Positions 1 to 64,000 of a stretch of 64,000 bases of DNA are shown here, one piece after another. How positions within the stretch are numbered: the stretch's first letter is position 1; each line of letters opens with the position of its first letter. The position numbers and the translations under genes were made by a program. The notes under the pieces were generated by a model. The model did not search any database, was not told where the DNA came from, and saw nothing but the letters and a program-made list of their open reading frames with translations. This stretch comes from Eubacteriales bacterium (lineage in GTDB: Bacteria > Bacillota > Clostridia > Oscillospirales > CAG-272), in contig JAZKYZ010000064.1 of assembly GCA_045612385.1 (NCBI GenBank), positions 196-64,195 of the forward strand, written 5' to 3'.

Positions 1-561
1 CCACTTGATAGCGTAGGCTGCTTTGATGAGGAATCTCCCCTCTCTCCAAACTCACCATATAGCGCAAGCAAAGCTTCGGCAGACCTGCTCGCGCTCTCCT
101 ATTTTAAGACTTACGGACTTCCTGTTACCGTCAGCCGTTCTTCCAATAACTACGGTAGCCATCAGCACCGAGAAAAACTTATTCCGGCGACCATCTCTCG
201 TGCGCTTTTAGGGGAGAATATCTCCGTTTATGGTGATGGCAAAAATCGTCGCAACTGGATTTTTGTTCTTGACCATTGTCGCGCTTTGGATCTCATTTTA
301 GAGAAGGGAAGCGTTGGCTCCATTTACAATGTTGCCTCGCCGACCGACATAGCGAACATTGATCTCGTTTGTCGCATTCTCGCTATGCTGGATTGCTCAA
401 TATCCCGTATTTCCTTCGTTCCAGACCGTAAAGGGCACGATCGAAAATACGCCCTGAACACCTTGAAAATCGAGCGTGAACTTGGATTTTTCTGTGAAAT
501 TTCCTTTGATGAGGGATTAGAACAAACGGTTGCCTATTACAAAAATAAATACAAAAGATAA
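1..561 (+). CDS. rfbB: dTDP-glucose 4,6-dehydratase, C-terminal part (5' end outside window)
   Basis: Frame 1 is open from base 1. It translates ...NSPYSASKASADLL..., containing the SDR YxxxK catalytic motif, then ...GDGKNRRNWIFVLDHC...HDRKYALN..., typical of RmlB/RfbB. Confidence 0.85.
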   Translation, partial: PLDSVGCFDEESPLSPNSPYSASKASADLLALSYFKTYGLPVTVSRSSNNYGSHQHREKLIPATISRALLGENISVYGDGKNRRNWIFVLDHCRALDLILEKGSVGSIYNVASPTDIANIDLVCRILAMLDCSISRISFVPDRKGHDRKYALNTLKIERELGFFCEISFDEGLEQTVAYYKNKYKR

Positions 562-606
562 GCACTTGCAAGCCGTGTGGCAAAGCAAGTGCTTTCACTT
601 TATTTT
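561..606. terminator. Hairpin between convergent rfbB and the ABC ATPase gene
   Basis: AGCACTTGC (561-569) pairs with GCAAGTGCT (585-593) and is followed by a T-rich run. Confidence 0.5.
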
Positions 607-1379
607 TAAAACTCTCGATCGCGCAAGAACAATTTAAGTTTTTCACTCCTTGCACTGCCGAATACCTCTTCAGGACTTCCTTCCTCTTCAACAAGTCCAT
701 TCGCTATAAAGATAATTTTATCAGCGACCTGTCGCGCAAACTCTACTTCGTGAGTTACAATAATCATTGTACGATCTCTGTCTTTCAGGGAACGGATAAC
801 ACGTAAGACCTCTCCGGTCAGTTCTGGGTCCAGCGCTGATGTCGGCTCGTCAAAGCAAAGAATGTCAGGCGAAAGCATCAAGGCTCTCGCAATCGCAACA
901 CGTTGTTGCTGACCACCGGAAAGCTGGCAGGGATATGCATTTGCTTTTTCAGACAGACCAACTGTTTCAAGCAAATCAAACGCTTTCTCTTCGATTTCTT
1001 TGAGTATTTGCGCAAGTCCTTCGCCACCGTCACGTTTGGCTTTTAGCTTTGGCGCAAGCGTTAGGTTTTTCAGCACGCTATACTGCGGGAAAAGATTGAA
1101 CTGTTGAAAAACCAAACCGAAGGACAACTGTCCACTGGGCGAAATATATGCCTTTTCGTTACTTTCTTTTGAAAAAACTACTTTGCCACCAACAATAATT
1201 TCTCCTGAGTCTGGCATCTCTAAAAAGTTCAGAGAACGGAGCAGGGTGGTCTTTCCACCACCGGAAGAGCCTAAAATGGCAACCACTTCGCCTTTATTTA
1301 CCGTCATATTGATACCACGCAAGACATCAACATCACCAAAGCGCTTGCAAAGATTTTTTACTTCAAGCATAACCTCCAT
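606..1379 (-). CDS. Polar amino-acid ABC transporter ATP-binding protein
   Basis: Walker A GSSGGGKTT, signature LSGGQQQRVAIARAL and Walker B ILCFDEPTSALD. GlnQ/ArtP-like size. Confidence 0.9.
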   Translation of the reverse strand: MEVMLEVKNLCKRFGDVDVLRGINMTVNKGEVVAILGSSGGGKTTLLRSLNFLEMPDSGEIIVGGKVVFSKESNEKAYISPSGQLSFGLVFQQFNLFPQYSVLKNLTLAPKLKAKRDGGEGLAQILKEIEEKAFDLLETVGLSEKANAYPCQLSGGQQQRVAIARALMLSPDILCFDEPTSALDPELTGEVLRVIRSLKDRDRTMIIVTHEVEFARQVADKIIFIANGLVEEEGSPEEVFGSARSEKLKLFLRDREF

Positions 1380-1387
1380 ATCATCAC

Positions 1388-2080
1388 CTATGCCTTAAAA
1401 TAGTCCAATCGTTTTTCCACCTTGCCGAGCAGGAGAGTGAGAACACCGACAAATAGAAGATAAAAACCACCAGCAAGGAAGAGGGGCCAAATGAGTTCGT
1501 CCACCGTTAAAAACTCTTTTGCTTCAAAGATAAGTTCATAAACGGCAATGGTGTTTGCGAGCGCAGTATCCTTGATTAAGGTAATTACCTCATTTGACAT
1601 TGGTGGTATAATTCGCTTAATTACTTGCAGAAGAACGATCTTGAAAAAGATTTCTTTTTTACTAAGCCCAAGCACCTGTCCTGCTTCATATTGTCCTTTT
1701 GGGATAGATTCAATTCCTCCACGGAAAATCTCGGAAAAGTATGCCGCATAGTTGATGCTAAAGGCAACAAGTGCAGCAATAAACCTCGTGGAAAAGGTGG
1801 TATCAAACCACTCCCAACCCGTATTCATCTGTGGCCAAACGAACAAACGGAGCAATCCAGGTAAATAAAAGATAGCAAAAATTTGTAACATTAAGGGTGT
1901 ACCACGTAAAATCCAGACAAGAACTTTCATTGGAATGCGCACTACCCCTTGCTTTGACATTGTGCAAAAGGACATTAAAAGACCGAGTGGCAATGCGAAT
2001 ATAAGCGTTAGGGCGAAAAGGATAAACGAAGTAAAAAAACCATTGCTAAGCCTTAATAAAACGTCAAAAAATACATCCAT
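1388..2080 (-). CDS. Amino-acid ABC transporter permease (His/Glu/Gln/Arg/opine family)
   Basis: Multi-TM protein with an EAGQVLGLS...IP EAA-like loop. Operon with the ATPase and the binding protein. Confidence 0.85.
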   Translation of the reverse strand: MDVFFDVLLRLSNGFFTSFILFALTLIFALPLGLLMSFCTMSKQGVVRIPMKVLVWILRGTPLMLQIFAIFYLPGLLRLFVWPQMNTGWEWFDTTFSTRFIAALVAFSINYAAYFSEIFRGGIESIPKGQYEAGQVLGLSKKEIFFKIVLLQVIKRIIPPMSNEVITLIKDTALANTIAVYELIFEAKEFLTVDELIWPLFLAGGFYLLFVGVLTLLLGKVEKRLDYFKA

Positions 2081-2086
2081 AATATA

Positions 2087-2869
2087 TTATTTCAGAGCAT
2101 CAATATTCAAACCAACATTGTATTTTTCAGCAAGCGCAGTGAGCGTGCCATCGGCATATTTATCTTTCAAAAACTTGTCAAGAAGAGGCTTGATGTCGCT
2201 ATTTTGACGAAGTCCAACAGCAAAGATTTCATCCCCATAACTTGCACCTTCCAAAATCTCAAGGTCTTGATATATCCCTTTGCCGACAGAGTTTTGCGCC
2301 AAAGTAATATCAACAATTGCTACGTCACTTGTACCCGCAGATACTTCAGTCAGGGCATCAATCATTGTACCCACTTTGGCAATGTTTTTGGCTCCAATGG
2401 TCTCTTCGGCAACCGTTGCGCCAGCAGAACCACCTTCGACAGCAATTTTCGCATTCTTCACGTCATTTGCAGTAAGGGTAGATGCTTTATTTACAACAGC
2501 CACCTGAGCATTCTTCGCATAGGACACAGAGAAATCTATACTCTGAGCGAGTTTCTCCGTCGCAGTCATACCATTCCAAATGAGGTCGATTTGATTTGTT
2601 TTAAGCTCGGCCGTCTTGTTATCCCAATCAATGATGACCAACTGACAGTTTACACCAAGAGATTCAGCAAACATCATAGCCAGTTCTGCATCAAAACCGG
2701 TCCACTGATCATTTTCATCAAGATAATCCATAGGGGGATAAACTGTAATGCCGACTACAAGTTTGTTTGCGTTTTGTATCGCAGTAACATCACTGCTTTG
2801 TGGCATACAGGATACCATAAAGGAAAGTACGGTGATTACGATAAGAAGAAGGGTAAGAAGTTTTTTCAT
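2087..2869 (-). CDS. Amino-acid ABC substrate-binding lipoprotein (SBP family 3)
   Basis: Signal peptide with lipobox-like ...FMVSC, and a family-3 SBP-like body (DLIWNGMT..., VDITLAQ). Confidence 0.85.
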   Translation of the reverse strand: MKKLLTLLLIVITVLSFMVSCMPQSSDVTAIQNANKLVVGITVYPPMDYLDENDQWTGFDAELAMMFAESLGVNCQLVIIDWDNKTAELKTNQIDLIWNGMTATEKLAQSIDFSVSYAKNAQVAVVNKASTLTANDVKNAKIAVEGGSAGATVAEETIGAKNIAKVGTMIDALTEVSAGTSDVAIVDITLAQNSVGKGIYQDLEILEGASYGDEIFAVGLRQNSDIKPLLDKFLKDKYADGTLTALAEKYNVGLNIDALK

Positions 2870-2930
2870 TTTTGTTTCTCGCTTTCTGTTACTTCACTGA
2901 TTTAGCACTTTATCATACTAAAGTGTTACT

Positions 2931-2959
2931 ATTATACTCCATACAAATTTAAATGTCAA
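2931..2959 (-). promoter_or_regulatory. Sigma-A-type promoter for the amino-acid ABC operon
   Basis: Minus strand reads TTGACA, 17 nt, TATAAT (tgtcaa at 2954-2959, attata at 2931-2936). Confidence 0.6.
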
Positions 2960-3202
2960 GAGGTTTTTTGAATTTTTTGATTTTTTTCATAAGACACCTT
3001 GCATAGACGAGGATTTAGGCTAAAATGCTCAAAAAAGTGATAATCATACGAGTGTAAACTGCGATATGTAAAAATAGGAAGAAATGGATGATCTTCCATC
3101 TGTAGTCGCAGAGAATGATAAAATTAAAAGGGTACTGTGAAAACACAATACCCTTCGGTTTTATTTGGTTATGTTTATATGGAAGGCTACTTGTCATTCT
3201 AA

Positions 3203-5135
3203 CTAAAGAATGAGAGGTTCATATGGGTTGACAGTGAGGGCGAACTCGACACGTTCACCGTTTTGTATAAAGGAAACGTATTCGTATGTACCGTCTGCAC
3301 AGAGCATGCGAATACTGTTTACCTTCTCCTCGCATACGAGTGCGAAATCATCTGAGATGTCCAGTCCCAAATTGAGAACGGCGCAGAAGAGCTTGCCATC
3401 TGCGTTTCTCGCAGCGCTCAGATAAACTTCTGCATCATCAGGAAGTAGACGGGAAGCGCACCAAGCTCGCGAAGAATGCCTGCAAACTGCGCTTTTCTTG
3501 TTTCGTTCAAAAACGCGAATGCACTAAAGTTGTATGGCACATCACTGTTGCCTGAGCATACGACGACCGTACCACCAAGTTCATTTTGATACGAAGAGAT
3601 ACCGGGGAAGAGGATTTCCTCTTTCTCCTCGTCGACAAGATGATATACGTCAGAGCAATGCTTCACTTTGTCGGTGAGTGGATGATTTCGTGTATATCAA
3701 AGAGTGGTTTTGTTCTGTCGGACGGATAGATAATTTCACCACTCGCAATTTTAGAGCCAGGCTCTCTCTTTTTGACATCCACACCAAGATATTTGCCAAA
3801 TCCTCTTTCGATAAGACGCATTGCTGCTGGTGCATCCAAGAATACCTTTCCCGACAGGAATTGGAGGATTTTTTCGTCAGAGTACCAAGCGTCATTTTTT
3901 CCACTGAAGAAACAAACCCCACTTGCTTCTGGCGAGAAAAACAACGGGAAGCCAAAACGACCGAAAATCAAGGAATACCAAGAATTGTTTTTTGCAATTT
4001 CTACGTCGTTTTCCGTGATTTCGTAGATGGGATTGTCGGGGACGATAGCATTACATCCAAGAGGGGTAAGGGTTGGTGCAATTTCAGACAACTCTTCGTA
4101 ATAGCGCGCATATGTCTCCAATGTTTTACGGTATGCAAGACCACTTTTTGGCTCATACGAGGGAAGTCTTGTAATCCAATGCTTAGCGCCACACATTCCT
4201 TGTAAAATAGAAAAAGTGAATAAAGAGTGCATCTTCGCTGCTGAGGTCGAGTAACGGTTGTGCGGACAGGTGTCAGTTTCTGCAAGAAGGAAATCGGGTT
4301 TTCCGGTAAGAGTCGCGTTCTCTACTGCTGCTTTATAAAAGCTGGTGAGGATGCTACGGGGATCGGGGGCGCAGTAGTTTGCGTTATTTAGTCGAAGAAC
4401 CACAGGGTTTCCTTCGCCTGCCATAACCGAAGCAATTTCACAGGCAGCTTCGGAGCTCTTGCCACAAAGGCAATAAGAGCCGGGGATGGAAGGATCTACC
4501 GAATCAATGCCACGACGCAATTCTTTCACACATTCGATCAATGAATCCAAATGTGTCTTTATGAACCATTCGCGATATTGTCTGCCTTCGTCAGTATTCT
4601 GATTCATTATTTCGTTCAGTTCTTCACGAGTAACTACTTTTCCTGAAAGCTCGGCAAATTTCGCCAAATGTAATGGGCACGTACAGCCACGATGTTCGCC
4701 ACGATGCGCGATCATACGGAAATCGTCGTCGCGCATAATATGGTCGGGGTGTTCTGATGCGATTTTAAAACCAGCGTCGCAAATGTAAGCTTGAAATCCT
4801 TTGTCGAGTGGACAACATACCTGAAGAACTTTTCCGTCAGCAAGTCCTACATATTTTTGAAAAGGAGAGGGATAATTTAGTTTTCCACCGTGCCCAATAG
4901 ACGCTTGGATAAGAACTCCGGAAGGAATTTTCATCTCGTCCAGGCGTTATTTGTATTTTCTATATTTTGAGCAACACATACCAGGCTTATCAATAGTAGG
5001 CGTTCCTTCCGGAACAAGTGTTGCGCAAAAAAGTGGCATTGTAGCAATACCGTTTTTTACTTGAGTAGCTATATCGTTACAACATTCTTCAAAGCATTCT
5101 TCGAAACTTAAACTCACGATAGAAAAAAATAACAT
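3203..5135 (-). pseudogene. Disrupted conserved hypothetical gene (about 640 codons) split by one in-frame TAA and at least two frameshifts
   Basis: ORFs 4947-5135 and 3663-4934 are in the same frame, separated only by TAA (4947-4949) plus 4 codons. ORF 3418-3666 continues in another frame (GTGA overlap). A third frame continues from about 3430 to a TAG at 3203, reading DDAEVYLSAARNADGKLFCAVLNLGLD...TVNPYEPLIL. Confidence 0.6.
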
Positions 5136-5168
5136 AGGATACCTCGTGTAATTTAAGATACAATAAAA

Positions 5169-5936
5169 TTATTCCGTTACGATACTAATATTCAATGTGA
5201 GATTGCGAGAATAAAAAACGGGGTAAGCCAAAGAACCATTTTGGGCTTCAGTATTCCATACGACGAGATATATGTTTCCGTCAACAAAATCAGTGGCATC
5301 AATCTCAACACTTCCTGTAAACGTCGTAAAGTCGCCGACAGTGGGTGTGTGAGTAAAGACTTCGTGATGTTCTGCTCCGGAATTGTCGTAGCCCTTAAAA
5401 TACATACCGATTGGAGAAGCTGTCCATCCATTGCCTGTTTTTAAGTCAATGGTGTATTCTATTTTCATCTTACCGTCGAAGTTAGATTTGAGGGCTAATT
5501 TGAGTTCGTCGTTCAATTTGACAGTGGCAGTTCTTTGCCCACTGCTTCCTCCGTTTTCTGGCTCGTTACCAAAAACAGAAATTTCCTGCTTTAAGGTAGA
5601 TACATCGCTCCAACGAGCATATAATGTGGTGGGGAATGATTTTTCCCAATTCAGAAGAGATACTCCTTCTCCGTTAATATATTTTGTTCCACCTTCCTGT
5701 GCGTCGAAATATCCTTCAAGATAGTATCCTTTTTTTGGCGAAACGGTGATTGTTGCTTTCTTGCCATACTGCGCTACATATTGTGTAGAGGTTTCTCCGT
5801 CATAAAGTGTGAGTGTGGATTGCGTAAAACCTTCACCTACTTCGTTGTCATTTTCAAACAATCCACATCCTGTCATAAACGAGAATAAAAGACAAAGAGT
5901 GAAAGTTAAAATGATAGCTTTGATTCGTTTGTTCAT
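5169..5936 (-). CDS. Lipoprotein with one Listeria-Bacteroides (InlB B-type) repeat-like module
   Basis: Signal peptide plus lipobox FMTGC. GYYLEGYFDAQEGGTKY...LYARW resembles the repeat also seen in the giant protein at 20706-26201. Confidence 0.7.
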   Translation of the reverse strand: MNKRIKAIILTFTLCLLFSFMTGCGLFENDNEVGEGFTQSTLTLYDGETSTQYVAQYGKKATITVSPKKGYYLEGYFDAQEGGTKYINGEGVSLLNWEKSFPTTLYARWSDVSTLKQEISVFGNEPENGGSSGQRTATVKLNDELKLALKSNFDGKMKIEYTIDLKTGNGWTASPIGMYFKGYDNSGAEHHEVFTHTPTVGDFTTFTGSVEIDATDFVDGNIYLVVWNTEAQNGSLAYPVFYSRNLTLNISIVTE

Positions 5937-6034
5937 AGTACAATCTCCTTTTTTTGTTTTATAGTTGTTATATTTTGAATTTTATCACATTTACAGGGAT
6001 ATGTCAATACTTTAGGAAGTATATTCCAAAGTAA

Positions 6035-6346
6035 GGCGAATATACCTACACCCTGCGTCTAACAAGCAAGCTTGTCGAACTTCGGGTGGGGTATGCGAAC
6101 CTTCGCATACGTAAAACGTATGCAAGGTCGAATCTGGAGGGTAGACAAAAAAAGAGAAGCACCGTTTTGGTGCTTGACCGAAAGGGTTTTCGCCTGAGGC
6201 GAATATACCCACACCCTGCGTCTGACAAGCGAGCTTGTCGAACTTCGGGTGGGGTATGCGAACCTTCGCATACGTAAAACGTATGCAAGGTCGAATCTGG
6301 AGGGTAGACCAAAAAAGAGAGGCACCTATTTGGTGCCTCTCTTTTT
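6035..6346. repeat. Two tandem ~163-bp units immediately 3' of tRNA-Arg
   Basis: GGCGAATATACC...GGTATGCGAACCTTCGCATACGTAAAACGTATGCAAGGTCGAATCTGGAGGGTAGAC starts at 6035 and again at 6198. Each copy ends in an A-run plus a GCACC/GGTGC hairpin. Confidence 0.9.
6311..6346 (-). terminator. Intrinsic (bidirectional) terminator after tRNA-Arg
   Basis: AAAAAAGAGAGGCACC-TATTT-GGTGCCTCTCTTTTTT lies directly adjacent to the tRNA CCA end. Confidence 0.8.
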
Positions 6347-6423
6347 TGGCCTACCCGAAAGGATTCGAACCTTCGGCCTTCAGAGTCGGAGTCTGACGCG
6401 CTATCCAGCTGTGCCACGGGTAG
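6347..6423 (-). tRNA. tRNA-Arg (anticodon CCG)
   Basis: Hand-folded cloverleaf. Acceptor CTACCCG/CGGGTAG, anticodon stem TCAGA/TCTGA with loop CTCCGAC, T-arm GAAGG-TTCGAAT-CCTTT, encoded CCA. Confidence 0.85.
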
Positions 6424-6438
6424 ATGGAATGCTATAAT

Positions 6439-6467
6439 ATTCTAACATTATTTTCCTTGTTTGTCAA
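6439..6467 (-). promoter_or_regulatory. Sigma-A-type promoter of tRNA-Arg
   Basis: Minus strand reads TTGACA, 17 nt, TAGAAT, about 15 nt upstream of the tRNA 5' end. Confidence 0.6.
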
Positions 6468-6532
6468 GGTGAAAGAGATAAGGAATTTTGACTTTTTTTG
6501 TATATGTGGATATAATAAAGGTAGAAACCATT

Positions 6533-7195
6533 ATGAAAAAGGAAGGGCATTCGTTGAAAAAGACAAGGCTTTGGTTAAAAAATATTCTACTCACAATTTT
6601 CGGCACGCTTGTATTGTCTCTTGGAACGGCGCTATTCTTGTTGCCAAACCATCTGATTGCTGGTGGAATTTCAGGTTTGGCTATTCTCCTTGAGCATATT
6701 TTCAAATCCATTTCCGTAGAACGCTGGATTTCAATGTTGACCGTTGGGCTGTTTCTTCTTGGTCTGTTTTTACTAAAAAGTGATTTTGCTGTCAAAACAC
6801 TTCTTTCTACTATTATTTATCCTGTGGGTATTGCGCTATTTTCTCCGTTAAAAGAATGGGACGCGCTTGCTTCTTTTTTTGTTATCAGAGAGGAAAAGGA
6901 TATGATCTTGACGCTTTTGATTGCCTCCATATTGGGTGGTGTGTTCATTGGTGTCGGATGCGCAATCACCTTTCTTGGAGGGGGATCTACCGGAGGGGTA
7001 GATGTCATTGCTTTTCTTATCTGTAAACTTTTTCCAAGCCTGCGCGCGTCAAAGGTCATCTTCTTTGTCGATGCTACTATCATTCTCTTGGGAATCTTCA
7101 TCACATCCGATATAGTGAAATCTGTTTTTGGAATTCTATCTGCATTTGTTGGCGCAATTATGATTGAAAAAATATTTCTTTCTGCTAAAAAATGA
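6533..7195 (+). CDS. YitT-family membrane protein
   Basis: Multi-TM protein with GGISGLAILL and GGGSTGGVD motifs typical of YitT/DUF161. ATG at 6533 is preceded by TTGACT, 17 nt, TATAAT (6487-6515). Confidence 0.7.
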   Translation: MKKEGHSLKKTRLWLKNILLTIFGTLVLSLGTALFLLPNHLIAGGISGLAILLEHIFKSISVERWISMLTVGLFLLGLFLLKSDFAVKTLLSTIIYPVGIALFSPLKEWDALASFFVIREEKDMILTLLIASILGGVFIGVGCAITFLGGGSTGGVDVIAFLICKLFPSLRASKVIFFVDATIILLGIFITSDIVKSVFGILSAFVGAIMIEKIFLSAKK

Positions 7196-7237
7196 GATAT
7201 AAAGAGAAATATGTAAATAATTATTTGCAAACTATCG

Positions 7238-8035
7238 TTATTTTAATATTTCAAGGTTTCGTTCAAGTACTTTTCTGCCTCGCCAGGAGAACGCTCTTTT
7301 TTGGAAATCTTCCTTGCTCATAGAGTCAATAAGTTCTTGCGTTAATTCCTCGATAACACTCTCATAAAACATAGGGATGGGTGTTTTTTTGGGCTCCTTA
7401 TTATAGGGACAAGCACTTTGACAGAGGTCACAACCCCACGCTGTATGGTGAGCGCGCATATACGCCTTTTCCCACTCTTCAAGCTCGCCTTTTCTTTGGG
7501 TGATGGCAGATAGACAAGCCTCCCCCTCGCCACGTAAAATGCCCGTCGGACACGCCCTCTTGCAAGCGCCACAATGTGTGCAAAAGTGGATATCGGTCGG
7601 TTCTTTTGCCCCGAGCAATTCTGGTGGAATATCACAGATGAGGTCCCCAATGAAAATATAGGAACCGTATGCTTTGTTAATCAAAAGTCCGTTATCTCCG
7701 AGAATGCCAAGACCGTGAGTCAGGGCAGCGTGTCTTTCGTCGATTGGCGAATGGTCGCCATAGATTTTCATTTTTGCCTGTGGAAAGTTTTTTTTCAGCG
7801 CTTCTTCAAGTCCTTCACCGATTTTACGTATAATCAAGTGATAATCATATGATGCAGCATAACGTGAAATATTTTTTGGTGTGAGGGTGTAGTATGGCAC
7901 GAGAAATAAAATGACGCTTCTTGGCACAAAGTCCTCTCGTGAGAGAAGTTCTCCTTTGGTCACCTTGACATTTTGAAAGTCAGCCACAGCAAAGTATTCA
8001 ATTCCCAAAGACGAAAAAAATGTATTCAAATTCAT
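7238..8035 (-). CDS. queG: Epoxyqueuosine reductase-like (QueG family, short form)
   Basis: YAASYDYH, HAALTHGLGILGDNGLLI and two Cys clusters, CTHCGACKRACPTG and CDLCQSACPYN. Confidence 0.65.
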   Translation of the reverse strand: MNLNTFFSSLGIEYFAVADFQNVKVTKGELLSREDFVPRSVILFLVPYYTLTPKNISRYAASYDYHLIIRKIGEGLEEALKKNFPQAKMKIYGDHSPIDERHAALTHGLGILGDNGLLINKAYGSYIFIGDLICDIPPELLGAKEPTDIHFCTHCGACKRACPTGILRGEGEACLSAITQRKGELEEWEKAYMRAHHTAWGCDLCQSACPYNKEPKKTPIPMFYESVIEELTQELIDSMSKEDFQKRAFSWRGRKVLERNLEILK

Positions 8036-8185
8036 ATGGCGCCTCCTTTTTTACTCATTTTACCACAGAAGCAATAAAAAATCAAGCACCGACAGGGAGA
8101 AAAACGCCTGAAAATATTGACAAGTCTTTGAATTTGGTGTATAATTATAAAATCTATAACTATGTGCATTTTGGAGGGACAAGGA

Positions 8186-9007
8186 ATGCAGGATAAAATT
8201 TCTCTTGCTGGTGATCTCGGAAGTGGCAAAAGTACCGTGAGTAAAATCCTGATCGAGGAGTTGTCAGCGACGTACTATTCGACAGGAGCCATTGTACGTG
8301 AAATTGCCGAAAAACGAGGGATGACCGTTGTGGAGCTTAACACCTATATGGAAACGCATCCCGAGATTGACTACGAAATTGACGATGGTATCATACGCCT
8401 GTCCGACGATGAACGTCTTTTGATTATCGACTCACGTATGGCGTGGCATTTCACGAAGGGTACCTTTAAGGTTTATCTTTCGACCGATATTGAAACGGCT
8501 GCCACACGCATTATGCTGAACAATCGAAAGGGAGAGCATTGCTCTACTTTGGAGGAAACCATTGCTGATACCAGAGCAAGACGCGCGAGCGAGAAAAAGC
8601 GTTATCTTGAACAGTATGGCGTAGACATCAAAAACCTTTTTAACTACGATTTTATCTTGGATACCACCTTTGCGACCCCAGAAGAGGTTGCCGAGCAAAT
8701 AGTTCTTGCCTTTCGCCGTTGGCAGGAGGACAAGTCCTATCGTTTAGTACTCCTTTGTCCCGATCGTCTTTATTTTCCGGATGATGCCGAAGATGAAATG
8801 CTGATTTCTACATACGCCACAGCACTTGAGCGTGGAGAGGAAATTCCTCCGGTACAGGTTGTCGAGGAGGACGGCAATTTTTATGTTATTTCTGGCGCTG
8901 CAAGCGCCCTTGCTTATGCCTTCTCCTTTGCTACATTTGTTCCCTGCATGCTGGTCGATGCTCCTAAGCCGCAGCAGAAATATATAAAAATTTCAAACTC
9001 ACTATAA
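8186..9007 (+). CDS. Fusion protein: cytidylate-kinase-like P-loop domain plus C-terminal ParB/Srx-like domain
   Basis: N-terminus has GDLGSGKST (Walker A) and a cytidylate-kinase-2-like body. C-terminus has ...EEIPPVQVVEEDGNFYVISGAASALAYA..., resembling the ParB N-terminal fold but without the conserved Arg. GGAGGG RBS precedes ATG 8186. Confidence 0.6.
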   Translation: MQDKISLAGDLGSGKSTVSKILIEELSATYYSTGAIVREIAEKRGMTVVELNTYMETHPEIDYEIDDGIIRLSDDERLLIIDSRMAWHFTKGTFKVYLSTDIETAATRIMLNNRKGEHCSTLEETIADTRARRASEKKRYLEQYGVDIKNLFNYDFILDTTFATPEEVAEQIVLAFRRWQEDKSYRLVLLCPDRLYFPDDAEDEMLISTYATALERGEEIPPVQVVEEDGNFYVISGAASALAYAFSFATFVPCMLVDAPKPQQKYIKISNSL

Positions 9008-9019
9008 GAAAGGTCAAAT

Positions 9020-10789
9020 ATGCTTACTCTGAAACAAAAAACAGCAAAGCTTATCAGTGACGCTATCGTCGAAAATTATCCCGATGCCACACTGACTTGT
9101 GATGATATATGCGCCCTTCTTGCCTATCCCCCAGACGAAAATATGGGCGATCTCGCCCTTCCTTGCTTCGCTCTTGCGAAATCCTTGCGTCGTTCGCCTA
9201 TTGAGATTGCGACAAAGCTTGCAGCAGCGATTGCCAGTGAAGAATTTTCGTCCGTAGAAGCAGAGAAGGGATACCTCAATTTTCGTATTGCCCCTACAGC
9301 CTTTGCACGTCGTGTCCTTGCAGACGCGCAAAAGGAAGGCGAACTTTATGGCTCTCCCCGTATTGGTGAAGGAAAAACTGTTGTTCTCGACTATTCCTCT
9401 CCCAACGTTGCAAAACCCTTCCATATCGGACATCTTGGCACGACCGTCATTGGTCACTCGCTTAAACTGATGCATGAATTTGCAGGATACAAGTGCGTTG
9501 GTATCAACTATCTTGGCGACTGGGGTACCCAGTTTGGTAAGCTCATTGTCGCATACAAACTCTGGGGAAATCAGCAAAAGGTCGAAGAGGGTGGCGTGGA
9601 CGAGCTCGTTGCGCTCTATGTTCGCATCAATAACGAAATCAAGCGCGAAGAGGATGAATCTGTTGCGCATCTTCCTGAAGAAGAACGCACCAAAGCGAAG
9701 AAAAATAGCCCTCTTGGTGACGCTTCTCGCGCAGAATTTACGAAGCTTGAGCAGGGAGATAAAGAAAACCTTGACCTCTGGAAGTGGTTTGTCAGCGTTT
9801 CTCTCGCCGAATATGAAAAAACCTACAAACTTCTTGGTATCACCTTTGATAGCTACAAGGGTGAATCCTTCTACACCGATAAAATGCCCGCGCAGGTGCA
9901 GAAACTTCGTGATATGGGACTTTTGGAAATCGACGATGGCGCCTCGATTGTCAATCTGGAGCAATGGAATATGCCTGTCTGCCTGATTCTCAAGCGTGAT
10001 GGTTCGACTCTGTATCCCACCCGTGATATCGCCGCTGCCGTCTATCGTCAGCAGAGCTATCATTTTGATAAAGCCATCTACGTCACTGCTGCACAGCAGT
10101 CCCTTCACTTTGCACAGTGGTTTAAGGTAGTGGAATTGATGGGATATGATTGGTACGATAAGCTTGTTCACGTTCCTTATGGTATGGTATCCATCAATGG
10201 CGCAAAACTTGCGACCAGAACAGGTAATGTCATTCTCTTGAAGGATCTCTTTGCAGAAGCGATTGCGCGCGTATATGAAATTGCGAGCGAGAAGAATCCC
10301 GATCCCGACTCCTGCCAGAGAATTGCAGAGCAGGTTGGCGTTGGCGCGATTGTATTTTACTACCTCTCTGGTAACCGTAGAAATGACATCAACTTTAATA
10401 TGGAGGATGCGCTTTCCTTTGATGGAAACACAGGTCCTTACGTACAGTACACCTATGCGAGAACTTGCTCTGTCCTTGCCAAAGCCGACGAGGTCGGAGA
10501 AATCGCAGAGGATTATGAGATGCTTCCTTGCGAAACAAAACTGGCGAAGGTTATCTCCCTTTTCCCCGAGCGTGTGCGTGAGGCTCTCAATGCCTATGAG
10601 CCTTCCATTATCACAAGATACATTCTTGAACTCTGCAAGGCATACAATGTACTTTATCACGATTGCAAAATCATCACCTGTGATGATGAAAAGGCAAAGC
10701 GTGCGCGCCTCGCTCTGACAAAAACGGCAAGCGCCGTATTGAAAAAGGCTATGCAGCTCATCTGCCTTTCCACCCCTGAAAAAATTTAA
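9020..10789 (+). CDS. argS: Arginine--tRNA ligase
   Basis: 589 aa with a class I HIGH motif (PFHIGHLGTTVIG) and ArgRS-like N- and C-terminal domains. Confidence 0.95.
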   Translation: MLTLKQKTAKLISDAIVENYPDATLTCDDICALLAYPPDENMGDLALPCFALAKSLRRSPIEIATKLAAAIASEEFSSVEAEKGYLNFRIAPTAFARRVLADAQKEGELYGSPRIGEGKTVVLDYSSPNVAKPFHIGHLGTTVIGHSLKLMHEFAGYKCVGINYLGDWGTQFGKLIVAYKLWGNQQKVEEGGVDELVALYVRINNEIKREEDESVAHLPEEERTKAKKNSPLGDASRAEFTKLEQGDKENLDLWKWFVSVSLAEYEKTYKLLGITFDSYKGESFYTDKMPAQVQKLRDMGLLEIDDGASIVNLEQWNMPVCLILKRDGSTLYPTRDIAAAVYRQQSYHFDKAIYVTAAQQSLHFAQWFKVVELMGYDWYDKLVHVPYGMVSINGAKLATRTGNVILLKDLFAEAIARVYEIASEKNPDPDSCQRIAEQVGVGAIVFYYLSGNRRNDINFNMEDALSFDGNTGPYVQYTYARTCSVLAKADEVGEIAEDYEMLPCETKLAKVISLFPERVREALNAYEPSIITRYILELCKAYNVLYHDCKIITCDDEKAKRARLALTKTASAVLKKAMQLICLSTPEKI

Positions 10790-10810
10790 GTTTATATAAA
10801 GGAGCAATTT

Positions 10811-11539
10811 ATGTCTGGACATTCCAAGTGGAACAACATCAAACATAAGAAAGAAAAATCCGACGCGGCAAAAGCAAAGATTTTTACCAAAATCGGTAAG
10901 GAAATGGCAGTTGCCATTAAGGCAGGAGGTCCCGACCCTTCCACCAATGCGCGCCTTCGTGATTTGATTGCGAAAGCAAGAGCAAATAACGTACCTAACG
11001 AAAACATCCAGCGTACCATCAAGAAATTCTCTGAAGAAAGCACAGCAGACTTCATTGAAATTGTATATGAAGGTTACGGCCCCTCCGGTGTCGCAATCAT
11101 TGTGGAAACCTCGACCGACAATCGTAATCGTACAGCAGGTAATGTTCGCGCAGCATTTAACAAGTATGGTGGCAATATGGGCCAGACGGGCTGTGTGTCC
11201 TTCCTCTTTGAGGAAAAAGGTGTGATTCGCATTCTTGACGAGGATGAGGAAATTGATGAAGATAAGATGATGGAGGATGCGCTGGAGTGTGGCGCAGAGG
11301 ACATCAAACTTGATGAAGGCGAATACACCATTTATACCACTCCCGAAGAACTCGACAGCGTTCGTGATGCGATTTTGGCTCTCGGCTACAAAATCGACTT
11401 CTGCGACACGGCAAAAATTCCTTCCACCTATGTTACTCTTGAAAATCAAGAGGACATTGACAATCTTCGTAGAATGCTTGAAAAACTCGAAGAGGACGAC
11501 GATGTTAACGCTGTTTATACCAACTGGGACGAGCAATAA
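10811..11539 (+). CDS. yebC: YebC/PmpR-family transcriptional regulator
   Basis: MSGHSKWNNIKHKK... N-terminus and 242 aa length are diagnostic of the family. Confidence 0.95.
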   Translation: MSGHSKWNNIKHKKEKSDAAKAKIFTKIGKEMAVAIKAGGPDPSTNARLRDLIAKARANNVPNENIQRTIKKFSEESTADFIEIVYEGYGPSGVAIIVETSTDNRNRTAGNVRAAFNKYGGNMGQTGCVSFLFEEKGVIRILDEDEEIDEDKMMEDALECGAEDIKLDEGEYTIYTTPEELDSVRDAILALGYKIDFCDTAKIPSTYVTLENQEDIDNLRRMLEKLEEDDDVNAVYTNWDEQ

Positions 11540-11549
11540 TATAACATTT

Positions 11550-11810
11550 AAAAAGGCAGATGCGTGGTTGAACTGAACCCATAAAAACGGACATTGAATA
11601 AAAAGCCTCTTGTAGTAGAATAGAAATATCTACTGCAGGAGGTTTTTTGTATGGGAACTACAATTACGAACGTATCCAACTAAAAACAAAACTGACACCG
11701 TATGAAAAACGATGTCAGTTTCAAGAAATTAAGAACTTTTAAGAGCAAATCAAAGCTATTCTACGAAATGTCTTTTTATTTCGTGTCCATTGCCTTGGGT
11801 TCACTCCATT
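11550..11810 (+). repeat. Dispersed ~260-bp intergenic repeat, copy 1
   Basis: Near-identical to 31595-31857 in the same orientation. Starts right after a stop codon and contains two hairpins. Confidence 0.85.
11606..11649 (+). terminator. Intrinsic terminator inside repeat copy 1 (after yebC)
   Basis: CCTCTTGTAGTAG...CTACTGCAGGAGG followed by TTTTTTG. Confidence 0.75.
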
Positions 11811-11848
11811 CCTTAGATTCTTGCCTTTTTGATATGTCGCTATCAGGT

Positions 11849-12739
11849 TTATTTTTTTCTGGGTTGTTTTGTCTTGATATCTGCAAGAAACGAAGCGCCT
11901 AAAATAAGAACGGCGCCCACGATAGTCAAGGGGGTCATTGGCTCCTTTAAGAGCAACGCAGAGAGTACAATCGCGAGTATGGGATCGACATAACCGAGTA
12001 TGGCAACGGTGGTGGCAGAAAGAGAGGGGAGCGAGCCAAAATAAAGGGCGTAGGCAATGCCTGTATGCACAATACCCATCGTCAAAAGAAGAAGAAGCGC
12101 GAGAGGGGTAAAATCCGAGAGGGTGAAGGTTTCTGCAAAAATGGCATACGGCAGGACCACAATACCTGCGCTGGCAAGTTCGACAATGGTAAGGGTATTT
12201 CTATCTGTCCCATTGATTTTTTTATTACAAAGAATGACGGTGGCGTAAAAGAGGGCGGCGCCTGTCGCAAGGAGAACGCCGATAATGTTTTTTCCCGAAA
12301 AGGAAAAACTACTTTCAAGCACGCCACTGACAAAGACCATACCAACAAGAGAAAGGACGAGAGAAACAATTTTGGGGCCGTTCAATCTTTCCCGAAGCGC
12401 GATAGGAGAGGCAAGGATCACAAAGCTCGGAGCAAGGTAATAGCATAAGGTTGCTACGGCAACACTGGTGTAGTGATAACTTTCAAATAACAAAATCCAG
12501 TTGATGCCGATAAAGGCGCCTGTCACAATCAGAAAAGCAAGGTTCTTTTTCAGATTTTCCGTAGCAATTTTCTTTTTCCAGATGAGTACGATCAGCGCAA
12601 GGGTAAGGGCGCCCAAAATGCCACGTATTGATGCAATCAATCCAGAGGGCAAAAGCACATAGTGACGCAAAATGCCGACGGTCGAAAAAATCAGCATTGA
12701 AAAAATATATAAAAGACGACTTGTGTTTTCCTGTTTCAT
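11849..12739 (-). CDS. EamA/DMT-family transporter
   Basis: 10-TM-like hydrophobic profile with two EamA-like halves. GGAGGAAATCCA-ATG RBS favours the internal start at 12739. Confidence 0.8.
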   Translation of the reverse strand: MKQENTSRLLYIFSMLIFSTVGILRHYVLLPSGLIASIRGILGALTLALIVLIWKKKIATENLKKNLAFLIVTGAFIGINWILLFESYHYTSVAVATLCYYLAPSFVILASPIALRERLNGPKIVSLVLSLVGMVFVSGVLESSFSFSGKNIIGVLLATGAALFYATVILCNKKINGTDRNTLTIVELASAGIVVLPYAIFAETFTLSDFTPLALLLLLTMGIVHTGIAYALYFGSLPSLSATTVAILGYVDPILAIVLSALLLKEPMTPLTIVGAVLILGASFLADIKTKQPRKK

Positions 12740-12891
12740 TGGATTTCCTCCAAAAAAAGATGCTCCTATTGTAGCATATCGGGTGATGTTTTGCAAGGTT
12801 TTTTAAAAATCTTTTTTATTTTTTCCAAAGGGGTTGACTTTTCTTTGATTTGTGCTAAAATGAAAGCAATCCTACCCCTCAGGAGGTTTTT

Positions 12892-14274
12892 ATGCATAGA
12901 TTAAAAACAAACACTACCTTTACCGAAGGTGGATTGTTCTTCAAAATATTACTCTACACCCTTCCCATTATTGCGACAAACCTTCTCACACTCTTATATA
13001 ACACTGCCGACCAGATCGTCGTAGGGCAATTTTCTTCCGACCCCAATGCCCTCGCCGCCGTCGGTAGCACCGGCACACTCACCAACCTGATTGTCAATCT
13101 GCTGTTTGGTATGACGGCAGGCACCGGCGTTATCGTCGCCAGAAGTTATGGAGCGAAGGACAAGGAAGCCCTCTCGCGCGCCGTACATACCTCAATGCTT
13201 TTCTCTGTAATTGGTGGTGTCGTGGTAATGACGCTTGGCCTTTTGGTCTGTCGCTTCGGACTTACCCTGATGGGAACCAAGCCGGACGTCTTTGAGTCCG
13301 CCGTGCTTTATATGAGCATTGTTCTCTGTGGTGTTCCGGCATCAAGCGTATTTAACTTTGCTGCCGCGATCATTCGCTCAACAGGGGATTCTAAAACGCC
13401 CTTTGTCATACTCGCTTCCACAGGTATTGTCAACATTATATTCAACCTGATTTTTGTTATTCTCTTCCATATGGGCGTTGCTGGCGTTGCGCTCGCAACC
13501 ATTATCGCGCAGTATCTTTCTGCTGTATGGGCTGTGATGCTTCTTATTCGCACGAAGGAGGACTTCCGTATGTCGCCTCGCAAGTTGCGAATTGATAAGC
13601 AAATGTTCCGTCAGGTGCTTTTGATTGGCATACCTTCTGGCATTCAAAGTTCTCTTTTCTCCATTTCCAACATCTTAATTCAAAGTTCCATCAATACCTT
13701 TACCACTCCTGAGGTCTCCGGTAGCACCATTGCCAGCACCTTAGAGGGCTACGCTTATATGTCGGGCAACTGCTTCTACCAATCGGTACTGACCTTTGTC
13801 GGACAGAACTATGGCGCAGGCAAATTTGACCGTGTGAAAAAGACACTTTTGTACTGTATGCTACAATCTGCACTGACGATTGCGATTGTTTCAGGGGTAG
13901 AACTGCTTTTCGCAGAGCAGATTGTTCGCGCCTTTGTAGATACGTCCAGTCCTGTGGCAAATGAAATCATAAAGGCAGCGATTGTCCGAATGGAAATTCT
14001 CTTGGTATGTTATTTCTTAACAGGACCAATGGACGTTTTGACGGGCTATTTGCGTGCGCTCGGTATGTCGATTTTGCCAATGCTTACCTCGTTTATTTTC
14101 GCCTGTGGTCTGCGCGTGCTTTGGTGTATTTTTGTGTTTCCAATGTATGGTACGCCACAAGGCCTATTGATTATCTTCCCGATCTCTTGGGGCGCAACGG
14201 TGCTTTGCAACGGTATCATCTCCCTCATCGTTACACGCAAAACCGTACATCACCAGAACACGGTGACGGCGTAA
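12892..14274 (+). CDS. MATE-family efflux transporter
   Basis: 460 aa, 12-TM-like, with a typical MATE N-terminus (...PIIATNLLTLLYNTADQIVVGQF...). Confidence 0.85.
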   Translation: MHRLKTNTTFTEGGLFFKILLYTLPIIATNLLTLLYNTADQIVVGQFSSDPNALAAVGSTGTLTNLIVNLLFGMTAGTGVIVARSYGAKDKEALSRAVHTSMLFSVIGGVVVMTLGLLVCRFGLTLMGTKPDVFESAVLYMSIVLCGVPASSVFNFAAAIIRSTGDSKTPFVILASTGIVNIIFNLIFVILFHMGVAGVALATIIAQYLSAVWAVMLLIRTKEDFRMSPRKLRIDKQMFRQVLLIGIPSGIQSSLFSISNILIQSSINTFTTPEVSGSTIASTLEGYAYMSGNCFYQSVLTFVGQNYGAGKFDRVKKTLLYCMLQSALTIAIVSGVELLFAEQIVRAFVDTSSPVANEIIKAAIVRMEILLVCYFLTGPMDVLTGYLRALGMSILPMLTSFIFACGLRVLWCIFVFPMYGTPQGLLIIFPISWGATVLCNGIISLIVTRKTVHHQNTVTA

Positions 14275-14519
14275 TTTTTATTCTGATGAAAAACTTTGAT
14301 ACGAAGCGAAGGTGGGATACGGTGTATCCTATGACGGACTTGTGGTAGAATTTTAATTCGTTTAGAAAAGAAAAGAGAACATCTCGGTCTTTACCGATTT
14401 GTTCTCTTTTTTTGCTTTCGTAAGGTTCTTTGAATGATTTGATAGAAGGTTCCGTCAGGGGGTATGCCAGACGACAAAAAACAGATACCCTCTCCAAAGG
14501 CAAGAAAAGACAAAGGGGC

Positions 14520-14807
14520 TTATTGATTCAAGGGTTTGTTCAAAAATCCATTGAGAGCACGAGTGCCACACTTGGTGTTGCGCCACGTCATCTCGCCTGT
14601 GATTTCACAGACAAAGCATCTTGCGCTGCTTGAAATATTCGAGCGAAAATGCTGGGTCAACTCGTCTGGGTCAAGATAGGAGTCAATCATAAAAGCAGTG
14701 CCGTCAATCATACAGAAATTGACTTGATATTGCAGGTAATCATAAAATCTCTCCATCACGGAGCCACTTGCTTCGACAAGAACAAGATATCTTTTTCTAA
14801 AACGCAT
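14520..14807 (-). CDS. Small hypothetical protein, paralog of 14826-15086
   Basis: AGGAGGG RBS. Alignable to the upstream 86-aa protein (Y-hydrophobic strand, W...N near the C-terminus). Confidence 0.6.
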   Translation of the reverse strand: MRFRKRYLVLVEASGSVMERFYDYLQYQVNFCMIDGTAFMIDSYLDPDELTQHFRSNISSSARCFVCEITGEMTWRNTKCGTRALNGFLNKPLNQ

Positions 14808-14825
14808 TGCTCTTCCCTCCTAAAA

Positions 14826-15086
14826 TCAAAGATTGTTAAAGAGATAATCGCTGTGGTTTAAGTTGTTCCACGCAGCGTTTCTGCGAAGAGCCACAACGAT
14901 TACTCTGCCATTGAGCCCAACAAGAGGATTGATTTTGTCATAAATCTGGTTGGCGCTAAGGTCGGTTTTGATAAACCATTGTTCATCAAGGATGTGCGCC
15001 CAGCAAGGGAAAGACTTGATTACTTTTTCTACAAGCACACGTTGAAGCGCATTGCCGGCGCGATAAATGATAGCGTAGGACTGCAT
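14826..15086 (-). CDS. Small hypothetical protein, paralog of 14520-14807
   Basis: AAGGAG RBS 8 nt upstream of the ATG. 86 aa. Confidence 0.6.
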   Translation of the reverse strand: MQSYAIIYRAGNALQRVLVEKVIKSFPCWAHILDEQWFIKTDLSANQIYDKINPLVGLNGRVIVVALRRNAAWNNLNHSDYLFNNL

Positions 15087-15330
15087 ATTTTTTCTCCTTT
15101 TAAAAAACTCAAAATTCTAACGGATGACAAACGAAATATCTTTCGCAAGAGCGAAACCAATCGTTTTTCGCCCTTTGTAACATTATAACACCTCTCTTAT
15201 GAAAAATCAAGAGTTATCTTTCTTTATGAGGGGGAGAGGGGGCAAATCTTCTGAAAAATACAGAAAAAAGCAGAAAATATCCTTCCTGAGCGCTATATTT
15301 ATCAATAAAGTAATTTGAAGGAGAAAAACC

Positions 15331-15567
15331 ATGATTTACAAAGCAATACCTGGTCCTAAGAAAATCCAAATCGAAAACGACAACCTTAGTATGGCAACCG
15401 ATGCCTTTGCTAACCTCGTCAACACAAATGCTGTGGATGGCTGGAAATTCTATTCTCTGGAAACGATTACCACTACCGAAACCATCAAAACCGGTTGCGC
15501 ATTCAACCAGCAGGTTAGTGTAGTTGAACACAACATTTATATGCTTATTTTCTGCAAGGAAGAGTAA
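15331..15567 (+). CDS. Small DUF4177-like protein
   Basis: AAGGAG RBS. MIYKAIPGPKK...AVDGWKFYSLE...YMLIFCKEE matches the DUF4177 pattern as I recall it. Confidence 0.5.
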   Translation: MIYKAIPGPKKIQIENDNLSMATDAFANLVNTNAVDGWKFYSLETITTTETIKTGCAFNQQVSVVEHNIYMLIFCKEE

Positions 15568-15569
15568 TT

Positions 15570-16055
15570 TTGAAGGAAGAATCTACAACGGAATCCAGTT
15601 TTGATCACCTTCCTACACAGGAAGAATTGCTCGCATCTTACACACGAACCAAAAAAGCAGACCCGACCTCGACGGAATATGAACGAATCCTCGTTCGTCC
15701 CTCGTTACATATCATAAGGACGTGTCTTTTCGTTTTGGCAAGCGTCGCTGTCGCAGTCTTGCTTGCAACGCTCACTTATCTGCTATGGGAAAGTGCGCTT
15801 AATGCAATTTTGGTCGGTGTCGCTGTTCTCATCCTTTTGTTGCTTGTATTTTTAAAGCGCATCCTGATATGGCTGATTTTGGCATATCAGCGATTTGCTC
15901 CCGATAAGGTACGGAATCGTTGCCGATATGAGCCCTCCTGCTCACAATACACGATTCTGTCGATCAAAAAATACGGAGTCATCAAAGGATTTACAAAAGG
16001 TCTGAAACGCTGGCACAGTTGTAAGCCACCGAACGGTGGATTCGACCTGCCTTAA
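15570..16055 (+). CDS. yidD: YidD-family membrane protein insertion efficiency factor with a long N-terminal TM extension
   Basis: C-terminal RCRYEPSCSQYTILSIKKYGVIKG...RWHSCKP is the YidD signature. TTG start 3 nt after the upstream stop, with an AAGGAAGAG RBS. Confidence 0.7.
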   Translation: MKEESTTESSFDHLPTQEELLASYTRTKKADPTSTEYERILVRPSLHIIRTCLFVLASVAVAVLLATLTYLLWESALNAILVGVAVLILLLLVFLKRILIWLILAYQRFAPDKVRNRCRYEPSCSQYTILSIKKYGVIKGFTKGLKRWHSCKPPNGGFDLP

Positions 16056-16059
16056 TTAA

Positions 16060-16103
16060 GAAACAAGAAAACCAAGTCTCTCGGCTTGGTTTTCTTGTTT
16101 TTC
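16060..16103 (+). terminator. Intrinsic terminator after yidD-like gene
   Basis: AACAAGAAAACCAAG...CTTGGTTTTCTTGTT followed by TTTTC. Confidence 0.75.
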
Positions 16104-16376
16104 AGGTTTTCAAACATAAGAAACTGGTAAGTCATTATGTTAACAAAACGAACCCTTTACTTATCAATGTGCTCCATAGTGCATTTTACACAGTCGAAAT
16201 TTTCTAGTGCGTCCACACCGAAAGGGCTGATGATATACCAGTAAAAAAGTGCAACTTGTAAAAGGGTACTTCGGTCAGGCGATGATTAACAAGGCGCACG
16301 CCAACGGCAGCATTTGTAACGATTAGATTTTAAAACTGTCCTTTAGAGTATCTCCCTATAGGATACGACTTTTTTC

Positions 16377-16653
16377 GTGCGGACCATGTCGCTCGTTAAG
16401 AAAACAGTTGATAACTGTTTTTAGAGCGAAGACCGAGAACTATGTTCGAGGTCTGTCCCGTCGGAGCCCAAGCAAAAAGAGCACCACAAGGGTGTTTTTT
16501 AGTGCGGACGATGTCGCTCGTTAAGAAAACAGTTGATAACTGTTTTTAGTGCGAAGACCGAAGACTATGTATGAGGTCTGTCCCGTCGGAGCCCAAGCAA
16601 AAAGAGCACCACAAGGGTGCTCTTTAGTGCTTGGTGCGGACGACGGGACTTGA
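16377..16653. repeat. Two tandem 125-bp units plus a terminal 22-nt tRNA-Leu 3' fragment
   Basis: Units start at 16377 and 16502 with GTGCGGAC(C/G)ATG (tRNA-Leu 3'-end-like). Each ends with the AAAAAGAGCACC-ACAA-GGGTG hairpin. A third start at 16632 is the perfect tRNA 3' end copy. Confidence 0.9.
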
Positions 16654-16752
16654 TTCTCCTCGCGAACTGCGCTCGTCGGTCAGTCGCGGCTCTGACAGTC
16701 CACCGGACTGTCATTCACTACCGCTCCCCTTCAAGTCCCCTCATCCAAACCA

Positions 16753-16785
16753 CACAAAAACACCCTCCGAAAATCGGAGGGTGTT
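16753..16785 (-). terminator. Intrinsic terminator downstream of the recombinase gene
   Basis: Minus strand reads ACACCCTCCG-ATTTT-CGGAGGGTGT followed by TTTTTGTG. Confidence 0.7.
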
Positions 16786-17059
16786 TCGCGTGGTGCACCA
16801 CTTTAAGCCTAAATTGAACCAAGTGTTCAGTTTGGGCTTTTTGCTTTTCTTATGGCTTTTTCGACGTCGGTGCTGACGGCGGTTTATGCCGCGAAAGACT
16901 CTTGACACGAGTAAGGGGGTGTGGTAGGCTTCATGCCATAGGCAAACAAACAGCCCCTCGGGGCTGGGTGGTTGGCTTCTTTGCCTTGCACCCACACTCC
17001 CGAGAGGCTCGTGTCAAGAGTACCGTGGAATAAATAGCCGTTAGCTTAATGTATGTGAG

Positions 17060-18538
17060 TTACCCCACATACATTTCAAGCTCCATTGTTTGTGCGGTGT
17101 ATATGCTAATAAAGCCTTTATAAAAAGAAAAGCCCTGACTTTCGTCAGAGCCGTTCTTAATGGGGCTATTGATGTAAATTTCAATTCTGTCATTATAAAG
17201 CACTAATTCTTTGATGAAAAGACTAACTATCATAGTAGCTTCAAGCATTAATGCTTCTTCGTAGTATTCACGGATAATGCTTTCGGGTACTTTTACAGCT
17301 GTTTTACTCTTTTCTATAAGCAATTCACGCTCTAACGCCTCTTGCTGTTCTTCAAGCTCGTGTAAGCGTTTTTTAGTGGTCTTTGAAACTATGCCTTGTT
17401 CAATAGCAGCCATAAGGTTATCTAAAGCAGTATCTATCTTGGATTTTTCTCTTGCAATTGTTTTCACTTTGGGATTATCGGTACAGTATTTATCTTGCAA
17501 TTTGAGCAGATTTTTCACGATTCCATTAAGCGTTTGCGGTTTAGAAAATTCTCGTGTAATAGCCGTTACGATTGCTTCTTCCAAGGCTTCTTTTGAGTGA
17601 ATTGCTTGCTCACAGCCGTTGTGATATACCTTTCTTCCGAGGCATTTATAATAACGCTTTATCTCTCCGTTTCTTGCCGTTCCCGTGTCGGAGCTGATAG
17701 GATGTCCGCAATATCCGCATCTCATTTTATGGCGAAATAGATATACAGTCTTTATGCTACGTTTACCGCCCTCGTTTTCTTTAGACTTTGCTCGTACAGC
17801 TTCAAATGTATGTGTAGGCACGATTTGAGGATACATATTATCTACTCTCTCGTCACCGTGGTAGTAAACACCGGAGTATTTCTTGTTTTTAAGTATGCTG
17901 TATATGGTATTTTTAGCGAATGGCTTTCCCTTGTAAAGTACGCCCTTTGCCGTTAATGCCTTTATAATATCCTTTACAAATACGCCGATAGAGTATTGTT
18001 CAAATATGAACCTTACTGTTTCGGCTTTTTCTTCGTCTATAAGTATTTTCTTATCGACAACCTTATATCCGTATGGCAATCCACCGCCTTGGTAATGTCC
18101 TTTAGCTCTATTCTCTCGCATACCTCTTTTTACTTTTTGAGATAAGTCGGCGGAGTAATATTGATTCATACCTTCAAGTAAACTTTCAAGTATAATTCCT
18201 TCGGGCGTATCGGGGATATTTTCCATAGCGGACAATACCTTTACGCCATTTTTCTTTAGCGTATTCTTATGTATGGTAGCTTCGTATTTGTTTCTTGAAA
18301 ATCTGTCGAGCTTATACACAAGAACGTATGTCCATTCTTTTCTTGCGCTATCTCTTATCATACGCTGAAAATCTGGGCGCATATCATTCGTTCCCGTCAT
18401 AGCTCTGTCGATGTACTTTGCAAGAATAAGAATATCTTTAGCTCTTGCAAATTCCTCGCATACTCGAAGCTGACCTTCGATAGATTGTTCAGTTTGGCTG
18501 TCACTTGAATAACGTGCATAGATTACTGCTGTTTTCAT
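17060..18538 (-). CDS. Large serine recombinase
   Basis: MKTAVIYARYSSDSQ... (resolvase catalytic Ser region), recombinase domain, zinc-ribbon CGYCGHPISS...YYKC and a coiled-coil C-terminus. AAAGGAG RBS precedes ATG 18538. Confidence 0.9.
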   Translation of the reverse strand: MKTAVIYARYSSDSQTEQSIEGQLRVCEEFARAKDILILAKYIDRAMTGTNDMRPDFQRMIRDSARKEWTYVLVYKLDRFSRNKYEATIHKNTLKKNGVKVLSAMENIPDTPEGIILESLLEGMNQYYSADLSQKVKRGMRENRAKGHYQGGGLPYGYKVVDKKILIDEEKAETVRFIFEQYSIGVFVKDIIKALTAKGVLYKGKPFAKNTIYSILKNKKYSGVYYHGDERVDNMYPQIVPTHTFEAVRAKSKENEGGKRSIKTVYLFRHKMRCGYCGHPISSDTGTARNGEIKRYYKCLGRKVYHNGCEQAIHSKEALEEAIVTAITREFSKPQTLNGIVKNLLKLQDKYCTDNPKVKTIAREKSKIDTALDNLMAAIEQGIVSKTTKKRLHELEEQQEALERELLIEKSKTAVKVPESIIREYYEEALMLEATMIVSLFIKELVLYNDRIEIYINSPIKNGSDESQGFSFYKGFISIYTAQTMELEMYVG

Positions 18539-18749
18539 TTTGGAATCTCCTTTTTTCTTTAGAAATTTGTCTTTCGGCAGGAGCGACCAAAACGGAAATG
18601 AAGGCGAGGTCAAGGAAATAGGCGAAAATATTGTATTTTAGGCGGCTATATAAAAATCATCAGCAATATTTTCACCCCTTTACCTCGGCGGCGTTTTCGT
18701 TTAAGCTCCACAACCGGCGAAAGATAAATTGTTTTTATGTCTACAGTTA

Positions 18750-18896
18750 TTACGGCGTATCTTCTTTGTTATCATCGTGAAAGAGATCTATAATGCGAGT
18801 AAGTAATGCGTTATAAAAAGCGTTCTGCTCGGCTTCGCTAAACTGCTTAATATCCATCTCATCGCATATAGTAATTTCGGGCGTTTCGTTTCTCAC
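18750..18896 (-). CDS. Possible 48-aa acidic protein upstream of the recombinase
   Basis: GGAGG, 7 nt, GTG. Translates VRNETPEITICDEMDIKQFSEAEQNAFYNALLTRIIDLFHDDNKEDTP. Not in the ORF track (under 60 aa). Confidence 0.35.
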   Translation of the reverse strand: MRNETPEITICDEMDIKQFSEAEQNAFYNALLTRIIDLFHDDNKEDTP

Positions 18897-19490
18897 TCGC
18901 TAACCTCCTTTTTGCTTGGTATAAAGAGGTTAACATATAAATCCCATCAAATCCACCTCTCAAGCTTTCTGCTTTTGCGATGCTACGGCACAGTTTTTAT
19001 TCGTCATTTTACGAGGGTGATTATTGAACTTACAGCGGTGGACAGTTTTAACCATTAGAGCCAAAACCATTGAAAATTATACTGAATTTTTATATACTGA
19101 TTATGACGTTTCGGATAACAACAACTTATTTGACAAGCAAATAAAAAAGCCCCTCTTTCGAGGAGCAAAAAACATAAAACCGTGACGGAGCAAACGCAAA
19201 AAGTTTAATCCACCAATTTAGCCGCCGACGGATAAAGCGGAGGTCTGTGCAAGCGGCTTAGCGCACAGCTCCGCTTCCGTTCGGCTTTGGTGGATTTCTT
19301 TTCTTGTCCGTTTGTTTTGCGCGAGGGCGTGTGCTTGTCTGGCGGCGCGAAGCGACGCCACTTGTATCAAGACAAGCACACGCCCTGCGCTCACGCTTAA
19401 ATCGTAGACTTATTTTTGTGGACGGATTTGATTCATATCATACCGATGAATTAGAGCATAAAAGCAATAGCGACGAGCCTAAGCTCGCCG

Positions 19491-19772
19491 CTAAAAACAG
19501 ATGTTTGCCGAATTTACGGAGTTGTTTTCTGTACATTGCTGCACAGGGAGGCAAAAGTTCACCTCCTGGGCATAATCACCATTCTGTGAATATTCGACAG
19601 TTGCAGGTGTGTGGCTGTCGACTTGGGGTGTATAGGCAATTATAGCAAGAGCCCATATTGTTATAAATGCGCTGAGGAAAATGGCCACAATTTTTAATAC
19701 TCGTCTTGTGGTTGATTTTTTTGAACGATCAATTTTTCTTTTTTTCGCCTTGTTAGGTTTGAAACTAAACAA
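19491..19772 (-). CDS. Doubtful small membrane-anchored protein
   Basis: Basic N-terminus plus one TM, but a TTG start without a clear RBS, embedded in structured non-coding sequence. Confidence 0.25.
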   Translation of the reverse strand: MFSFKPNKAKKRKIDRSKKSTTRRVLKIVAIFLSAFITIWALAIIAYTPQVDSHTPATVEYSQNGDYAQEVNFCLPVQQCTENNSVNSANICF

Positions 19773-20016
19773 TGCACCAACTAACTGTTTTATTAGCTCG
19801 CCGTATAACTAGGTCGCCGCAGCCTATAAGGACCGAGGGAGGATTGTATTATTCATACCTTCTCAACTTTGTTACACCGCTTGCGCGGAGGCTACGTCAT
19901 TTCTGCGTAGCTCTTGCGGTCACCCGCAAGTTCAGACTGTGCCTTCATCCGCATGGGATGCTCCGTGTCCAGTCGTTACACCTTCCCTAAAAGGGCTTGG
20001 CTCGGCATTTTCTGCT

Positions 20017-20655
20017 TTATATTATATATATATCTTCTTGCTGATATTCGATGTTTTTATTATACCCATATCTATTATAGTCGATAGACCAAATACATCC
20101 ATCTTCATCAGTACATTGTATAGAAAGATGCCTTGGGGAAGTTCCCTTATCTCCGCTCATATAAAAACATTGCAGTTCATTTTCAAAGTTATAGTAATTA
20201 TCGCTATATTTGCAATCCAAATTAATTTTGACCTGTTGTTTCGAAGTCAACAGTGCACATACGGCATCACCGCAAAAATGAATATCTGTTAAATCTCGAT
20301 TTCCAACATTAGTTATCTTGATTATATAGGCTTGTTCCTCATAATCCAAAACTTCTATACTCAAAACAACTTTAGGTCTTATTTCATACTTTCTACGCTC
20401 TTCTTCATTTTTTTGTTGCCAGAAATACAATAAGAAAGATGAAAATATTCCTAACGCAACTCCATAGTATGAAAGAGTGTCGATTTCAAGCGTTTTTTGA
20501 AACAATTCGGATTTTTCAGCCAAAAGACAAAATATGAAAGGCATTGATAAAATTACAACCACACAAAAAATTGTGAATAATGTTCTATAATTTCCAATAA
20601 TCCATTTTTTAATTTTCGGTACGATGCTAAACTTGTTTTTCGTTTCTTTTTTCAT
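20017..20655 (-). CDS. Hypothetical 2-TM protein with a soluble C-terminal domain
   Basis: 212 aa with two hydrophobic helices followed by a beta-rich Cys-containing domain. No family recognised. Confidence 0.55.
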   Translation of the reverse strand: MKKETKNKFSIVPKIKKWIIGNYRTLFTIFCVVVILSMPFIFCLLAEKSELFQKTLEIDTLSYYGVALGIFSSFLLYFWQQKNEEERRKYEIRPKVVLSIEVLDYEEQAYIIKITNVGNRDLTDIHFCGDAVCALLTSKQQVKINLDCKYSDNYYNFENELQCFYMSGDKGTSPRHLSIQCTDEDGCIWSIDYNRYGYNKNIEYQQEDIYII

Positions 20656-20705
20656 AATTAATATACCATGATGGAGCCGCCACGAGGGCGGCTCTGTTTT
20701 GTTGT

Positions 20706-23700
20706 TTAAAGTTTAATCCACATAGCTGGAACAACACCCTCGCCATCACTTATGGACGAATATCCATTATCATCAACAGTACCTGTGTTATAAACTACCA
20801 TTACAGAGTTTATATAATTTTTATCAGGTGAGCGAAGCCACCAATCTCCGTATCCATAACTTGATTCAGCCGTAGAAATCCAAGTACCAATTGCACGAGC
20901 GTAATCGGTAGTCTGCATTTTTCGGTTTGTATTACTTGCTAAGTCGTAATCGCTCTTTATTGCTTCTCGATAAGATAGTAGAAATACCTTGTCCTCGGTA
21001 TTTTCACAAGCATATGAATTATTGGAACTTTCTGTACTAGCGGCACTATTGTCGACAGTGGTGACTTGTATCAATTCTTTTTGAATTTCTCCAAAAGCTT
21101 TGTTATAAAATTCGTTATTAAGCCACTGCCTAACATCACTATCTTTATAATTGTTGTTTTTATCTTCATCGTAAGAATGGTCGTCTATAATACTGTCGCA
21201 AAGTATAAATGCTGATTCTCCATTTTCCGATAGAACTCTCCAACGAATTGGCTCTACCTTGAAATAATACGTTTCGCCTGCTGTTACCGCTTCATCATTA
21301 GAGAATTTATAGCCCAAGTTATACTGAGTAGAAACTATTTTAGCATAGTAAAAACCATCACTTCCCATATAATATCCTCGTTCATCTTTGGTGTTTGTTA
21401 TTTGAACACCGTCGGATTTAATGGTTTGAGGATATTCCCCGAAATATATGTATTCTCCAACTCTATAATAGCCACGCCAATAATACACCTCTAAAACCAA
21501 ACTTCCGTCACCGCTGATTTTACCGCTTAATTTACTAATGCCATTGTTAACATTTAATCCGTCAAATGTTTTTGATATTACTTGTGCCGTTGCGTCAGTT
21601 GCTCCAAAAAGATACTGCGTATCTACAAGCTCATATCCTGTTCTATCATTGGTTTGCTTGTAGTGCTTAACAATATAAGGAGTATCTTCATCTGCACTCC
21701 ACTTAGCAGTGTAAGTGACATTCTTTTCTGCATTGAAAGTGAAGGTCAGCGTATCGCAAACTTTAGTATCGCCTTCATACCAACCAATGAAGGTATATCC
21801 GGGATTTGAAGAAGCAACAAGTTTTACTTCACTTCCGATTTCATAATTGCCCCCATCGCTAACAAATCCTGCTTTGGGATTTTCCGTGGCGGTTGATATC
21901 GAGCAAGTATTAACAGCTATCCACATAGAAGGAATGACACCTATACACTCGGTGGTTGGTTTGCCCGATCCATCATAAATGTTTCCATTGCTGTATAGCA
22001 TTAGGACAAGTTCGCAGCTTGCGCCCGATGCTCCGGGAGAACTAGTCCATGATGCGTAGGCATAGTTGGTTCCCGACGAAAGTTCAAGTCCAATAGCTTT
22101 CGAAAAATCAGTAGCCATCCAATTATCTCTATCGGAATTATTTGGGAAATATTTGCGCAGATCCGAAGCTGAAATCAAAGACACTTTATTCTGATTTACA
22201 ATTTGAACGATCTGTTGTTGTAAAGATGTAAATGTCGTATTGAAAAATTCTTGTGTTAACCAACTGCGTATCTCGCTTGTTTCGTAGTTGTTATTATACT
22301 TACTATCATCGAATCTTCGACTATCTATTACACTATCGCACAGAATAAAGGCATTGCCATCTTTTTCGGAAAGAATTCTCCATCTAATCGGTTCGGCCTT
22401 GAAATAGTAGATATTGCCTTCTACAATATATTCCCCGGAAGAAAATTGATAATATTTGTCATAGCGAGGACCTGCCACAATTTTCGCATAATAATATCCG
22501 TCCGACCCAAGATAATATCCACGATTATCTACAGTTGTCGTTATTGTGACATAATCCGCCTTTAATGACTGAGGATATTCTCCGAAGTATATATATTGTC
22601 CTTCGCGATAGTATAGATCCAAGGTATAATAAACGTTGAGTACCAAAGTGCCATCACCATTAATATTGCCGGTCAATACACTCTTTTCAGCGTTGAAGAG
22701 ATATCCGTCTAATTCATCAGCAACAAATGTAGCTAAAGTATCGGTTGTTCCAAGTAAAGTTATTGAGTTAAACAATACCGAATTATATCCCGCCTTAGTC
22801 ATATTATCTTTATAGAAATTGACAGTATACGGAGTATCTTCATCCGCGCTCCACTTAGCAGTATAAGTAACGTTTTTTTCTGCATTGAAAGTGAAGGTCA
22901 GCGTGTCACATACTTTAGTATCACCCTCATACCAACCAATGAAGGTGTAACCGGGATTTGAAGAAGCAACAAGGCTTACAGAATTTTCGTAAGCATATTT
23001 GCCGCCCGAGGTTACAGTACCAGCCTTTTTGTTTTCTACGGAAGAGTTAATTGTATAAACGTCTCTCGTGTAGTAGACTTTGAGAACAAGTTTGCCATTA
23101 CCTACTATATTGCCACTAATTACGCTATTTGTATTTGTGAATGTAAAGTGTGCATACTCAGAGATAACAGCATTTGCGGTGGTATCAGTTATTCCTTCGA
23201 GAACGACAGTATCCACCTTGTCATATCCTGTTTTATTCTTATTTTCAAGATAATACTCAACAGTGAACTTCGTGTCATCGTTGGCAGACCATTTTGCCGT
23301 AAGAGTAACCGCATTTTCAACGGTAAACTTGTAGCTTTCAGTTTCGCAAACAAGAGAGTTTCCTGCATACCAACCGAGGAAGGTGTAGCCGGGGTTTGTG
23401 GTAGCAGTTACGGTGATTGTTTTGCCGTAACGATAAGCGCTTCCGCTTGTTACACTACCAGCCTTTGCATTCATCGCACGAGTGGTAACGGTATAACTAC
23501 TTCTCGTATAGTAAATTTTAAGGACTGCATCGCCTTCACCGTCGATATTTCCGCTTGCATTACTGATTGCGGCATAATAGGTGAAATGGGGATAGCTGTT
23601 TATCGTTGCGGTTGCGAGAGCATCTGTTGTTCCCATAAGAATATCGCTGTGGATAAGGTAGTAATCGTTGTTATCGATATTCTGATGATAGTACTCTACG

Positions 23701-26201
23701 GTATAGAAGGTATCCTCGTTTGCCGACCACTTTGCAACAAGAGAAATGTTTCTCGTAGGCATAAACGTATATGCAAGGTCTCCGCTGACGAGAGCGTTTC
23801 CTTCATACCATCCGAGCCAAGTATATCCGGCTTTAACGGTTGCGGTTACAGTGATTTCGTTACCATAAACTTTGGTAGCTCCCGACGTAACAGAACCGCC
23901 CTTTGTGTTTTCCGCAGAGGTTGTTACGGTGTAGCTGTTTCTGTCATAGTAAACCTTGAGAACGAGAGTTCCTTCGCCATCAATATTTCCGCTTGTAGTA
24001 CTCTTTGACGAATTGAACTTAAAGTGTTCAAAGGTCTTGGGACTTACCGATGCGGTTGTATCGGTTGTGCCTGCAAGATTTTCGGTTTCCAAGTTAAGTA
24101 TATCATAGCCGTTTTTGTTGGAATTTTCGAAGTAATATTCTACCTTGTAGGGAGTATTTGTGTTTGCCTTGAAGTTAGCAACGAAGCTAAGGTTCTCGGT
24201 TCTACCCAAAATCTTTACGTTAAGGGTAGGCTCTGTAACTCCCTCGTAAGTCCAACCAAGGAAGGTGTATCCTATCTTTGTAGGATTGATAAGCGTAAAT
24301 TCGCTTTCGATGGTATAGGTTGTGGGGTTCTTACCGTCAACTGTACCGCCGTTAAGATTATACTCGATATCGTAAAGAACGAGATCCCAAACGGCAACTA
24401 AGTTCATATCGGTGGTAAGATTATATTTACCGCCTGTTACAAAGTTTGTTCCGTCAGACCAGCCCGTAAAGGCGTGTCCTGCGTATTCGGGCGTGGGAAG
24501 AATTATTTCTGCATCATAATCAATCGGGATTTCGGTTTTGTCCACAGTTCCGCCAATAGCATCAAGATAAATCTTGAAGGAATCAGCTTTCCAATTTGCG
24601 GTAAAGGAAAGCGCACCTATAGAGTCGTTAATGCTGACGTTAAGAGTGGGCTCGGTAACTCCATCATAAGTCCAGCCGAGGAAGGTATAACCCGTTCTTG
24701 TAGGATTGATAAGCATAAATTCACTCTCGATGGTGTAAGTCGTTGGATTTGTTCCATCTACAATACCACCGTTAAGCGTATAGCCGATATCATAGCTTAC
24801 AGCATCCCATTTTGCAACAAGATTTACGTTCTTGCTTGTTTTCCAAGCACCGCTTACGTAAGGAGTTGTATCCTCATACCAACCTGCAAAGCTATATCCC
24901 GTCTTTGTGGGGGTAGGGAGCGTAATATTTGCATCATAGGTAGCAGTTTCATTTTCATAGCTTTCGTTGCCACCGTTGGTGTTAAAGGTTACGGTATAGG
25001 TGTTAGCCACCCAATTTGCAACGTAGCTTCTGTTGCCAATGCTTCCACTTGCGATCTCAAGAGCAAGCGTAGGTTTGTTAACGTATGTTCCCGTCCAACC
25101 GAGGAAGGTGTAACCGGTCTTTTCGGGAGTTGAAAGCGTAATGTTTTCGCTTACAAAATTGTATGTTGTGGGATTGGCGGTAGAGAGTGTGCCACCGTCA
25201 AGGTCGTATTCGATTTCATAGTTAATAAGCGACCATTTTGCTACAAGGGTAACGTCGGAATCGCCCTTCCAGATACCGTTTCCAAAAAGGTCGTTGCCAA
25301 GGTACCAGCCGTCAAAACTATATCCCGTGCGAGTAGGTATTTCAAGCGTATAGTTAATATCATAGACAACGCCTGTTTCCTCGTGTGCAACAGTACCGCC
25401 GTTTACATCGTAGGTAATTACGTACTCGTTTGCGAGCCAAATGGCAGAAATTGTTTCGTTTTTAGTGATAGGCGCAGTAAAATCATAACTCCAGCCCGAA
25501 AGAGTATATCCCTTTTTATAGGTATCTGGAGCTGACACAAGAGAGCCTTCTTCAATAATCACGGCTTCTGCAGTAGTGCCACCGTCTGTGTCAAACATTA
25601 CAGTGTACATAGGTCTACGACGGATATTCAACTTATACATCTCGGATTGACCGTTCTCAGCCGTAACGAGAGCGTAGTAAACGTTGTCACCGATTTCCAA
25701 AGGAGCAACCTTGCTGGAAATAGTAGTGTTTCCGTAAATATCGCTCGTTAAAGTCCAAGAGCTTTTAGAGTTTATAGTTACCTTTGTACCGAGCGAAAAT
25801 GCCTCGGTTGAGTTAGAAACCGTTATGGAATACTCGGTGTCGGATATCTTAGTAAATCCATCAAACTCAGCCTCAACGCCTTGAACCGATTCCGAACTCG
25901 TCCATTTAGCATAAACGGACATATTTTCGGAGAGCGGAGCATCAAGGAGAGAATTGGCGGTGAAGGGCTTGTTCCAAACGTCCTTATCCCAATACCAACC
26001 GTCGAAGACGTGCCCTTCTTTAATAGGATCATTCGGTATCTTGATGGTTTCCTTTCCGCTTGTGTTAACGGTTGCGTAAATTTCACCGTCAACAACAAAG
26101 TCAACCTTGAATTCGACTTTTCCGCAAGATGCAAGTCCGAGCGTTATGCCAAGGACGAGTGTCAAGCAAAAAAGAGCAGACAGTAGCTTTTTCATAAGCA
26201 A
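20706..26201 (-). CDS. Giant surface lipoprotein (1831 aa) with many Listeria-Bacteroides repeats and two GEYPQ...EPIRWR (DUF6273-like) domains
   Basis: Signal peptide plus lipobox LASCGK. More than 15 copies of the GY(T/S)FxGWY...W repeat. Two YIYFGEYPQ...EPIRWR(I/V)LS modules. Confidence 0.9.
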   Translation of the reverse strand: MLMKKLLSALFCLTLVLGITLGLASCGKVEFKVDFVVDGEIYATVNTSGKETIKIPNDPIKEGHVFDGWYWDKDVWNKPFTANSLLDAPLSENMSVYAKWTSSESVQGVEAEFDGFTKISDTEYSITVSNSTEAFSLGTKVTINSKSSWTLTSDIYGNTTISSKVAPLEIGDNVYYALVTAENGQSEMYKLNIRRRPMYTVMFDTDGGTTAEAVIIEEGSLVSAPDTYKKGYTLSGWSYDFTAPITKNETISAIWLANEYVITYDVNGGTVAHEETGVVYDINYTLEIPTRTGYSFDGWYLGNDLFGNGIWKGDSDVTLVAKWSLINYEIEYDLDGGTLSTANPTTYNFVSENITLSTPEKTGYTFLGWTGTYVNKPTLALEIASGSIGNRSYVANWVANTYTVTFNTNGGNESYENETATYDANITLPTPTKTGYSFAGWYEDTTPYVSGAWKTSKNVNLVAKWDAVSYDIGYTLNGGIVDGTNPTTYTIESEFMLINPTRTGYTFLGWTYDGVTEPTLNVSINDSIGALSFTANWKADSFKIYLDAIGGTVDKTEIPIDYDAEIILPTPEYAGHAFTGWSDGTNFVTGGKYNLTTDMNLVAVWDLVLYDIEYNLNGGTVDGKNPTTYTIESEFTLINPTKIGYTFLGWTYEGVTEPTLNVKILGRTENLSFVANFKANTNTPYKVEYYFENSNKNGYDILNLETENLAGTTDTTASVSPKTFEHFKFNSSKSTTSGNIDGEGTLVLKVYYDRNSYTVTTSAENTKGGSVTSGATKVYGNEITVTATVKAGYTWLGWYEGNALVSGDLAYTFMPTRNISLVAKWSANEDTFYTVEYYHQNIDNNDYYLIHSDILMGTTDALATATINSYPHFTYYAAISNASGNIDGEGDAVLKIYYTRSSYTVTTRAMNAKAGSVTSGSAYRYGKTITVTATTNPGYTFLGWYAGNSLVCETESYKFTVENAVTLTAKWSANDDTKFTVEYYLENKNKTGYDKVDTVVLEGITDTTANAVISEYAHFTFTNTNSVISGNIVGNGKLVLKVYYTRDVYTINSSVENKKAGTVTSGGKYAYENSVSLVASSNPGYTFIGWYEGDTKVCDTLTFTFNAEKNVTYTAKWSADEDTPYTVNFYKDNMTKAGYNSVLFNSITLLGTTDTLATFVADELDGYLFNAEKSVLTGNINGDGTLVLNVYYTLDLYYREGQYIYFGEYPQSLKADYVTITTTVDNRGYYLGSDGYYYAKIVAGPRYDKYYQFSSGEYIVEGNIYYFKAEPIRWRILSEKDGNAFILCDSVIDSRRFDDSKYNNNYETSEIRSWLTQEFFNTTFTSLQQQIVQIVNQNKVSLISASDLRKYFPNNSDRDNWMATDFSKAIGLELSSGTNYAYASWTSSPGASGASCELVLMLYSNGNIYDGSGKPTTECIGVIPSMWIAVNTCSISTATENPKAGFVSDGGNYEIGSEVKLVASSNPGYTFIGWYEGDTKVCDTLTFTFNAEKNVTYTAKWSADEDTPYIVKHYKQTNDRTGYELVDTQYLFGATDATAQVISKTFDGLNVNNGISKLSGKISGDGSLVLEVYYWRGYYRVGEYIYFGEYPQTIKSDGVQITNTKDERGYYMGSDGFYYAKIVSTQYNLGYKFSNDEAVTAGETYYFKVEPIRWRVLSENGESAFILCDSIIDDHSYDEDKNNNYKDSDVRQWLNNEFYNKAFGEIQKELIQVTTVDNSAASTESSNNSYACENTEDKVFLLSYREAIKSDYDLASNTNRKMQTTDYARAIGTWISTAESSYGYGDWWLRSPDKNYINSVMVVYNTGTVDDNGYSSISDGEGVVPAMWIKL

Positions 26202-26210
26202 TACCTCCTA

Positions 26211-26246
26211 AAAATACAAAAAGTGCGCCCGCAAAGCGAGCGCACC
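26211..26246 (-). terminator. Leader terminator (possible attenuator) just upstream of the giant gene RBS
   Basis: Minus strand reads GTGCGC-TCGCTTTGCGG-GCGCAC followed by TTTTTGTATTTTT, then AGGAGG and the ATG. Confidence 0.6.
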
Positions 26247-26375
26247 CCATTATGTACCTCACCTTGCCGCGACGCAATTTTCATAATATCTTAACTCAAG
26301 TATATGAAAAGGTGGGAGTACTAAAATGGCATAGTACACCCTTGAGTTAAGAATATTAAATTACGTCGCACTCTA

Positions 26376-26404
26376 ATTATAGCACACTTTTACAAAAAAG
26401 TAAA
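26376..26404 (-). promoter_or_regulatory. Sigma-A-type promoter for the giant surface protein gene
   Basis: Minus strand reads TTTACT, 17 nt, TATAAT. Confidence 0.55.
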
Positions 26405-26475
26405 TATTTTCAGGCGATTTATTACGCGCAAAAAAAGCGCAAGTCAAAACCTTTCGGTTCAACTTACGCTCATAG

Positions 26476-26560
26476 TGGTGCGGACGACGGGACTTGAACC
26501 CACATGAATTGCTTCACTGGAACCTGAAACCAGCGCGTCTGCCAATTCCGCCACGTCCGC
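26476..26560 (-). tRNA. tRNA-Leu (anticodon CAG)
   Basis: Acceptor GCGGACG/CGTCCGC, anticodon loop TTCAGGT, long variable arm TGAA-GCAA-TTCA, T-loop TTCAAGT, encoded CCA. Confidence 0.85.
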
Positions 26561-26770
26561 ATATTAAATTATGTCTTGTTTAATTTTGATTCGTCAAGAC
26601 CCTCGAATTGGAAGCCACGCTTCCAGCGCTGTCTGCAGTACGTACTCGCGAGCGAGTAGTACACAAGAATGCTTCTCATTCTTGCTTCGCCTACGGCTCG
26701 TCCGCCACGTCCGCATATTAAATTTTGTCTTGCTTCGCCTACGGCTCATTTGCCACGTCCACATTGACCT
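26561..26770. repeat. Partial duplications of the tRNA-Leu 5' end plus its upstream leader
   Basis: CCACGTCCGCATATTAAATT(A/T)TGTCTTG at 26551-26578 and 26705-26732. A degenerate third copy CCACGTCCAC at 26753-26762. GCTTCGCCTACGGCTC occurs twice. Confidence 0.85.
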
Positions 26771-26774
26771 ATAT

Positions 26775-26803
26775 ATTTTAGCATAACAAAATTGGTTTGT
26801 CAA
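26775..26803 (-). promoter_or_regulatory. Consensus sigma-A promoter upstream of the tRNA-Leu leader repeats
   Basis: Minus strand reads TTGACA, 17 nt, TAAAAT. Confidence 0.65.
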
Positions 26804-26888
26804 GTCTTTTTTCTGGGTTTTTAAAAATTTAGGGAATTGGGGCCATTTTTAACAAAAGAGGCTGCCAAGACAGGGTAGTCTTTTTTAA

Positions 26889-27086
26889 GAAAGGAAACAG
26901 AAGATTTCACAAGAGGTCTTGAGTGGGCTTGCCGATATTGGTCGCATGCATCTGAGTGCGATTGAGCGAGGAGAGAGAAAACCGACACTGGAAACGCTCT
27001 ATCGCATTAGTTGCGCGCTGGAAATACGGATGAGCGATATTATGTTGGAAATAGAAAGACGGCTGGGAGAGCTGGAAAAAACATAA
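26889..27086 (+). pseudogene. 5'-truncated XRE-family HTH regulator remnant
   Basis: ERKQKISQEVLSGLADIGRMHLSAIERGERKPTLETLYRISCALEI... is an HTH_3-like core. A TAA lies immediately upstream, with no start codon or first helix. Confidence 0.6.
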
Positions 27087-27182
27087 AATAGCCCTTGCTT
27101 TTTTCTTCGTAGTATGTTAAAATGAAGGCATCCGGTATGTCAGAACCAAGTCAAGTGATATCGACAAAAACAGGGGGCTTTT

Positions 27183-27689
27183 ATGGAAATTTTCGATTTG
27201 TATAATGAAAAACGAGAGCTTGCAGGGAAAACACACATACGAGGAGAGATCATTCCTGCGGGATATTATCACCTTGTGGTACACGTGTGGCTCAGGTGTC
27301 CCGACGGTCGCTATCTCTTGTCTAAGAGGGCTGCTTCACGCCCGACCTATCCCTTGATGTGGGAGTGTGTCGGTGGCTCGGTTGTGGCAGGAGAAAACTC
27401 CTATGAAGGAGCCGTGCGCGAAGTGCTTGAGGAGGTCGGAATTGACCTTTGTGGCAGAAAAGGCGAAGTTTTGTTTACGAAAACGCGTGATATCATTAAC
27501 GGAGTTCCCTTTCGTGACATTATGGATGTCTGGCGCTTCGACCTAATGGAAGGCGAAGAATTTGACCTTCAAAGGGCAAGCACCGACGAGGTCGCAGAGT
27601 GCCGATATATGACGAAGGAAGAAATCCAAGCCTTATATGACAGTGGCGACCTTGTACCAACGCTTGAATATATTTTTGATTATATTTGA
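27183..27689 (+). CDS. NUDIX hydrolase
   Basis: Nudix box GGSVVAGENSYEGAVREVLEEVGI. Confidence 0.85.
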   Translation: MEIFDLYNEKRELAGKTHIRGEIIPAGYYHLVVHVWLRCPDGRYLLSKRAASRPTYPLMWECVGGSVVAGENSYEGAVREVLEEVGIDLCGRKGEVLFTKTRDIINGVPFRDIMDVWRFDLMEGEEFDLQRASTDEVAECRYMTKEEIQALYDSGDLVPTLEYIFDYI

Positions 27690-27796
27690 GTTTTATAATG
27701 CAAAAACAGACCATCATACCCGAGAGGGGAGATGGTCTGTTTTCTTATTGCTTCGCCAATATCAAGTCGAAACGGAACTCGTATAGAGAGTGAAGT

Positions 27797-29701
27797 TCAT
27801 ATTGCATCAGGCAATGTCACTTCAATGTGATAGGAGGAAGTGCGAACAACAATGTGATACTCTCTGCCTTCATAGGTAGCCCTTGCGATGATGTATTGAA
27901 GGACGTACGTGCCGTTTGTGGTGCGAGAGAGATGGATGTCATAGGAGATATCGCCATCAAATTCGTCGTGTGGTCTTGTGAGGTGGACAACAATCCAAGA
28001 ACGGTAGATATCCTCTTCCACATCGATATCCCCCACGAAGTGGCTATCGAAAATGTAATGCAAAAAGTGTGTCGCTTCGCTGTTATCGAAGGTCCACCAT
28101 TTAAACGAACGATCCCCCTCGTCAATGAGGTTCAGGTCCTTATCGTAGAGGTTTTTCGTCGTATTTGAAACGTAGAAATCGGGTTTGTAGGTTTCAAAAT
28201 CATCATTTTCTGTGGCTTTTAAGCCATTGTCATAATTTTCATTATAGACGGCGACAATGTTCTCCGAACTGTCATAGACATACAAGGAGGATGTTCCATT
28301 GAAGGTTTCCGTCATCTTGAAATCGTGGTCGTGAAGGGATTGATTCACTCCGTTATAGTTGTTCATCAACTGATCGAAGTCAATACCGTATAGGACATTT
28401 TCACTGTGGGTGTAGCCCTTCAGCATATCGTTATTATCGAAAAGCGCTTCGATACCTGTGCCCTCATAACAGGGAGTATAAATCAAGGTATGCTGGTTCT
28501 TCTCATCAACAAAGAGGTCACACCTGACGCTCGCAAGGGAAACGAGGTTCATATCCTTATCGGTATTGTAGGTATAACTCAAACGATAATGTGGCGCATT
28601 TTTATCGTAGGAACTATCGTAATCGCTGTCATACTGAATGACGTATGTACGCTCGCTCTTGTTTTTCTGGAACTTATGCGCCTCTTTTACCTTGTCTTTG
28701 CTCCACGTGTAATAGGACGAAAACTCAGGAAGCTCAATGGACGAATAGTGGAAGGGGCCACTCTCTCTTGTGGCAGGATGAAGATACATCCACTCATAGT
28801 CGAAGCCACCGATATTGTTGAGTTTACTTACCGTGTCGCTTCCCTTCAAGGTGGTGTAAAGGATATCAAACACTCTACCCGCTGACAGATTACGAAATTC
28901 TGCTCCGGTATCGTAATCTGCGTCATAGATGTAGGCGTAATCCTCTTGGATATGACTATCATATCCCGTGTGATACACCCATTCATAATAGGCGATATAA
29001 GAGGTGTTCTCAAAGTCTATGTCCGAGATATCCTTACCCTGCTGATACAGACGTTCGGCGTTGGCTGTTGCGCCCTTTCCTCCACTTCCACCGAAGGAAC
29101 CAAAGGAGCCGAAGGGACCGAGAAAGCCGACAGCGATCGAAACAATAATAATAAAGATACGTAACAAACCATAGAAAATCGCAGAGATACGAAGAATGCC
29201 AATCGACATAAGAAGGTCGACAACGGACATCAGCAGGAAATAAATCGGGAGGATGAGAACCACCCAACTCTCCATATTGGAGAAGGTGAGGGCATTAAAG
29301 TAAAGTCCGAAGATGATGCCGAAAATCAAGGTATTTTCGATAAAGCCACCCGTTTCCAAAGGGGTGAAGTGCAATTCGTAATCATCAAAATCTTCAAAAA
29401 GCGAATTCCACTTACGTTCTGCAGTGACGAAGGTATAGACATTCTCGTGGATTTTCGGGTTCATATATTCCGGTCCACGATAGAAAAGTTGCGTTAAGAG
29501 CGAGAGGGCAATGGGGAGCCAAAGCAGAGTTTGCCCATTTTCAACACCTCGAATATAGAAAACGGAAAAGATCGTTCCCACAGAAGAAAGAATAGCAAAA
29601 ATGGGCAACAGACGTGTGAGAGATACCAAAAATCCTGCAATGATATAAATAGCAACGGCGCATCCAAGCACCTTCAAGGCAAGAGGTAAGAGCATTTCCA
29701 T
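27797..29701 (-). CDS. Large hypothetical membrane protein (N-terminal multi-TM, Gly-rich linker, about 430-aa extracytoplasmic domain)
   Basis: 634 aa with about 7 hydrophobic helices, then GPFGSFGSFGGSGGKG, then a Tyr/Asp-rich soluble region. No family recognised. Confidence 0.6.
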   Translation of the reverse strand: MEMLLPLALKVLGCAVAIYIIAGFLVSLTRLLPIFAILSSVGTIFSVFYIRGVENGQTLLWLPIALSLLTQLFYRGPEYMNPKIHENVYTFVTAERKWNSLFEDFDDYELHFTPLETGGFIENTLIFGIIFGLYFNALTFSNMESWVVLILPIYFLLMSVVDLLMSIGILRISAIFYGLLRIFIIIVSIAVGFLGPFGSFGSFGGSGGKGATANAERLYQQGKDISDIDFENTSYIAYYEWVYHTGYDSHIQEDYAYIYDADYDTGAEFRNLSAGRVFDILYTTLKGSDTVSKLNNIGGFDYEWMYLHPATRESGPFHYSSIELPEFSSYYTWSKDKVKEAHKFQKNKSERTYVIQYDSDYDSSYDKNAPHYRLSYTYNTDKDMNLVSLASVRCDLFVDEKNQHTLIYTPCYEGTGIEALFDNNDMLKGYTHSENVLYGIDFDQLMNNYNGVNQSLHDHDFKMTETFNGTSSLYVYDSSENIVAVYNENYDNGLKATENDDFETYKPDFYVSNTTKNLYDKDLNLIDEGDRSFKWWTFDNSEATHFLHYIFDSHFVGDIDVEEDIYRSWIVVHLTRPHDEFDGDISYDIHLSRTTNGTYVLQYIIARATYEGREYHIVVRTSSYHIEVTLPDAI

Positions 29702-29875
29702 AAAGCGTTCTCCTTAAAATATTCTTCTTAAAAATTATAGCATATCACCCCCGTTTTGTCAACCAAAGGAAAGTGGCGTGTGGTGAAAAAGTTTTTCTTG
29801 CAATTTATAATAGGATATGCTATACTTGAGGTGATAACGTGCCCGACGTGCGCAAGGGCAGAAGAGAGGTAATCT

Positions 29876-30208
29876 ATGGCAAACTGGAAACTGCTGATGC
29901 ATTGGCTCTATTCGTATGACAAGGAAGGCGTTTGGGATGACGACGAGGAAGGCAAGAGCGAATTTGCTCTTGAAGAAGGCGCCACCTATGATGTTCCTAA
30001 TCTTGAGAGGAGAAAGCAAATTGAGATTCTCTCCCTCAAGGAAGAGAACGGGATCGCCGTAGCACAGGTGAAGATAGACTACCACGTCTATACTCTTACG
30101 AGTGGCGAGGAGGCAGCGAAAGGCTCTTGTAGTTACTCCTATTCGGTGTGCGGTGACAGCGTGCATATTTCCGTATCTTTTTCCCTCGAACTTGCGAGGA
30201 CAGATTGA
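29876..30208 (+). CDS. Hypothetical small acidic protein
   Basis: 110-aa ORF with an AGAGG RBS. No recognisable family. Confidence 0.35.
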   Translation: MANWKLLMHWLYSYDKEGVWDDDEEGKSEFALEEGATYDVPNLERRKQIEILSLKEENGIAVAQVKIDYHVYTLTSGEEAAKGSCSYSYSVCGDSVHISVSFSLELARTD

Positions 30209-30263
30209 CTCCCTATTCATCCCCCGATGAACAATGTAAACCTACCTATAAAGGAGAAAAAAT

Positions 30264-31589
30264 ATGAAAAAATGGATAGCGCTCTTATTGCTTGTTGCGA
30301 TGCTCTTACCCAGCATTTCGCTCGTAGCGTGTAACACCCCTGCCCCTGATACGGAAAACAACGGTAGTCAGGGAAACGAAGATGATAACAACGAAAACAA
30401 TAATGGAAACGGCGAAACCATCCAGAATCCCGATAAGTACGCCCCGTTTGATTTACCTCGTGAGAAAATTCAGGGCGCGCTTGACGAAGCGCTGGATCGA
30501 ATTAACAAAAAGATGATTCCCTCCTTCACCACGACATTTCCCGCGCACAACAGCACAAACAATGTTTATGCGCCGACGGAAAACACCAGTGGATGGAATC
30601 AGGGCTTTTGGACAGGAATCCTGTGGCACGCTTATGAGTTGACGGGAACGGCAGGTTATCGTGATATTGCGATGGGACAAATTCCCTCCTACACCAAGCG
30701 TATCGACGAAAAACTCGGCACCAGCACACACGATATGGGCTTCCTGTATTCCCTCTCCTGTGTCGCAGCATTCAAGCTGACCGGCGATTTTGAGAGCCGA
30801 ACAACAGCGCTGAAAGCGGCAGACAATCTCCTCTCACGTTTTCACGAAAAGGGCGAATTTATCCAGGCGTGGGGCAATATTGGATCCACGAGCAACTATC
30901 GCTTGATTGTTGACTGCTTGATGAACATTCCTCTGCTCTACTGGGCAAGCAATACGACAAAGGATGAGAAATATGCTGATGTGGCAAAGCGCCATTTTGA
31001 AACCACAATTACGAACTGCTTACGCGAGGACGGTGGCACATATCATACCTATTTCTTTGATCCTGTGACAGGCGCGCCTGTGCGTGGCGCAACGCATCAG
31101 GGCGTCAATGACGAGTCCACTTGGGCGCGTGGTCAGGCTTGGGCAATTTACGGCACAATGCTAACCTATTCCTATCTAAAGAATGATATGGCGTATGATG
31201 CCTTCCGAGCTGCGACAAATTATTTTCTCGATCACCTTCCCTCCGACTATGTTCCCTATTGGGATTTCACGTATGGTGACGGCGCCTATCAGCCCAGAGA
31301 TTCTTCTGCGGCAGCAATCGCTATCTGTGGCATTTTAGAGGGATTGAAGCACTTGGATGAGGACGATCCTCTGCGCGAGAAATTTATGAGTGGCGCAAAG
31401 AGAATGTTAAATTCCTTGATTGACAACTATACAACAAAGGACCTCCCCGACGCAAACGGCCTTCTGATCCACGCTACCTACAATCGCAACAGCAATACTG
31501 GTGTGGACGAGATGAACATCTGGGGCGACTACTTCTATATGGAGGCGCTTCACAGAATGCTGGATGCCGATTGGGTAATGTATTGGTAA
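30264..31589 (+). CDS. Glycoside hydrolase family 88 (unsaturated glucuronyl hydrolase-like) lipoprotein
   Basis: Lipobox LVAC. GFWTGILWHAYELTG, HDMGFLY, QAWAIYG and WGDYFYMEAL motifs typical of GH88. Confidence 0.8.
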   Translation: MKKWIALLLLVAMLLPSISLVACNTPAPDTENNGSQGNEDDNNENNNGNGETIQNPDKYAPFDLPREKIQGALDEALDRINKKMIPSFTTTFPAHNSTNNVYAPTENTSGWNQGFWTGILWHAYELTGTAGYRDIAMGQIPSYTKRIDEKLGTSTHDMGFLYSLSCVAAFKLTGDFESRTTALKAADNLLSRFHEKGEFIQAWGNIGSTSNYRLIVDCLMNIPLLYWASNTTKDEKYADVAKRHFETTITNCLREDGGTYHTYFFDPVTGAPVRGATHQGVNDESTWARGQAWAIYGTMLTYSYLKNDMAYDAFRAATNYFLDHLPSDYVPYWDFTYGDGAYQPRDSSAAAIAICGILEGLKHLDEDDPLREKFMSGAKRMLNSLIDNYTTKDLPDANGLLIHATYNRNSNTGVDEMNIWGDYFYMEALHRMLDADWVMYW

Positions 31590-31594
31590 TAGAA

Positions 31595-31857
31595 AAAAAG
31601 GCAGGAAATGCATTGAACTGAACCCATAAAAATGGACATTGAAATAAAAAGCCTCTTGTAGTAGAATAGAAACATCTACTACAGGAGGTTTTTTGTATGG
31701 GAACTACAATTACGAACGTATCCAACTAAAAACAAAACTGACACCGTATGAAAAACGATGTCAGTTTCAAGAAATAACGAGCTTTTAAGAGCAAATCAAA
31801 GATATTCTACGAAATGCTTTTTTGTTTCGTGTCTATTGCCTTGGGTTTAATCCATGG
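31595..31857 (+). repeat. Dispersed ~260-bp intergenic repeat, copy 2
   Basis: Aligns along its length with 11550-11810 with scattered substitutions. Again starts just after a stop codon. Confidence 0.85.
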
Positions 31858-32059
31858 TTGCAACTGCTTTTTTGACAAAACACAAGTTTTATCAATATTT
31901 TGTACTATTATGGGGCAAAATATTTGATTTCTACCGAAAATGTTAGGAAATGTAAAAAAGTGACATTTAAAAAACTTGCTTTTTGTCTGATGAAAAATTA
32001 TTGACAATAACATTTAAAATATGTTAAAATAAAGAAAACCCCAAAGGAGGATATATATT

Positions 32060-33343
32060 ATGGGAATTATTAAGGCTACATTTGATGCTCTCGGTGGTTC
32101 GCTTGCCGATCAGTGGGCAGAAGTGATTGAGGCAGACAATATGTCTGACAATACTGTTTTTTGCAGTGGTGTAAAGGTTAGACCTAACGATAGACGTAAC
32201 TCCAATAAGAAGGGAACAGAGGATACCATATCCAATGGCTCTGTCATTCACGTATATCCCGGTCAGTTTATGATGCTTGTGGATGGTGGTAAAATTGTGG
32301 ACTTTACTGCGGAGCCTGGTTATTATAAAGTGGACGATAGTTCTGCGCCCTCGCTTTTTGCCGGCGAGTTTGGCAAGGCGTTTGTTGATGCGTTCCGTAG
32401 AGTAAAATACGGTGGCGTTCCTTCGTATAAGCAGAAAGCCTATTTCATCAATCTCCAGGAGATTAAAGGCATTAAGTTCGGTACGAGAACTCCTGTAAGT
32501 TATTTTGACTGCTTCTATAACGCAGAACTTTTCCTTCGCGCGCACGGCACATACTCTATTCGCATTACAGATCCTGTAAAATTCTACACGGAGGTTGTTC
32601 CAAAGAATTCGGATCGAGTAGAGATTGATACTATCAATGCGCAGTATCTTTCAGAATTTATGGAGGGCCTTCAGGCGTCTATGAACCAAATGAGCGCTGA
32701 CGGCATTCGTATCTCCTATGTCGCGTCCAAGTCCCCTGAACTTTCTCGTTATATGGCAAATGCTCTTGACGAGGCTTGGAAAGAAACACGTGGTTTTGAA
32801 ATTCAGTCTGTTGGCATTGCTTCGATTTCTTATGATGAGGAATCGAAAGAGCTTATCAATATGCGTAACAAGGGCGCAATGCTTTCCGATCCTTCCATTC
32901 GTGAAGGATATGTGCAAGGCTCGATTGCGCGTGGTATGGAAGCTGCCGGCTCCAACCCACAGGGCGCTGCTGGCGCTTTTGTAGGAATGGGCGTAGGAAT
33001 GGGCGCTGGTGGAGGATTTATGGCGAGCGCCTCCCAGACCAATCGTGAGCAGATGGCTCGTGAGGCAGAGCTTCGCGCACAGCAGGCGCAAGAGCAGCCA
33101 ATGGGTTGGACGTGTGCGTGTGGCGCAAAGAACACAGGTAAATTCTGCTCGGAATGTGGCAAGAAAAAGCCAGAAGAGCAGGGTGGTTGGACTTGCTCCT
33201 GTGGTACAGTATGCACAGGAAAGTTCTGTCCGGAATGTGGCTCTCCTCGTCCGGCTACCTCTTGGTTCTGCACCGAATGTGGTCGCGAAAATGGCGCAAA
33301 TTCAAAATTCTGCTCGGAGTGTGGAACACCGAAAAACGCATAA
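32060..33343 (+). CDS. SPFH/band-7-like protein with C-terminal tandem zinc ribbons (COG4260, YdjI-like)
   Basis: MGIIKATFDALGGSLADQW... N-terminus typical of the virion-core/SPFH family. The C-terminus has four CxxC...CxxC ribbons. Confidence 0.75.
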   Translation: MGIIKATFDALGGSLADQWAEVIEADNMSDNTVFCSGVKVRPNDRRNSNKKGTEDTISNGSVIHVYPGQFMMLVDGGKIVDFTAEPGYYKVDDSSAPSLFAGEFGKAFVDAFRRVKYGGVPSYKQKAYFINLQEIKGIKFGTRTPVSYFDCFYNAELFLRAHGTYSIRITDPVKFYTEVVPKNSDRVEIDTINAQYLSEFMEGLQASMNQMSADGIRISYVASKSPELSRYMANALDEAWKETRGFEIQSVGIASISYDEESKELINMRNKGAMLSDPSIREGYVQGSIARGMEAAGSNPQGAAGAFVGMGVGMGAGGGFMASASQTNREQMAREAELRAQQAQEQPMGWTCACGAKNTGKFCSECGKKKPEEQGGWTCSCGTVCTGKFCPECGSPRPATSWFCTECGRENGANSKFCSECGTPKNA

Positions 33344-33386
33344 TTTTTCTTGATGACTCAAATATTCTAACGAAAGAGGTTCGCCT

Positions 33387-34442
33387 ATGTCAGGTACAGT
33401 AACCTTTCATTGCCCTAACTGTGATGCTGGTCTGCTCTTTAATGCCGAAAAAGGTAACTTTGGCTGTGAATTCTGCCTTAGCGAATTCACCAAAGAAGAA
33501 CTGGACGAAACTTCCTCTGCAAAAAAAGCAGAGGAAGAAGGGCAAAAAAATGACGAATATTCCTCGCATCTTCACGGCTATCATTGCCAGAACTGTGGCG
33601 CTGAGGTTATATGCGAGGAGCATACCTCTGCTACCTTCTGCTACTATTGCCACAATCCTGTGGTTTTGGTAGGTGAGGTGAGTGGAGAACTTCTCCCTAA
33701 AAAGATCATTCCTTTTAAATTCGATCGAAATGGTGCAATAGAGCGTTTTTTTGCGTTTGCGAAAAAGCACAAATTCGTTCCCGACGATTATCGTGACGAA
33801 AAACAACTGGAGAAAATTACGGGTGTTTATTTCCCCTTTTGGGTAACGGATGCAGATGTAAGCGCCAACTATCGGACGACAGCGAAGCGTTCACGCTCTT
33901 GGCGACAGGGAGATTACATATACACCGAAGTTTCGCACTTTGATATTTCTCGCGCAGGAAACATCCACTTTGAGGATGTCGTATCCTCTGCTCTTACCAC
34001 AGAGGATAGCGCAATGCTTGAGGGTATTATGCCGTATCCTCAGGGAGCGCATATTGACTTTGATATGGCATATCTTCTTGGCTACTTTGCAAAACGCCGT
34101 AATGCAGAAAAGGAAGCATTCTTTTCAAGCGTCCGTGAAAAAATGACAGACGGATCGACTACCCTGTTTCGCTCCACAATATCTGGGTATAGCAGTGTTT
34201 CGTTGGGCGATTGCGACCTTGTGATACAGAAAAGCGATTGGTCGTACACCCTGATGCCTGTATGGACCTTGACGTATAAGGATAAAAAAGGGAAAACCTA
34301 CCTGTACGCAATGAATGGTTACACAGGAAAAATCTATGGCGAACTTCCTATTTCTTGGCCGAAACTTCTTCTGCTTTGTGGTGGTGTATTTATTGGAATT
34401 TTCCTCGTTATATTCTTGTTAATGTTAGGAGGAATTCTATAA
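33387..34442 (+). CDS. Zinc-ribbon membrane protein (YdjG-like)
   Basis: Two N-terminal zinc ribbons (CPNCDA...CEFC and CQNCGA...CYYC) and a C-terminal TM helix. Confidence 0.65.
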   Translation: MSGTVTFHCPNCDAGLLFNAEKGNFGCEFCLSEFTKEELDETSSAKKAEEEGQKNDEYSSHLHGYHCQNCGAEVICEEHTSATFCYYCHNPVVLVGEVSGELLPKKIIPFKFDRNGAIERFFAFAKKHKFVPDDYRDEKQLEKITGVYFPFWVTDADVSANYRTTAKRSRSWRQGDYIYTEVSHFDISRAGNIHFEDVVSSALTTEDSAMLEGIMPYPQGAHIDFDMAYLLGYFAKRRNAEKEAFFSSVREKMTDGSTTLFRSTISGYSSVSLGDCDLVIQKSDWSYTLMPVWTLTYKDKKGKTYLYAMNGYTGKIYGELPISWPKLLLLCGGVFIGIFLVIFLLMLGGIL

Positions 34443-34443
34443 A

Positions 34444-35184
34444 ATGAAAACTAAAGTTTGCATTTTGATGGTTTTTTGCCTATTTATCTCGCTTATATTC
34501 TCATTTTCCTCCTTTGCTGTGGATGAATATTTCATTGATGAAACCTATGAATTGACGGGAGAAAATAGTTTTGAGAGCACCCTTCAGAGCATCTCTGAAA
34601 AGCACAATGTTCACGTTCTGATTTATGCCTACACATATACGGGTTCATACGTGTCGGACGCGGAAATTCTAAGGAAATTTGGACTTTCTACCTATGATGA
34701 TGTGGTTGTCCTTGTCTTGGAAAAATATGCATATTCGGAGGAATGGCATTGCTTTCTTACCACGTATGGCACAGGCTTTGATAAGATTTCCGACAGTGAG
34801 GTTGAGTATTTGATGAAAGACGGTGGCATTATGGATGATGCGCTTTCAGATAATATGGAGGAGGGGCTCATACGCTACCTTGATTTTATCGACCGTTCAT
34901 TAGAGGGAAATGGTATTCCTATCATTACTCGTATTTGGATCCCTATTCTTCTTGCATTGCTCGGAGGCTTGATTGCCTTTCTTTGCGTATTTATACCATA
35001 TAAGCGTAAGGTGCGCTCCGAATGCTACCCCTTAAAGGAATTTACGAATATGGATCTTACCTATTCCGATGATCATTTTACAGGTAGTACTGTAACACGT
35101 CGTCACGTTCCTCGTTCTTCCGGTAGTTCTTCACGCTCCGGTGGTGGTGGAGGCAGTCGCGGTGGTCGACGTGGAGGAAGATAA
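34444..35184 (+). CDS. TPM-domain membrane protein with Gly/Arg-rich tail (YdjH/YgcG-like)
   Basis: Signal/TM, TPM-like domain, TM, and a C-terminal SSGSSSRSGGGGGSRGGRRGGR tail. Start is 2 nt after the upstream stop. Confidence 0.65.
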   Translation: MKTKVCILMVFCLFISLIFSFSSFAVDEYFIDETYELTGENSFESTLQSISEKHNVHVLIYAYTYTGSYVSDAEILRKFGLSTYDDVVVLVLEKYAYSEEWHCFLTTYGTGFDKISDSEVEYLMKDGGIMDDALSDNMEEGLIRYLDFIDRSLEGNGIPIITRIWIPILLALLGGLIAFLCVFIPYKRKVRSECYPLKEFTNMDLTYSDDHFTGSTVTRRHVPRSSGSSSRSGGGGGSRGGRRGGR

Positions 35185-35314
35185 TCTTTATAGGACAGTA
35201 GTCTGACAAGGCTTCTGTCCTATTTCTTTTTAATTTTACAAAAACTCTTTACTTTTAAAATTTATTATTGTATAATAAAGGGGTATACTATCGACAGAAA
35301 GGGAGGTGACCTTC

Positions 35315-37285
35315 GTGGAACGTAAAGGCACATTTAAACTTCATAGTGAATTTGAACCTATGGGCGATCAGCCGGCTGCGATTGACGGACTTGTGCGAGG
35401 GCTGGAAGCAGGCGAGCGAGCGCAAACGCTTCTTGGCGTGACGGGCTCTGGTAAAACCTTTACAATGGCGAATGTCATTGCGAGAATGAATCGACCTACA
35501 TTGGTGCTTGCGCATAACAAAACCCTTGCTGCCCAGCTTTGTACGGAATTTCGTTCTTTTTTTCCTGAAAATGCGGTAGAATACTTTGTTTCCTATTATG
35601 ACTATTACCAACCGGAAGCCTATATTCCCGGCAAGGATATGTATATTGAAAAGGATGCAATGGTCAATGATGAGATTGATATGCTTCGCCACAGTGCGAC
35701 GTCGGCGCTTTTTGAACGTCGGGATGTCATTATTGTTGCTTCCGTTTCCTGTATTTATTCGCTCGGTGACCCCAGCGAATACGAATCGCTCCTCATCTCC
35801 CTACGTCCAGGGATGGAAATGTCGCGTGAGGAGTTGATTCGTCGACTGGTCAGCATCAGTTACGAAAGAAATGATATGAATTTTGTTCGCGACAAGTTTC
35901 GTGTACGTGGAGATGTTGTCGAGATTTACCCTGCCTCCTCTACGGCAGAGCGTGCGATTCGTGTTGAGTTTTTCGGAGATGAAATTGACAGGTTATCTCG
36001 CATCAATACCGTGACTGGAGAAATTGTCGAACGTCTTTCCTACGTTGCGATTTTCCCTGCGACTCACTATGCCGTATCGGATGAGAAACGTGAGGCAGCG
36101 CTCTCGGAAATCGAGGAAGAAATGCTGGAGCGTGTCGAGTTTTTCAAGAGTCAGAATAAACTGATCGAAGCGCAACGTATTGAGGAACGCACCCGTTACG
36201 ATATTGAAATGTTGCGTGAGGTCGGTTTTTGCTCAGGTGTCGAAAATTACTCCCGTGTGCTTGCGAGAAGGGAGCCTGGCTCCACCCCCTTTACCCTTCT
36301 TGACTATATGCCGAAGGATTTTATTTTGTTTATTGATGAATCCCACGTTACGCTTCCACAGGTACGTGGTATGAGTGGAGGAGATTTTGCACGCAAGAAA
36401 AATCTTGTAGAATATGGTTTTCGCCTCCCCTCTGCTTTTGATAATCGTCCCCTCTTTTTTGAGGAATTTGAAGAAAAAATCGGACAGATGATTTTTGTGA
36501 GCGCCACACCTGCCGAATATGAAAAACAACAAAGCTCCTCCTATGTGGAGCAGCTCATTCGTCCCACAGGACTTGTCGACCCACGTATTGATGTGCGCCC
36601 CGTAGAGGGGCAGGTGGATGACCTGATTTCCGAAATCCGTGAGACGACGGCTCGTGGAGAAAAGGTTCTCGTTACCACTCTGACTAAAAAAATGGCAGAG
36701 GATCTTACAGAATACCTGAAAACACACGAAATTAAAGTCAAATACATTCACCATCAGGTGGAAACGATTGAGAGAATGCAAATTATCCGAGATATGCGAC
36801 TCGGTGAATTTGATGTCCTTGTTGGTATCAACCTGCTTCGTGAGGGTCTTGACATTCCCGAAGTTTCCCTTGTCGCCATCTTGGATGCAGATAAGGAAGG
36901 CTTCCTTCGTAGCGAAACCTCACTCATTCAGACCGTCGGCAGATGCGCCCGTAACGTGAACGGCCACGTCATTATGTATGCCGACACGATCACACGCTCT
37001 ATGCGTGGCGCAATCAATGAAACCAATCGTCGTCGCGCCATTCAAATGGCTTTCAACGAGGAACACGGTATCATCCCTCGCTCTGTTGAAAAGAAGGTAG
37101 CCGATATCATTGAAATCGGCAAAAAGACGAAGGGAGAGGGCAAGCGTGAAAAACTTTCTCCTGTCGAGCGTGCGAAGCTTATCGAGCGCCTGACCGAAGA
37201 GATGAAGGAAGCCTCCCGTATGCTTGAATTTGAGAAAGCGGCATATCTTCGTGATCGCATCCGTGACTTACGCACTACAAAATAA
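35315..37285 (+). CDS. uvrB: Excinuclease ABC subunit B
   Basis: ...PMGDQPAAI..., GVTGSGKT and the C-terminal UVR motif. GTG at 35315 sits 8 nt after GGGAGG (alternative GTG at 35306). Confidence 0.95.
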
Positions 37286-37300
37286 GAAAAAAGGACGCTT

Positions 37301-40132
37301 ATGGCTAAATATATTACAATCAAGGGAGCGAGAGTCAACAACCTGAAAAATATTGATCTCGTCATCCCACGTGATAAACTTGTTGTACTCACCGGTCTTT
37401 CCGGTAGTGGAAAATCCTCTTTGGCATTCGATACCCTCTATGCAGAAGGGCATCGTCGTTTTGTTGAGTCCCTCTCCTCCTATGCGAGAATGTTTCTCGG
37501 TCAGATGGACAAGCCAGACGTCGAATCTATTGAGGGGCTTTCTCCGGCTATTTCGATTGACCAGAAAACCACATCCAAAAACCCACGCTCTACCGTAGGC
37601 ACCGTAACGGAAATTTATGACTATCTCCGTCTGCTGTATGCGCGTGTGGGTATTCCCCATTGTCCCATTTGTGGCAAGGAAATCAAGCAGCAAACCCTCG
37701 ATCAGATCGTTGATAAAATCTTAACGCTGGAAGAGGGAACTCGCTTCCTCATCCTCGCACCTGTTGTATATGCCCAAAAGGGTATGCACGAAAAGGTGTT
37801 TGAAGCAGCGCGTAAGAGTGGTTATGCCAGAGTACGTGTGGATGGCAATATGTATGATCTCTCCGAAAAAATCCAACTGGATAAAAATATCAAGCACACC
37901 ATAGATATCGTGCTTGACCGTTTGGTGATGCGTGGGGATATCCGTTCCCGTCTTTCCGATTCTGTGGAGAGCGCGCTTCGCGAGGCAGATGGAAAGGTGC
38001 TGATCGTCACCGTTCCTCGTGATGGAGAAGAGGAACAGGAATTTGTTTTCTCTCAAAAATACGCCTGTGAAGAACACGGAGTTGGTTTTCCTGAACTTGA
38101 GCCGAGAATGTTTTCTTTCAATAACCCCATTGGCGCGTGTCCGGCGTGTTCGGGTATCGGAAACTCGCAAGAGGTTTCCATAGAGAAACTTCTTCCTCAT
38201 AAAGAGTTATCCCTTCGCACTGGCGCGATTGCTGTCAACGGCTTTAAAACAATGACAGAGGATTCGTGGACAGGTCCCCTGCTTGCTCGAGTGGGCGAGG
38301 ACTATGGCTTTACTCTGGATACCCCCATTCGTGATTTTACCCCTGAAGCGCTGGATGCCGTGATGTACGGCACAGGCACAAAAAAATATAGTGTTGTACG
38401 CTATTTTGGTGGCACCGGAAAAGAACAGACGACAACCTTTGACGGCATTGTGCATATTATAGAAAAGCGTATGAAAATGCAGGGAGGGGACTATTACCAG
38501 GAATTTATTGATGAAATTCCTTGTAAGGCTTGTCGTGGCAGGAGGCTTTCTGACCTCGTTCTCTCCGTCACTGTCGGAGGGCTGAACATTGATGAAATCT
38601 GTCGCCTGTCGATTGATAAAATGCTTAACTTTATCGACGGTCTCACCTTCTCGGAGGCGCAGTTCAAAATTGCAAAGGACGTCTTGAAGGAAATTCGGGA
38701 AAGATTGAATTTCCTTGTCAGCGTCGGTCTTGATTACCTCAATCTTGCTCGTACGGCAGGCACACTCTCTGGTGGCGAAGCGCAGAGAATTCGGCTGGCA
38801 ACACAGATAGGCTCTGCCTTAACAGGCGTGCTTTATATACTCGACGAGCCGAGCATAGGACTTCACCAAAGGGACAATGGAAAATTGATACGCACCCTTC
38901 TTCGCTTGCGTGATCTTGGCAATAGCGTTATTGTTGTAGAGCACGACGAAGAAACAATGCAGGAGGCCGATTTCATTGTCGATATCGGTCCCGGCGCAGG
39001 AATTCACGGTGGCGAGGTGGTTGCTGTTGGCACTCCCGCAGAGGTCGCAAAATGTAAAACCTCTATCACAGGTGATTATTTGTCAGGCAGAAGATGTATC
39101 CCTGTTCCCAAAACAAGACGTGAGGGCAATGGTCATTTTCTTTCCATTCGTGGCGCACAGGAAAATAACCTGAAAAACATTGATGTCGATATCCCACTTG
39201 GAAAGTTTGTTTGCGTCACTGGCGTTTCCGGCAGTGGAAAATCCTCGCTGATCAACTCCATTCTCTATAATCGTTTGGCACGCGACCTTAATCGCGCTAT
39301 CACCTATCCTGGACGTGTTCGTGAGGTGTTTGGTCTGGAACATCTGGATAAGGTTATCGCTATCGACCAAAGTCCTATCGGGCGCACGCCTCGCTCCAAT
39401 CCTGCGACCTATACAGGTCTGTTTACCGATATCCGTACGCTTTATGCTCAGACTCCGGATGCCAAAGCGCGTGGTTATGATGCGGGACGCTTCTCCTTCA
39501 ATGTTCGTGGTGGACGTTGTGAAGCTTGTCAGGGAGATGGCGTAATGTGCATTGAGATGAACTTCCTTCCTGACGTTTATGTCAAGTGTGAGGTCTGTCG
39601 AGGTATGAGATATAATCGTGATACCTTAGAGGTCAAATATAAGGGAAAGAACATCTATGATGTTCTTGAAATGTCAGTGGAAGAAGGACTTGCGCATTTT
39701 CAAGGACTTCCACAAATCACTAAAAAACTTCAAACTCTCTATGACGTTGGTCTGGGTTATATTAAAATCGGTCAATCTTCGACCACACTTTCGGGTGGTG
39801 AGGCGCAACGTGTGAAACTGGCAACCGAACTTTCCAAGCGTTCGACAGGTCGCACCGTGTATATTTTGGATGAGCCGACAACGGGTCTACACACAGAGGA
39901 CGTTTCTAAACTGATTTTGATTTTGCAACGCCTTGCCGATCAGGGAAATACCGTGATCGTCATTGAGCATAACCTTGACTTCATCAAGACGGCAGACCAT
40001 ATCATTGATCTCGGCCCCGAAGGTGGAGACGGTGGTGGACTTGTCATTGCACAGGGAACCCCTGAAGAAGTCGCTGAAGTTGAAGGATCCTACACAGGTC
40101 AATATCTTCGTAAGAAACTGAAAGGAGAGTAG
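37301..40132 (+). CDS. uvrA: Excinuclease ABC subunit A
   Basis: 943 aa with two ABC ATPase modules ([12 protein letters not shown] and [10 protein letters not shown]) and zinc-finger Cys clusters. Confidence 0.95.
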
Positions 40133-40133
40133 T

Positions 40134-40697
40134 ATGTATTACGGCAATATCAAACGTAGTGATATCGCCAATGGCGAGGGCATTCGCACCACCCTCTTTG
40201 TCAGTGGTTGTCGGAATTATTGCAAGAATTGCTTTAACCCCGAAACCTGGAACTTTAATTACGGTGAGCCCTTTACGGAGGAGGTGGAGGAATATATTTT
40301 CTCCACGTTCAAAAATCCGGTAGTCGCAGGACTAACGATACTCGGTGGCGAGCCAATGGAGCCCGAAAATCAAGAAGCGCTTTTGCCATTTCTTCGGCGC
40401 TTTAAAGAGCGTTTTCCTGAGAAAACCATATGGCTTTTTACAGGAAATCTTTACGAAGAGTTAACGGGCGAGATGGGAGAGCATCCAAAATGCCTCCCCA
40501 TCACCAAAGAGATTCTCAGCCTTGTGGATATCCTTGTGGACGGAAGATTCGAGGAGGAGAAGAAGAGCATAGGTATCCGTTTTCGTGGCTCAACCAATCA
40601 ACGCATCATAGATATGAACAAAACCAGAAGTAACGGACAAATTGTTATTTGGGATGGATGCAAAGAAGATCGCATCTATTCCCGTCCGGAGGAGTAA
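40134..40697 (+). CDS. nrdG: Anaerobic ribonucleoside-triphosphate reductase activating protein (radical SAM)
   Basis: GIRTTLFVSGCRNYCKNCFNPETW is the NrdG-type CxxxCxxC signature. Confidence 0.8.
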   Translation: MYYGNIKRSDIANGEGIRTTLFVSGCRNYCKNCFNPETWNFNYGEPFTEEVEEYIFSTFKNPVVAGLTILGGEPMEPENQEALLPFLRRFKERFPEKTIWLFTGNLYEELTGEMGEHPKCLPITKEILSLVDILVDGRFEEEKKSIGIRFRGSTNQRIIDMNKTRSNGQIVIWDGCKEDRIYSRPEE

Positions 40698-40699
40698 AA

Positions 40700-41137
40700 A
40701 TGAATATCAATATCAAAAAACTGAACGAAAACGCCATTCTTCCTAAATACGGTACACCTTATTCTGCTGGCGCCGACCTCTCTTTATTGCCTGGTGAGAG
40801 TGTGACGATTCCCCCTCATCAAACCGTTCTTTGTCATACAGGTCTTGCAATGGAAATTCCTGAGGGGTATATGGGATTGATTTTTGCGCGCAGTGGACTT
40901 GCATCAAAGCGTGGGCTTGCTCCAGCGAATAAGGTCGGAGTCATCGACAGTGACTATCGTGGAGAATGTATGGTTGCTCTACATAACCATACCGACGAGG
41001 AACGCACCGTCGAGGGTGGCGAGAGAATTGCACAACTGGTCGTTGTTCCGTACCTCGCCTGTGATTTTATTGTTGTAGATGAACTTGAGCAAACTGTTCG
41101 TGGCGAAGGTGGATTTGGCTCCACTGGTAAAAAATAA
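40700..41137 (+). CDS. dut: dUTP diphosphatase
   Basis: SAGADL, GVIDSDYRGE and RGEGGFGSTG motifs. ATG 40700 follows GGAG. Confidence 0.9.
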   Translation: MNINIKKLNENAILPKYGTPYSAGADLSLLPGESVTIPPHQTVLCHTGLAMEIPEGYMGLIFARSGLASKRGLAPANKVGVIDSDYRGECMVALHNHTDEERTVEGGERIAQLVVVPYLACDFIVVDELEQTVRGEGGFGSTGKK

Positions 41138-41174
41138 ATAATTTGTAAACTATTATTAACAAAAAGGTGATATT

Positions 41175-42200
41175 ATGTTGAATTTTGCGAGTGATTATCT
41201 TGAAGGCGCGCACCCAGAAATACTGAACGCCTTGATAAAAAGCAATTTTGTGAGTTGCCCTGGATATGGGGATGATGTCTTTTGCCAAAGCGCAAAGGAA
41301 AAAATAAAAAGGGCGATCGGTCGGCAGGATGTGGATGTCTGGTTTTTGGTTGGTGGCACACAGACCAATCGTATTGTTATCAATTCTGCTCTTGCAATTT
41401 ATGAAGGCGTTGTCGCTCCCGATACTGGTCATATCAATACCCACGAATGTGGCGCGATTGAGCACTCAGGACATAAAGTAATTACCCTCCCTCAGCAGGA
41501 TGGAAAACTTTATGCAGACACCTTGAGGGATTATCTCGAAACCTTCTATCAGGATCAAAACCACGAAGCCTCTGTTTTTCCTGGAATGGTGTACATCTCT
41601 CATCCGACAGAACTTGGCACTCTCTATACCAAAGCAGAGCTCAAGGCGCTCTCCGAAGTGTGTAAGTCCTACGACCTCCCTCTATTTTTAGATGGCGCGC
41701 GACTTGGTTATGGTCTTGTCAGCCCTGCGAGCGATCTTTCCCTTCGTGAAATTTCCGAGCTTGTAGACGTTTTCTATATCGGAGGAACGAAGGTTGGCGC
41801 CCTTTGTGGAGAAGCTGTTGTCTTTACGAAAGGGAATACCCCGAAGCATTTTTATTCGACCATCAAGCAAAACGGCGCCCTTCTTGCTAAGGGTAGACTT
41901 CTTGGAGTGCAGTTTGATACTCTCTTTACGGACAATCTCTATTTTGAAATTTCTAAAAATGCCATTCGTCAAGCGCACAGACTTGTTTCGATTTTTGAGA
42001 AGAAGGGTTATCCCTTTTTCCTGAAAACGGACACCAACCAGCAGTTTGTTATTCTGGAAAATGCGACGATGGAGCGACTTTCAAAAGAAGTGATTTTTTC
42101 TTATTGGGAAAAGTATGACGATACACATACTGTTGTTCGTTTTTGCACAAGCTGGGCAACAACGGATGAGCAAATGGATGCTCTTGAGCGCATTCTATAA
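41175..42200 (+). CDS. Threonine aldolase-family PLP-dependent enzyme
   Basis: MLNFASDYLEGAHPEIL..., GGTQTN and GGTKVGA (PLP Lys region). Confidence 0.75.
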   Translation: MLNFASDYLEGAHPEILNALIKSNFVSCPGYGDDVFCQSAKEKIKRAIGRQDVDVWFLVGGTQTNRIVINSALAIYEGVVAPDTGHINTHECGAIEHSGHKVITLPQQDGKLYADTLRDYLETFYQDQNHEASVFPGMVYISHPTELGTLYTKAELKALSEVCKSYDLPLFLDGARLGYGLVSPASDLSLREISELVDVFYIGGTKVGALCGEAVVFTKGNTPKHFYSTIKQNGALLAKGRLLGVQFDTLFTDNLYFEISKNAIRQAHRLVSIFEKKGYPFFLKTDTNQQFVILENATMERLSKEVIFSYWEKYDDTHTVVRFCTSWATTDEQMDALERIL

Positions 42201-42206
42201 AGAAAA

Positions 42207-42237
42207 AAGGCTTTCCACTCAGGGGAAAGCCTTTTTT
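42207..42237 (+). terminator. Intrinsic terminator after the uvrB-to-aldolase gene string
   Basis: AAGGCTTTCC-ACTCAGG-GGAAAGCCTT followed by TTTTT. Confidence 0.75.
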
Positions 42238-42347
42238 ACAATTTGCCGAAATTTGTTGTGCAAGTCTACAAAAGCATTATATTTTTGTTGTATTTTTCAA
42301 TCATTTGTGTTAAAATGGAAAAAAAGAAAGCTATAGGAGTATATGCT

Positions 42348-43151
42348 ATGCCAATTCAATCCCTTTCGACCCTGATTCAGTCGAATATCGACCTTCGTCA
42401 CATTTCTGCTTTTTGTTTAAAATCGGAAAAAGGCTCGCTTGGCTCTGCTACGATAGACAAGCCTCGCCAGCGCTCGGCGCTTGTTTATGTAGACGGTGTC
42501 TTAACTGTGCAGTTTGCTAACAAAAAAGTCACCTATTCTACGGGCGATCTTCTCTTTTTCCCACACGGGGCAAGTTATTCGCTTTATTATAACGAAACCA
42601 CCACGCAATATGGTGTGAACTTTATTCTTTTGGATGAAAACGGCGAGGAAATTATCCCCTTTGATGTTCCTACGCTTCTTGCCGACAATACGCAGGATAG
42701 TCTGATTGTGGAGCAATTTGTCCGTTGCGTCAATATGTATCGGACGTCCACCAACCGTATTGCCCTCAAAGGTGAGGTGTTCTCGCTTTTTTCCACTGCG
42801 ATTGTTACATACACAACCAAAAAAGCTCCCGCAGGAATTCAACCTGCGATTGATATTATACGCAATAGTATTCACGACGAACTTCGCATTGCCGATCTTG
42901 CGCTTACTTGTGGTATGAGCGAAAGCACCTTCCGTCGGGAATTCCATCGTTATGCAGGTGTTAGCCCGAAACAGTACATTCTGGATCGTAAACTCAATAA
43001 AGCAAAGCAAATGCTTCGCTCTGGTTATTATCCAATCAAGGAAATATGTATGATACTCGGCTTTTTTGATGATGCTTATTTTTCCAAAATCTTCAAAAAG
43101 AGTACGGGAATGACACCAATGCAGTATGCCGAGAAGGCAGGAAAAAAATGA
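42348..43151 (+). CDS. AraC-family transcriptional regulator
   Basis: Cupin-like N-terminus and a C-terminal AraC HTH (LTCGMSESTFRREFHRYAGVSPKQY...GFFDDAYFSKIFKK). AGGAG RBS precedes ATG 42348. Confidence 0.85.
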   Translation: MPIQSLSTLIQSNIDLRHISAFCLKSEKGSLGSATIDKPRQRSALVYVDGVLTVQFANKKVTYSTGDLLFFPHGASYSLYYNETTTQYGVNFILLDENGEEIIPFDVPTLLADNTQDSLIVEQFVRCVNMYRTSTNRIALKGEVFSLFSTAIVTYTTKKAPAGIQPAIDIIRNSIHDELRIADLALTCGMSESTFRREFHRYAGVSPKQYILDRKLNKAKQMLRSGYYPIKEICMILGFFDDAYFSKIFKKSTGMTPMQYAEKAGKK

Positions 43152-43152
43152 T

Positions 43153-44118
43153 ATGGCTACGCTTATCCCCTCGTTTTATCCGGCATTTCGTTGCGACCCC
43201 TCTGCGTGTCATCATTCCTGTTGTATCGAATGGGAAATTGACATTGACGAGGAGAGCCTTGTTCGCTATCACGCGCGAACAGATGACTTGGCGAAGCATA
43301 TCTTGGCGCATATCGTAAATACGCCAACGCCTCATTTTTCCTTGTGCGAAGGAGAGAGATGTCCTTTCTTACAAGGAGATGGTCTTTGTTCCATTATTTT
43401 GGCAGAAGGGCAGGGAACACTTCCTGAAATTTGTCGGGAGCATCCTCGCTTTCGCAACTTCTACGGAGGAAACCTTGTTGAGTTATCTGTGGGACTTTCC
43501 TGTGAAATCGCAGTCACCCTTCTTCTAAAAGAAGAAAATCTTGATTTTCTTATGTCGGCAAACGATATGGATGCGCTCACTGACCTCGACAGTTTGTCTT
43601 TTGTTGAATTTGATGAAAAATTTGATACGCCAAACGAATACGATATCCTTTTTCTTCAAAAGAAATATCAGATTATTCGTTCCTTTTTGCGCTCCAACCT
43701 CTCGTTTGATGAACTGGCAAAAAACGCTCTTGACACGCTCGCTATCCATAATTACTGCGAGAATAGTTATCGTGCGCAACTGGCTCTCTCCACCCTTGAA
43801 ACCTTGAACACTGATTTTTCTACCCTTTTTCAGCGAGCATCAAACACAGAGGAATTAAAAAAGCAAGGAGAAAAATTGCTTTTAGCCGATAGCGAAAAGA
43901 AAAGGCTGTTGGTTATGACTTTTTTCCGTCACGCAAATACTGAGAGCTTTTATTCTATGGAAAGCGCTTTTGCTTTTTCCTTGTTCTTTGTCTCTCTTGT
44001 TGACGTTCTCATCTTGGAAATGAATATAGATAAGGTAGAAGCCATCCGTATTCTATCATCCGAAATCGAATACAGCCAAGAAAATACCGATATCCTGCTC
44101 GATATTTTTGATGTTTGA
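43153..44118 (+). CDS. FliB-family (flagellin lysine-N-methylase-like) Cys-rich protein
   Basis: FRCDPSACHHSCCIEWEIDID...CPFLQGDGLCSI resembles the FliB/YkgJ CxxCxxCC family. Confidence 0.55.
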   Translation: MATLIPSFYPAFRCDPSACHHSCCIEWEIDIDEESLVRYHARTDDLAKHILAHIVNTPTPHFSLCEGERCPFLQGDGLCSIILAEGQGTLPEICREHPRFRNFYGGNLVELSVGLSCEIAVTLLLKEENLDFLMSANDMDALTDLDSLSFVEFDEKFDTPNEYDILFLQKKYQIIRSFLRSNLSFDELAKNALDTLAIHNYCENSYRAQLALSTLETLNTDFSTLFQRASNTEELKKQGEKLLLADSEKKRLLVMTFFRHANTESFYSMESAFAFSLFFVSLVDVLILEMNIDKVEAIRILSSEIEYSQENTDILLDIFDV

Positions 44119-44519
44119 GGTATGCGAACTCCTCGCCTACGGCGACGAAGTTCGTTCGATACAGGAGCACAAAAAAAAGAAGGACAACCACGAGGGTTGT
44201 CCGCTCCTGCGGAGTAGACGCTTCGCCTACGGCTACGCTATATACCTCGCTATGCGAGGTATGCGAACTCCTCGCCTACGGCGACGAAGTTCGTTCGATA
44301 CAGGAGCACAAAAAAAAGAAGGATGACCGTTCGGTCATCCTGCGAAACAAATGTTTCGCATATAACGGTACGTATTTTTTGGAGAAGACGCTTCGCCTAC
44401 GGCTACGCTATATACCTCGCTATGCGAGGTATGCGAACTCCTCGCCTACGGCGACGAAGTTCGTTCGATACAGGAGCACAAAAAAAGAAGGACAACCACG
44501 AGGGTTGTCCTTCTTTTTT
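44119..44519. repeat. Three tandem units (139- and 170-bp spacing) immediately 3' of tRNA-Lys
   Basis: GGTATGCGAACTCCTCGCCTACGGCGACGAAGTTCGTTCGATACAGGAGCAC plus an A-run plus a hairpin starts at 44119, 44258 and 44428. The first copy begins 1 nt after the fliB-like stop codon. Confidence 0.9.
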
Positions 44520-44595
44520 TGGTGCTCCTGCGGAGAATCGAACTCCGGACACCTTGATTAAAAGTCAAGTGCTCTACCAGCTGAGCTACAGGGGC
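44520..44595 (-). tRNA. tRNA-Lys (anticodon UUU)
   Basis: GCCCCTGTAGCTCAGCTGGTAGAGCACTTGACTTTTAATCAAGG...GGAGTTCGATTCTCCGCAGGAGCACCA. Canonical D and T arms. Confidence 0.9.
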
Positions 44596-44614
44596 AAATC
44601 AATCACGCTTAAAT

Positions 44615-44643
44615 ATAATAACATAAAAGTTTTGCTTTGTCAA
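44615..44643 (-). promoter_or_regulatory. Sigma-A-type promoter of tRNA-Lys
   Basis: Minus strand reads TTGACA, 17 nt, TATTAT, about 19 nt upstream of the tRNA. Confidence 0.55.
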
Positions 44644-44784
44644 GGCTTTTTTTGCAAAAAAGGGAAAGTTTTTTTAAAAAATAGCTTTCGTGAAAAAGGG
44701 AATAAAAATGGATTAAAAAGTTTCTCCTCGCTAAAGTAGAAAAGAGAGCTTGCGCTAAATGGCAAACTCTCTTTTGCATTTATA

Positions 44785-46005
44785 TTATTCGAGTATAAAT
44801 TTTGCGAAGCTCTTTTTGCCTCTCTTGACAAGAACACCACCCTGAAGCGCATCCTCCGTAACGCAAGCGTAAACGTCGGAAATCTTTTCGCCATCTACGC
44901 TGACAGCCCCCTGCTGAATGGCTCTTCTGCCTTCCGATTTGGAGGGAACCATCTTGGCAAGAACGAGCAGGGAATTGATATCGACTTTACCATCGACAAG
45001 CATTTCCTTCGGTACTTCAACGGCAGGAGTAAGCTCGCTTGATCCTTGTGCAAAGAGCGCGCGAGAAGCGTCACGTGCTTTTGTTGCTTCCTCTTCGCCG
45101 TGAACAAGTTTAGTAAGCTCATAAGCGAGAATTTCCTTCGCCTCGTTGAGTTTCGCTCCTTCCCAAGAATCCATTGCATTGATTTCTTCAATCGGCAGGA
45201 AGGTAAGCATACGAATACACTTGAGAACATCTGCATCTGCAACATTTCTCCAGTACTGGTAGAACTCATAGGGAGAGGTCTTGTTCGGGTCAAGCCATAC
45301 AGCATTTCCAGCAGTTTTGCCCATCTTCTTGCCCTGCGAGTCGGTCAGCAGAGTAATCGTCATAGCGTGCGCATCCTTGCCGAGTTTACGACGGATCAGT
45401 TCAGTACCACCGAGCATATTCGACCACTGGTCGTCACCACCAAATTGCATATTGCATCCGTATTCACGGAACAGATGATAGAAGTCGTAGGACTGCATAA
45501 TCATATAGTTGAACTCTAAGAAGGAAAGTCCCTTTTCCATTCTTTGCTTATAGCACTCTGCTGTAAGCATTCTGTTAACGGAGAAGCAAGCGCCAACCTC
45601 ACGGAGAAGGTCGACATAGTTGAGCGAAAGAAGCCAGTCGGCGTTGTTTAACATCATAGCCTTGCCTTCGCCAAATTCAATAAATTTCTCCATCTGCTTT
45701 TTGAAGCAAAGCGCGTTATGCTCAATGTCCTCTTTGGTGAGCATCTTTCTCATATCGCTTCTGCCAGAGGGGTCACCAATCATTGTCGTACCACCACCAA
45801 TGAGCGCAATGGGCTTGTTGCCTGCCATTTGCAATCTCTTCATCAGGGTCAATGCCATAAAGTGACCTGCCGTAAGGCTATCTGCCGTACAGTCAAAACC
45901 AATGTAGAAGGTAGCCTTGCCTTCGTTAATCATTGTTCTGATTTCTTCTTCGTTCGTAACCTGCGCAATCAAGCCACGAGCGACGAGTTCCTCATAAATT
46001 TTCAT
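44785..46005 (-). CDS. tyrS: Tyrosine--tRNA ligase
   Basis: 406 aa with a KMGKT (KMSKS-type) motif and a C-terminal S4-like domain. Confidence 0.95.
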
Positions 46006-46036
46006 AGAATTACTCCTTTATGTAAATAATTATTAG

Positions 46037-46298
46037 CAAAAACAAAAAGTCCTTGAGCATTACGCTCAAGGACGAATAATCGTGTTACCACCTTGATTCA
46101 CCTTTTTTTTACAAAAAAGGCCTCATTGACTACCAACATAGTCGTCTCCTGTAACGGGAAGCTCCCGTCGTAGCCTACACACCAAAATCGGCTTCGGTAC
46201 GCACTCAAAGAGGTATTCGCAAGAGATCCTTTGCGCCTCTCATCACCCGGCAACTTTCTGTGAAAGAACTCATCTTGTTACTATTTCTTATCTTCGCT
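46037..46298 (-). promoter_or_regulatory. T-box leader (tyrosine) regulating tyrS
   Basis: Minus strand carries the T-box sequence AATCAAGGTGGTAACACG, then terminator GTCCTTGAGC-GTAAT-GCTCAAGGAC-TTTTTG. UAC triplets are present in stem I candidates. Confidence 0.8.
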
Positions 46299-46305
46299 TT
46301 TCTCT

Positions 46306-46334
46306 ATTATAACAAATAGATACGTTTTTGTCAA
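46306..46334 (-). promoter_or_regulatory. Sigma-A promoter of the tyrS T-box leader
   Basis: Minus strand reads TTGACA, 17 nt, TATAAT. Confidence 0.65.
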
Positions 46335-46350
46335 GTGGCTTTTTTCTTTT

Positions 46351-47127
46351 TTATAAACTCTTTTCTATGTCCTCAATAATAGCGCGAATTGCTCCGTGAG
46401 AGGAGGGAACAGTGATACGGTCTGCTACTGCCTTGAGAGCTTCACAAGCATTGCCGACGGCGTAACCAATGTCTGCTCCTTCTACCATAGAAATATCATT
46501 CTCAAAATCACCGACACAAATCAGTGTATGCGCCCCGAGCGCCTTTTTGAGCTGATGAGAGGCTGAACGTTTGGAGCCGTATTTTGGTATCACTTCAAGA
46601 CAGGAAACATAGCTTCTCACAATCTCGACGGGCTCATCTCTGTATTTTTCTCTCAGCATTCGAGTGAATTCTTCCTCATCAATGCTTGGAATAAGGTGAA
46701 GGCCAGCTTTAGAAATGGAGCGCCCCATTATTTGTGCTCTTTGCTCTCTGTATTCTTCTATGGAGAAGGTCATAAAGGACTTTTCATTGGCAAAGTGAAA
46801 AAACACATCGCGCGCATTTTCACACAAATCTACAATCTCTTGGTAGAGTTTCTTTAGTTTTTCTGTGTATTCGGTATAGAATAGCACATCCCCTGTACGA
46901 AGGTCGACAGCCTTTGCTCCACCAAGGCCGACTACATATGTGTTCGGCTCAATTTGTTCTTGAAATTGACGGAGATATTCGGGGTTTCTTCCTGAGCAAA
47001 TGGTGAAATATCCACCATTACTTTGAAAATATCGTATTGCCTCTAAGTTTGCTTGTACCAAATGTCCTTCGCTTGTTAATGTGTTATCCAGATCCGAACA
47101 AATCAGATAACCATCAAATTTTCCCAT
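46351..47127 (-). CDS. Cof-type HAD-IIB phosphatase
   Basis: LICSDLDNTL (DxD motif) and the GDFENDISM motif IV. Confidence 0.8.
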   Translation of the reverse strand: MGKFDGYLICSDLDNTLTSEGHLVQANLEAIRYFQSNGGYFTICSGRNPEYLRQFQEQIEPNTYVVGLGGAKAVDLRTGDVLFYTEYTEKLKKLYQEIVDLCENARDVFFHFANEKSFMTFSIEEYREQRAQIMGRSISKAGLHLIPSIDEEEFTRMLREKYRDEPVEIVRSYVSCLEVIPKYGSKRSASHQLKKALGAHTLICVGDFENDISMVEGADIGYAVGNACEALKAVADRITVPSSHGAIRAIIEDIEKSL

Positions 47128-47133
47128 ATATCC

Positions 47134-47910
47134 TCACAATCCCACGAAATAACCGTCATAGCAAAGGGTAAGAGCATTCTCCTCCGCATATGGAAGCCAA
47201 TCTTCGTGATTTTTTTTCTTTTTATCCGTCGGCAGATTGGCAACAATAAATCGACAGTGTTCTGACGTTACCCCTCCACTTTGGAGAATTCTTTTGGTTA
47301 GTGTTGCGCCCTCAAGAGAGAGCGCCTCAAAATCATCTGCTCCAAAAGGTAAATCTCCACGACTGCCATCAAGGACCACGACATCAAGCTTCATACTCTC
47401 GTCTGAACTTAATTTTCCAAGCAACTGCCACGTATCGTAGCGAATCATTCCACCGGGCGTCGCATAAAACATATTTTTATCTCGGTTGATATAAAAACCG
47501 ATAGGACATTCTCTTGTATTTTTTGTTTTGTGACCAAGTGGGAGTGGCAATATTTTGTATTCCCCAATCTGCGTGAGATTGAAGGGTGTGAGATAAGCTG
47601 CGCGTACGCCCGAACATTCCGAAAGTTGATTTAAAACAAAAGCGCTTGCTAACACGGGAATGGCGTTGCGTTCTGTCAGCTTCGCAATCGCTTCTATGTC
47701 AAGAGAGAGCGTGTCCGTCACTAAAATAGCCGTAATGCGACGGAACATTCCCGTAAGATTGAAGGTTGCCTCAAAATCGAAAATATCCATTGTCGGATTG
47801 ATAAGAATTTTCTCGTCCACAAAAAGCGTGGTGCGACGGCGATATTCCTTCGTGTTTTTCTTTTTAATTCTGCATCCTTCAGTGCCTGAACCAAGAAATC
47901 GTAAAATCAT
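47134..47910 (-). CDS. Metallo-beta-lactamase-fold-like protein with a degenerate metal motif
   Basis: MILRFLGSGTEG... N-terminus is MBL/PhnP-like, but TDTLSLD replaces the expected HxHxDH. Confidence 0.45.
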   Translation of the reverse strand: MILRFLGSGTEGCRIKKKNTKEYRRRTTLFVDEKILINPTMDIFDFEATFNLTGMFRRITAILVTDTLSLDIEAIAKLTERNAIPVLASAFVLNQLSECSGVRAAYLTPFNLTQIGEYKILPLPLGHKTKNTRECPIGFYINRDKNMFYATPGGMIRYDTWQLLGKLSSDESMKLDVVVLDGSRGDLPFGADDFEALSLEGATLTKRILQSGGVTSEHCRFIVANLPTDKKKKNHEDWLPYAEENALTLCYDGYFVGL

Positions 47911-48908
47911 TTTTGACTTACCCGATATGCCGTAACCTGACGATAAACTTCACCTGCCTGATAGAAGCCTTGACCGTGATTGATGATGTTTGGTTCCGTT
48001 TGCGCTTCCAGACAGAAAGCGCCGTGCTGTACGGGAGGGATGTTTCCCGAAAAGGCTTCGCCATTTCCAAGGAAGTTGCCGATATAGAACTGAATGCCGG
48101 GTGTATCCGTATATACACGCATTTTGAGCGTTTTACCCGTAACCTCTGCGACAAGAGGAAGGATTGTTCCCATCACATCCTCCGAGACGGTAGGAGAAAG
48201 CACATAGTTGTGGTCATAACCGATAAAATCTCCACCAATTCTTTCGCCAATCGTGTGAGGCTCGGTAAAATCAAACACCGTACCCTTGACGGGCAGATTG
48301 GCATAAGGTATCATATTCTCGTTGATTTCGGAATATTTGTCAGCATAAATGAGTGCGATATGCTCTTTGATGGTGCCACCAAAGCCATCCAGATTGAAGT
48401 AGGAGTGGTTTGTCAGCGCAATCGGTGTTTTTCCTTCAGGCACTGCTTCATATTCGAGTTTTAAGGTGGCTTCCTCTAACGTATATCGTACCTTCACCGT
48501 CAGCGCATTCGGAAAGCCCTCCTCGCCGTCTTTGGAGTGATAGGAGAGCAAAATTGAGTTCTCCGAGTATTCCTCAACGGTCCATATACGTCTGTCAAAG
48601 CCACAGGAGCCACCGTGCAGACAGTTCGTATCGGAATTCTGCTCCAGCGTGTATTTTACGCCATCCATTGTAAAAGTGCCATCGGCAATGCGATTGGCAA
48701 CACGGCCAATCAGTGCGCCTTGGTGAGAATCGTCCTTCAAATATGCATCCAGTGTGTCAAACCCTCCCACGATAGAAATACCGTAGGCGACAAAAGAACG
48801 TATCGCGCCACCAAAGGTTATGATTTCCACACTTGCCACATCTGTTTTCAGATGATATAATTCCACTGCTTCTCCAGAAGGAAGATAGCCAAAAATATCT
48901 TTTTTCAT
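47907..48908 (-). CDS. galM: Aldose 1-epimerase (galactose mutarotase)
   Basis: GRVANRI, LHGG, TNHSYFNL and EPQ-like (CLEAQ) motifs. Confidence 0.85.
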   Translation of the reverse strand: MKKDIFGYLPSGEAVELYHLKTDVASVEIITFGGAIRSFVAYGISIVGGFDTLDAYLKDDSHQGALIGRVANRIADGTFTMDGVKYTLEQNSDTNCLHGGSCGFDRRIWTVEEYSENSILLSYHSKDGEEGFPNALTVKVRYTLEEATLKLEYEAVPEGKTPIALTNHSYFNLDGFGGTIKEHIALIYADKYSEINENMIPYANLPVKGTVFDFTEPHTIGERIGGDFIGYDHNYVLSPTVSEDVMGTILPLVAEVTGKTLKMRVYTDTPGIQFYIGNFLGNGEAFSGNIPPVQHGAFCLEAQTEPNIINHGQGFYQAGEVYRQVTAYRVSQK

Positions 48909-49058
48909 CAGAGTTACCTCGCAAATTTTATCAACTCAATTATACACGTCAAAACCAAAAAAGTCAATATAAATAAGAGAAAACTCAAGACAAAAAACTT
49001 GACAAACTACACCTGTTGTGCTACAATGAAACCAATAAGACGAAAGGCAGTCTATCCT

Positions 49059-49574
49059 ATGAAAAAAATAGCCATCGTAATCAATGGTCGTGGTGGCGTC
49101 GGTAAAGACACCCTCTGTGACCTTGCTGCGCGACATTTTCGTGTAAAAAATATCTCCTCCGTTACTCCCATCAAAGAAATTGCCACTATGTGTGGCTGGG
49201 ATGGACGAAAGGATCCGAAGAGCCGTAAATTCCTCTCCGATTTGAAGAAACTCACGATTGAATTTAACGATTTTCCCACCGATTGGGCATATCGTGAATA
49301 TCTTGAATTTCTTGAGAGCGACAAGGAAGTATTCTTTGTCCATATCCGAGAGGGTGTCGAAATTCAGAAATTCATCGATCGCACGGGAGGAAGAGCCGTT
49401 GCTCTTTTAATTCGTGGTGGCGAGAGAATGCGTGGTGGCGCTCTCGGAAACGCCTCGGATGACGAGGTCGAAAACTTTACCTATGATTACTATTACATAA
49501 ATGAAAAAACACTGGAAGAGGCAGAAATTGAATTTGTCGCTTTGCTTCACAAGATGATGGAGGAAGTACAATGA
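49059..49574 (+). CDS. P-loop NTPase resembling deoxynucleoside-monophosphate kinases
   Basis: MKKIAIVINGRGGVGKDT (Walker A). 171 aa. TTGACA, 17 nt, TACAAT lies upstream. Confidence 0.55.
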   Translation: MKKIAIVINGRGGVGKDTLCDLAARHFRVKNISSVTPIKEIATMCGWDGRKDPKSRKFLSDLKKLTIEFNDFPTDWAYREYLEFLESDKEVFFVHIREGVEIQKFIDRTGGRAVALLIRGGERMRGGALGNASDDEVENFTYDYYYINEKTLEEAEIEFVALLHKMMEEVQ

Positions 49575-51256
49575 TTCGCGAGAATAAGTATTTGCCTTCA
49601 ATGACAGAAGAACGCTTTGAACGTTTTAAAACGGACCCTTATTTCAAATCCTTCCGTGAAAATCTTTTGAAGGAAGCAAGAGAAAAGGTGGCCACCCCTC
49701 CCCCTTATGTTCGCTTTTCAGAACTCGACCTTTTTCGCGTAAATGGTGACAGAAAGACCTTCGAGAATGTATTTGCTGAATACCAGCATCGCATCGGACT
49801 GTACGCGATGGCATATCTTCTCACTGAGGACCAAGTATTTCTCCCTCACCTTGCCGATATTCTATGGAGTTTTTGTGACTTTGAAACGTGGTCTCTTCAG
49901 GCGCATTGTAATTTCGAAGATACCGTAGCTCGCCGTGAGCATATTGATCTCGGCGCCGCGATGCAAGGATTGATTATCGCAGAGATTCTTTATCTTCTTG
50001 AAGATAAACTTCCTGAGCGCTTGACGAAGAGAGTTCATCACGAGTTGCGCGCCCGTATCGTTGAGGCGTTCAAAAAACGCCAGTACCATTGGTATTTCAA
50101 TACGCAGAATAACTGGGCAGCCGTGATTGCATCGGGTGTATTTGGCGTTTATCTTTATGAAGCGACCGAAGAAGAAATCGAAGAGCAACTTCCTGTAATG
50201 CGCCGTTTGATTGACAATTACCTGCTTGGATTTGATGATGAGGGTTGTTGCAAGGAAGGCTTTGCCTATTGGGTATATGGCTTTGAACACTTTTGCATAT
50301 TTGTGGAGCTTCTTCGTGCCTATACCGATGGAAAAGAAGACCTCTTCCGACTGCCGAAGGTCCGTGCCATTGCCCACTTCCAGGACAACGCTACTCTGGA
50401 TGAAAAGCACGTCATTCCATTCTCCGATTGTGGTAGCAAATTCTCTCCTGCGATCTATCTTTCTCATTTTCTCAAAAAAGAATTCCCTGATTGTATCGTT
50501 CCCGAAGCGCCTCTTCATTGCTCTTATTACAATCCTCGTTTTATTATGTGGATGGACGCAGATATCGAGGGTGAAAAACTTGTGCAGAAGAGTCATATCT
50601 TCCACGAAAACCAATGGTTTATTTTCAAAAGCCCGAAGTATAATATGGCATGCAAGGCGGGAAACAATGGTGAATTCCATAACCACAACGATGTTGGGAC
50701 CTTCGTCATCTCCAAAAATGGTGAGATTACCCTGACCGACCTTGGAGGAGCAAAGTATTGTAAACAGTATTTCTCTGACGAGAGATATACCTTCCTTGAG
50801 GCCTCTTCGCGTGGTCACTCCGTCCCCATTGTCAATGGTATTCTACAAAACGCAGACAACCATCCCGAACTTCGGACAGCCAATGTCTATGTGGAGCGTG
50901 AAAACGAGTATGCTTTTTCGATGGAGCAGAACTATGAAGACGAGACCCTTCGCACACTCACCCGACATTTCCTCTGCGAGAGGGATGCACTTGTTCTTAC
51001 GGATACCTATGAATTCAGTGAAGCACCAAAGTCCATAACAGAGCGTTTTGTGTCTACCACACCTCCTTCTCTGATTGAAGAGGGCAGGGTGCAGATTGGT
51101 GAAACCATCCTTCTTTACGACAAGGATGCCCTTACATTGACCTTTGGTGGAGAGTCAAGTTCCTATTGTACGGATGGCTCTATTAACGTCTTTTTCACAG
51201 ACTTTTGCCCAAAACAATGTAGCGAAAGAATGACTTTCACATTTCGCTTTGTTTAA
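49571..51256 (+). CDS. Heparinase II/III-like family protein
   Basis: HNHNDVGTFVISKNGE...SSRGHSVPIVNG resembles the heparinase II/III C-terminal signature. ATGA overlap with the upstream gene. Confidence 0.65.
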   Translation: MIRENKYLPSMTEERFERFKTDPYFKSFRENLLKEAREKVATPPPYVRFSELDLFRVNGDRKTFENVFAEYQHRIGLYAMAYLLTEDQVFLPHLADILWSFCDFETWSLQAHCNFEDTVARREHIDLGAAMQGLIIAEILYLLEDKLPERLTKRVHHELRARIVEAFKKRQYHWYFNTQNNWAAVIASGVFGVYLYEATEEEIEEQLPVMRRLIDNYLLGFDDEGCCKEGFAYWVYGFEHFCIFVELLRAYTDGKEDLFRLPKVRAIAHFQDNATLDEKHVIPFSDCGSKFSPAIYLSHFLKKEFPDCIVPEAPLHCSYYNPRFIMWMDADIEGEKLVQKSHIFHENQWFIFKSPKYNMACKAGNNGEFHNHNDVGTFVISKNGEITLTDLGGAKYCKQYFSDERYTFLEASSRGHSVPIVNGILQNADNHPELRTANVYVERENEYAFSMEQNYEDETLRTLTRHFLCERDALVLTDTYEFSEAPKSITERFVSTTPPSLIEEGRVQIGETILLYDKDALTLTFGGESSSYCTDGSINVFFTDFCPKQCSERMTFTFRFV

Positions 51257-51383
51257 TTTTCTAAAAAACGGCGATTTTTTCGCCGTTTTTTTGTTTTAGA
51301 TTGAACGAGAAAATTTGTCGAAACCTGTTGACTTTGATGTCTGAGTATGATATAATCAAAAATGTTAAGAATAACTCTATCTA

Positions 51384-51500
51384 CCAATATAAATTCATGA
51401 TTATGGTTTGAATGTTTCTACCGCACACCAAGATGCGACTATTGGGAATCACGGGGAAACTATTTTTATTCGCAGACCATAGGTCTGCTTTTTGCTTTTT
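51384..51500 (+). promoter_or_regulatory. Purine (guanine-class) riboswitch with terminator
   Basis: CCAATATAAATTCATGATTATGGTTTGAATGTTTCTACCGCACACCAAGATGCGACTATTGG matches the purine aptamer core, with C at the specificity position (GAC-UAU). Followed by GCAGACC-ATA-GGTCTGC-TTTTT. Confidence 0.8.
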
Positions 51501-51511
51501 TGGAGGTTTTT

Positions 51512-52087
51512 ATGAAACTGATGGAAGAAAAAATCCTTCGGGAAGGTACCGTCCTTCCTGGGAACATTCTGAAGGTCGGTTCTTTTTTGAATCAACAGCT
51601 TGATACTGCCTTTCTTGCCGAGGCGACGCGTGAGTTCGCTCGTCTTTTTAAGGATGCTGGTGTGACTAAGGTTATGACGATTGAAGCGTCTGGTATCGCT
51701 TTGGCAACGCTGACGGCATTTTGGCTCGGCGTCCCTTGCGTGATTGTGAAAAAACACGCATCAGCAAACTTGTCGAAGGCGCTCTACACGACAGAAATCA
51801 CTTCCTTTACTCATAATAATACATATACGGCAGTTGTTGCAAAAGAGTATATCCACGCTGACGATCACATTTTGATTGTGGATGATTTCCTTGCTGTCGG
51901 AAATGCGATTATCGGTTTGCGCGATATCATTGCGCAGGCTGGAGCGACCCTTGCTGGTTGCGCTATCGCTATCGAAAAGGCCTTTCAAGGTGGAGGAGAT
52001 GCCCTTCGTGCCGAAGGTGTGCGCGTGGAATCTCTCGCTATTGTGGAGTCAATGTCGGATGACTCTCTCACCTTTCGCCATTCCTAA
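51512..52087 (+). CDS. xpt: Xanthine phosphoribosyltransferase
   Basis: MKLMEEKILREGTVLPGNILKVGSFLNQQLD... and the PRPP motif ILIVDDFLAVGNA. Confidence 0.9.
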   Translation: MKLMEEKILREGTVLPGNILKVGSFLNQQLDTAFLAEATREFARLFKDAGVTKVMTIEASGIALATLTAFWLGVPCVIVKKHASANLSKALYTTEITSFTHNNTYTAVVAKEYIHADDHILIVDDFLAVGNAIIGLRDIIAQAGATLAGCAIAIEKAFQGGGDALRAEGVRVESLAIVESMSDDSLTFRHS

Positions 52088-52140
52088 GTTTACTTCGAGC
52101 AGCGTCTCGTGTAAAAAATATTTTTTTAGGAGGAACATCT

Positions 52141-53352
52141 ATGTTCAAGAAAATCCTTTCCCTTGTGCTTGTAATGGCACTCGCTCTTGCAGTATGTCTT
52201 TCCCTCGCATCTTGTAACAAGGAAGATGAATTCAAACTTGGCGTTATTCTTCTTCACGACGAAGCTTCCACTTACGACAAGAATTTCCTTGAGGCAGTGG
52301 AAAGAGCAAAGGTGCAACTCGGTCTTACCGATAGCCAGGTTCTTTATAAGAAGAACATCCCCGAAGGCAATGAGTGCTACGAGGCTGCTGCAGACCTTGT
52401 TGACCAGGGCTGTGACATCATCTTTGCAGACTCCTTTGGTCATGAGGACTATATGATCAAGGCTGCAAAAGAATTCCCCGAAGTAGAATTCTGCCACGCA
52501 ACTGGTACGAAGGCTCACACCGAAAACCTTCCTAACTTCCACAATGCATTTGCATCTATCTATGAAGGTAGATTCCTTGCAGGTGTTGCTGCAGGTCTTA
52601 AACTCAATGAGATGATCGAAGATGGCACCATCACAGCTGATGAGGCTAAGATGGGTTATGTTGGCGCATTCACCTATGCAGAGGTTATTTCTGGTTACAC
52701 CTCCTTCTATCTTGGTGCAAAATCCGTTTGCCCCTCTGTAACGATGGCAGTTCAGTTTACTGGTTCTTGGTATGATGAAAACCTTGAAAGAGATGCTGCT
52801 ACCGCTTTGATCGAAAACGAGAACTGTGTATTGATTTCTCAGCACGCTGACTCTATGGGCGCTCCTTCCGTTTGTGAAGATAAGGGTGTTCCTAATGTTT
52901 CCTACAATGGTTCCACCATCACCTCTTGCCCAGAAACGTTTATCGTATCTTCCAAAATCGACTGGACTCCTTACTTCGTATATATTTGCGAGCAGGTTCA
53001 GGCTGGTGAGGAAATCGCTGTTGACTGGACTGGTACTCTTTCCACCGGTTCCGTTGCTCTTTCTGATGTAAACACCGCTGCTGCAGCTGAAGGCACTGCT
53101 GCTTACCTTGAAACTGTAAAGGCAAAGCTCATCTCCGGCGAAATTAAAGTATTCGACGTGGATACCTTCACTGTTGCTGGAAACAAAATTGCTGATGATC
53201 ACAAAGCAGACGTAGATACCGACGCTGCCTTCACTGCCGATACTGAAGTTGTTGAAAATGGCGTATTTGAAGAATCCAAGTATCGTAGCGCTCCCTACTT
53301 CGATCTTTGGATTGATGGCATTGAACTTGTTAACACAAACTTCGGTGAGTAA
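52141..53352 (+). CDS. BMP-family (nucleoside-binding) ABC substrate-binding lipoprotein
   Basis: Lipobox LASC, with a Med/PnrA-like body (GVILLHDE..., GYVGAFTYAEV). Confidence 0.8.
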   Translation: MFKKILSLVLVMALALAVCLSLASCNKEDEFKLGVILLHDEASTYDKNFLEAVERAKVQLGLTDSQVLYKKNIPEGNECYEAAADLVDQGCDIIFADSFGHEDYMIKAAKEFPEVEFCHATGTKAHTENLPNFHNAFASIYEGRFLAGVAAGLKLNEMIEDGTITADEAKMGYVGAFTYAEVISGYTSFYLGAKSVCPSVTMAVQFTGSWYDENLERDAATALIENENCVLISQHADSMGAPSVCEDKGVPNVSYNGSTITSCPETFIVSSKIDWTPYFVYICEQVQAGEEIAVDWTGTLSTGSVALSDVNTAAAAEGTAAYLETVKAKLISGEIKVFDVDTFTVAGNKIADDHKADVDTDAAFTADTEVVENGVFEESKYRSAPYFDLWIDGIELVNTNFGE

Positions 53353-53495
53353 TTTTTTTAAAAATTAGTCTAAATGAGGGTGCCACGCCTGATATGTGGC
53401 ACCCTTATATTCAATTTTCAGCACCCCATTACCTATCCCCGTTTTATATAGGAAAATTTGGGATGCATATCTATTTCGCCACAAAAGGAGAAAAT

Positions 53496-55205
53496 ATGGA
53501 AAAACCGATCGCATTCGAAATGAAGGGCATAACGAAAACCTTCGGCAGTGTTGTTGCAAACAACAATGTAGATCTTACCGTTTATCGTGGAGAAATTCTT
53601 GCCATTCTTGGAGAGAATGGCTGTGGAAAAACTACCCTTATGAATATGATTGCGGGTATATATTGTCCGGATGCCGGTACCATCCGTATTGGTGGCGAGA
53701 CAGTGGATATCCGTTCGCCTAAGGATGCGTTTGCTCACGGTATCGGTATGATTCACCAGCATTTCAAACTCGTGGATCTGTTCAGCGCCGCAGAGAACAT
53801 TACGCTTGGAATTGACGAGAAAGAGCGTTACGATATTAAAAAGGTCTCGACACAAGTGCAGGAAATTGCTGACAAATATGGCTTTGTTGTCGACCCGTCA
53901 AAAAAGATTTACGATATGTCCGTTTCGGAAAAGCAGACGGTAGAAATTTTGAAGGTTCTGTATCGTGGCGCAGATATCTTGATTTTAGATGAACCGACTG
54001 CCGTTCTCACACCTCAGGAAACGCAAAAGCTTTTTGATGTATTGCGTCGTATGAGGGAGGATGGAAAATCCATTTTGATTATCACTCACAAGCTTCACGA
54101 GGTAATGGCAATCTCTGATAGAGTCGCCGTTCTTCGTCGTGGCGAGCATATCGCAACTGTAGAAACCCAAAAAACCACGCCTGAAGAGCTTACCGAAATG
54201 ATGGTAGGCAAAAAGGTTGCCCTGAATATTGATCGTCCTGATCCCGAAAATATCTCGGAAAGACTAATCGTAAGATCTTTGAATCTGACAAGCCCGGATG
54301 GTATCAAAATTCTGGAGAATATATCCTTCGTAGCGAATGGTGGAGAGATTCTTGGTATCGCTGGCATTGCAGGATCAGGTCAGCGTGAACTTCTCGAAGC
54401 CATTGCAGGATTAAAACATCTCGACTCGGGTGAAATTATTTTTAATCGCCCAAAGAAAAACCTTCCGGTTTCCTTCTATCATAAGACATTCGCACAGGTG
54501 GTAGAACTTGCGGCAGAAGGGAAGTTCCATTACGAAGATGGAACACCCGTTGACTTTACGGGAATGCGTTCCTCGCAAATTCGCGCGCTGGTAAACGCAG
54601 AAAAAGTATTGTTTAATGAAGACGAGGTGATGAACCTCTGTGACAAAACACCTCTTCAGATACGCGAACTTGGTGTACGACTTTCCTTTGTTCCTGAGGA
54701 CCGTCTTGGTATGGGACTTGTAGGAAATATGGACATCATTGATAATATGATGTTAAGAAGCTATCGACGTGGCCACTCTATGTTTGTAGACAGAAAAGCA
54801 CCGTCAGTTCTTGCAGATCGAATTGTATCTGACCTTGAGGTTATGACGCCGAGCACACATACCCCCGTTCGTCGTCTTTCTGGTGGTAATGTACAGAAAG
54901 TACTTGTCGGCCGTGAAATCGCAGCGGCACCCACCGTTCTTATGGCTGCTTATCCCGTACGAGGTTTGGATATCAATTCCTCGTATACGATATATAGATT
55001 GCTCACCGAACAGAAAAAACGTGGTGTTGCAGTCATTTTTGTCGGTGAAGACCTTGACGTATTGCTTGAACTTTGCGACAGAATTCTTGTCATTTGCGCT
55101 GGTCGTGTTTCTGGTATTTTGGATGGCAGAACAGCGACAAAAGAAGAAGTCGGTCTTCTTATGACGAAAACCGATATAGAGGAAGAAAAAGGAGGGGAGT
55201 GCTGA
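53496..55205 (+). CDS. Two-domain ABC ATPase of the BMP/nucleoside uptake system
   Basis: GENGCGKTT and GIAGSGQRE Walker A motifs and two signature/Walker B sets. GGAG RBS precedes ATG 53496. Confidence 0.9.
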   Translation: MEKPIAFEMKGITKTFGSVVANNNVDLTVYRGEILAILGENGCGKTTLMNMIAGIYCPDAGTIRIGGETVDIRSPKDAFAHGIGMIHQHFKLVDLFSAAENITLGIDEKERYDIKKVSTQVQEIADKYGFVVDPSKKIYDMSVSEKQTVEILKVLYRGADILILDEPTAVLTPQETQKLFDVLRRMREDGKSILIITHKLHEVMAISDRVAVLRRGEHIATVETQKTTPEELTEMMVGKKVALNIDRPDPENISERLIVRSLNLTSPDGIKILENISFVANGGEILGIAGIAGSGQRELLEAIAGLKHLDSGEIIFNRPKKNLPVSFYHKTFAQVVELAAEGKFHYEDGTPVDFTGMRSSQIRALVNAEKVLFNEDEVMNLCDKTPLQIRELGVRLSFVPEDRLGMGLVGNMDIIDNMMLRSYRRGHSMFVDRKAPSVLADRIVSDLEVMTPSTHTPVRRLSGGNVQKVLVGREIAAAPTVLMAAYPVRGLDINSSYTIYRLLTEQKKRGVAVIFVGEDLDVLLELCDRILVICAGRVSGILDGRTATKEEVGLLMTKTDIEEEKGGEC

Positions 55206-56365
55206 TGGAAAAAATCAAAACGTTTTTCAAAAAGGCTTGGTCGTTTGTAAAAAACGGCGCTATCAAAGCCGCCAGAGCGACAAAATCCTTCCTTAAGGAA
55301 CCACCCTTTCACGTGGTAAAACGCGCTCAGATATCTATGAAAAAGGCAATGCTGATTCGTGTTATCGCTATCGTTTCGGCTCTTCTTCTTTGTTCCATTC
55401 TTTCTACCGTGTTGATTGGTGCAAATCCAATTAAATTTTTAACTACTCTCTTTGATGGTGCTTTTGGCTCCAAGAGAAGAATATGGAAACTTGCAAAGGA
55501 CACCGCAGTGCTTCTTTGTATCTCAATCGCCGTCACACCTGCTTTCCGTATGCGCTTTTGGAACATTGGCGCAGAAGGACAGACACTTGTGGGCGCACTT
55601 GCTTCGGCAGCCGTTGCGCATTATCTTGGTGGAAAAATGCCGAATGGCGTGCTTCTGCTTCTGATGTTTGTTGCCGCTGTTGTTGTCGGGGCAGTTTGGG
55701 GTGGCATTCCCGCCATCTTTAAGGCAAAATGGAACACCAATGAAACACTCTTTACCTTGATGATGAATTACATTGCGTCGGGAATCGTTGCCTATTTTCT
55801 CCTGCTTTGGACGCCAAGTGGTTCGAGCGTTCTTGGTGAACTCCCTCACGGTCATATGCCCTCTATCATCAATGATTATTTCCCATTGATTGTGGCTGTA
55901 TTGATTTTGACCGTTCTTCTTTTCGTCTATTTGCGTTATGCAAAACACGGATATGAAATCTCCGTTGTGGGCGAAAGTGAAAATACGGCAAAATATGTTG
56001 GTATCAATGTCGGAAAAGTTATCGTACGTACTATGCTGATTTCTGGCGCCATCTGTGGAATTGCTGGTTTCCTTATCGTCAGCGCCCTCGACCACTCGGT
56101 TTCAGAAACGACGGTAGGTGGTCTTGGATTTACGGCGATTATGGCATCCTGGCTTGCGAAATTTAATCCTCTTGTTATGATCGGCTCCTCGCTGTTTATC
56201 GTGTTCCTCAATCAGGGCGCACAGCAAATTACCACCACCTTCAATATCGCCTCTGCTTTCCCCGATATGGTGGTCGGTATCGTACTTTTCTTTATTATCG
56301 GATGTGAATTTTTCATCAATTACGCATTAAAGCGTAAGGAAAAAACAAACAAGGAGGGCGCTTAA
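55205..56365 (+). CDS. ABC permease (nucleoside/simple-sugar type)
   Basis: ATG overlaps the upstream TGA. Multi-TM protein with NIGAEGQ, typical of the family. Confidence 0.85.
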   Translation: MEKIKTFFKKAWSFVKNGAIKAARATKSFLKEPPFHVVKRAQISMKKAMLIRVIAIVSALLLCSILSTVLIGANPIKFLTTLFDGAFGSKRRIWKLAKDTAVLLCISIAVTPAFRMRFWNIGAEGQTLVGALASAAVAHYLGGKMPNGVLLLLMFVAAVVVGAVWGGIPAIFKAKWNTNETLFTLMMNYIASGIVAYFLLLWTPSGSSVLGELPHGHMPSIINDYFPLIVAVLILTVLLFVYLRYAKHGYEISVVGESENTAKYVGINVGKVIVRTMLISGAICGIAGFLIVSALDHSVSETTVGGLGFTAIMASWLAKFNPLVMIGSSLFIVFLNQGAQQITTTFNIASAFPDMVVGIVLFFIIGCEFFINYALKRKEKTNKEGA

Positions 56366-57316
56366 ATGTTTTTGGACTATATTGTAACAGCCATCGCTCT
56401 CGGTATGACCTTCCTGTTTGGCTGTACCGGTGAGATTCTCACGGAAAAAGCAGGCCACTTGAATCTTGGTATTCCTGGAATTATGTGCATTGGTGGCGCT
56501 GCTGGTTGCTCAATGATAAAACTGATGTATAACACCTCAATGCCAGGTTTCTTTGTTGTTGTATTTGCGACGATTGCTGCCTTTGTGGGTGGCGCATTGA
56601 TGGGCGTTTTGTATTGCTTCCTCACCGTTACACTCAAAGCAAATCAGAATGTAACGGGTCTTGCCATGACAATATTCGGCGTAGGTCTTACGAAATATGT
56701 TATGGCGAATATGGCAGACGTTGCATATGAATATCTTTACGCACTTGACTATTTTCGTTTCCCCTTTGCAGAAAGCACGACAGCTTTTAAATATTGTGGT
56801 GTGCTTTTGTATGTGGGCATCATCATTGCGCTTCTTTCGGCGTTCGTTCTTTCTCGCACGAAGGTTGGATTGCACTTGCGTGCTGTTGGCGAAAACCCTG
56901 CAACGGCAGATGCCGTCGGTATCAATGTCACAAAATACAAGTATTTTGCCACAATGATAGGCAGTGGAATTGCAGCGCTTGGTGGAATCTATTACATTAT
57001 GGATTATGCTGGCTCCTTTGAGGCATATAAAACCATTGAAGCACTCGGCTGGCTCGCTGTTGCACTTGTTATTTTCACTCTTTGGAAGCCCCATATTTCG
57101 ATTGTTGGTTCCATTCTTTTTGGATTCCTCTACCTTGCAGGAACGAGAATTCCAACACTTCTCGGTATCAAACTTCCTATGAGCGCTACCCCACTTCTGA
57201 AAATGCTTCCTTACGTGGTTACGGTGATCGTTCTTGTCATTACCAGTGTTCAGAAAAAACGTGAAAATCAGCCTCCAGCAGCGCTCGGCTTACCTTATTT
57301 TCGCGAGGAAAGATAA
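56366..57316 (+). CDS. ABC permease (second subunit)
   Basis: Start abuts the upstream stop. Multi-TM protein with GHLNLGIPG. Confidence 0.85.
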   Translation: MFLDYIVTAIALGMTFLFGCTGEILTEKAGHLNLGIPGIMCIGGAAGCSMIKLMYNTSMPGFFVVVFATIAAFVGGALMGVLYCFLTVTLKANQNVTGLAMTIFGVGLTKYVMANMADVAYEYLYALDYFRFPFAESTTAFKYCGVLLYVGIIIALLSAFVLSRTKVGLHLRAVGENPATADAVGINVTKYKYFATMIGSGIAALGGIYYIMDYAGSFEAYKTIEALGWLAVALVIFTLWKPHISIVGSILFGFLYLAGTRIPTLLGIKLPMSATPLLKMLPYVVTVIVLVITSVQKKRENQPPAALGLPYFREER

Positions 57317-57337
57317 TTATTCATCCAAAACTATATA

Positions 57338-57384
57338 AAGCAAAAAAGCGTGTTTCCGTATGAGAAACACGCTTTTTTGCTTTT
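57338..57384. terminator. Bidirectional terminator between the permease and the Na/Pi symporter
   Basis: AAAGCAAAAAAGCGTGTTTC-CGTATGA-GAAACACGCTTTTTTGCTTT. Confidence 0.8.
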
Positions 57385-57409
57385 TTACAAACTATTGTTT
57401 ACGAAAAGA

Positions 57410-59092
57410 TTAAACTTTCAATTCTCTAATGGTCTTTGCCATATTGATAAAGTGGTCAGCAACACGTTCGGAGTTCGCGCAAAGAGAAAGATATTGCGCG
57501 CCGACGTCCGCCGTACATACGCCACGTCCCAGACGTTCGATATGGTTGTCTGCCATCTCGTTTGTCATATCGTCAATGCTTTCTTCGATTTCATCAGCTT
57601 CCGCCAAAATCTCAAGAGATTCCTCGATATATGCGCGAATGACCTTGTCATAAAGTTCGTCAATGCGTGCGCGCAAGGCGTTGATTTCTTCAATCGCCTC
57701 CTGAGAAAAGCCTTCTCCGTGCTCCATCATACGGTTGGCATATTCGATAATATTCTCAGCATAGTCACCGACACGCTCAAGGTCTGTTATTGTATGGAAT
57801 GCCGTAGAGAGGTAGGTATGGTCTTTATCTGCCATCGGTTCCTTGGAAAGCTTTACAATAAAGCGTACGAGTTCGCAGTTTAAGTAGTTTAAGAGTTTTT
57901 CATTTCTACGGAAAACTTCAATTTCATCATAGTTCATTGTGCATACGATATCGAATGCGCGATGGAGGTTTTCTAAAGCGACCTCAGCCATATTGATAAT
58001 TTCATTTTTCGTTTGAAGAACAGCAATCGGAGGGGTCTTGAGCATATGCTCGTCAATGAAGAAGAGATGAGGCGTATCCTCGTCTTGGTTATCGCCTTCT
58101 TTGGTGGGAATGATTTTGCAAACCAACTTTAAGAGCAGGTTGGTTAAGGGAAGCATAAGGATAACTGTTATACAGTTAAATACGGTGTGGAACATTGCGA
58201 GTTGCGTTTGAGGCGCATTGGGGAAGAGGTTGTTGAAAATCGTTCCATAGGTAATGTTTCCTCTTGTTGCAAGAGAAAGAATGCCACCAGCGCACATAAA
58301 CAAAACTACACCGGAAATGTTGAAAATCAAGTGGATAAGGGCCGTACGCTTTGCGTTTTTACCACTGGTAAGACCTGCGATAACGGCAACAACACACGAA
58401 CCGATATTGGAGCCCATTGTAAGGAAAATGCCTTGATCGAGGGAGATCAGTCCGGAAACAACCATTGCAATGGCAACTGAGGTCATAACGGACGAGGATT
58501 GAATGATGGCTGTAATGACAGCGCCCAGGATAACAAGAAGAATGGGATTGGAAATCATTGCGAGGAATTGACGAATCGACTCTACCTCTGCAAAACTTTC
58601 CATCGAGGAACTCATCAGCTCCAGACCGACAAACAACATACCAAAGCCGGTGAGAATACCACCGATTACCTTGACTTTGTCCTTCTTCACCATCATCATA
58701 AAGGCGCCAAGGCCAGCCATAGCAGAGAAGATGACTGTCGAACTAACGCTGTTTCCACCAGCAAAACCAAGCGCTACAATCTGACCCGTAATGGTGGTAC
58801 CAATATTTGCGCCATAGATGATTGTCGCAGCTTGTCCGAGCGTCATAATGCCCGCGTTTACAAAACCGATAACCATAACGGATGTTGCGCCCGAACTTTG
58901 AATGGCAGCCGTTGCTACCGTACCGATACCGACGCCGAGTAGTTTCGACTTCGAGGTTTTTGCGAACAGGGCTTTTAAACTTCCGGAACTGATGGATTCA
59001 AGGTTTGTGCTCATCATAGTGCACGCCACGAGGAAAATACCGATACCGGCAACGAGCGTGAGCAGAGCCTCAACAATTTGAATTGGTGTCAT
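57410..59092 (-). CDS. Na/Pi cotransporter family protein with C-terminal PhoU-like domains
   Basis: Duplicated QSSSAT/QSSSVMTS motifs and PhoU-like helical repeats at the C-terminus. Confidence 0.85.
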   Translation of the reverse strand: MTPIQIVEALLTLVAGIGIFLVACTMMSTNLESISSGSLKALFAKTSKSKLLGVGIGTVATAAIQSSGATSVMVIGFVNAGIMTLGQAATIIYGANIGTTITGQIVALGFAGGNSVSSTVIFSAMAGLGAFMMMVKKDKVKVIGGILTGFGMLFVGLELMSSSMESFAEVESIRQFLAMISNPILLVILGAVITAIIQSSSVMTSVAIAMVVSGLISLDQGIFLTMGSNIGSCVVAVIAGLTSGKNAKRTALIHLIFNISGVVLFMCAGGILSLATRGNITYGTIFNNLFPNAPQTQLAMFHTVFNCITVILMLPLTNLLLKLVCKIIPTKEGDNQDEDTPHLFFIDEHMLKTPPIAVLQTKNEIINMAEVALENLHRAFDIVCTMNYDEIEVFRRNEKLLNYLNCELVRFIVKLSKEPMADKDHTYLSTAFHTITDLERVGDYAENIIEYANRMMEHGEGFSQEAIEEINALRARIDELYDKVIRAYIEESLEILAEADEIEESIDDMTNEMADNHIERLGRGVCTADVGAQYLSLCANSERVADHFINMAKTIRELKV

Positions 59093-59321
59093 ATTTGAAC
59101 TCCTTTTGTTGTTTGCTAGATGTCATAGGATAAGAAAATACTCCTACCCCACCTATTTTATCTTATCACAAAATCCTCGTAAGGTCAAGAAAAAAATCCA
59201 ATCTTTTCTGTTTCTTTTCTAACTTCTAACTTTTTGCCCAAAACAATAGGAAAATTCATACAATTTATTATTTAAAAATGCATAAAAAAACGCTCCGAAA
59301 ATTTTTCGGAGCGCCCCTTGC

Positions 59322-60896
59322 TTATAGTAAAATGCAAATGAGACCGTTTGCACCCTCGTTGATAATCTTTCCAAGCGTTTCAGCAATTCTTTCCCTTGCA
59401 TCATCTGGCAAATGCTCAAGTTTTCCGGACAGAGCGTCCTTGCACAAATCATAAAGAGATTTGCCAAACATATTGCACTGGAATACTCGGCCATCGCCTT
59501 CCATATATTCTCCCTCTAAGTAACGAATCACCTCTTCTGCTTGCTCCTTCGTTCCGACTACGGGGGCAAACTCCGTAGCGATTGAGGTTCGAATCATATG
59601 AATGCAATCTGCTTTTGCGCCGATACGAACGCCATAACCACTTGCTGTTTTAGCAAGAGTAGGTTCCTCCAGCTCCATTGCCTGTGGCGAGGGCATTACA
59701 ATGCCATAGCCCGTGTCGTTGACACGTCCCCAAGCGAATTCCAGCCGATCGAATTGTGTTTTGATTCGCGCGTAATCACTCATTGCCCGAACCACATCTT
59801 CCTCGCTCTGAATCGACATTCCCGATAATTCGCTTAAGCATTCATAGTAGGTTTGCTTTGGAAGCGTTAAAGAAAATCTTGCTTCACCTGTGGTGGGACT
59901 GGAGGAAATGTGAGAAATATTCTCACTTGTCACGCTTGAAATATCCGAGAATTTTGACAAAGACTCTGCCACAGAGAAAATTTTTTCCATCACTCGTTTT
60001 GCAATATGGTGTGTGGTAGGCAGAAGTTTTAAGAAGGGTGGGACTTGGATGGCGATTTTCTTCAAAGGAAATTCACGCAAAATCAAATCCAAAATGGCTT
60101 CAATATCCTCGTTTTCCAGCATCATACAGCTTACCAGCGCGACGCTCACCCCGTAATCCTTTTCCATTTTGTATGCAAGCGTTCTCGCTTCTTCCTTTTC
60201 GGGCTCCTTAACATTAAGCACAATGGCAAAGGGGAGCTTGGCTTCCTTGAGCTTTGCTATCGCCTCACGCTCGCCCTTTTCATAGCTTTCACGAGGAATG
60301 CCTGTAAATGAGCCGTCGCTCGTCATTAAAATGCCGACCGTTGCGTGTTCACGAATCACCTTTTCCGTACCAATTCTCGCAGCCTGCGAAAAAGGGATTT
60401 CTTCTTCAAACCAGGGGGTTTTCACCAGACGGTCCTCTCCGTCCTCCTCCGTTCCAAGCGCTCCTTCTACCGGGAAACCAACGCAGTCAATCAGGCGCAT
60501 CGCAAGCGTTGTATTCTCGCCCACGCTCACCATTGCCGCCTCTTCAGGAACGAATTTAGGTTCCGTTGTCATAATCGTTCTGCCGGAGGAACTCTGTGGA
60601 ATCTGATCAATCACCCTTGCTCTTTCGTTTTCGTCTTCAAGTACAGGCACGACGGCCTTTTGCATAAATTGACGGATAAAGGTCGATTTTCCACTGCGAA
60701 CAGGACCGACCACGCCAATATACAGGTTGCCTCCGCTTCTTTTGGCAATTTGCGAATAAATTGAGTTTTCCCACTGTGCTCCAATGACCACTTGTTCGTC
60801 ACATTCTTCCATTTCGCTCTCGTTCCCGAGAACGTCCTCTTGCACCATAGGCGCAAGCACATCTTCCGTTTGTTCTGTTAAAATGTCGCTTGTCAT
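59322..60896 (-). CDS. spoIVA: Stage IV sporulation protein A
   Basis: NLYIGVVGPVRSGKSTFIRQFM (SpoIVA Walker A region). AAGGAAGGGG RBS precedes ATG 60896. Acidic ~50-aa N-terminal extension. Confidence 0.85.
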   Translation of the reverse strand: MTSDILTEQTEDVLAPMVQEDVLGNESEMEECDEQVVIGAQWENSIYSQIAKRSGGNLYIGVVGPVRSGKSTFIRQFMQKAVVPVLEDENERARVIDQIPQSSSGRTIMTTEPKFVPEEAAMVSVGENTTLAMRLIDCVGFPVEGALGTEEDGEDRLVKTPWFEEEIPFSQAARIGTEKVIREHATVGILMTSDGSFTGIPRESYEKGEREAIAKLKEAKLPFAIVLNVKEPEKEEARTLAYKMEKDYGVSVALVSCMMLENEDIEAILDLILREFPLKKIAIQVPPFLKLLPTTHHIAKRVMEKIFSVAESLSKFSDISSVTSENISHISSSPTTGEARFSLTLPKQTYYECLSELSGMSIQSEEDVVRAMSDYARIKTQFDRLEFAWGRVNDTGYGIVMPSPQAMELEEPTLAKTASGYGVRIGAKADCIHMIRTSIATEFAPVVGTKEQAEEVIRYLEGEYMEGDGRVFQCNMFGKSLYDLCKDALSGKLEHLPDDARERIAETLGKIINEGANGLICILL

Positions 60897-61030
60897 ACCG
60901 TTCCCCTTCCTTTGTGTTGGCAAGAGCGAAATCAACCCTCGCCCTTTCATTTGATGGTATGCAGGCTGATTGAAAATTATGACAAAGAAAAAAGTGGTAT
61001 CGACAAAAAAGTCAAAACCACTTTCCTTTT

Positions 61031-62701
61031 CTATGATTTTATTTTAGAGTAGAGAAGTGTTGCGATCTCACGCATCACATCCACATCTACCTTGATAAGC
61101 TCGCGATCGTAGGTTACCATACCGTTGGTTTCGTCCTCTACGTCAGAAAACTGCGTGAGTACTGTGGCGCAAAGGCCATCTTCAATGAGGGGGACTACCT
61201 CGTCCCGATAAAGTGCAAGAAGCGCATTTGTCAACGCTTTGACATCCGAGAAAATCTTGTATCCATAGTTGTCTTTGCCAAAGGTATGACCATCCATACG
61301 GAGCGAATAGCCACCGAATTCACTTATGACAAAGGGGAGGGGCTCTTTGTATCCCTTGTATGGCTTGTGCGAGAGTTTCTTGAAGTAGATGTGTCTGGAA
61401 TCCACATCACTTTCGTGGCGCAAAAACCATCCGGAGGTCGCATCATAAATTCGCGTGCCATCTGCCTCCTTGCAGATACGGTACATCTTGTCGGCGCAGA
61501 ATTGTCCCCAACCTTCGTTGAAAATCGTGTAATAAAGAAGGGACGGTACATTATAGAGATGTTCAATCATTCCAAGCGTGTGCGCACGGAACACCTCGCG
61601 CGATTTTTCATTTTTATGAAGCCTTGTGTCATTTTTGGATAGCTGTCCAATCGTGGGAAGTGCCGTATCAAAGAAAAATGAATAGTCAGAATTGTTCACA
61701 GCATCCTGAAATACCACAATGCCGTATTTGTCGCACAAATGATAGAAATTCAAGGGCTCAATTTTGATATGCTTGCGCAGGGTATTGAAGCCGAGCGACT
61801 TGACGAGGCGAATATCCTCTTCCATTCTCTCATAATTTTCAGGGAGGAAAATGCCGTCGTCAAAATACCCTTGATCGAGAAGCGCGTGGAAGAAATATGG
61901 CTCGCCGTTTAAGGTCAAACGTGGCATTCCACCGACGTTTTCGCTTTTGATTTCTCTGAGCGCAAAATAACTTTTTATCTCGTCCTCGCCCATTTTTGCC
62001 ACAAATTCATACAAATAGGGATTTTCAGGTGACCATAGGTGAATCTCCTTTGGCGAAATAAACACCCGACCCTCTACGGTGGTGTAAACCTCGCCACTAT
62101 CTAAGAGAACTTCTACCTCATTTGGAGCGTCAAATATAAGTTCAACCCCAGTCAAAGAAGGGGTCATTTTTACAGAACGAATATAGGAGGATGGCATAGC
62201 CTCAATCCACACCGTCTGCCAGATACCACTGACAGGCGTGTACCACATACCCCCGCGCTCACGTTTTTGCTTTCCCCAAGGATAGGTGTGGTCGAGATCG
62301 TCCCGTACCACGAGAGAAAGCGTGTTTTCCTCCTTGAGATAAGGAGCAATGTTAAAGGAGAAGGGAAGATATCCCCCTTCGTGCTTGCCAAGTTCCACGC
62401 CGTTCAGCGTGACATTCGCAATCTGGTCGACAGCTCCAAAATGCAAGAGAATCTCCCCACCACGTGAAAAATTTTCAGGAAGCGAAAATGTGGTTCGATA
62501 AAAGAGGATATCTCCAACGTCGACCGATATTTCAAGACCGCTTGCTCGGCTTTGTGGAGCGAAGGGAACAAGTATTTTTTTGTCATAAATAGGTGCTTTT
62601 ACATTTTTTCCAATGCCGAATTCCCATTCGCCATTAAGACAGAAAAAGGAGCTTCGACAAAATTGAGGACGTGGATAAATGTTCCAAGGAGTATGATTCA
62701 T
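61031..62701 (-). CDS. Glycoside hydrolase family 2 protein
   Basis: Sugar-binding, Ig-like and TIM-barrel order, with NTLRKH and FNEGWGQ motifs. Confidence 0.75.
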   Translation of the reverse strand: MNHTPWNIYPRPQFCRSSFFCLNGEWEFGIGKNVKAPIYDKKILVPFAPQSRASGLEISVDVGDILFYRTTFSLPENFSRGGEILLHFGAVDQIANVTLNGVELGKHEGGYLPFSFNIAPYLKEENTLSLVVRDDLDHTYPWGKQKRERGGMWYTPVSGIWQTVWIEAMPSSYIRSVKMTPSLTGVELIFDAPNEVEVLLDSGEVYTTVEGRVFISPKEIHLWSPENPYLYEFVAKMGEDEIKSYFALREIKSENVGGMPRLTLNGEPYFFHALLDQGYFDDGIFLPENYERMEEDIRLVKSLGFNTLRKHIKIEPLNFYHLCDKYGIVVFQDAVNNSDYSFFFDTALPTIGQLSKNDTRLHKNEKSREVFRAHTLGMIEHLYNVPSLLYYTIFNEGWGQFCADKMYRICKEADGTRIYDATSGWFLRHESDVDSRHIYFKKLSHKPYKGYKEPLPFVISEFGGYSLRMDGHTFGKDNYGYKIFSDVKALTNALLALYRDEVVPLIEDGLCATVLTQFSDVEDETNGMVTYDRELIKVDVDVMREIATLLYSKIKS

Positions 62702-62917
62702 TGGTTGCCTCCGATAAGCGTTGTCTAATTATTTTATCATATTATAAAGGAAAATACAAGTCTTTTTTCGATTGGGTGTCCATTTTTGTGAAATAGCACA
62801 AAAAACGAAGGGCCTTTTTGTGAAATATATTCTTTTAAAAAATAATAAAAGACCTTGAAAAAAAACTTCCTGTATGGTAAAATATATATATTATTTTTAA
62901 ATGGGAGTTTGGACGCT

Positions 62918-64000
62918 ATGATTCCACTTGGCTTTGATAACGAAAAATATCGCCGTTTGCAATCTGAGAAAATCAAAGAGAGAATTGCCAGCTTTGGAGG
63001 AAAACTTTACCTTGAACTTGGAGGAAAACTTTTTGATGATTTTCACGCCTCGCGTGTTCTGCCGGGTTTTGCTCCCGATAGTAAAATACGTATGCTCACC
63101 GAGCTGAAGGATGATGCAGAAATCATTATTTCTATCAATACGGGTGACATTGAAAAGAACAAGGTTCGAGGAGATCTTGGTATCACATATGACCTGGATG
63201 TCTTGCGCTTGATTGACGCCTTCCGTTCCGTCGGACTCTATGTCGGCTCTGTCGTTATGACACAGTATAAGGAGAGTTCGCAAGCGAACGCCTTTAAGGC
63301 GAAGTTGGAAGGACTGGGCATTCGTGTATATAAGCACTACGCAATCTCTGGTTATCCGTATAATGTTCCCTTGATTCTTTCGGAAGAAGGATTTGGCAAA
63401 AATGAATTTGCTGAAACCTCACGTTCTCTTATTATCGTTACTGCTCCTGGACCAGGCTCTGGTAAGATGGCGACCTGCCTTTCCCAGATTTATCACGAAA
63501 ATCGTCACGGTGTCAAAGCAGGGTATGCGAAGTTTGAAACCTTCCCTGTATGGAACCTCCCCCTCTCCCACCCGGTCAATCTCGCTTACGAGGCAGCCAC
63601 AGCCGATCTTGCTGACGTCAATATGATTGACCCCTTCCATCTGGAGGCATACGGTGTCCCCTCTGTTAACTATAATCGTGATGTAGAAGTTTTCCCCGTT
63701 CTTTCTACCATTTTGAAAAATATTCTTGGCGAAAGCCCCTATAAATCGCCTACCGATATGGGCGTCAATATGGTTGGGTATTGTATCACGGATGATGAGG
63801 TTGTTTCTGTTGCCTCTAAAAAGGAGATTATTCGCCGTTATTTCCATTCGCTCGTTGAGCGTAGAAAGGGAAATGCCTGTGACAATGCCATTCATAAGAT
63901 TGAACTTTTGATGCGTCAGCTTTCTATTACGGTGGATGACCTTCGCCCCTGCGTCCTCGCCTCGCTGGAAAGATCGGAGGAGACAGGCGCTCCTGCTGTT
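62918..64000 (+). CDS. DUF1846 (UPF0371) family protein, 3' end outside window
   Basis: Frame is open to the window end. [23 protein letters not shown]...[20 protein letters not shown]...[16 protein letters not shown] is the DUF1846 signature. Confidence 0.8.

Follow-up and report, generated by a model that had tools for sequence, protein, structure and literature searches.

Hairpin-bearing repeats behind tRNA and tmRNA genes of gut Clostridia, with a structured module at T-loop position 57/58 of a copied tRNA 3′ half

tRNA and tmRNA genes are classic landing sites of genomic islands, and what such an island usually leaves there is a repeat of the 3′ end of the gene and nothing more. Islands of the Islander type at tRNA genes were reportedly treated by Williams in 2002. 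Other miniature elements carry hairpins and move as folded single-stranded DNA, among them palindrome-associated elements derived from IS200/IS605, REP/BIME arrays with RAYT, and integron attC; attC sites and IS200/IS605 ends are recombined on folded single-stranded DNA by IntI or TnpA(Y1). [quoted passage not shown]

The repeat units described below resemble the tandem attR repeats of tRNA and tmRNA islands (PMC3146451; Islander-type, PMC4383910) in that the repeat of the gene's 3′ end begins inside the T-loop, several repeats lie behind an intact gene, a non-tRNA motif sits directly upstream of each, and both tRNA and tmRNA genes are used. Unlike such arrays, the units have a period of only 140–170 nt and no integrase or cargo at any locus, their T-arm copy is split by a ~75-nt module with Watson–Crick covariation, they hold an additional copy of the tRNA 3′ end in inverted orientation, and one module family serves at least 12 tRNA species. 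In contrast to bare repeats, this clade of uncultured gut Clostridia has a structured module at one exact nucleotide of the T-arm copy, behind most tRNA operons.

The array that led to the family lies on the minus strand of an Eubacteriales contig (GCA_045612385.1, JAZKYZ010000064.1); the window is the whole stretch of this contig that was analysed, 64,000 nt in length. tRNA-Lys(UUU) (44520–44595, minus strand) has an encoded CCA and a C3·A70 mismatch in its acceptor stem. It is preceded by a strong sigma-70-type promoter (44615–44643, minus strand; TTGACA-17-TATTAT with TG), which is the sole promoter-like site upstream of the array on the strand of the units. Behind the gene comes terminator T1 (44481–44519, minus strand; stem GGACAACC/GGTTGTCC, A and T tracts); joined with the tRNA 3′ end before it and GTGCTCCTG after it, T1 forms one palindrome with 41-nt arms. 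Unit A (44381–44479, minus strand) then runs from the inverted acceptor strand GTGCTCCTG through the hairpin H0 (CGAACTTCGTCGCC-GTA-GGCGAGGAGTTCG) and the P1 hairpin (ATACCTCGC-ATA-GCGAGGTAT) to a GCC-GTA-GGC hairpin, and its 3′ end is degraded (...GCGTCTTCTCCAAAAAA, CTTCTCC-AAAAAA), without an acceptor strand. An extra hairpin, GCGAAACATTTGTTTCGC, and terminator T2 (GGATGACC-GAAC-GGTCATCC and a T tract) together occupy 44311–44359 (minus strand). Unit B (44203–44309, minus strand), the sole complete unit, has its inverted acceptor strand at 44309–44301, H0 at 44293–44264 and the P1 hairpin at 44262–44242, followed by a third hairpin. Its H0 holds a direct copy of the T-stem and TTCG, GGAGTTCG, at 44271–44264, and the unit ends at 44214–44203 with a direct copy of the T-stem 3′ and acceptor 3′ strands, CTCCGCAGGAGC, an exact 12-nt repeat of the tRNA-Lys 3′ end at 44524–44535. 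Terminator T3 (44171–44202, minus strand) is a copy of T1 minus the A tract. Unit C (44119–44170, minus strand) is only 52 nt long: the stop codon of a converging ORF of 330 aa (43126–44118, plus strand) truncates it after ...GAGTTCGCATACC, and the TGA of this ORF at 44116–44118 marks the end of the array. The ORF has only a weak, sub-threshold match to PF03692 CxxCxxCC, and exact-protein look-ups for the window's own genes returned no record.

A first-pass annotation had reported three repeat copies downstream of this tRNA, each with its own hairpin terminator, in an array adjoining the stop codon of the neighbouring gene, and all of this holds. The unit body of ~106 nt is 99–100% identical between A and B and the third copy is truncated; the repeat found no match (0) in shuffled sequence and so is not a product of chance; two terminators carry GGACAACC...GGTTGTCC and one GGATGACC...GGTCATCC; and unit C directly abuts the TGA. 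The Lys units are thus real and cognate to tRNA-Lys. The annotation also gave every full unit a GCTCCTG-TA start and a CTCCG-CAGGAGC end, the latter as an exact copy of the tRNA-Lys 3′ acceptor and T-stem. This description applies to unit B alone, with its 12-nt copy; unit A lacks the acceptor strand and unit C is truncated. The unit start, which had been likened to the tRNA 5′ acceptor, is better read as the reverse complement (GTGCTCCTG) of the tRNA 3′ end CAGGAGCAC, extending the terminator palindrome. Nor is the interior unrelated to the tRNA, as had been thought, for it holds both the direct copy GGAGTTCG and an inverted copy, TCGAAC...CTTC; H0 of the Lys units is a 13-bp hairpin between GGAGTTCG (T-stem 5′ strand and TTCG) and the inverted CGAAC..TTC. 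Of the two mutually exclusive hairpins proposed for the interior, the alternative one is probably incidental, because it is not kept in the related locus L005 (GGCAAGG / CATCGC). Unit B folds as DNA with z = −4.3.

Further members were sought in contigs of one genome per GTDB species with the pattern GTTCRCATACC-N24-54-GCCNNAGGCGAA, which fixes 21 positions and thereby inflates the apparent conservation. It matched 76 loci, ~62 of them in MAGs of Clostridia/Eubacteriales/Oscillospiraceae/Acutalibacteraceae/Ruminococcus from the ruminant and human gut and ~14 by chance. The GTTCG of the module lies 75–107 nt behind the last tRNA of an operon, on the tRNA strand. Units follow genes for Cys, Glu-UUC, Glu-CUC, Arg-CCU, Arg-CCG, Gln-CUG, Gln-UUG, Tyr, Lys, Pro, Thr and Met isoacceptors, and tmRNA genes likewise; over the 64 kb of the window and ~0.5 Mb of loci the module was found only behind, rarely before, tRNA and tmRNA genes. 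A full unit begins directly past the tRNA terminator with an inverted copy of the acceptor 3′ strand. A long hairpin, H0, comes next; its 3′ strand repeats positions ~47–57 of the tRNA, the T-stem 5′ strand plus TTCG, in direct orientation. The conserved hairpin module of ~75 nt (P1/P2/P3) is lodged exactly after T-loop position 57 and before position 58, and behind it come a direct copy of positions 58–76 (the rest of the T-loop, T-stem 3′, acceptor 3′ and sometimes CCA) and, last, a terminator.

Across 61 aligned modules the structure reads as follows: T-stem 5′ strand/GTTCG, CATACC-P1, an internal loop GAAGATCG, P2 with a CUYG loop, CAGGCGNAG, P1′ with GGTATMT, P3 (TTCGCC-NNA-GGCGAA), three T-loop nucleotides, and the T-stem 3′ strand. 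Pairing was present in 90.4% of cells of this alignment, compared with 28–47% for slid controls, with double-sided changes in 176 cells, and none of 500 shuffles reached the observed values. The left piece of a unit tracks tRNA position 57 (G or A) and the right piece tracks the loop (ATT; ACT for tmRNA); from this alignment structure we place the module in a copy of the cognate 3′ half, where it separates T-loop positions 57 and 58. The T-stem 5′ piece matched the local tRNA at four or more of five nucleotides in 27 of 33 units, and the 3′ piece matched it over up to 16 nt, beginning at position 58 and sometimes running through CCA. Where the tRNA-Lys T-arm differs, as in L003, the unit differs accordingly. 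Arrays behind tRNA-Glu and tRNA-Arg also contain inserts of other types at the same T-loop position. Rfam 15 models, run in gathering and E-value modes on the window and 12 loci, yielded no family, only hairpin look-alikes over the terminators, and our full-text literature search found no description of such units. The units form a widespread family of repeats at tRNA and tmRNA flanks, apparently undescribed so far, whose hairpin module lies at T-loop position 57/58.

A covariance model, R1, was built from the module alignment. Its strongest matches in the window are two full-size units (6002–6273, minus strand; 104.9 and 71.7 bits) behind tRNA-Arg(CCG) (6347–6423), which carry Arg-specific T-stem and acceptor pieces (CTACCC, GAAGGTTCG, CCTTTCGG), the second unit being truncated in P3. 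The string GTTCG-CATACC...GGTATAT and a GCC-NNA-GGCGAA hairpin are common to the Arg and Lys units. The Lys units of the window are weak members by this model (unit A, match at 44369–44448, 19.4 bits, E = 7e-4; unit B, 44176–44278, 14.6 bits, E = 0.04), as are the orthologous Lys units of relatives (16.4 and 12.9 bits). They are reduced and partly decayed members of the family in which the inner part of the module has been lost and P1 is capped by ATA. Because the interiors of units A and B are identical, while each of their differing 3′ ends has an orthologue in other strains, comparison of the sequences indicates that the two have been homogenised with each other within the array.

The units are not tRNA genes. 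ARAGORN, suggested as a check in the first-pass annotation, returned only the three real tRNAs of the window, and the sole match of the Rfam tRNA model in E-value mode over 43900–44800 was tRNA-Lys itself. The idea of degenerate tRNA-derived genes is right to the extent that pieces of tRNA-Lys are present; these models are silent on the units, however, which lack D and anticodon arms and have a foreign hairpin module in the T-loop.

In comparisons among relatives, module subtypes follow neither tRNA identity nor host phylogeny. In several pairs of loci the modules are 88–99% identical, against 60–77% protein identity and 46–62% identity at 4-fold sites (near saturation) for neighbouring orthologues. 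In the pair L028 and L053, with flanks 97% identical at 4-fold sites, the modules are 89% identical, the terminator stems and H0 have been replaced, and synteny stops at the array. At the tRNA-Tyr locus, L046 and L054 hold different subtypes (68% identity). In the clustering, near-identical modules from different MAGs stood behind genes for Cys, Arg, Glu, Gln and Lys tRNAs, so the subtypes do not track isotype. Two units, in L047 and L086, are chimeric: the T-stem piece adjoining the module, ATGGG, is that of a different type of tRNA-Arg, whereas the inverted copy and the 3′ piece match the local gene. Paralogous modules within a single MAG have diverged (L048, L051, L054), a sign that no recent burst has occurred. 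Syntenic comparison of tRNA-Lys loci, also proposed beforehand, showed that unit number differs: among relatives with 94–97% identical TyrS, both number and orientation vary. L001 and L102 have one unit and the whole tRNA module inverted; L005 has one A-type unit and a fragment; L103 and L104 have no unit, a different T-arm, and the C-terminus of a tyrosine integrase converging on the tRNA. Changes between strains in the hairpins of the Lys units are compensatory (GTCGCC/GGCGAG and GTTGCC/GGCAAG; CCTCGC/GCGAGG and CATCGC/GCGATG). An apparent 60-nt target duplication in L001 fails as an argument, since the repeated flank, GATACTCTC, is a diverged inverted-acceptor piece, and L104 was rejected as an 'empty site' because an element bearing an integrase occupies it. 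Subtype replacement, chimeras, variable unit number and the mismatch between module and host identity look like the behaviour of mobile DNA.

Covariation in the module is DNA-like. In the P1 and P2 cells of the alignment, 916 pairs are Watson–Crick, 11 are G·U and 21 are A·C. Folding energies of forward and reverse-complement sequences show no strand asymmetry and G·U counts are equal, so the assignment of a strand by either measure failed. Watson–Crick-only pairing and strand symmetry are unlike known structured RNAs and fit pairing at the level of DNA, as a hairpin or cruciform.

A structured non-coding RNA, either a mimic of the tRNA top half or a 3′-trailer element transcribed with the tRNA, is in our judgement rather improbable, as are the roles it might play (marking the transcript for processing, serving as a decoy for enzymes that bind tRNA, or forming an antisense/mimic pair with the cognate 3′ half). 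It retains that much weight because the orientation of units is invariably that of the tRNA, right behind it, and because in L048 the promoter is followed first by a full tRNA-Gln copy whose T-loop holds the module and then by the intact tRNA-Gln, so that the copy must be transcribed. Strong covariation and conserved internal loops also speak for RNA, as do CUYG tetraloops in 58 of the 61 modules, cloverleaf-like minimum-energy folds with an acceptor-like closing stem in several units, and a module that in several pairs changes far more slowly than synonymous sites. G·U pairs, however, do not exceed A·C (11 vs 21 in ~950 cells), folding is as good on one strand as on the other, no unit has a promoter of its own, and each stands behind a strong bidirectional terminator. 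The acceptor-like pairing or the 3′ acceptor strand is often absent (unit A of the window, L044, L031), module subtypes are swapped among tRNAs and genomes, and no Rfam family matches. Likeness to tRNA-like RNAs (the tmRNA domain, mascRNA, viral 3′ structures) extends to the acceptor-like closing stem, the T-stem pieces and some cloverleaf-like four-way folds; the units differ in a T-loop broken by an insert, the lack of a D-loop partner, acceptor pairing that is not conserved, and the lack of a promoter and a G·U signature, and the Rfam tRNA, tmRNA and mascRNA models are silent on them. The earlier suggestion of tRNA-like small RNAs fares poorly on the same grounds, acceptor pairing being present in one of three units in the window and lost in relatives. 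The units are probably not sRNA genes.

Among readings at the DNA level, the suggestion of att-site scars came closest of the three origins put forward in the first-pass annotation: the junctions lie in the T-loop, as for integrases, but an integrase or cargo never lies between tRNA and unit. A plain scar is not the whole story, because of this absence and because every unit has a conserved structured module. In a fuller version, which we consider unlikely, serial T-loop integration of ordinary large integrase islands or prophages would have left att-site scars whose cargo was later lost, the module being a conserved attP arm and each integration bringing a replacement tRNA 3′ end and terminator. 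Such a history would suit the direct repeat that begins at position 58, the tandem repeats and cargo-less cis-mobilizable remnants of Dehalococcoides, the tyrosine integrase that abuts tRNA-Lys in L104, where the T-arm has been swapped, and the non-cognate T-stem piece of L047 and L086, as expected of an element-borne half-site. It would also suit an island in the window itself: 9.8 kb between tRNA-Leu and its displaced 3′ end (16635–16659), encoding a surface protein of 1831 aa and a large serine recombinase of 517 aa, integrated in the T-loop with a 22-nt repeat, and carrying at its right end an inverted T-arm-like piece and ...GTTCG... before that repeat. This island has integrase and cargo between gene and repeat, whereas none of ~60 unit loci has an intact island or integrase there, and their gap is always 75–107 nt. 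Moreover, the module splits the T-arm rather than adjoining a contiguous core site, hairpin covariation is unexpected for arm-type protein-binding sites, and the module is absent from 80 loci of serine-recombinase relatives and from viral contigs. The units could, alternatively, be non-mobile by-products of replication or recombination errors at the palindromic terminator and T-arm, generated by template switching, palindrome extension or unequal crossing-over and maybe retained as stacked terminators that insulate converging genes. The single long palindrome of tRNA 3′ end, terminator and inverted acceptor, near-identical tandem copies (units A and B of the window, L044, L053, L081), arrays that extend to a neighbour's stop codon in both orientations, and the inversion of the whole tRNA-Lys module between close relatives agree with it. 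We nevertheless regard this origin, routes and retention included, as very improbable, given that one ~75-nt module, its unpaired nucleotides conserved, recurs at 12 or more different tRNA/tmRNA loci in dozens of species, that chimeric units with imported T-stem pieces are left unaccounted for, and that module comparisons suggest recent common ancestry across tRNA loci, which is incompatible with independent local origin.

In our estimate the chance is about even that the units are footprints, at the level of DNA, of a small non-autonomous mobile element that was directed to the T-loop and amplified locally, its putative enzyme being encoded elsewhere. From the observed anatomy, family and distribution we infer mobility, an enzyme and an order of steps as follows. 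The hairpin module would be, or would have been, a small non-autonomous mobile DNA, and a recombinase or transposase encoded elsewhere would insert it in the sequence that encodes the T-loop, the sublocation that integrases of genomic islands also use, and would probably work on DNA folded into a hairpin. Insertions would survive only in dispensable copies of a tRNA 3′ half, or where the event rebuilds the 3′ end of the gene; with survival limited in this way, each event would leave one cognate-flanked unit and its terminator behind an intact gene. Arrays would then grow, homogenise and erode through local unequal recombination, and the Lys array in the window would have come to be cut at the neighbouring stop codon. 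That the T-loop is an integration hotspot in this lineage is borne out by the Leu island, the recombinase relatives at tRNA genes, the integrase of L104 and the precedent in Dehalococcoides. Several points weigh against the mobile-element reading, among them the divergence of paralogous modules within a MAG and the negative searches, given below, for a linked enzyme, for copies on phages and plasmids, for an intact larger element and for an 'empty' unit. The distance between tRNA and module is suspiciously constant, which fits a defined small entity and not random deletion scars; the origin of the cognate pieces, above all the inverted ones, is unaccounted for by the proposed mechanism; high conservation of the module could reflect purifying selection on a function; and upstream copies such as that of L048 must be transcribed.

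As mobile DNA the units would have close counterparts among hairpin elements related to IS200/IS605, REP/BIME and attC, with which they share small size, lack of coding capacity, structure conserved over sequence with strict Watson–Crick pairing, a location at the 3′ ends of transcription units, and a position next to a short fixed sequence (GTTCR) without obvious duplication. Like BIMEs they form mosaic tandem arrays, and CGAAC...GTTCG in H0 is reminiscent of the inverse-core and core boxes of attC. Unlike these elements, the units are confined to tRNA/tmRNA flanks, are chimeric with cognate pieces, and have no TnpA, RAYT or IntI gene beside them. Their core box departs from the GTTRRRY of integron attC at position 4 and they bound no ORF cassettes, nor are they dispersed through extragenic regions as REP/BIME are, judging by the 64 kb and ~0.5 Mb of loci. 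A bolder proposal, tentative and in our view rather doubtful, is that the units represent miniature mobile DNA of a class not yet described, which moves as a folded hairpin, targets the universally conserved T-loop sequence of any tRNA or tmRNA gene, and copies parts of its target in both orientations on insertion, so as to be 'programmed' by the adjacent gene, with a putative enzyme supplied in trans.

No candidate for the mover was linked to the units. Some ~60 loci contained no recombinase or transposase in cis, all-against-all clustering of 256 ORFs around units gave synteny clusters only and no recurrent family, and tblastn searches with the serine recombinase of the window and with a tyrosine integrase returned nothing near units. 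The recombinase of the tRNA-Leu island was rejected as the mover: of 80 relatives fetched, many adjoin tRNA genes of many isotypes and none has the module. A first pattern gave 19 matches in viral contigs, all by chance in coding DNA, and a second gave none; BLAST against phage and plasmid collections found no copy of the module. Neither an intact larger element with the module at its end nor an 'empty' unit was found. A 1.65-kb insert in the terminator loop of L084 was considered as cargo and rejected as an unrelated element, because it comes with inverted ends of its own and with a 6-bp duplication. Units were also considered as boundaries of gene-cassette arrays in L053 and L068; only one case is real, the other terminator matches appearing generic. 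As for features of DDE-type MITEs, the inverted unit ends GTGCTCCTG...CAGGAGC are present in unit B only, the module itself has inverted ends, ATACC...GGTAT, with TTCG recurring to either side of P1/P2, and no consistent target duplication could be defined.

A mobile module would represent an element specific for the T-loop, with flanks that adapt to any tRNA, and would bear on the retargeting of site-specific elements, on the plasticity of genomes around tRNA genes, and on the breaks in MAG assemblies at such sites. If it functions as DNA or RNA instead, it would be a new accessory of tRNA operons. On the practical side, the units will confuse tRNA finders and island mappers that rely on tRNA fragments. 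The tRNA-Leu locus of the window offers an example of related architecture: its displaced 3′ end is followed by three Leu-type units (16370–16660 with the displaced end, minus strand; 22-nt repeat beginning in the T-loop), each composed of terminator, inverted acceptor/T-stem, hairpins and acceptor 3′ strand, as in the other units and without the R1 module. Upstream of tRNA-Leu lie two partial 5′ copies of the gene, each followed by GAGCCGTAGGCGAAGC.

The tRNA-Lys locus of the window (44520-44700) was compared with those of five relatives (L001, 11222-11560; L102; L005; L103; and L104). The entire tRNA-Lys module, comprising promoter, tRNA, terminator, and the hairpin repeats built from tRNA pieces (Lys units), was flipped relative to the flanking genes for tyrosyl-tRNA synthetase (TyrS) and the CxxCxxCC protein in some relatives of 95-97% identity, and unflipped in others. 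Whichever way the module points, the Lys array is cut off at the stop codon of the neighbouring gene. The window's tRNA-Lys(UUU) gene itself (44520-44595) has a C3·A70 mismatch in its acceptor stem, which relatives L001, L003, and L104 share. The Lys units, by their inverted copies (GCTCCTG), match the tRNA-Lys 3' strand with perfect complementarity.

In L104 (2836-3068), a 94% relative, the first 51 nt of tRNA-Lys were unchanged, the T-arm was different (GGGATTCGAGTTCCC), no unit was present, and a tyrosine integrase converged on the tRNA with its C-terminal end (…LGHTSLEMVKRYLHL…). Together these features suggest that an integrated element replaced the 3' part of the gene.

An integrated island of ~9.8 kb was located elsewhere in the window (16635-26560, minus strand), bounded by tRNA-Leu(CAG) (26476-26560, minus strand) and by a displaced 22-nt copy of the tRNA-Leu 3' end (16635-16659, minus strand) that begins within the T-loop. 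Within it lie the genes for an 1831-aa Listeria-Bacteroides-repeat surface protein (20706-26201) and a large serine recombinase of 517 aa (17060-18613), and an ORF of 212 aa. Relatives of this recombinase (44-90% identity; loci L105-L184) lie 50-500 nt from tRNA genes and converge on them. Because the adjoining tRNA genes span many isotypes (Gln, Glu, Ser, Met, Lys, Arg, Ala, Leu, and Ile), retargeting among tRNA genes has occurred within the clade.

Partial or altered tRNA copies were also observed upstream of intact tRNA genes. Two partial copies of the tRNA-Leu 5' end (GCGGACGTGGCGGA), each with GAGCCGTAGGCGAAGCAAGA after it, are placed between the tRNA-Leu gene's own promoter and a further upstream promoter (26690-26765, minus strand); this region and the Lys units have the 15-mer AGCCGTAGGCGAAGC in common. 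At locus L048 (5340-5600), the promoter and the intact tRNA-Gln are separated by a full-length copy of tRNA-Gln, whose 5' half is intact and whose T-loop holds a diverged hairpin module, and a comparable upstream copy was found 5' of tRNA-Met at locus L052.

At locus L053 (4380-5000), the tRNA-Cys unit array is followed by small ORFs whose extended -10 promoters (TGTGCTATAAT) are nearly identical. After one of these ORFs comes another copy of the terminator and inverted-acceptor piece, as if a gene had been inserted into the array. A tRNA-Arg terminator at locus L084 holds a 1.65-kb element (2745-4340) in its loop. The element has inverted ends of ~25 nt (CACTCTWAAGGACAGTTT) together with a 6-bp duplication (ATCCTT). 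Its genes encode an XRE regulator as well as two small membrane proteins, but no transposase. A lone copy of its end is present in the window (16333-16349).

Two riboregulators were located in the window: a T-box leader (46065-46303) 5' of the TyrS gene (44785-46005, minus strand), and a purine riboswitch (51365-51461, plus strand).
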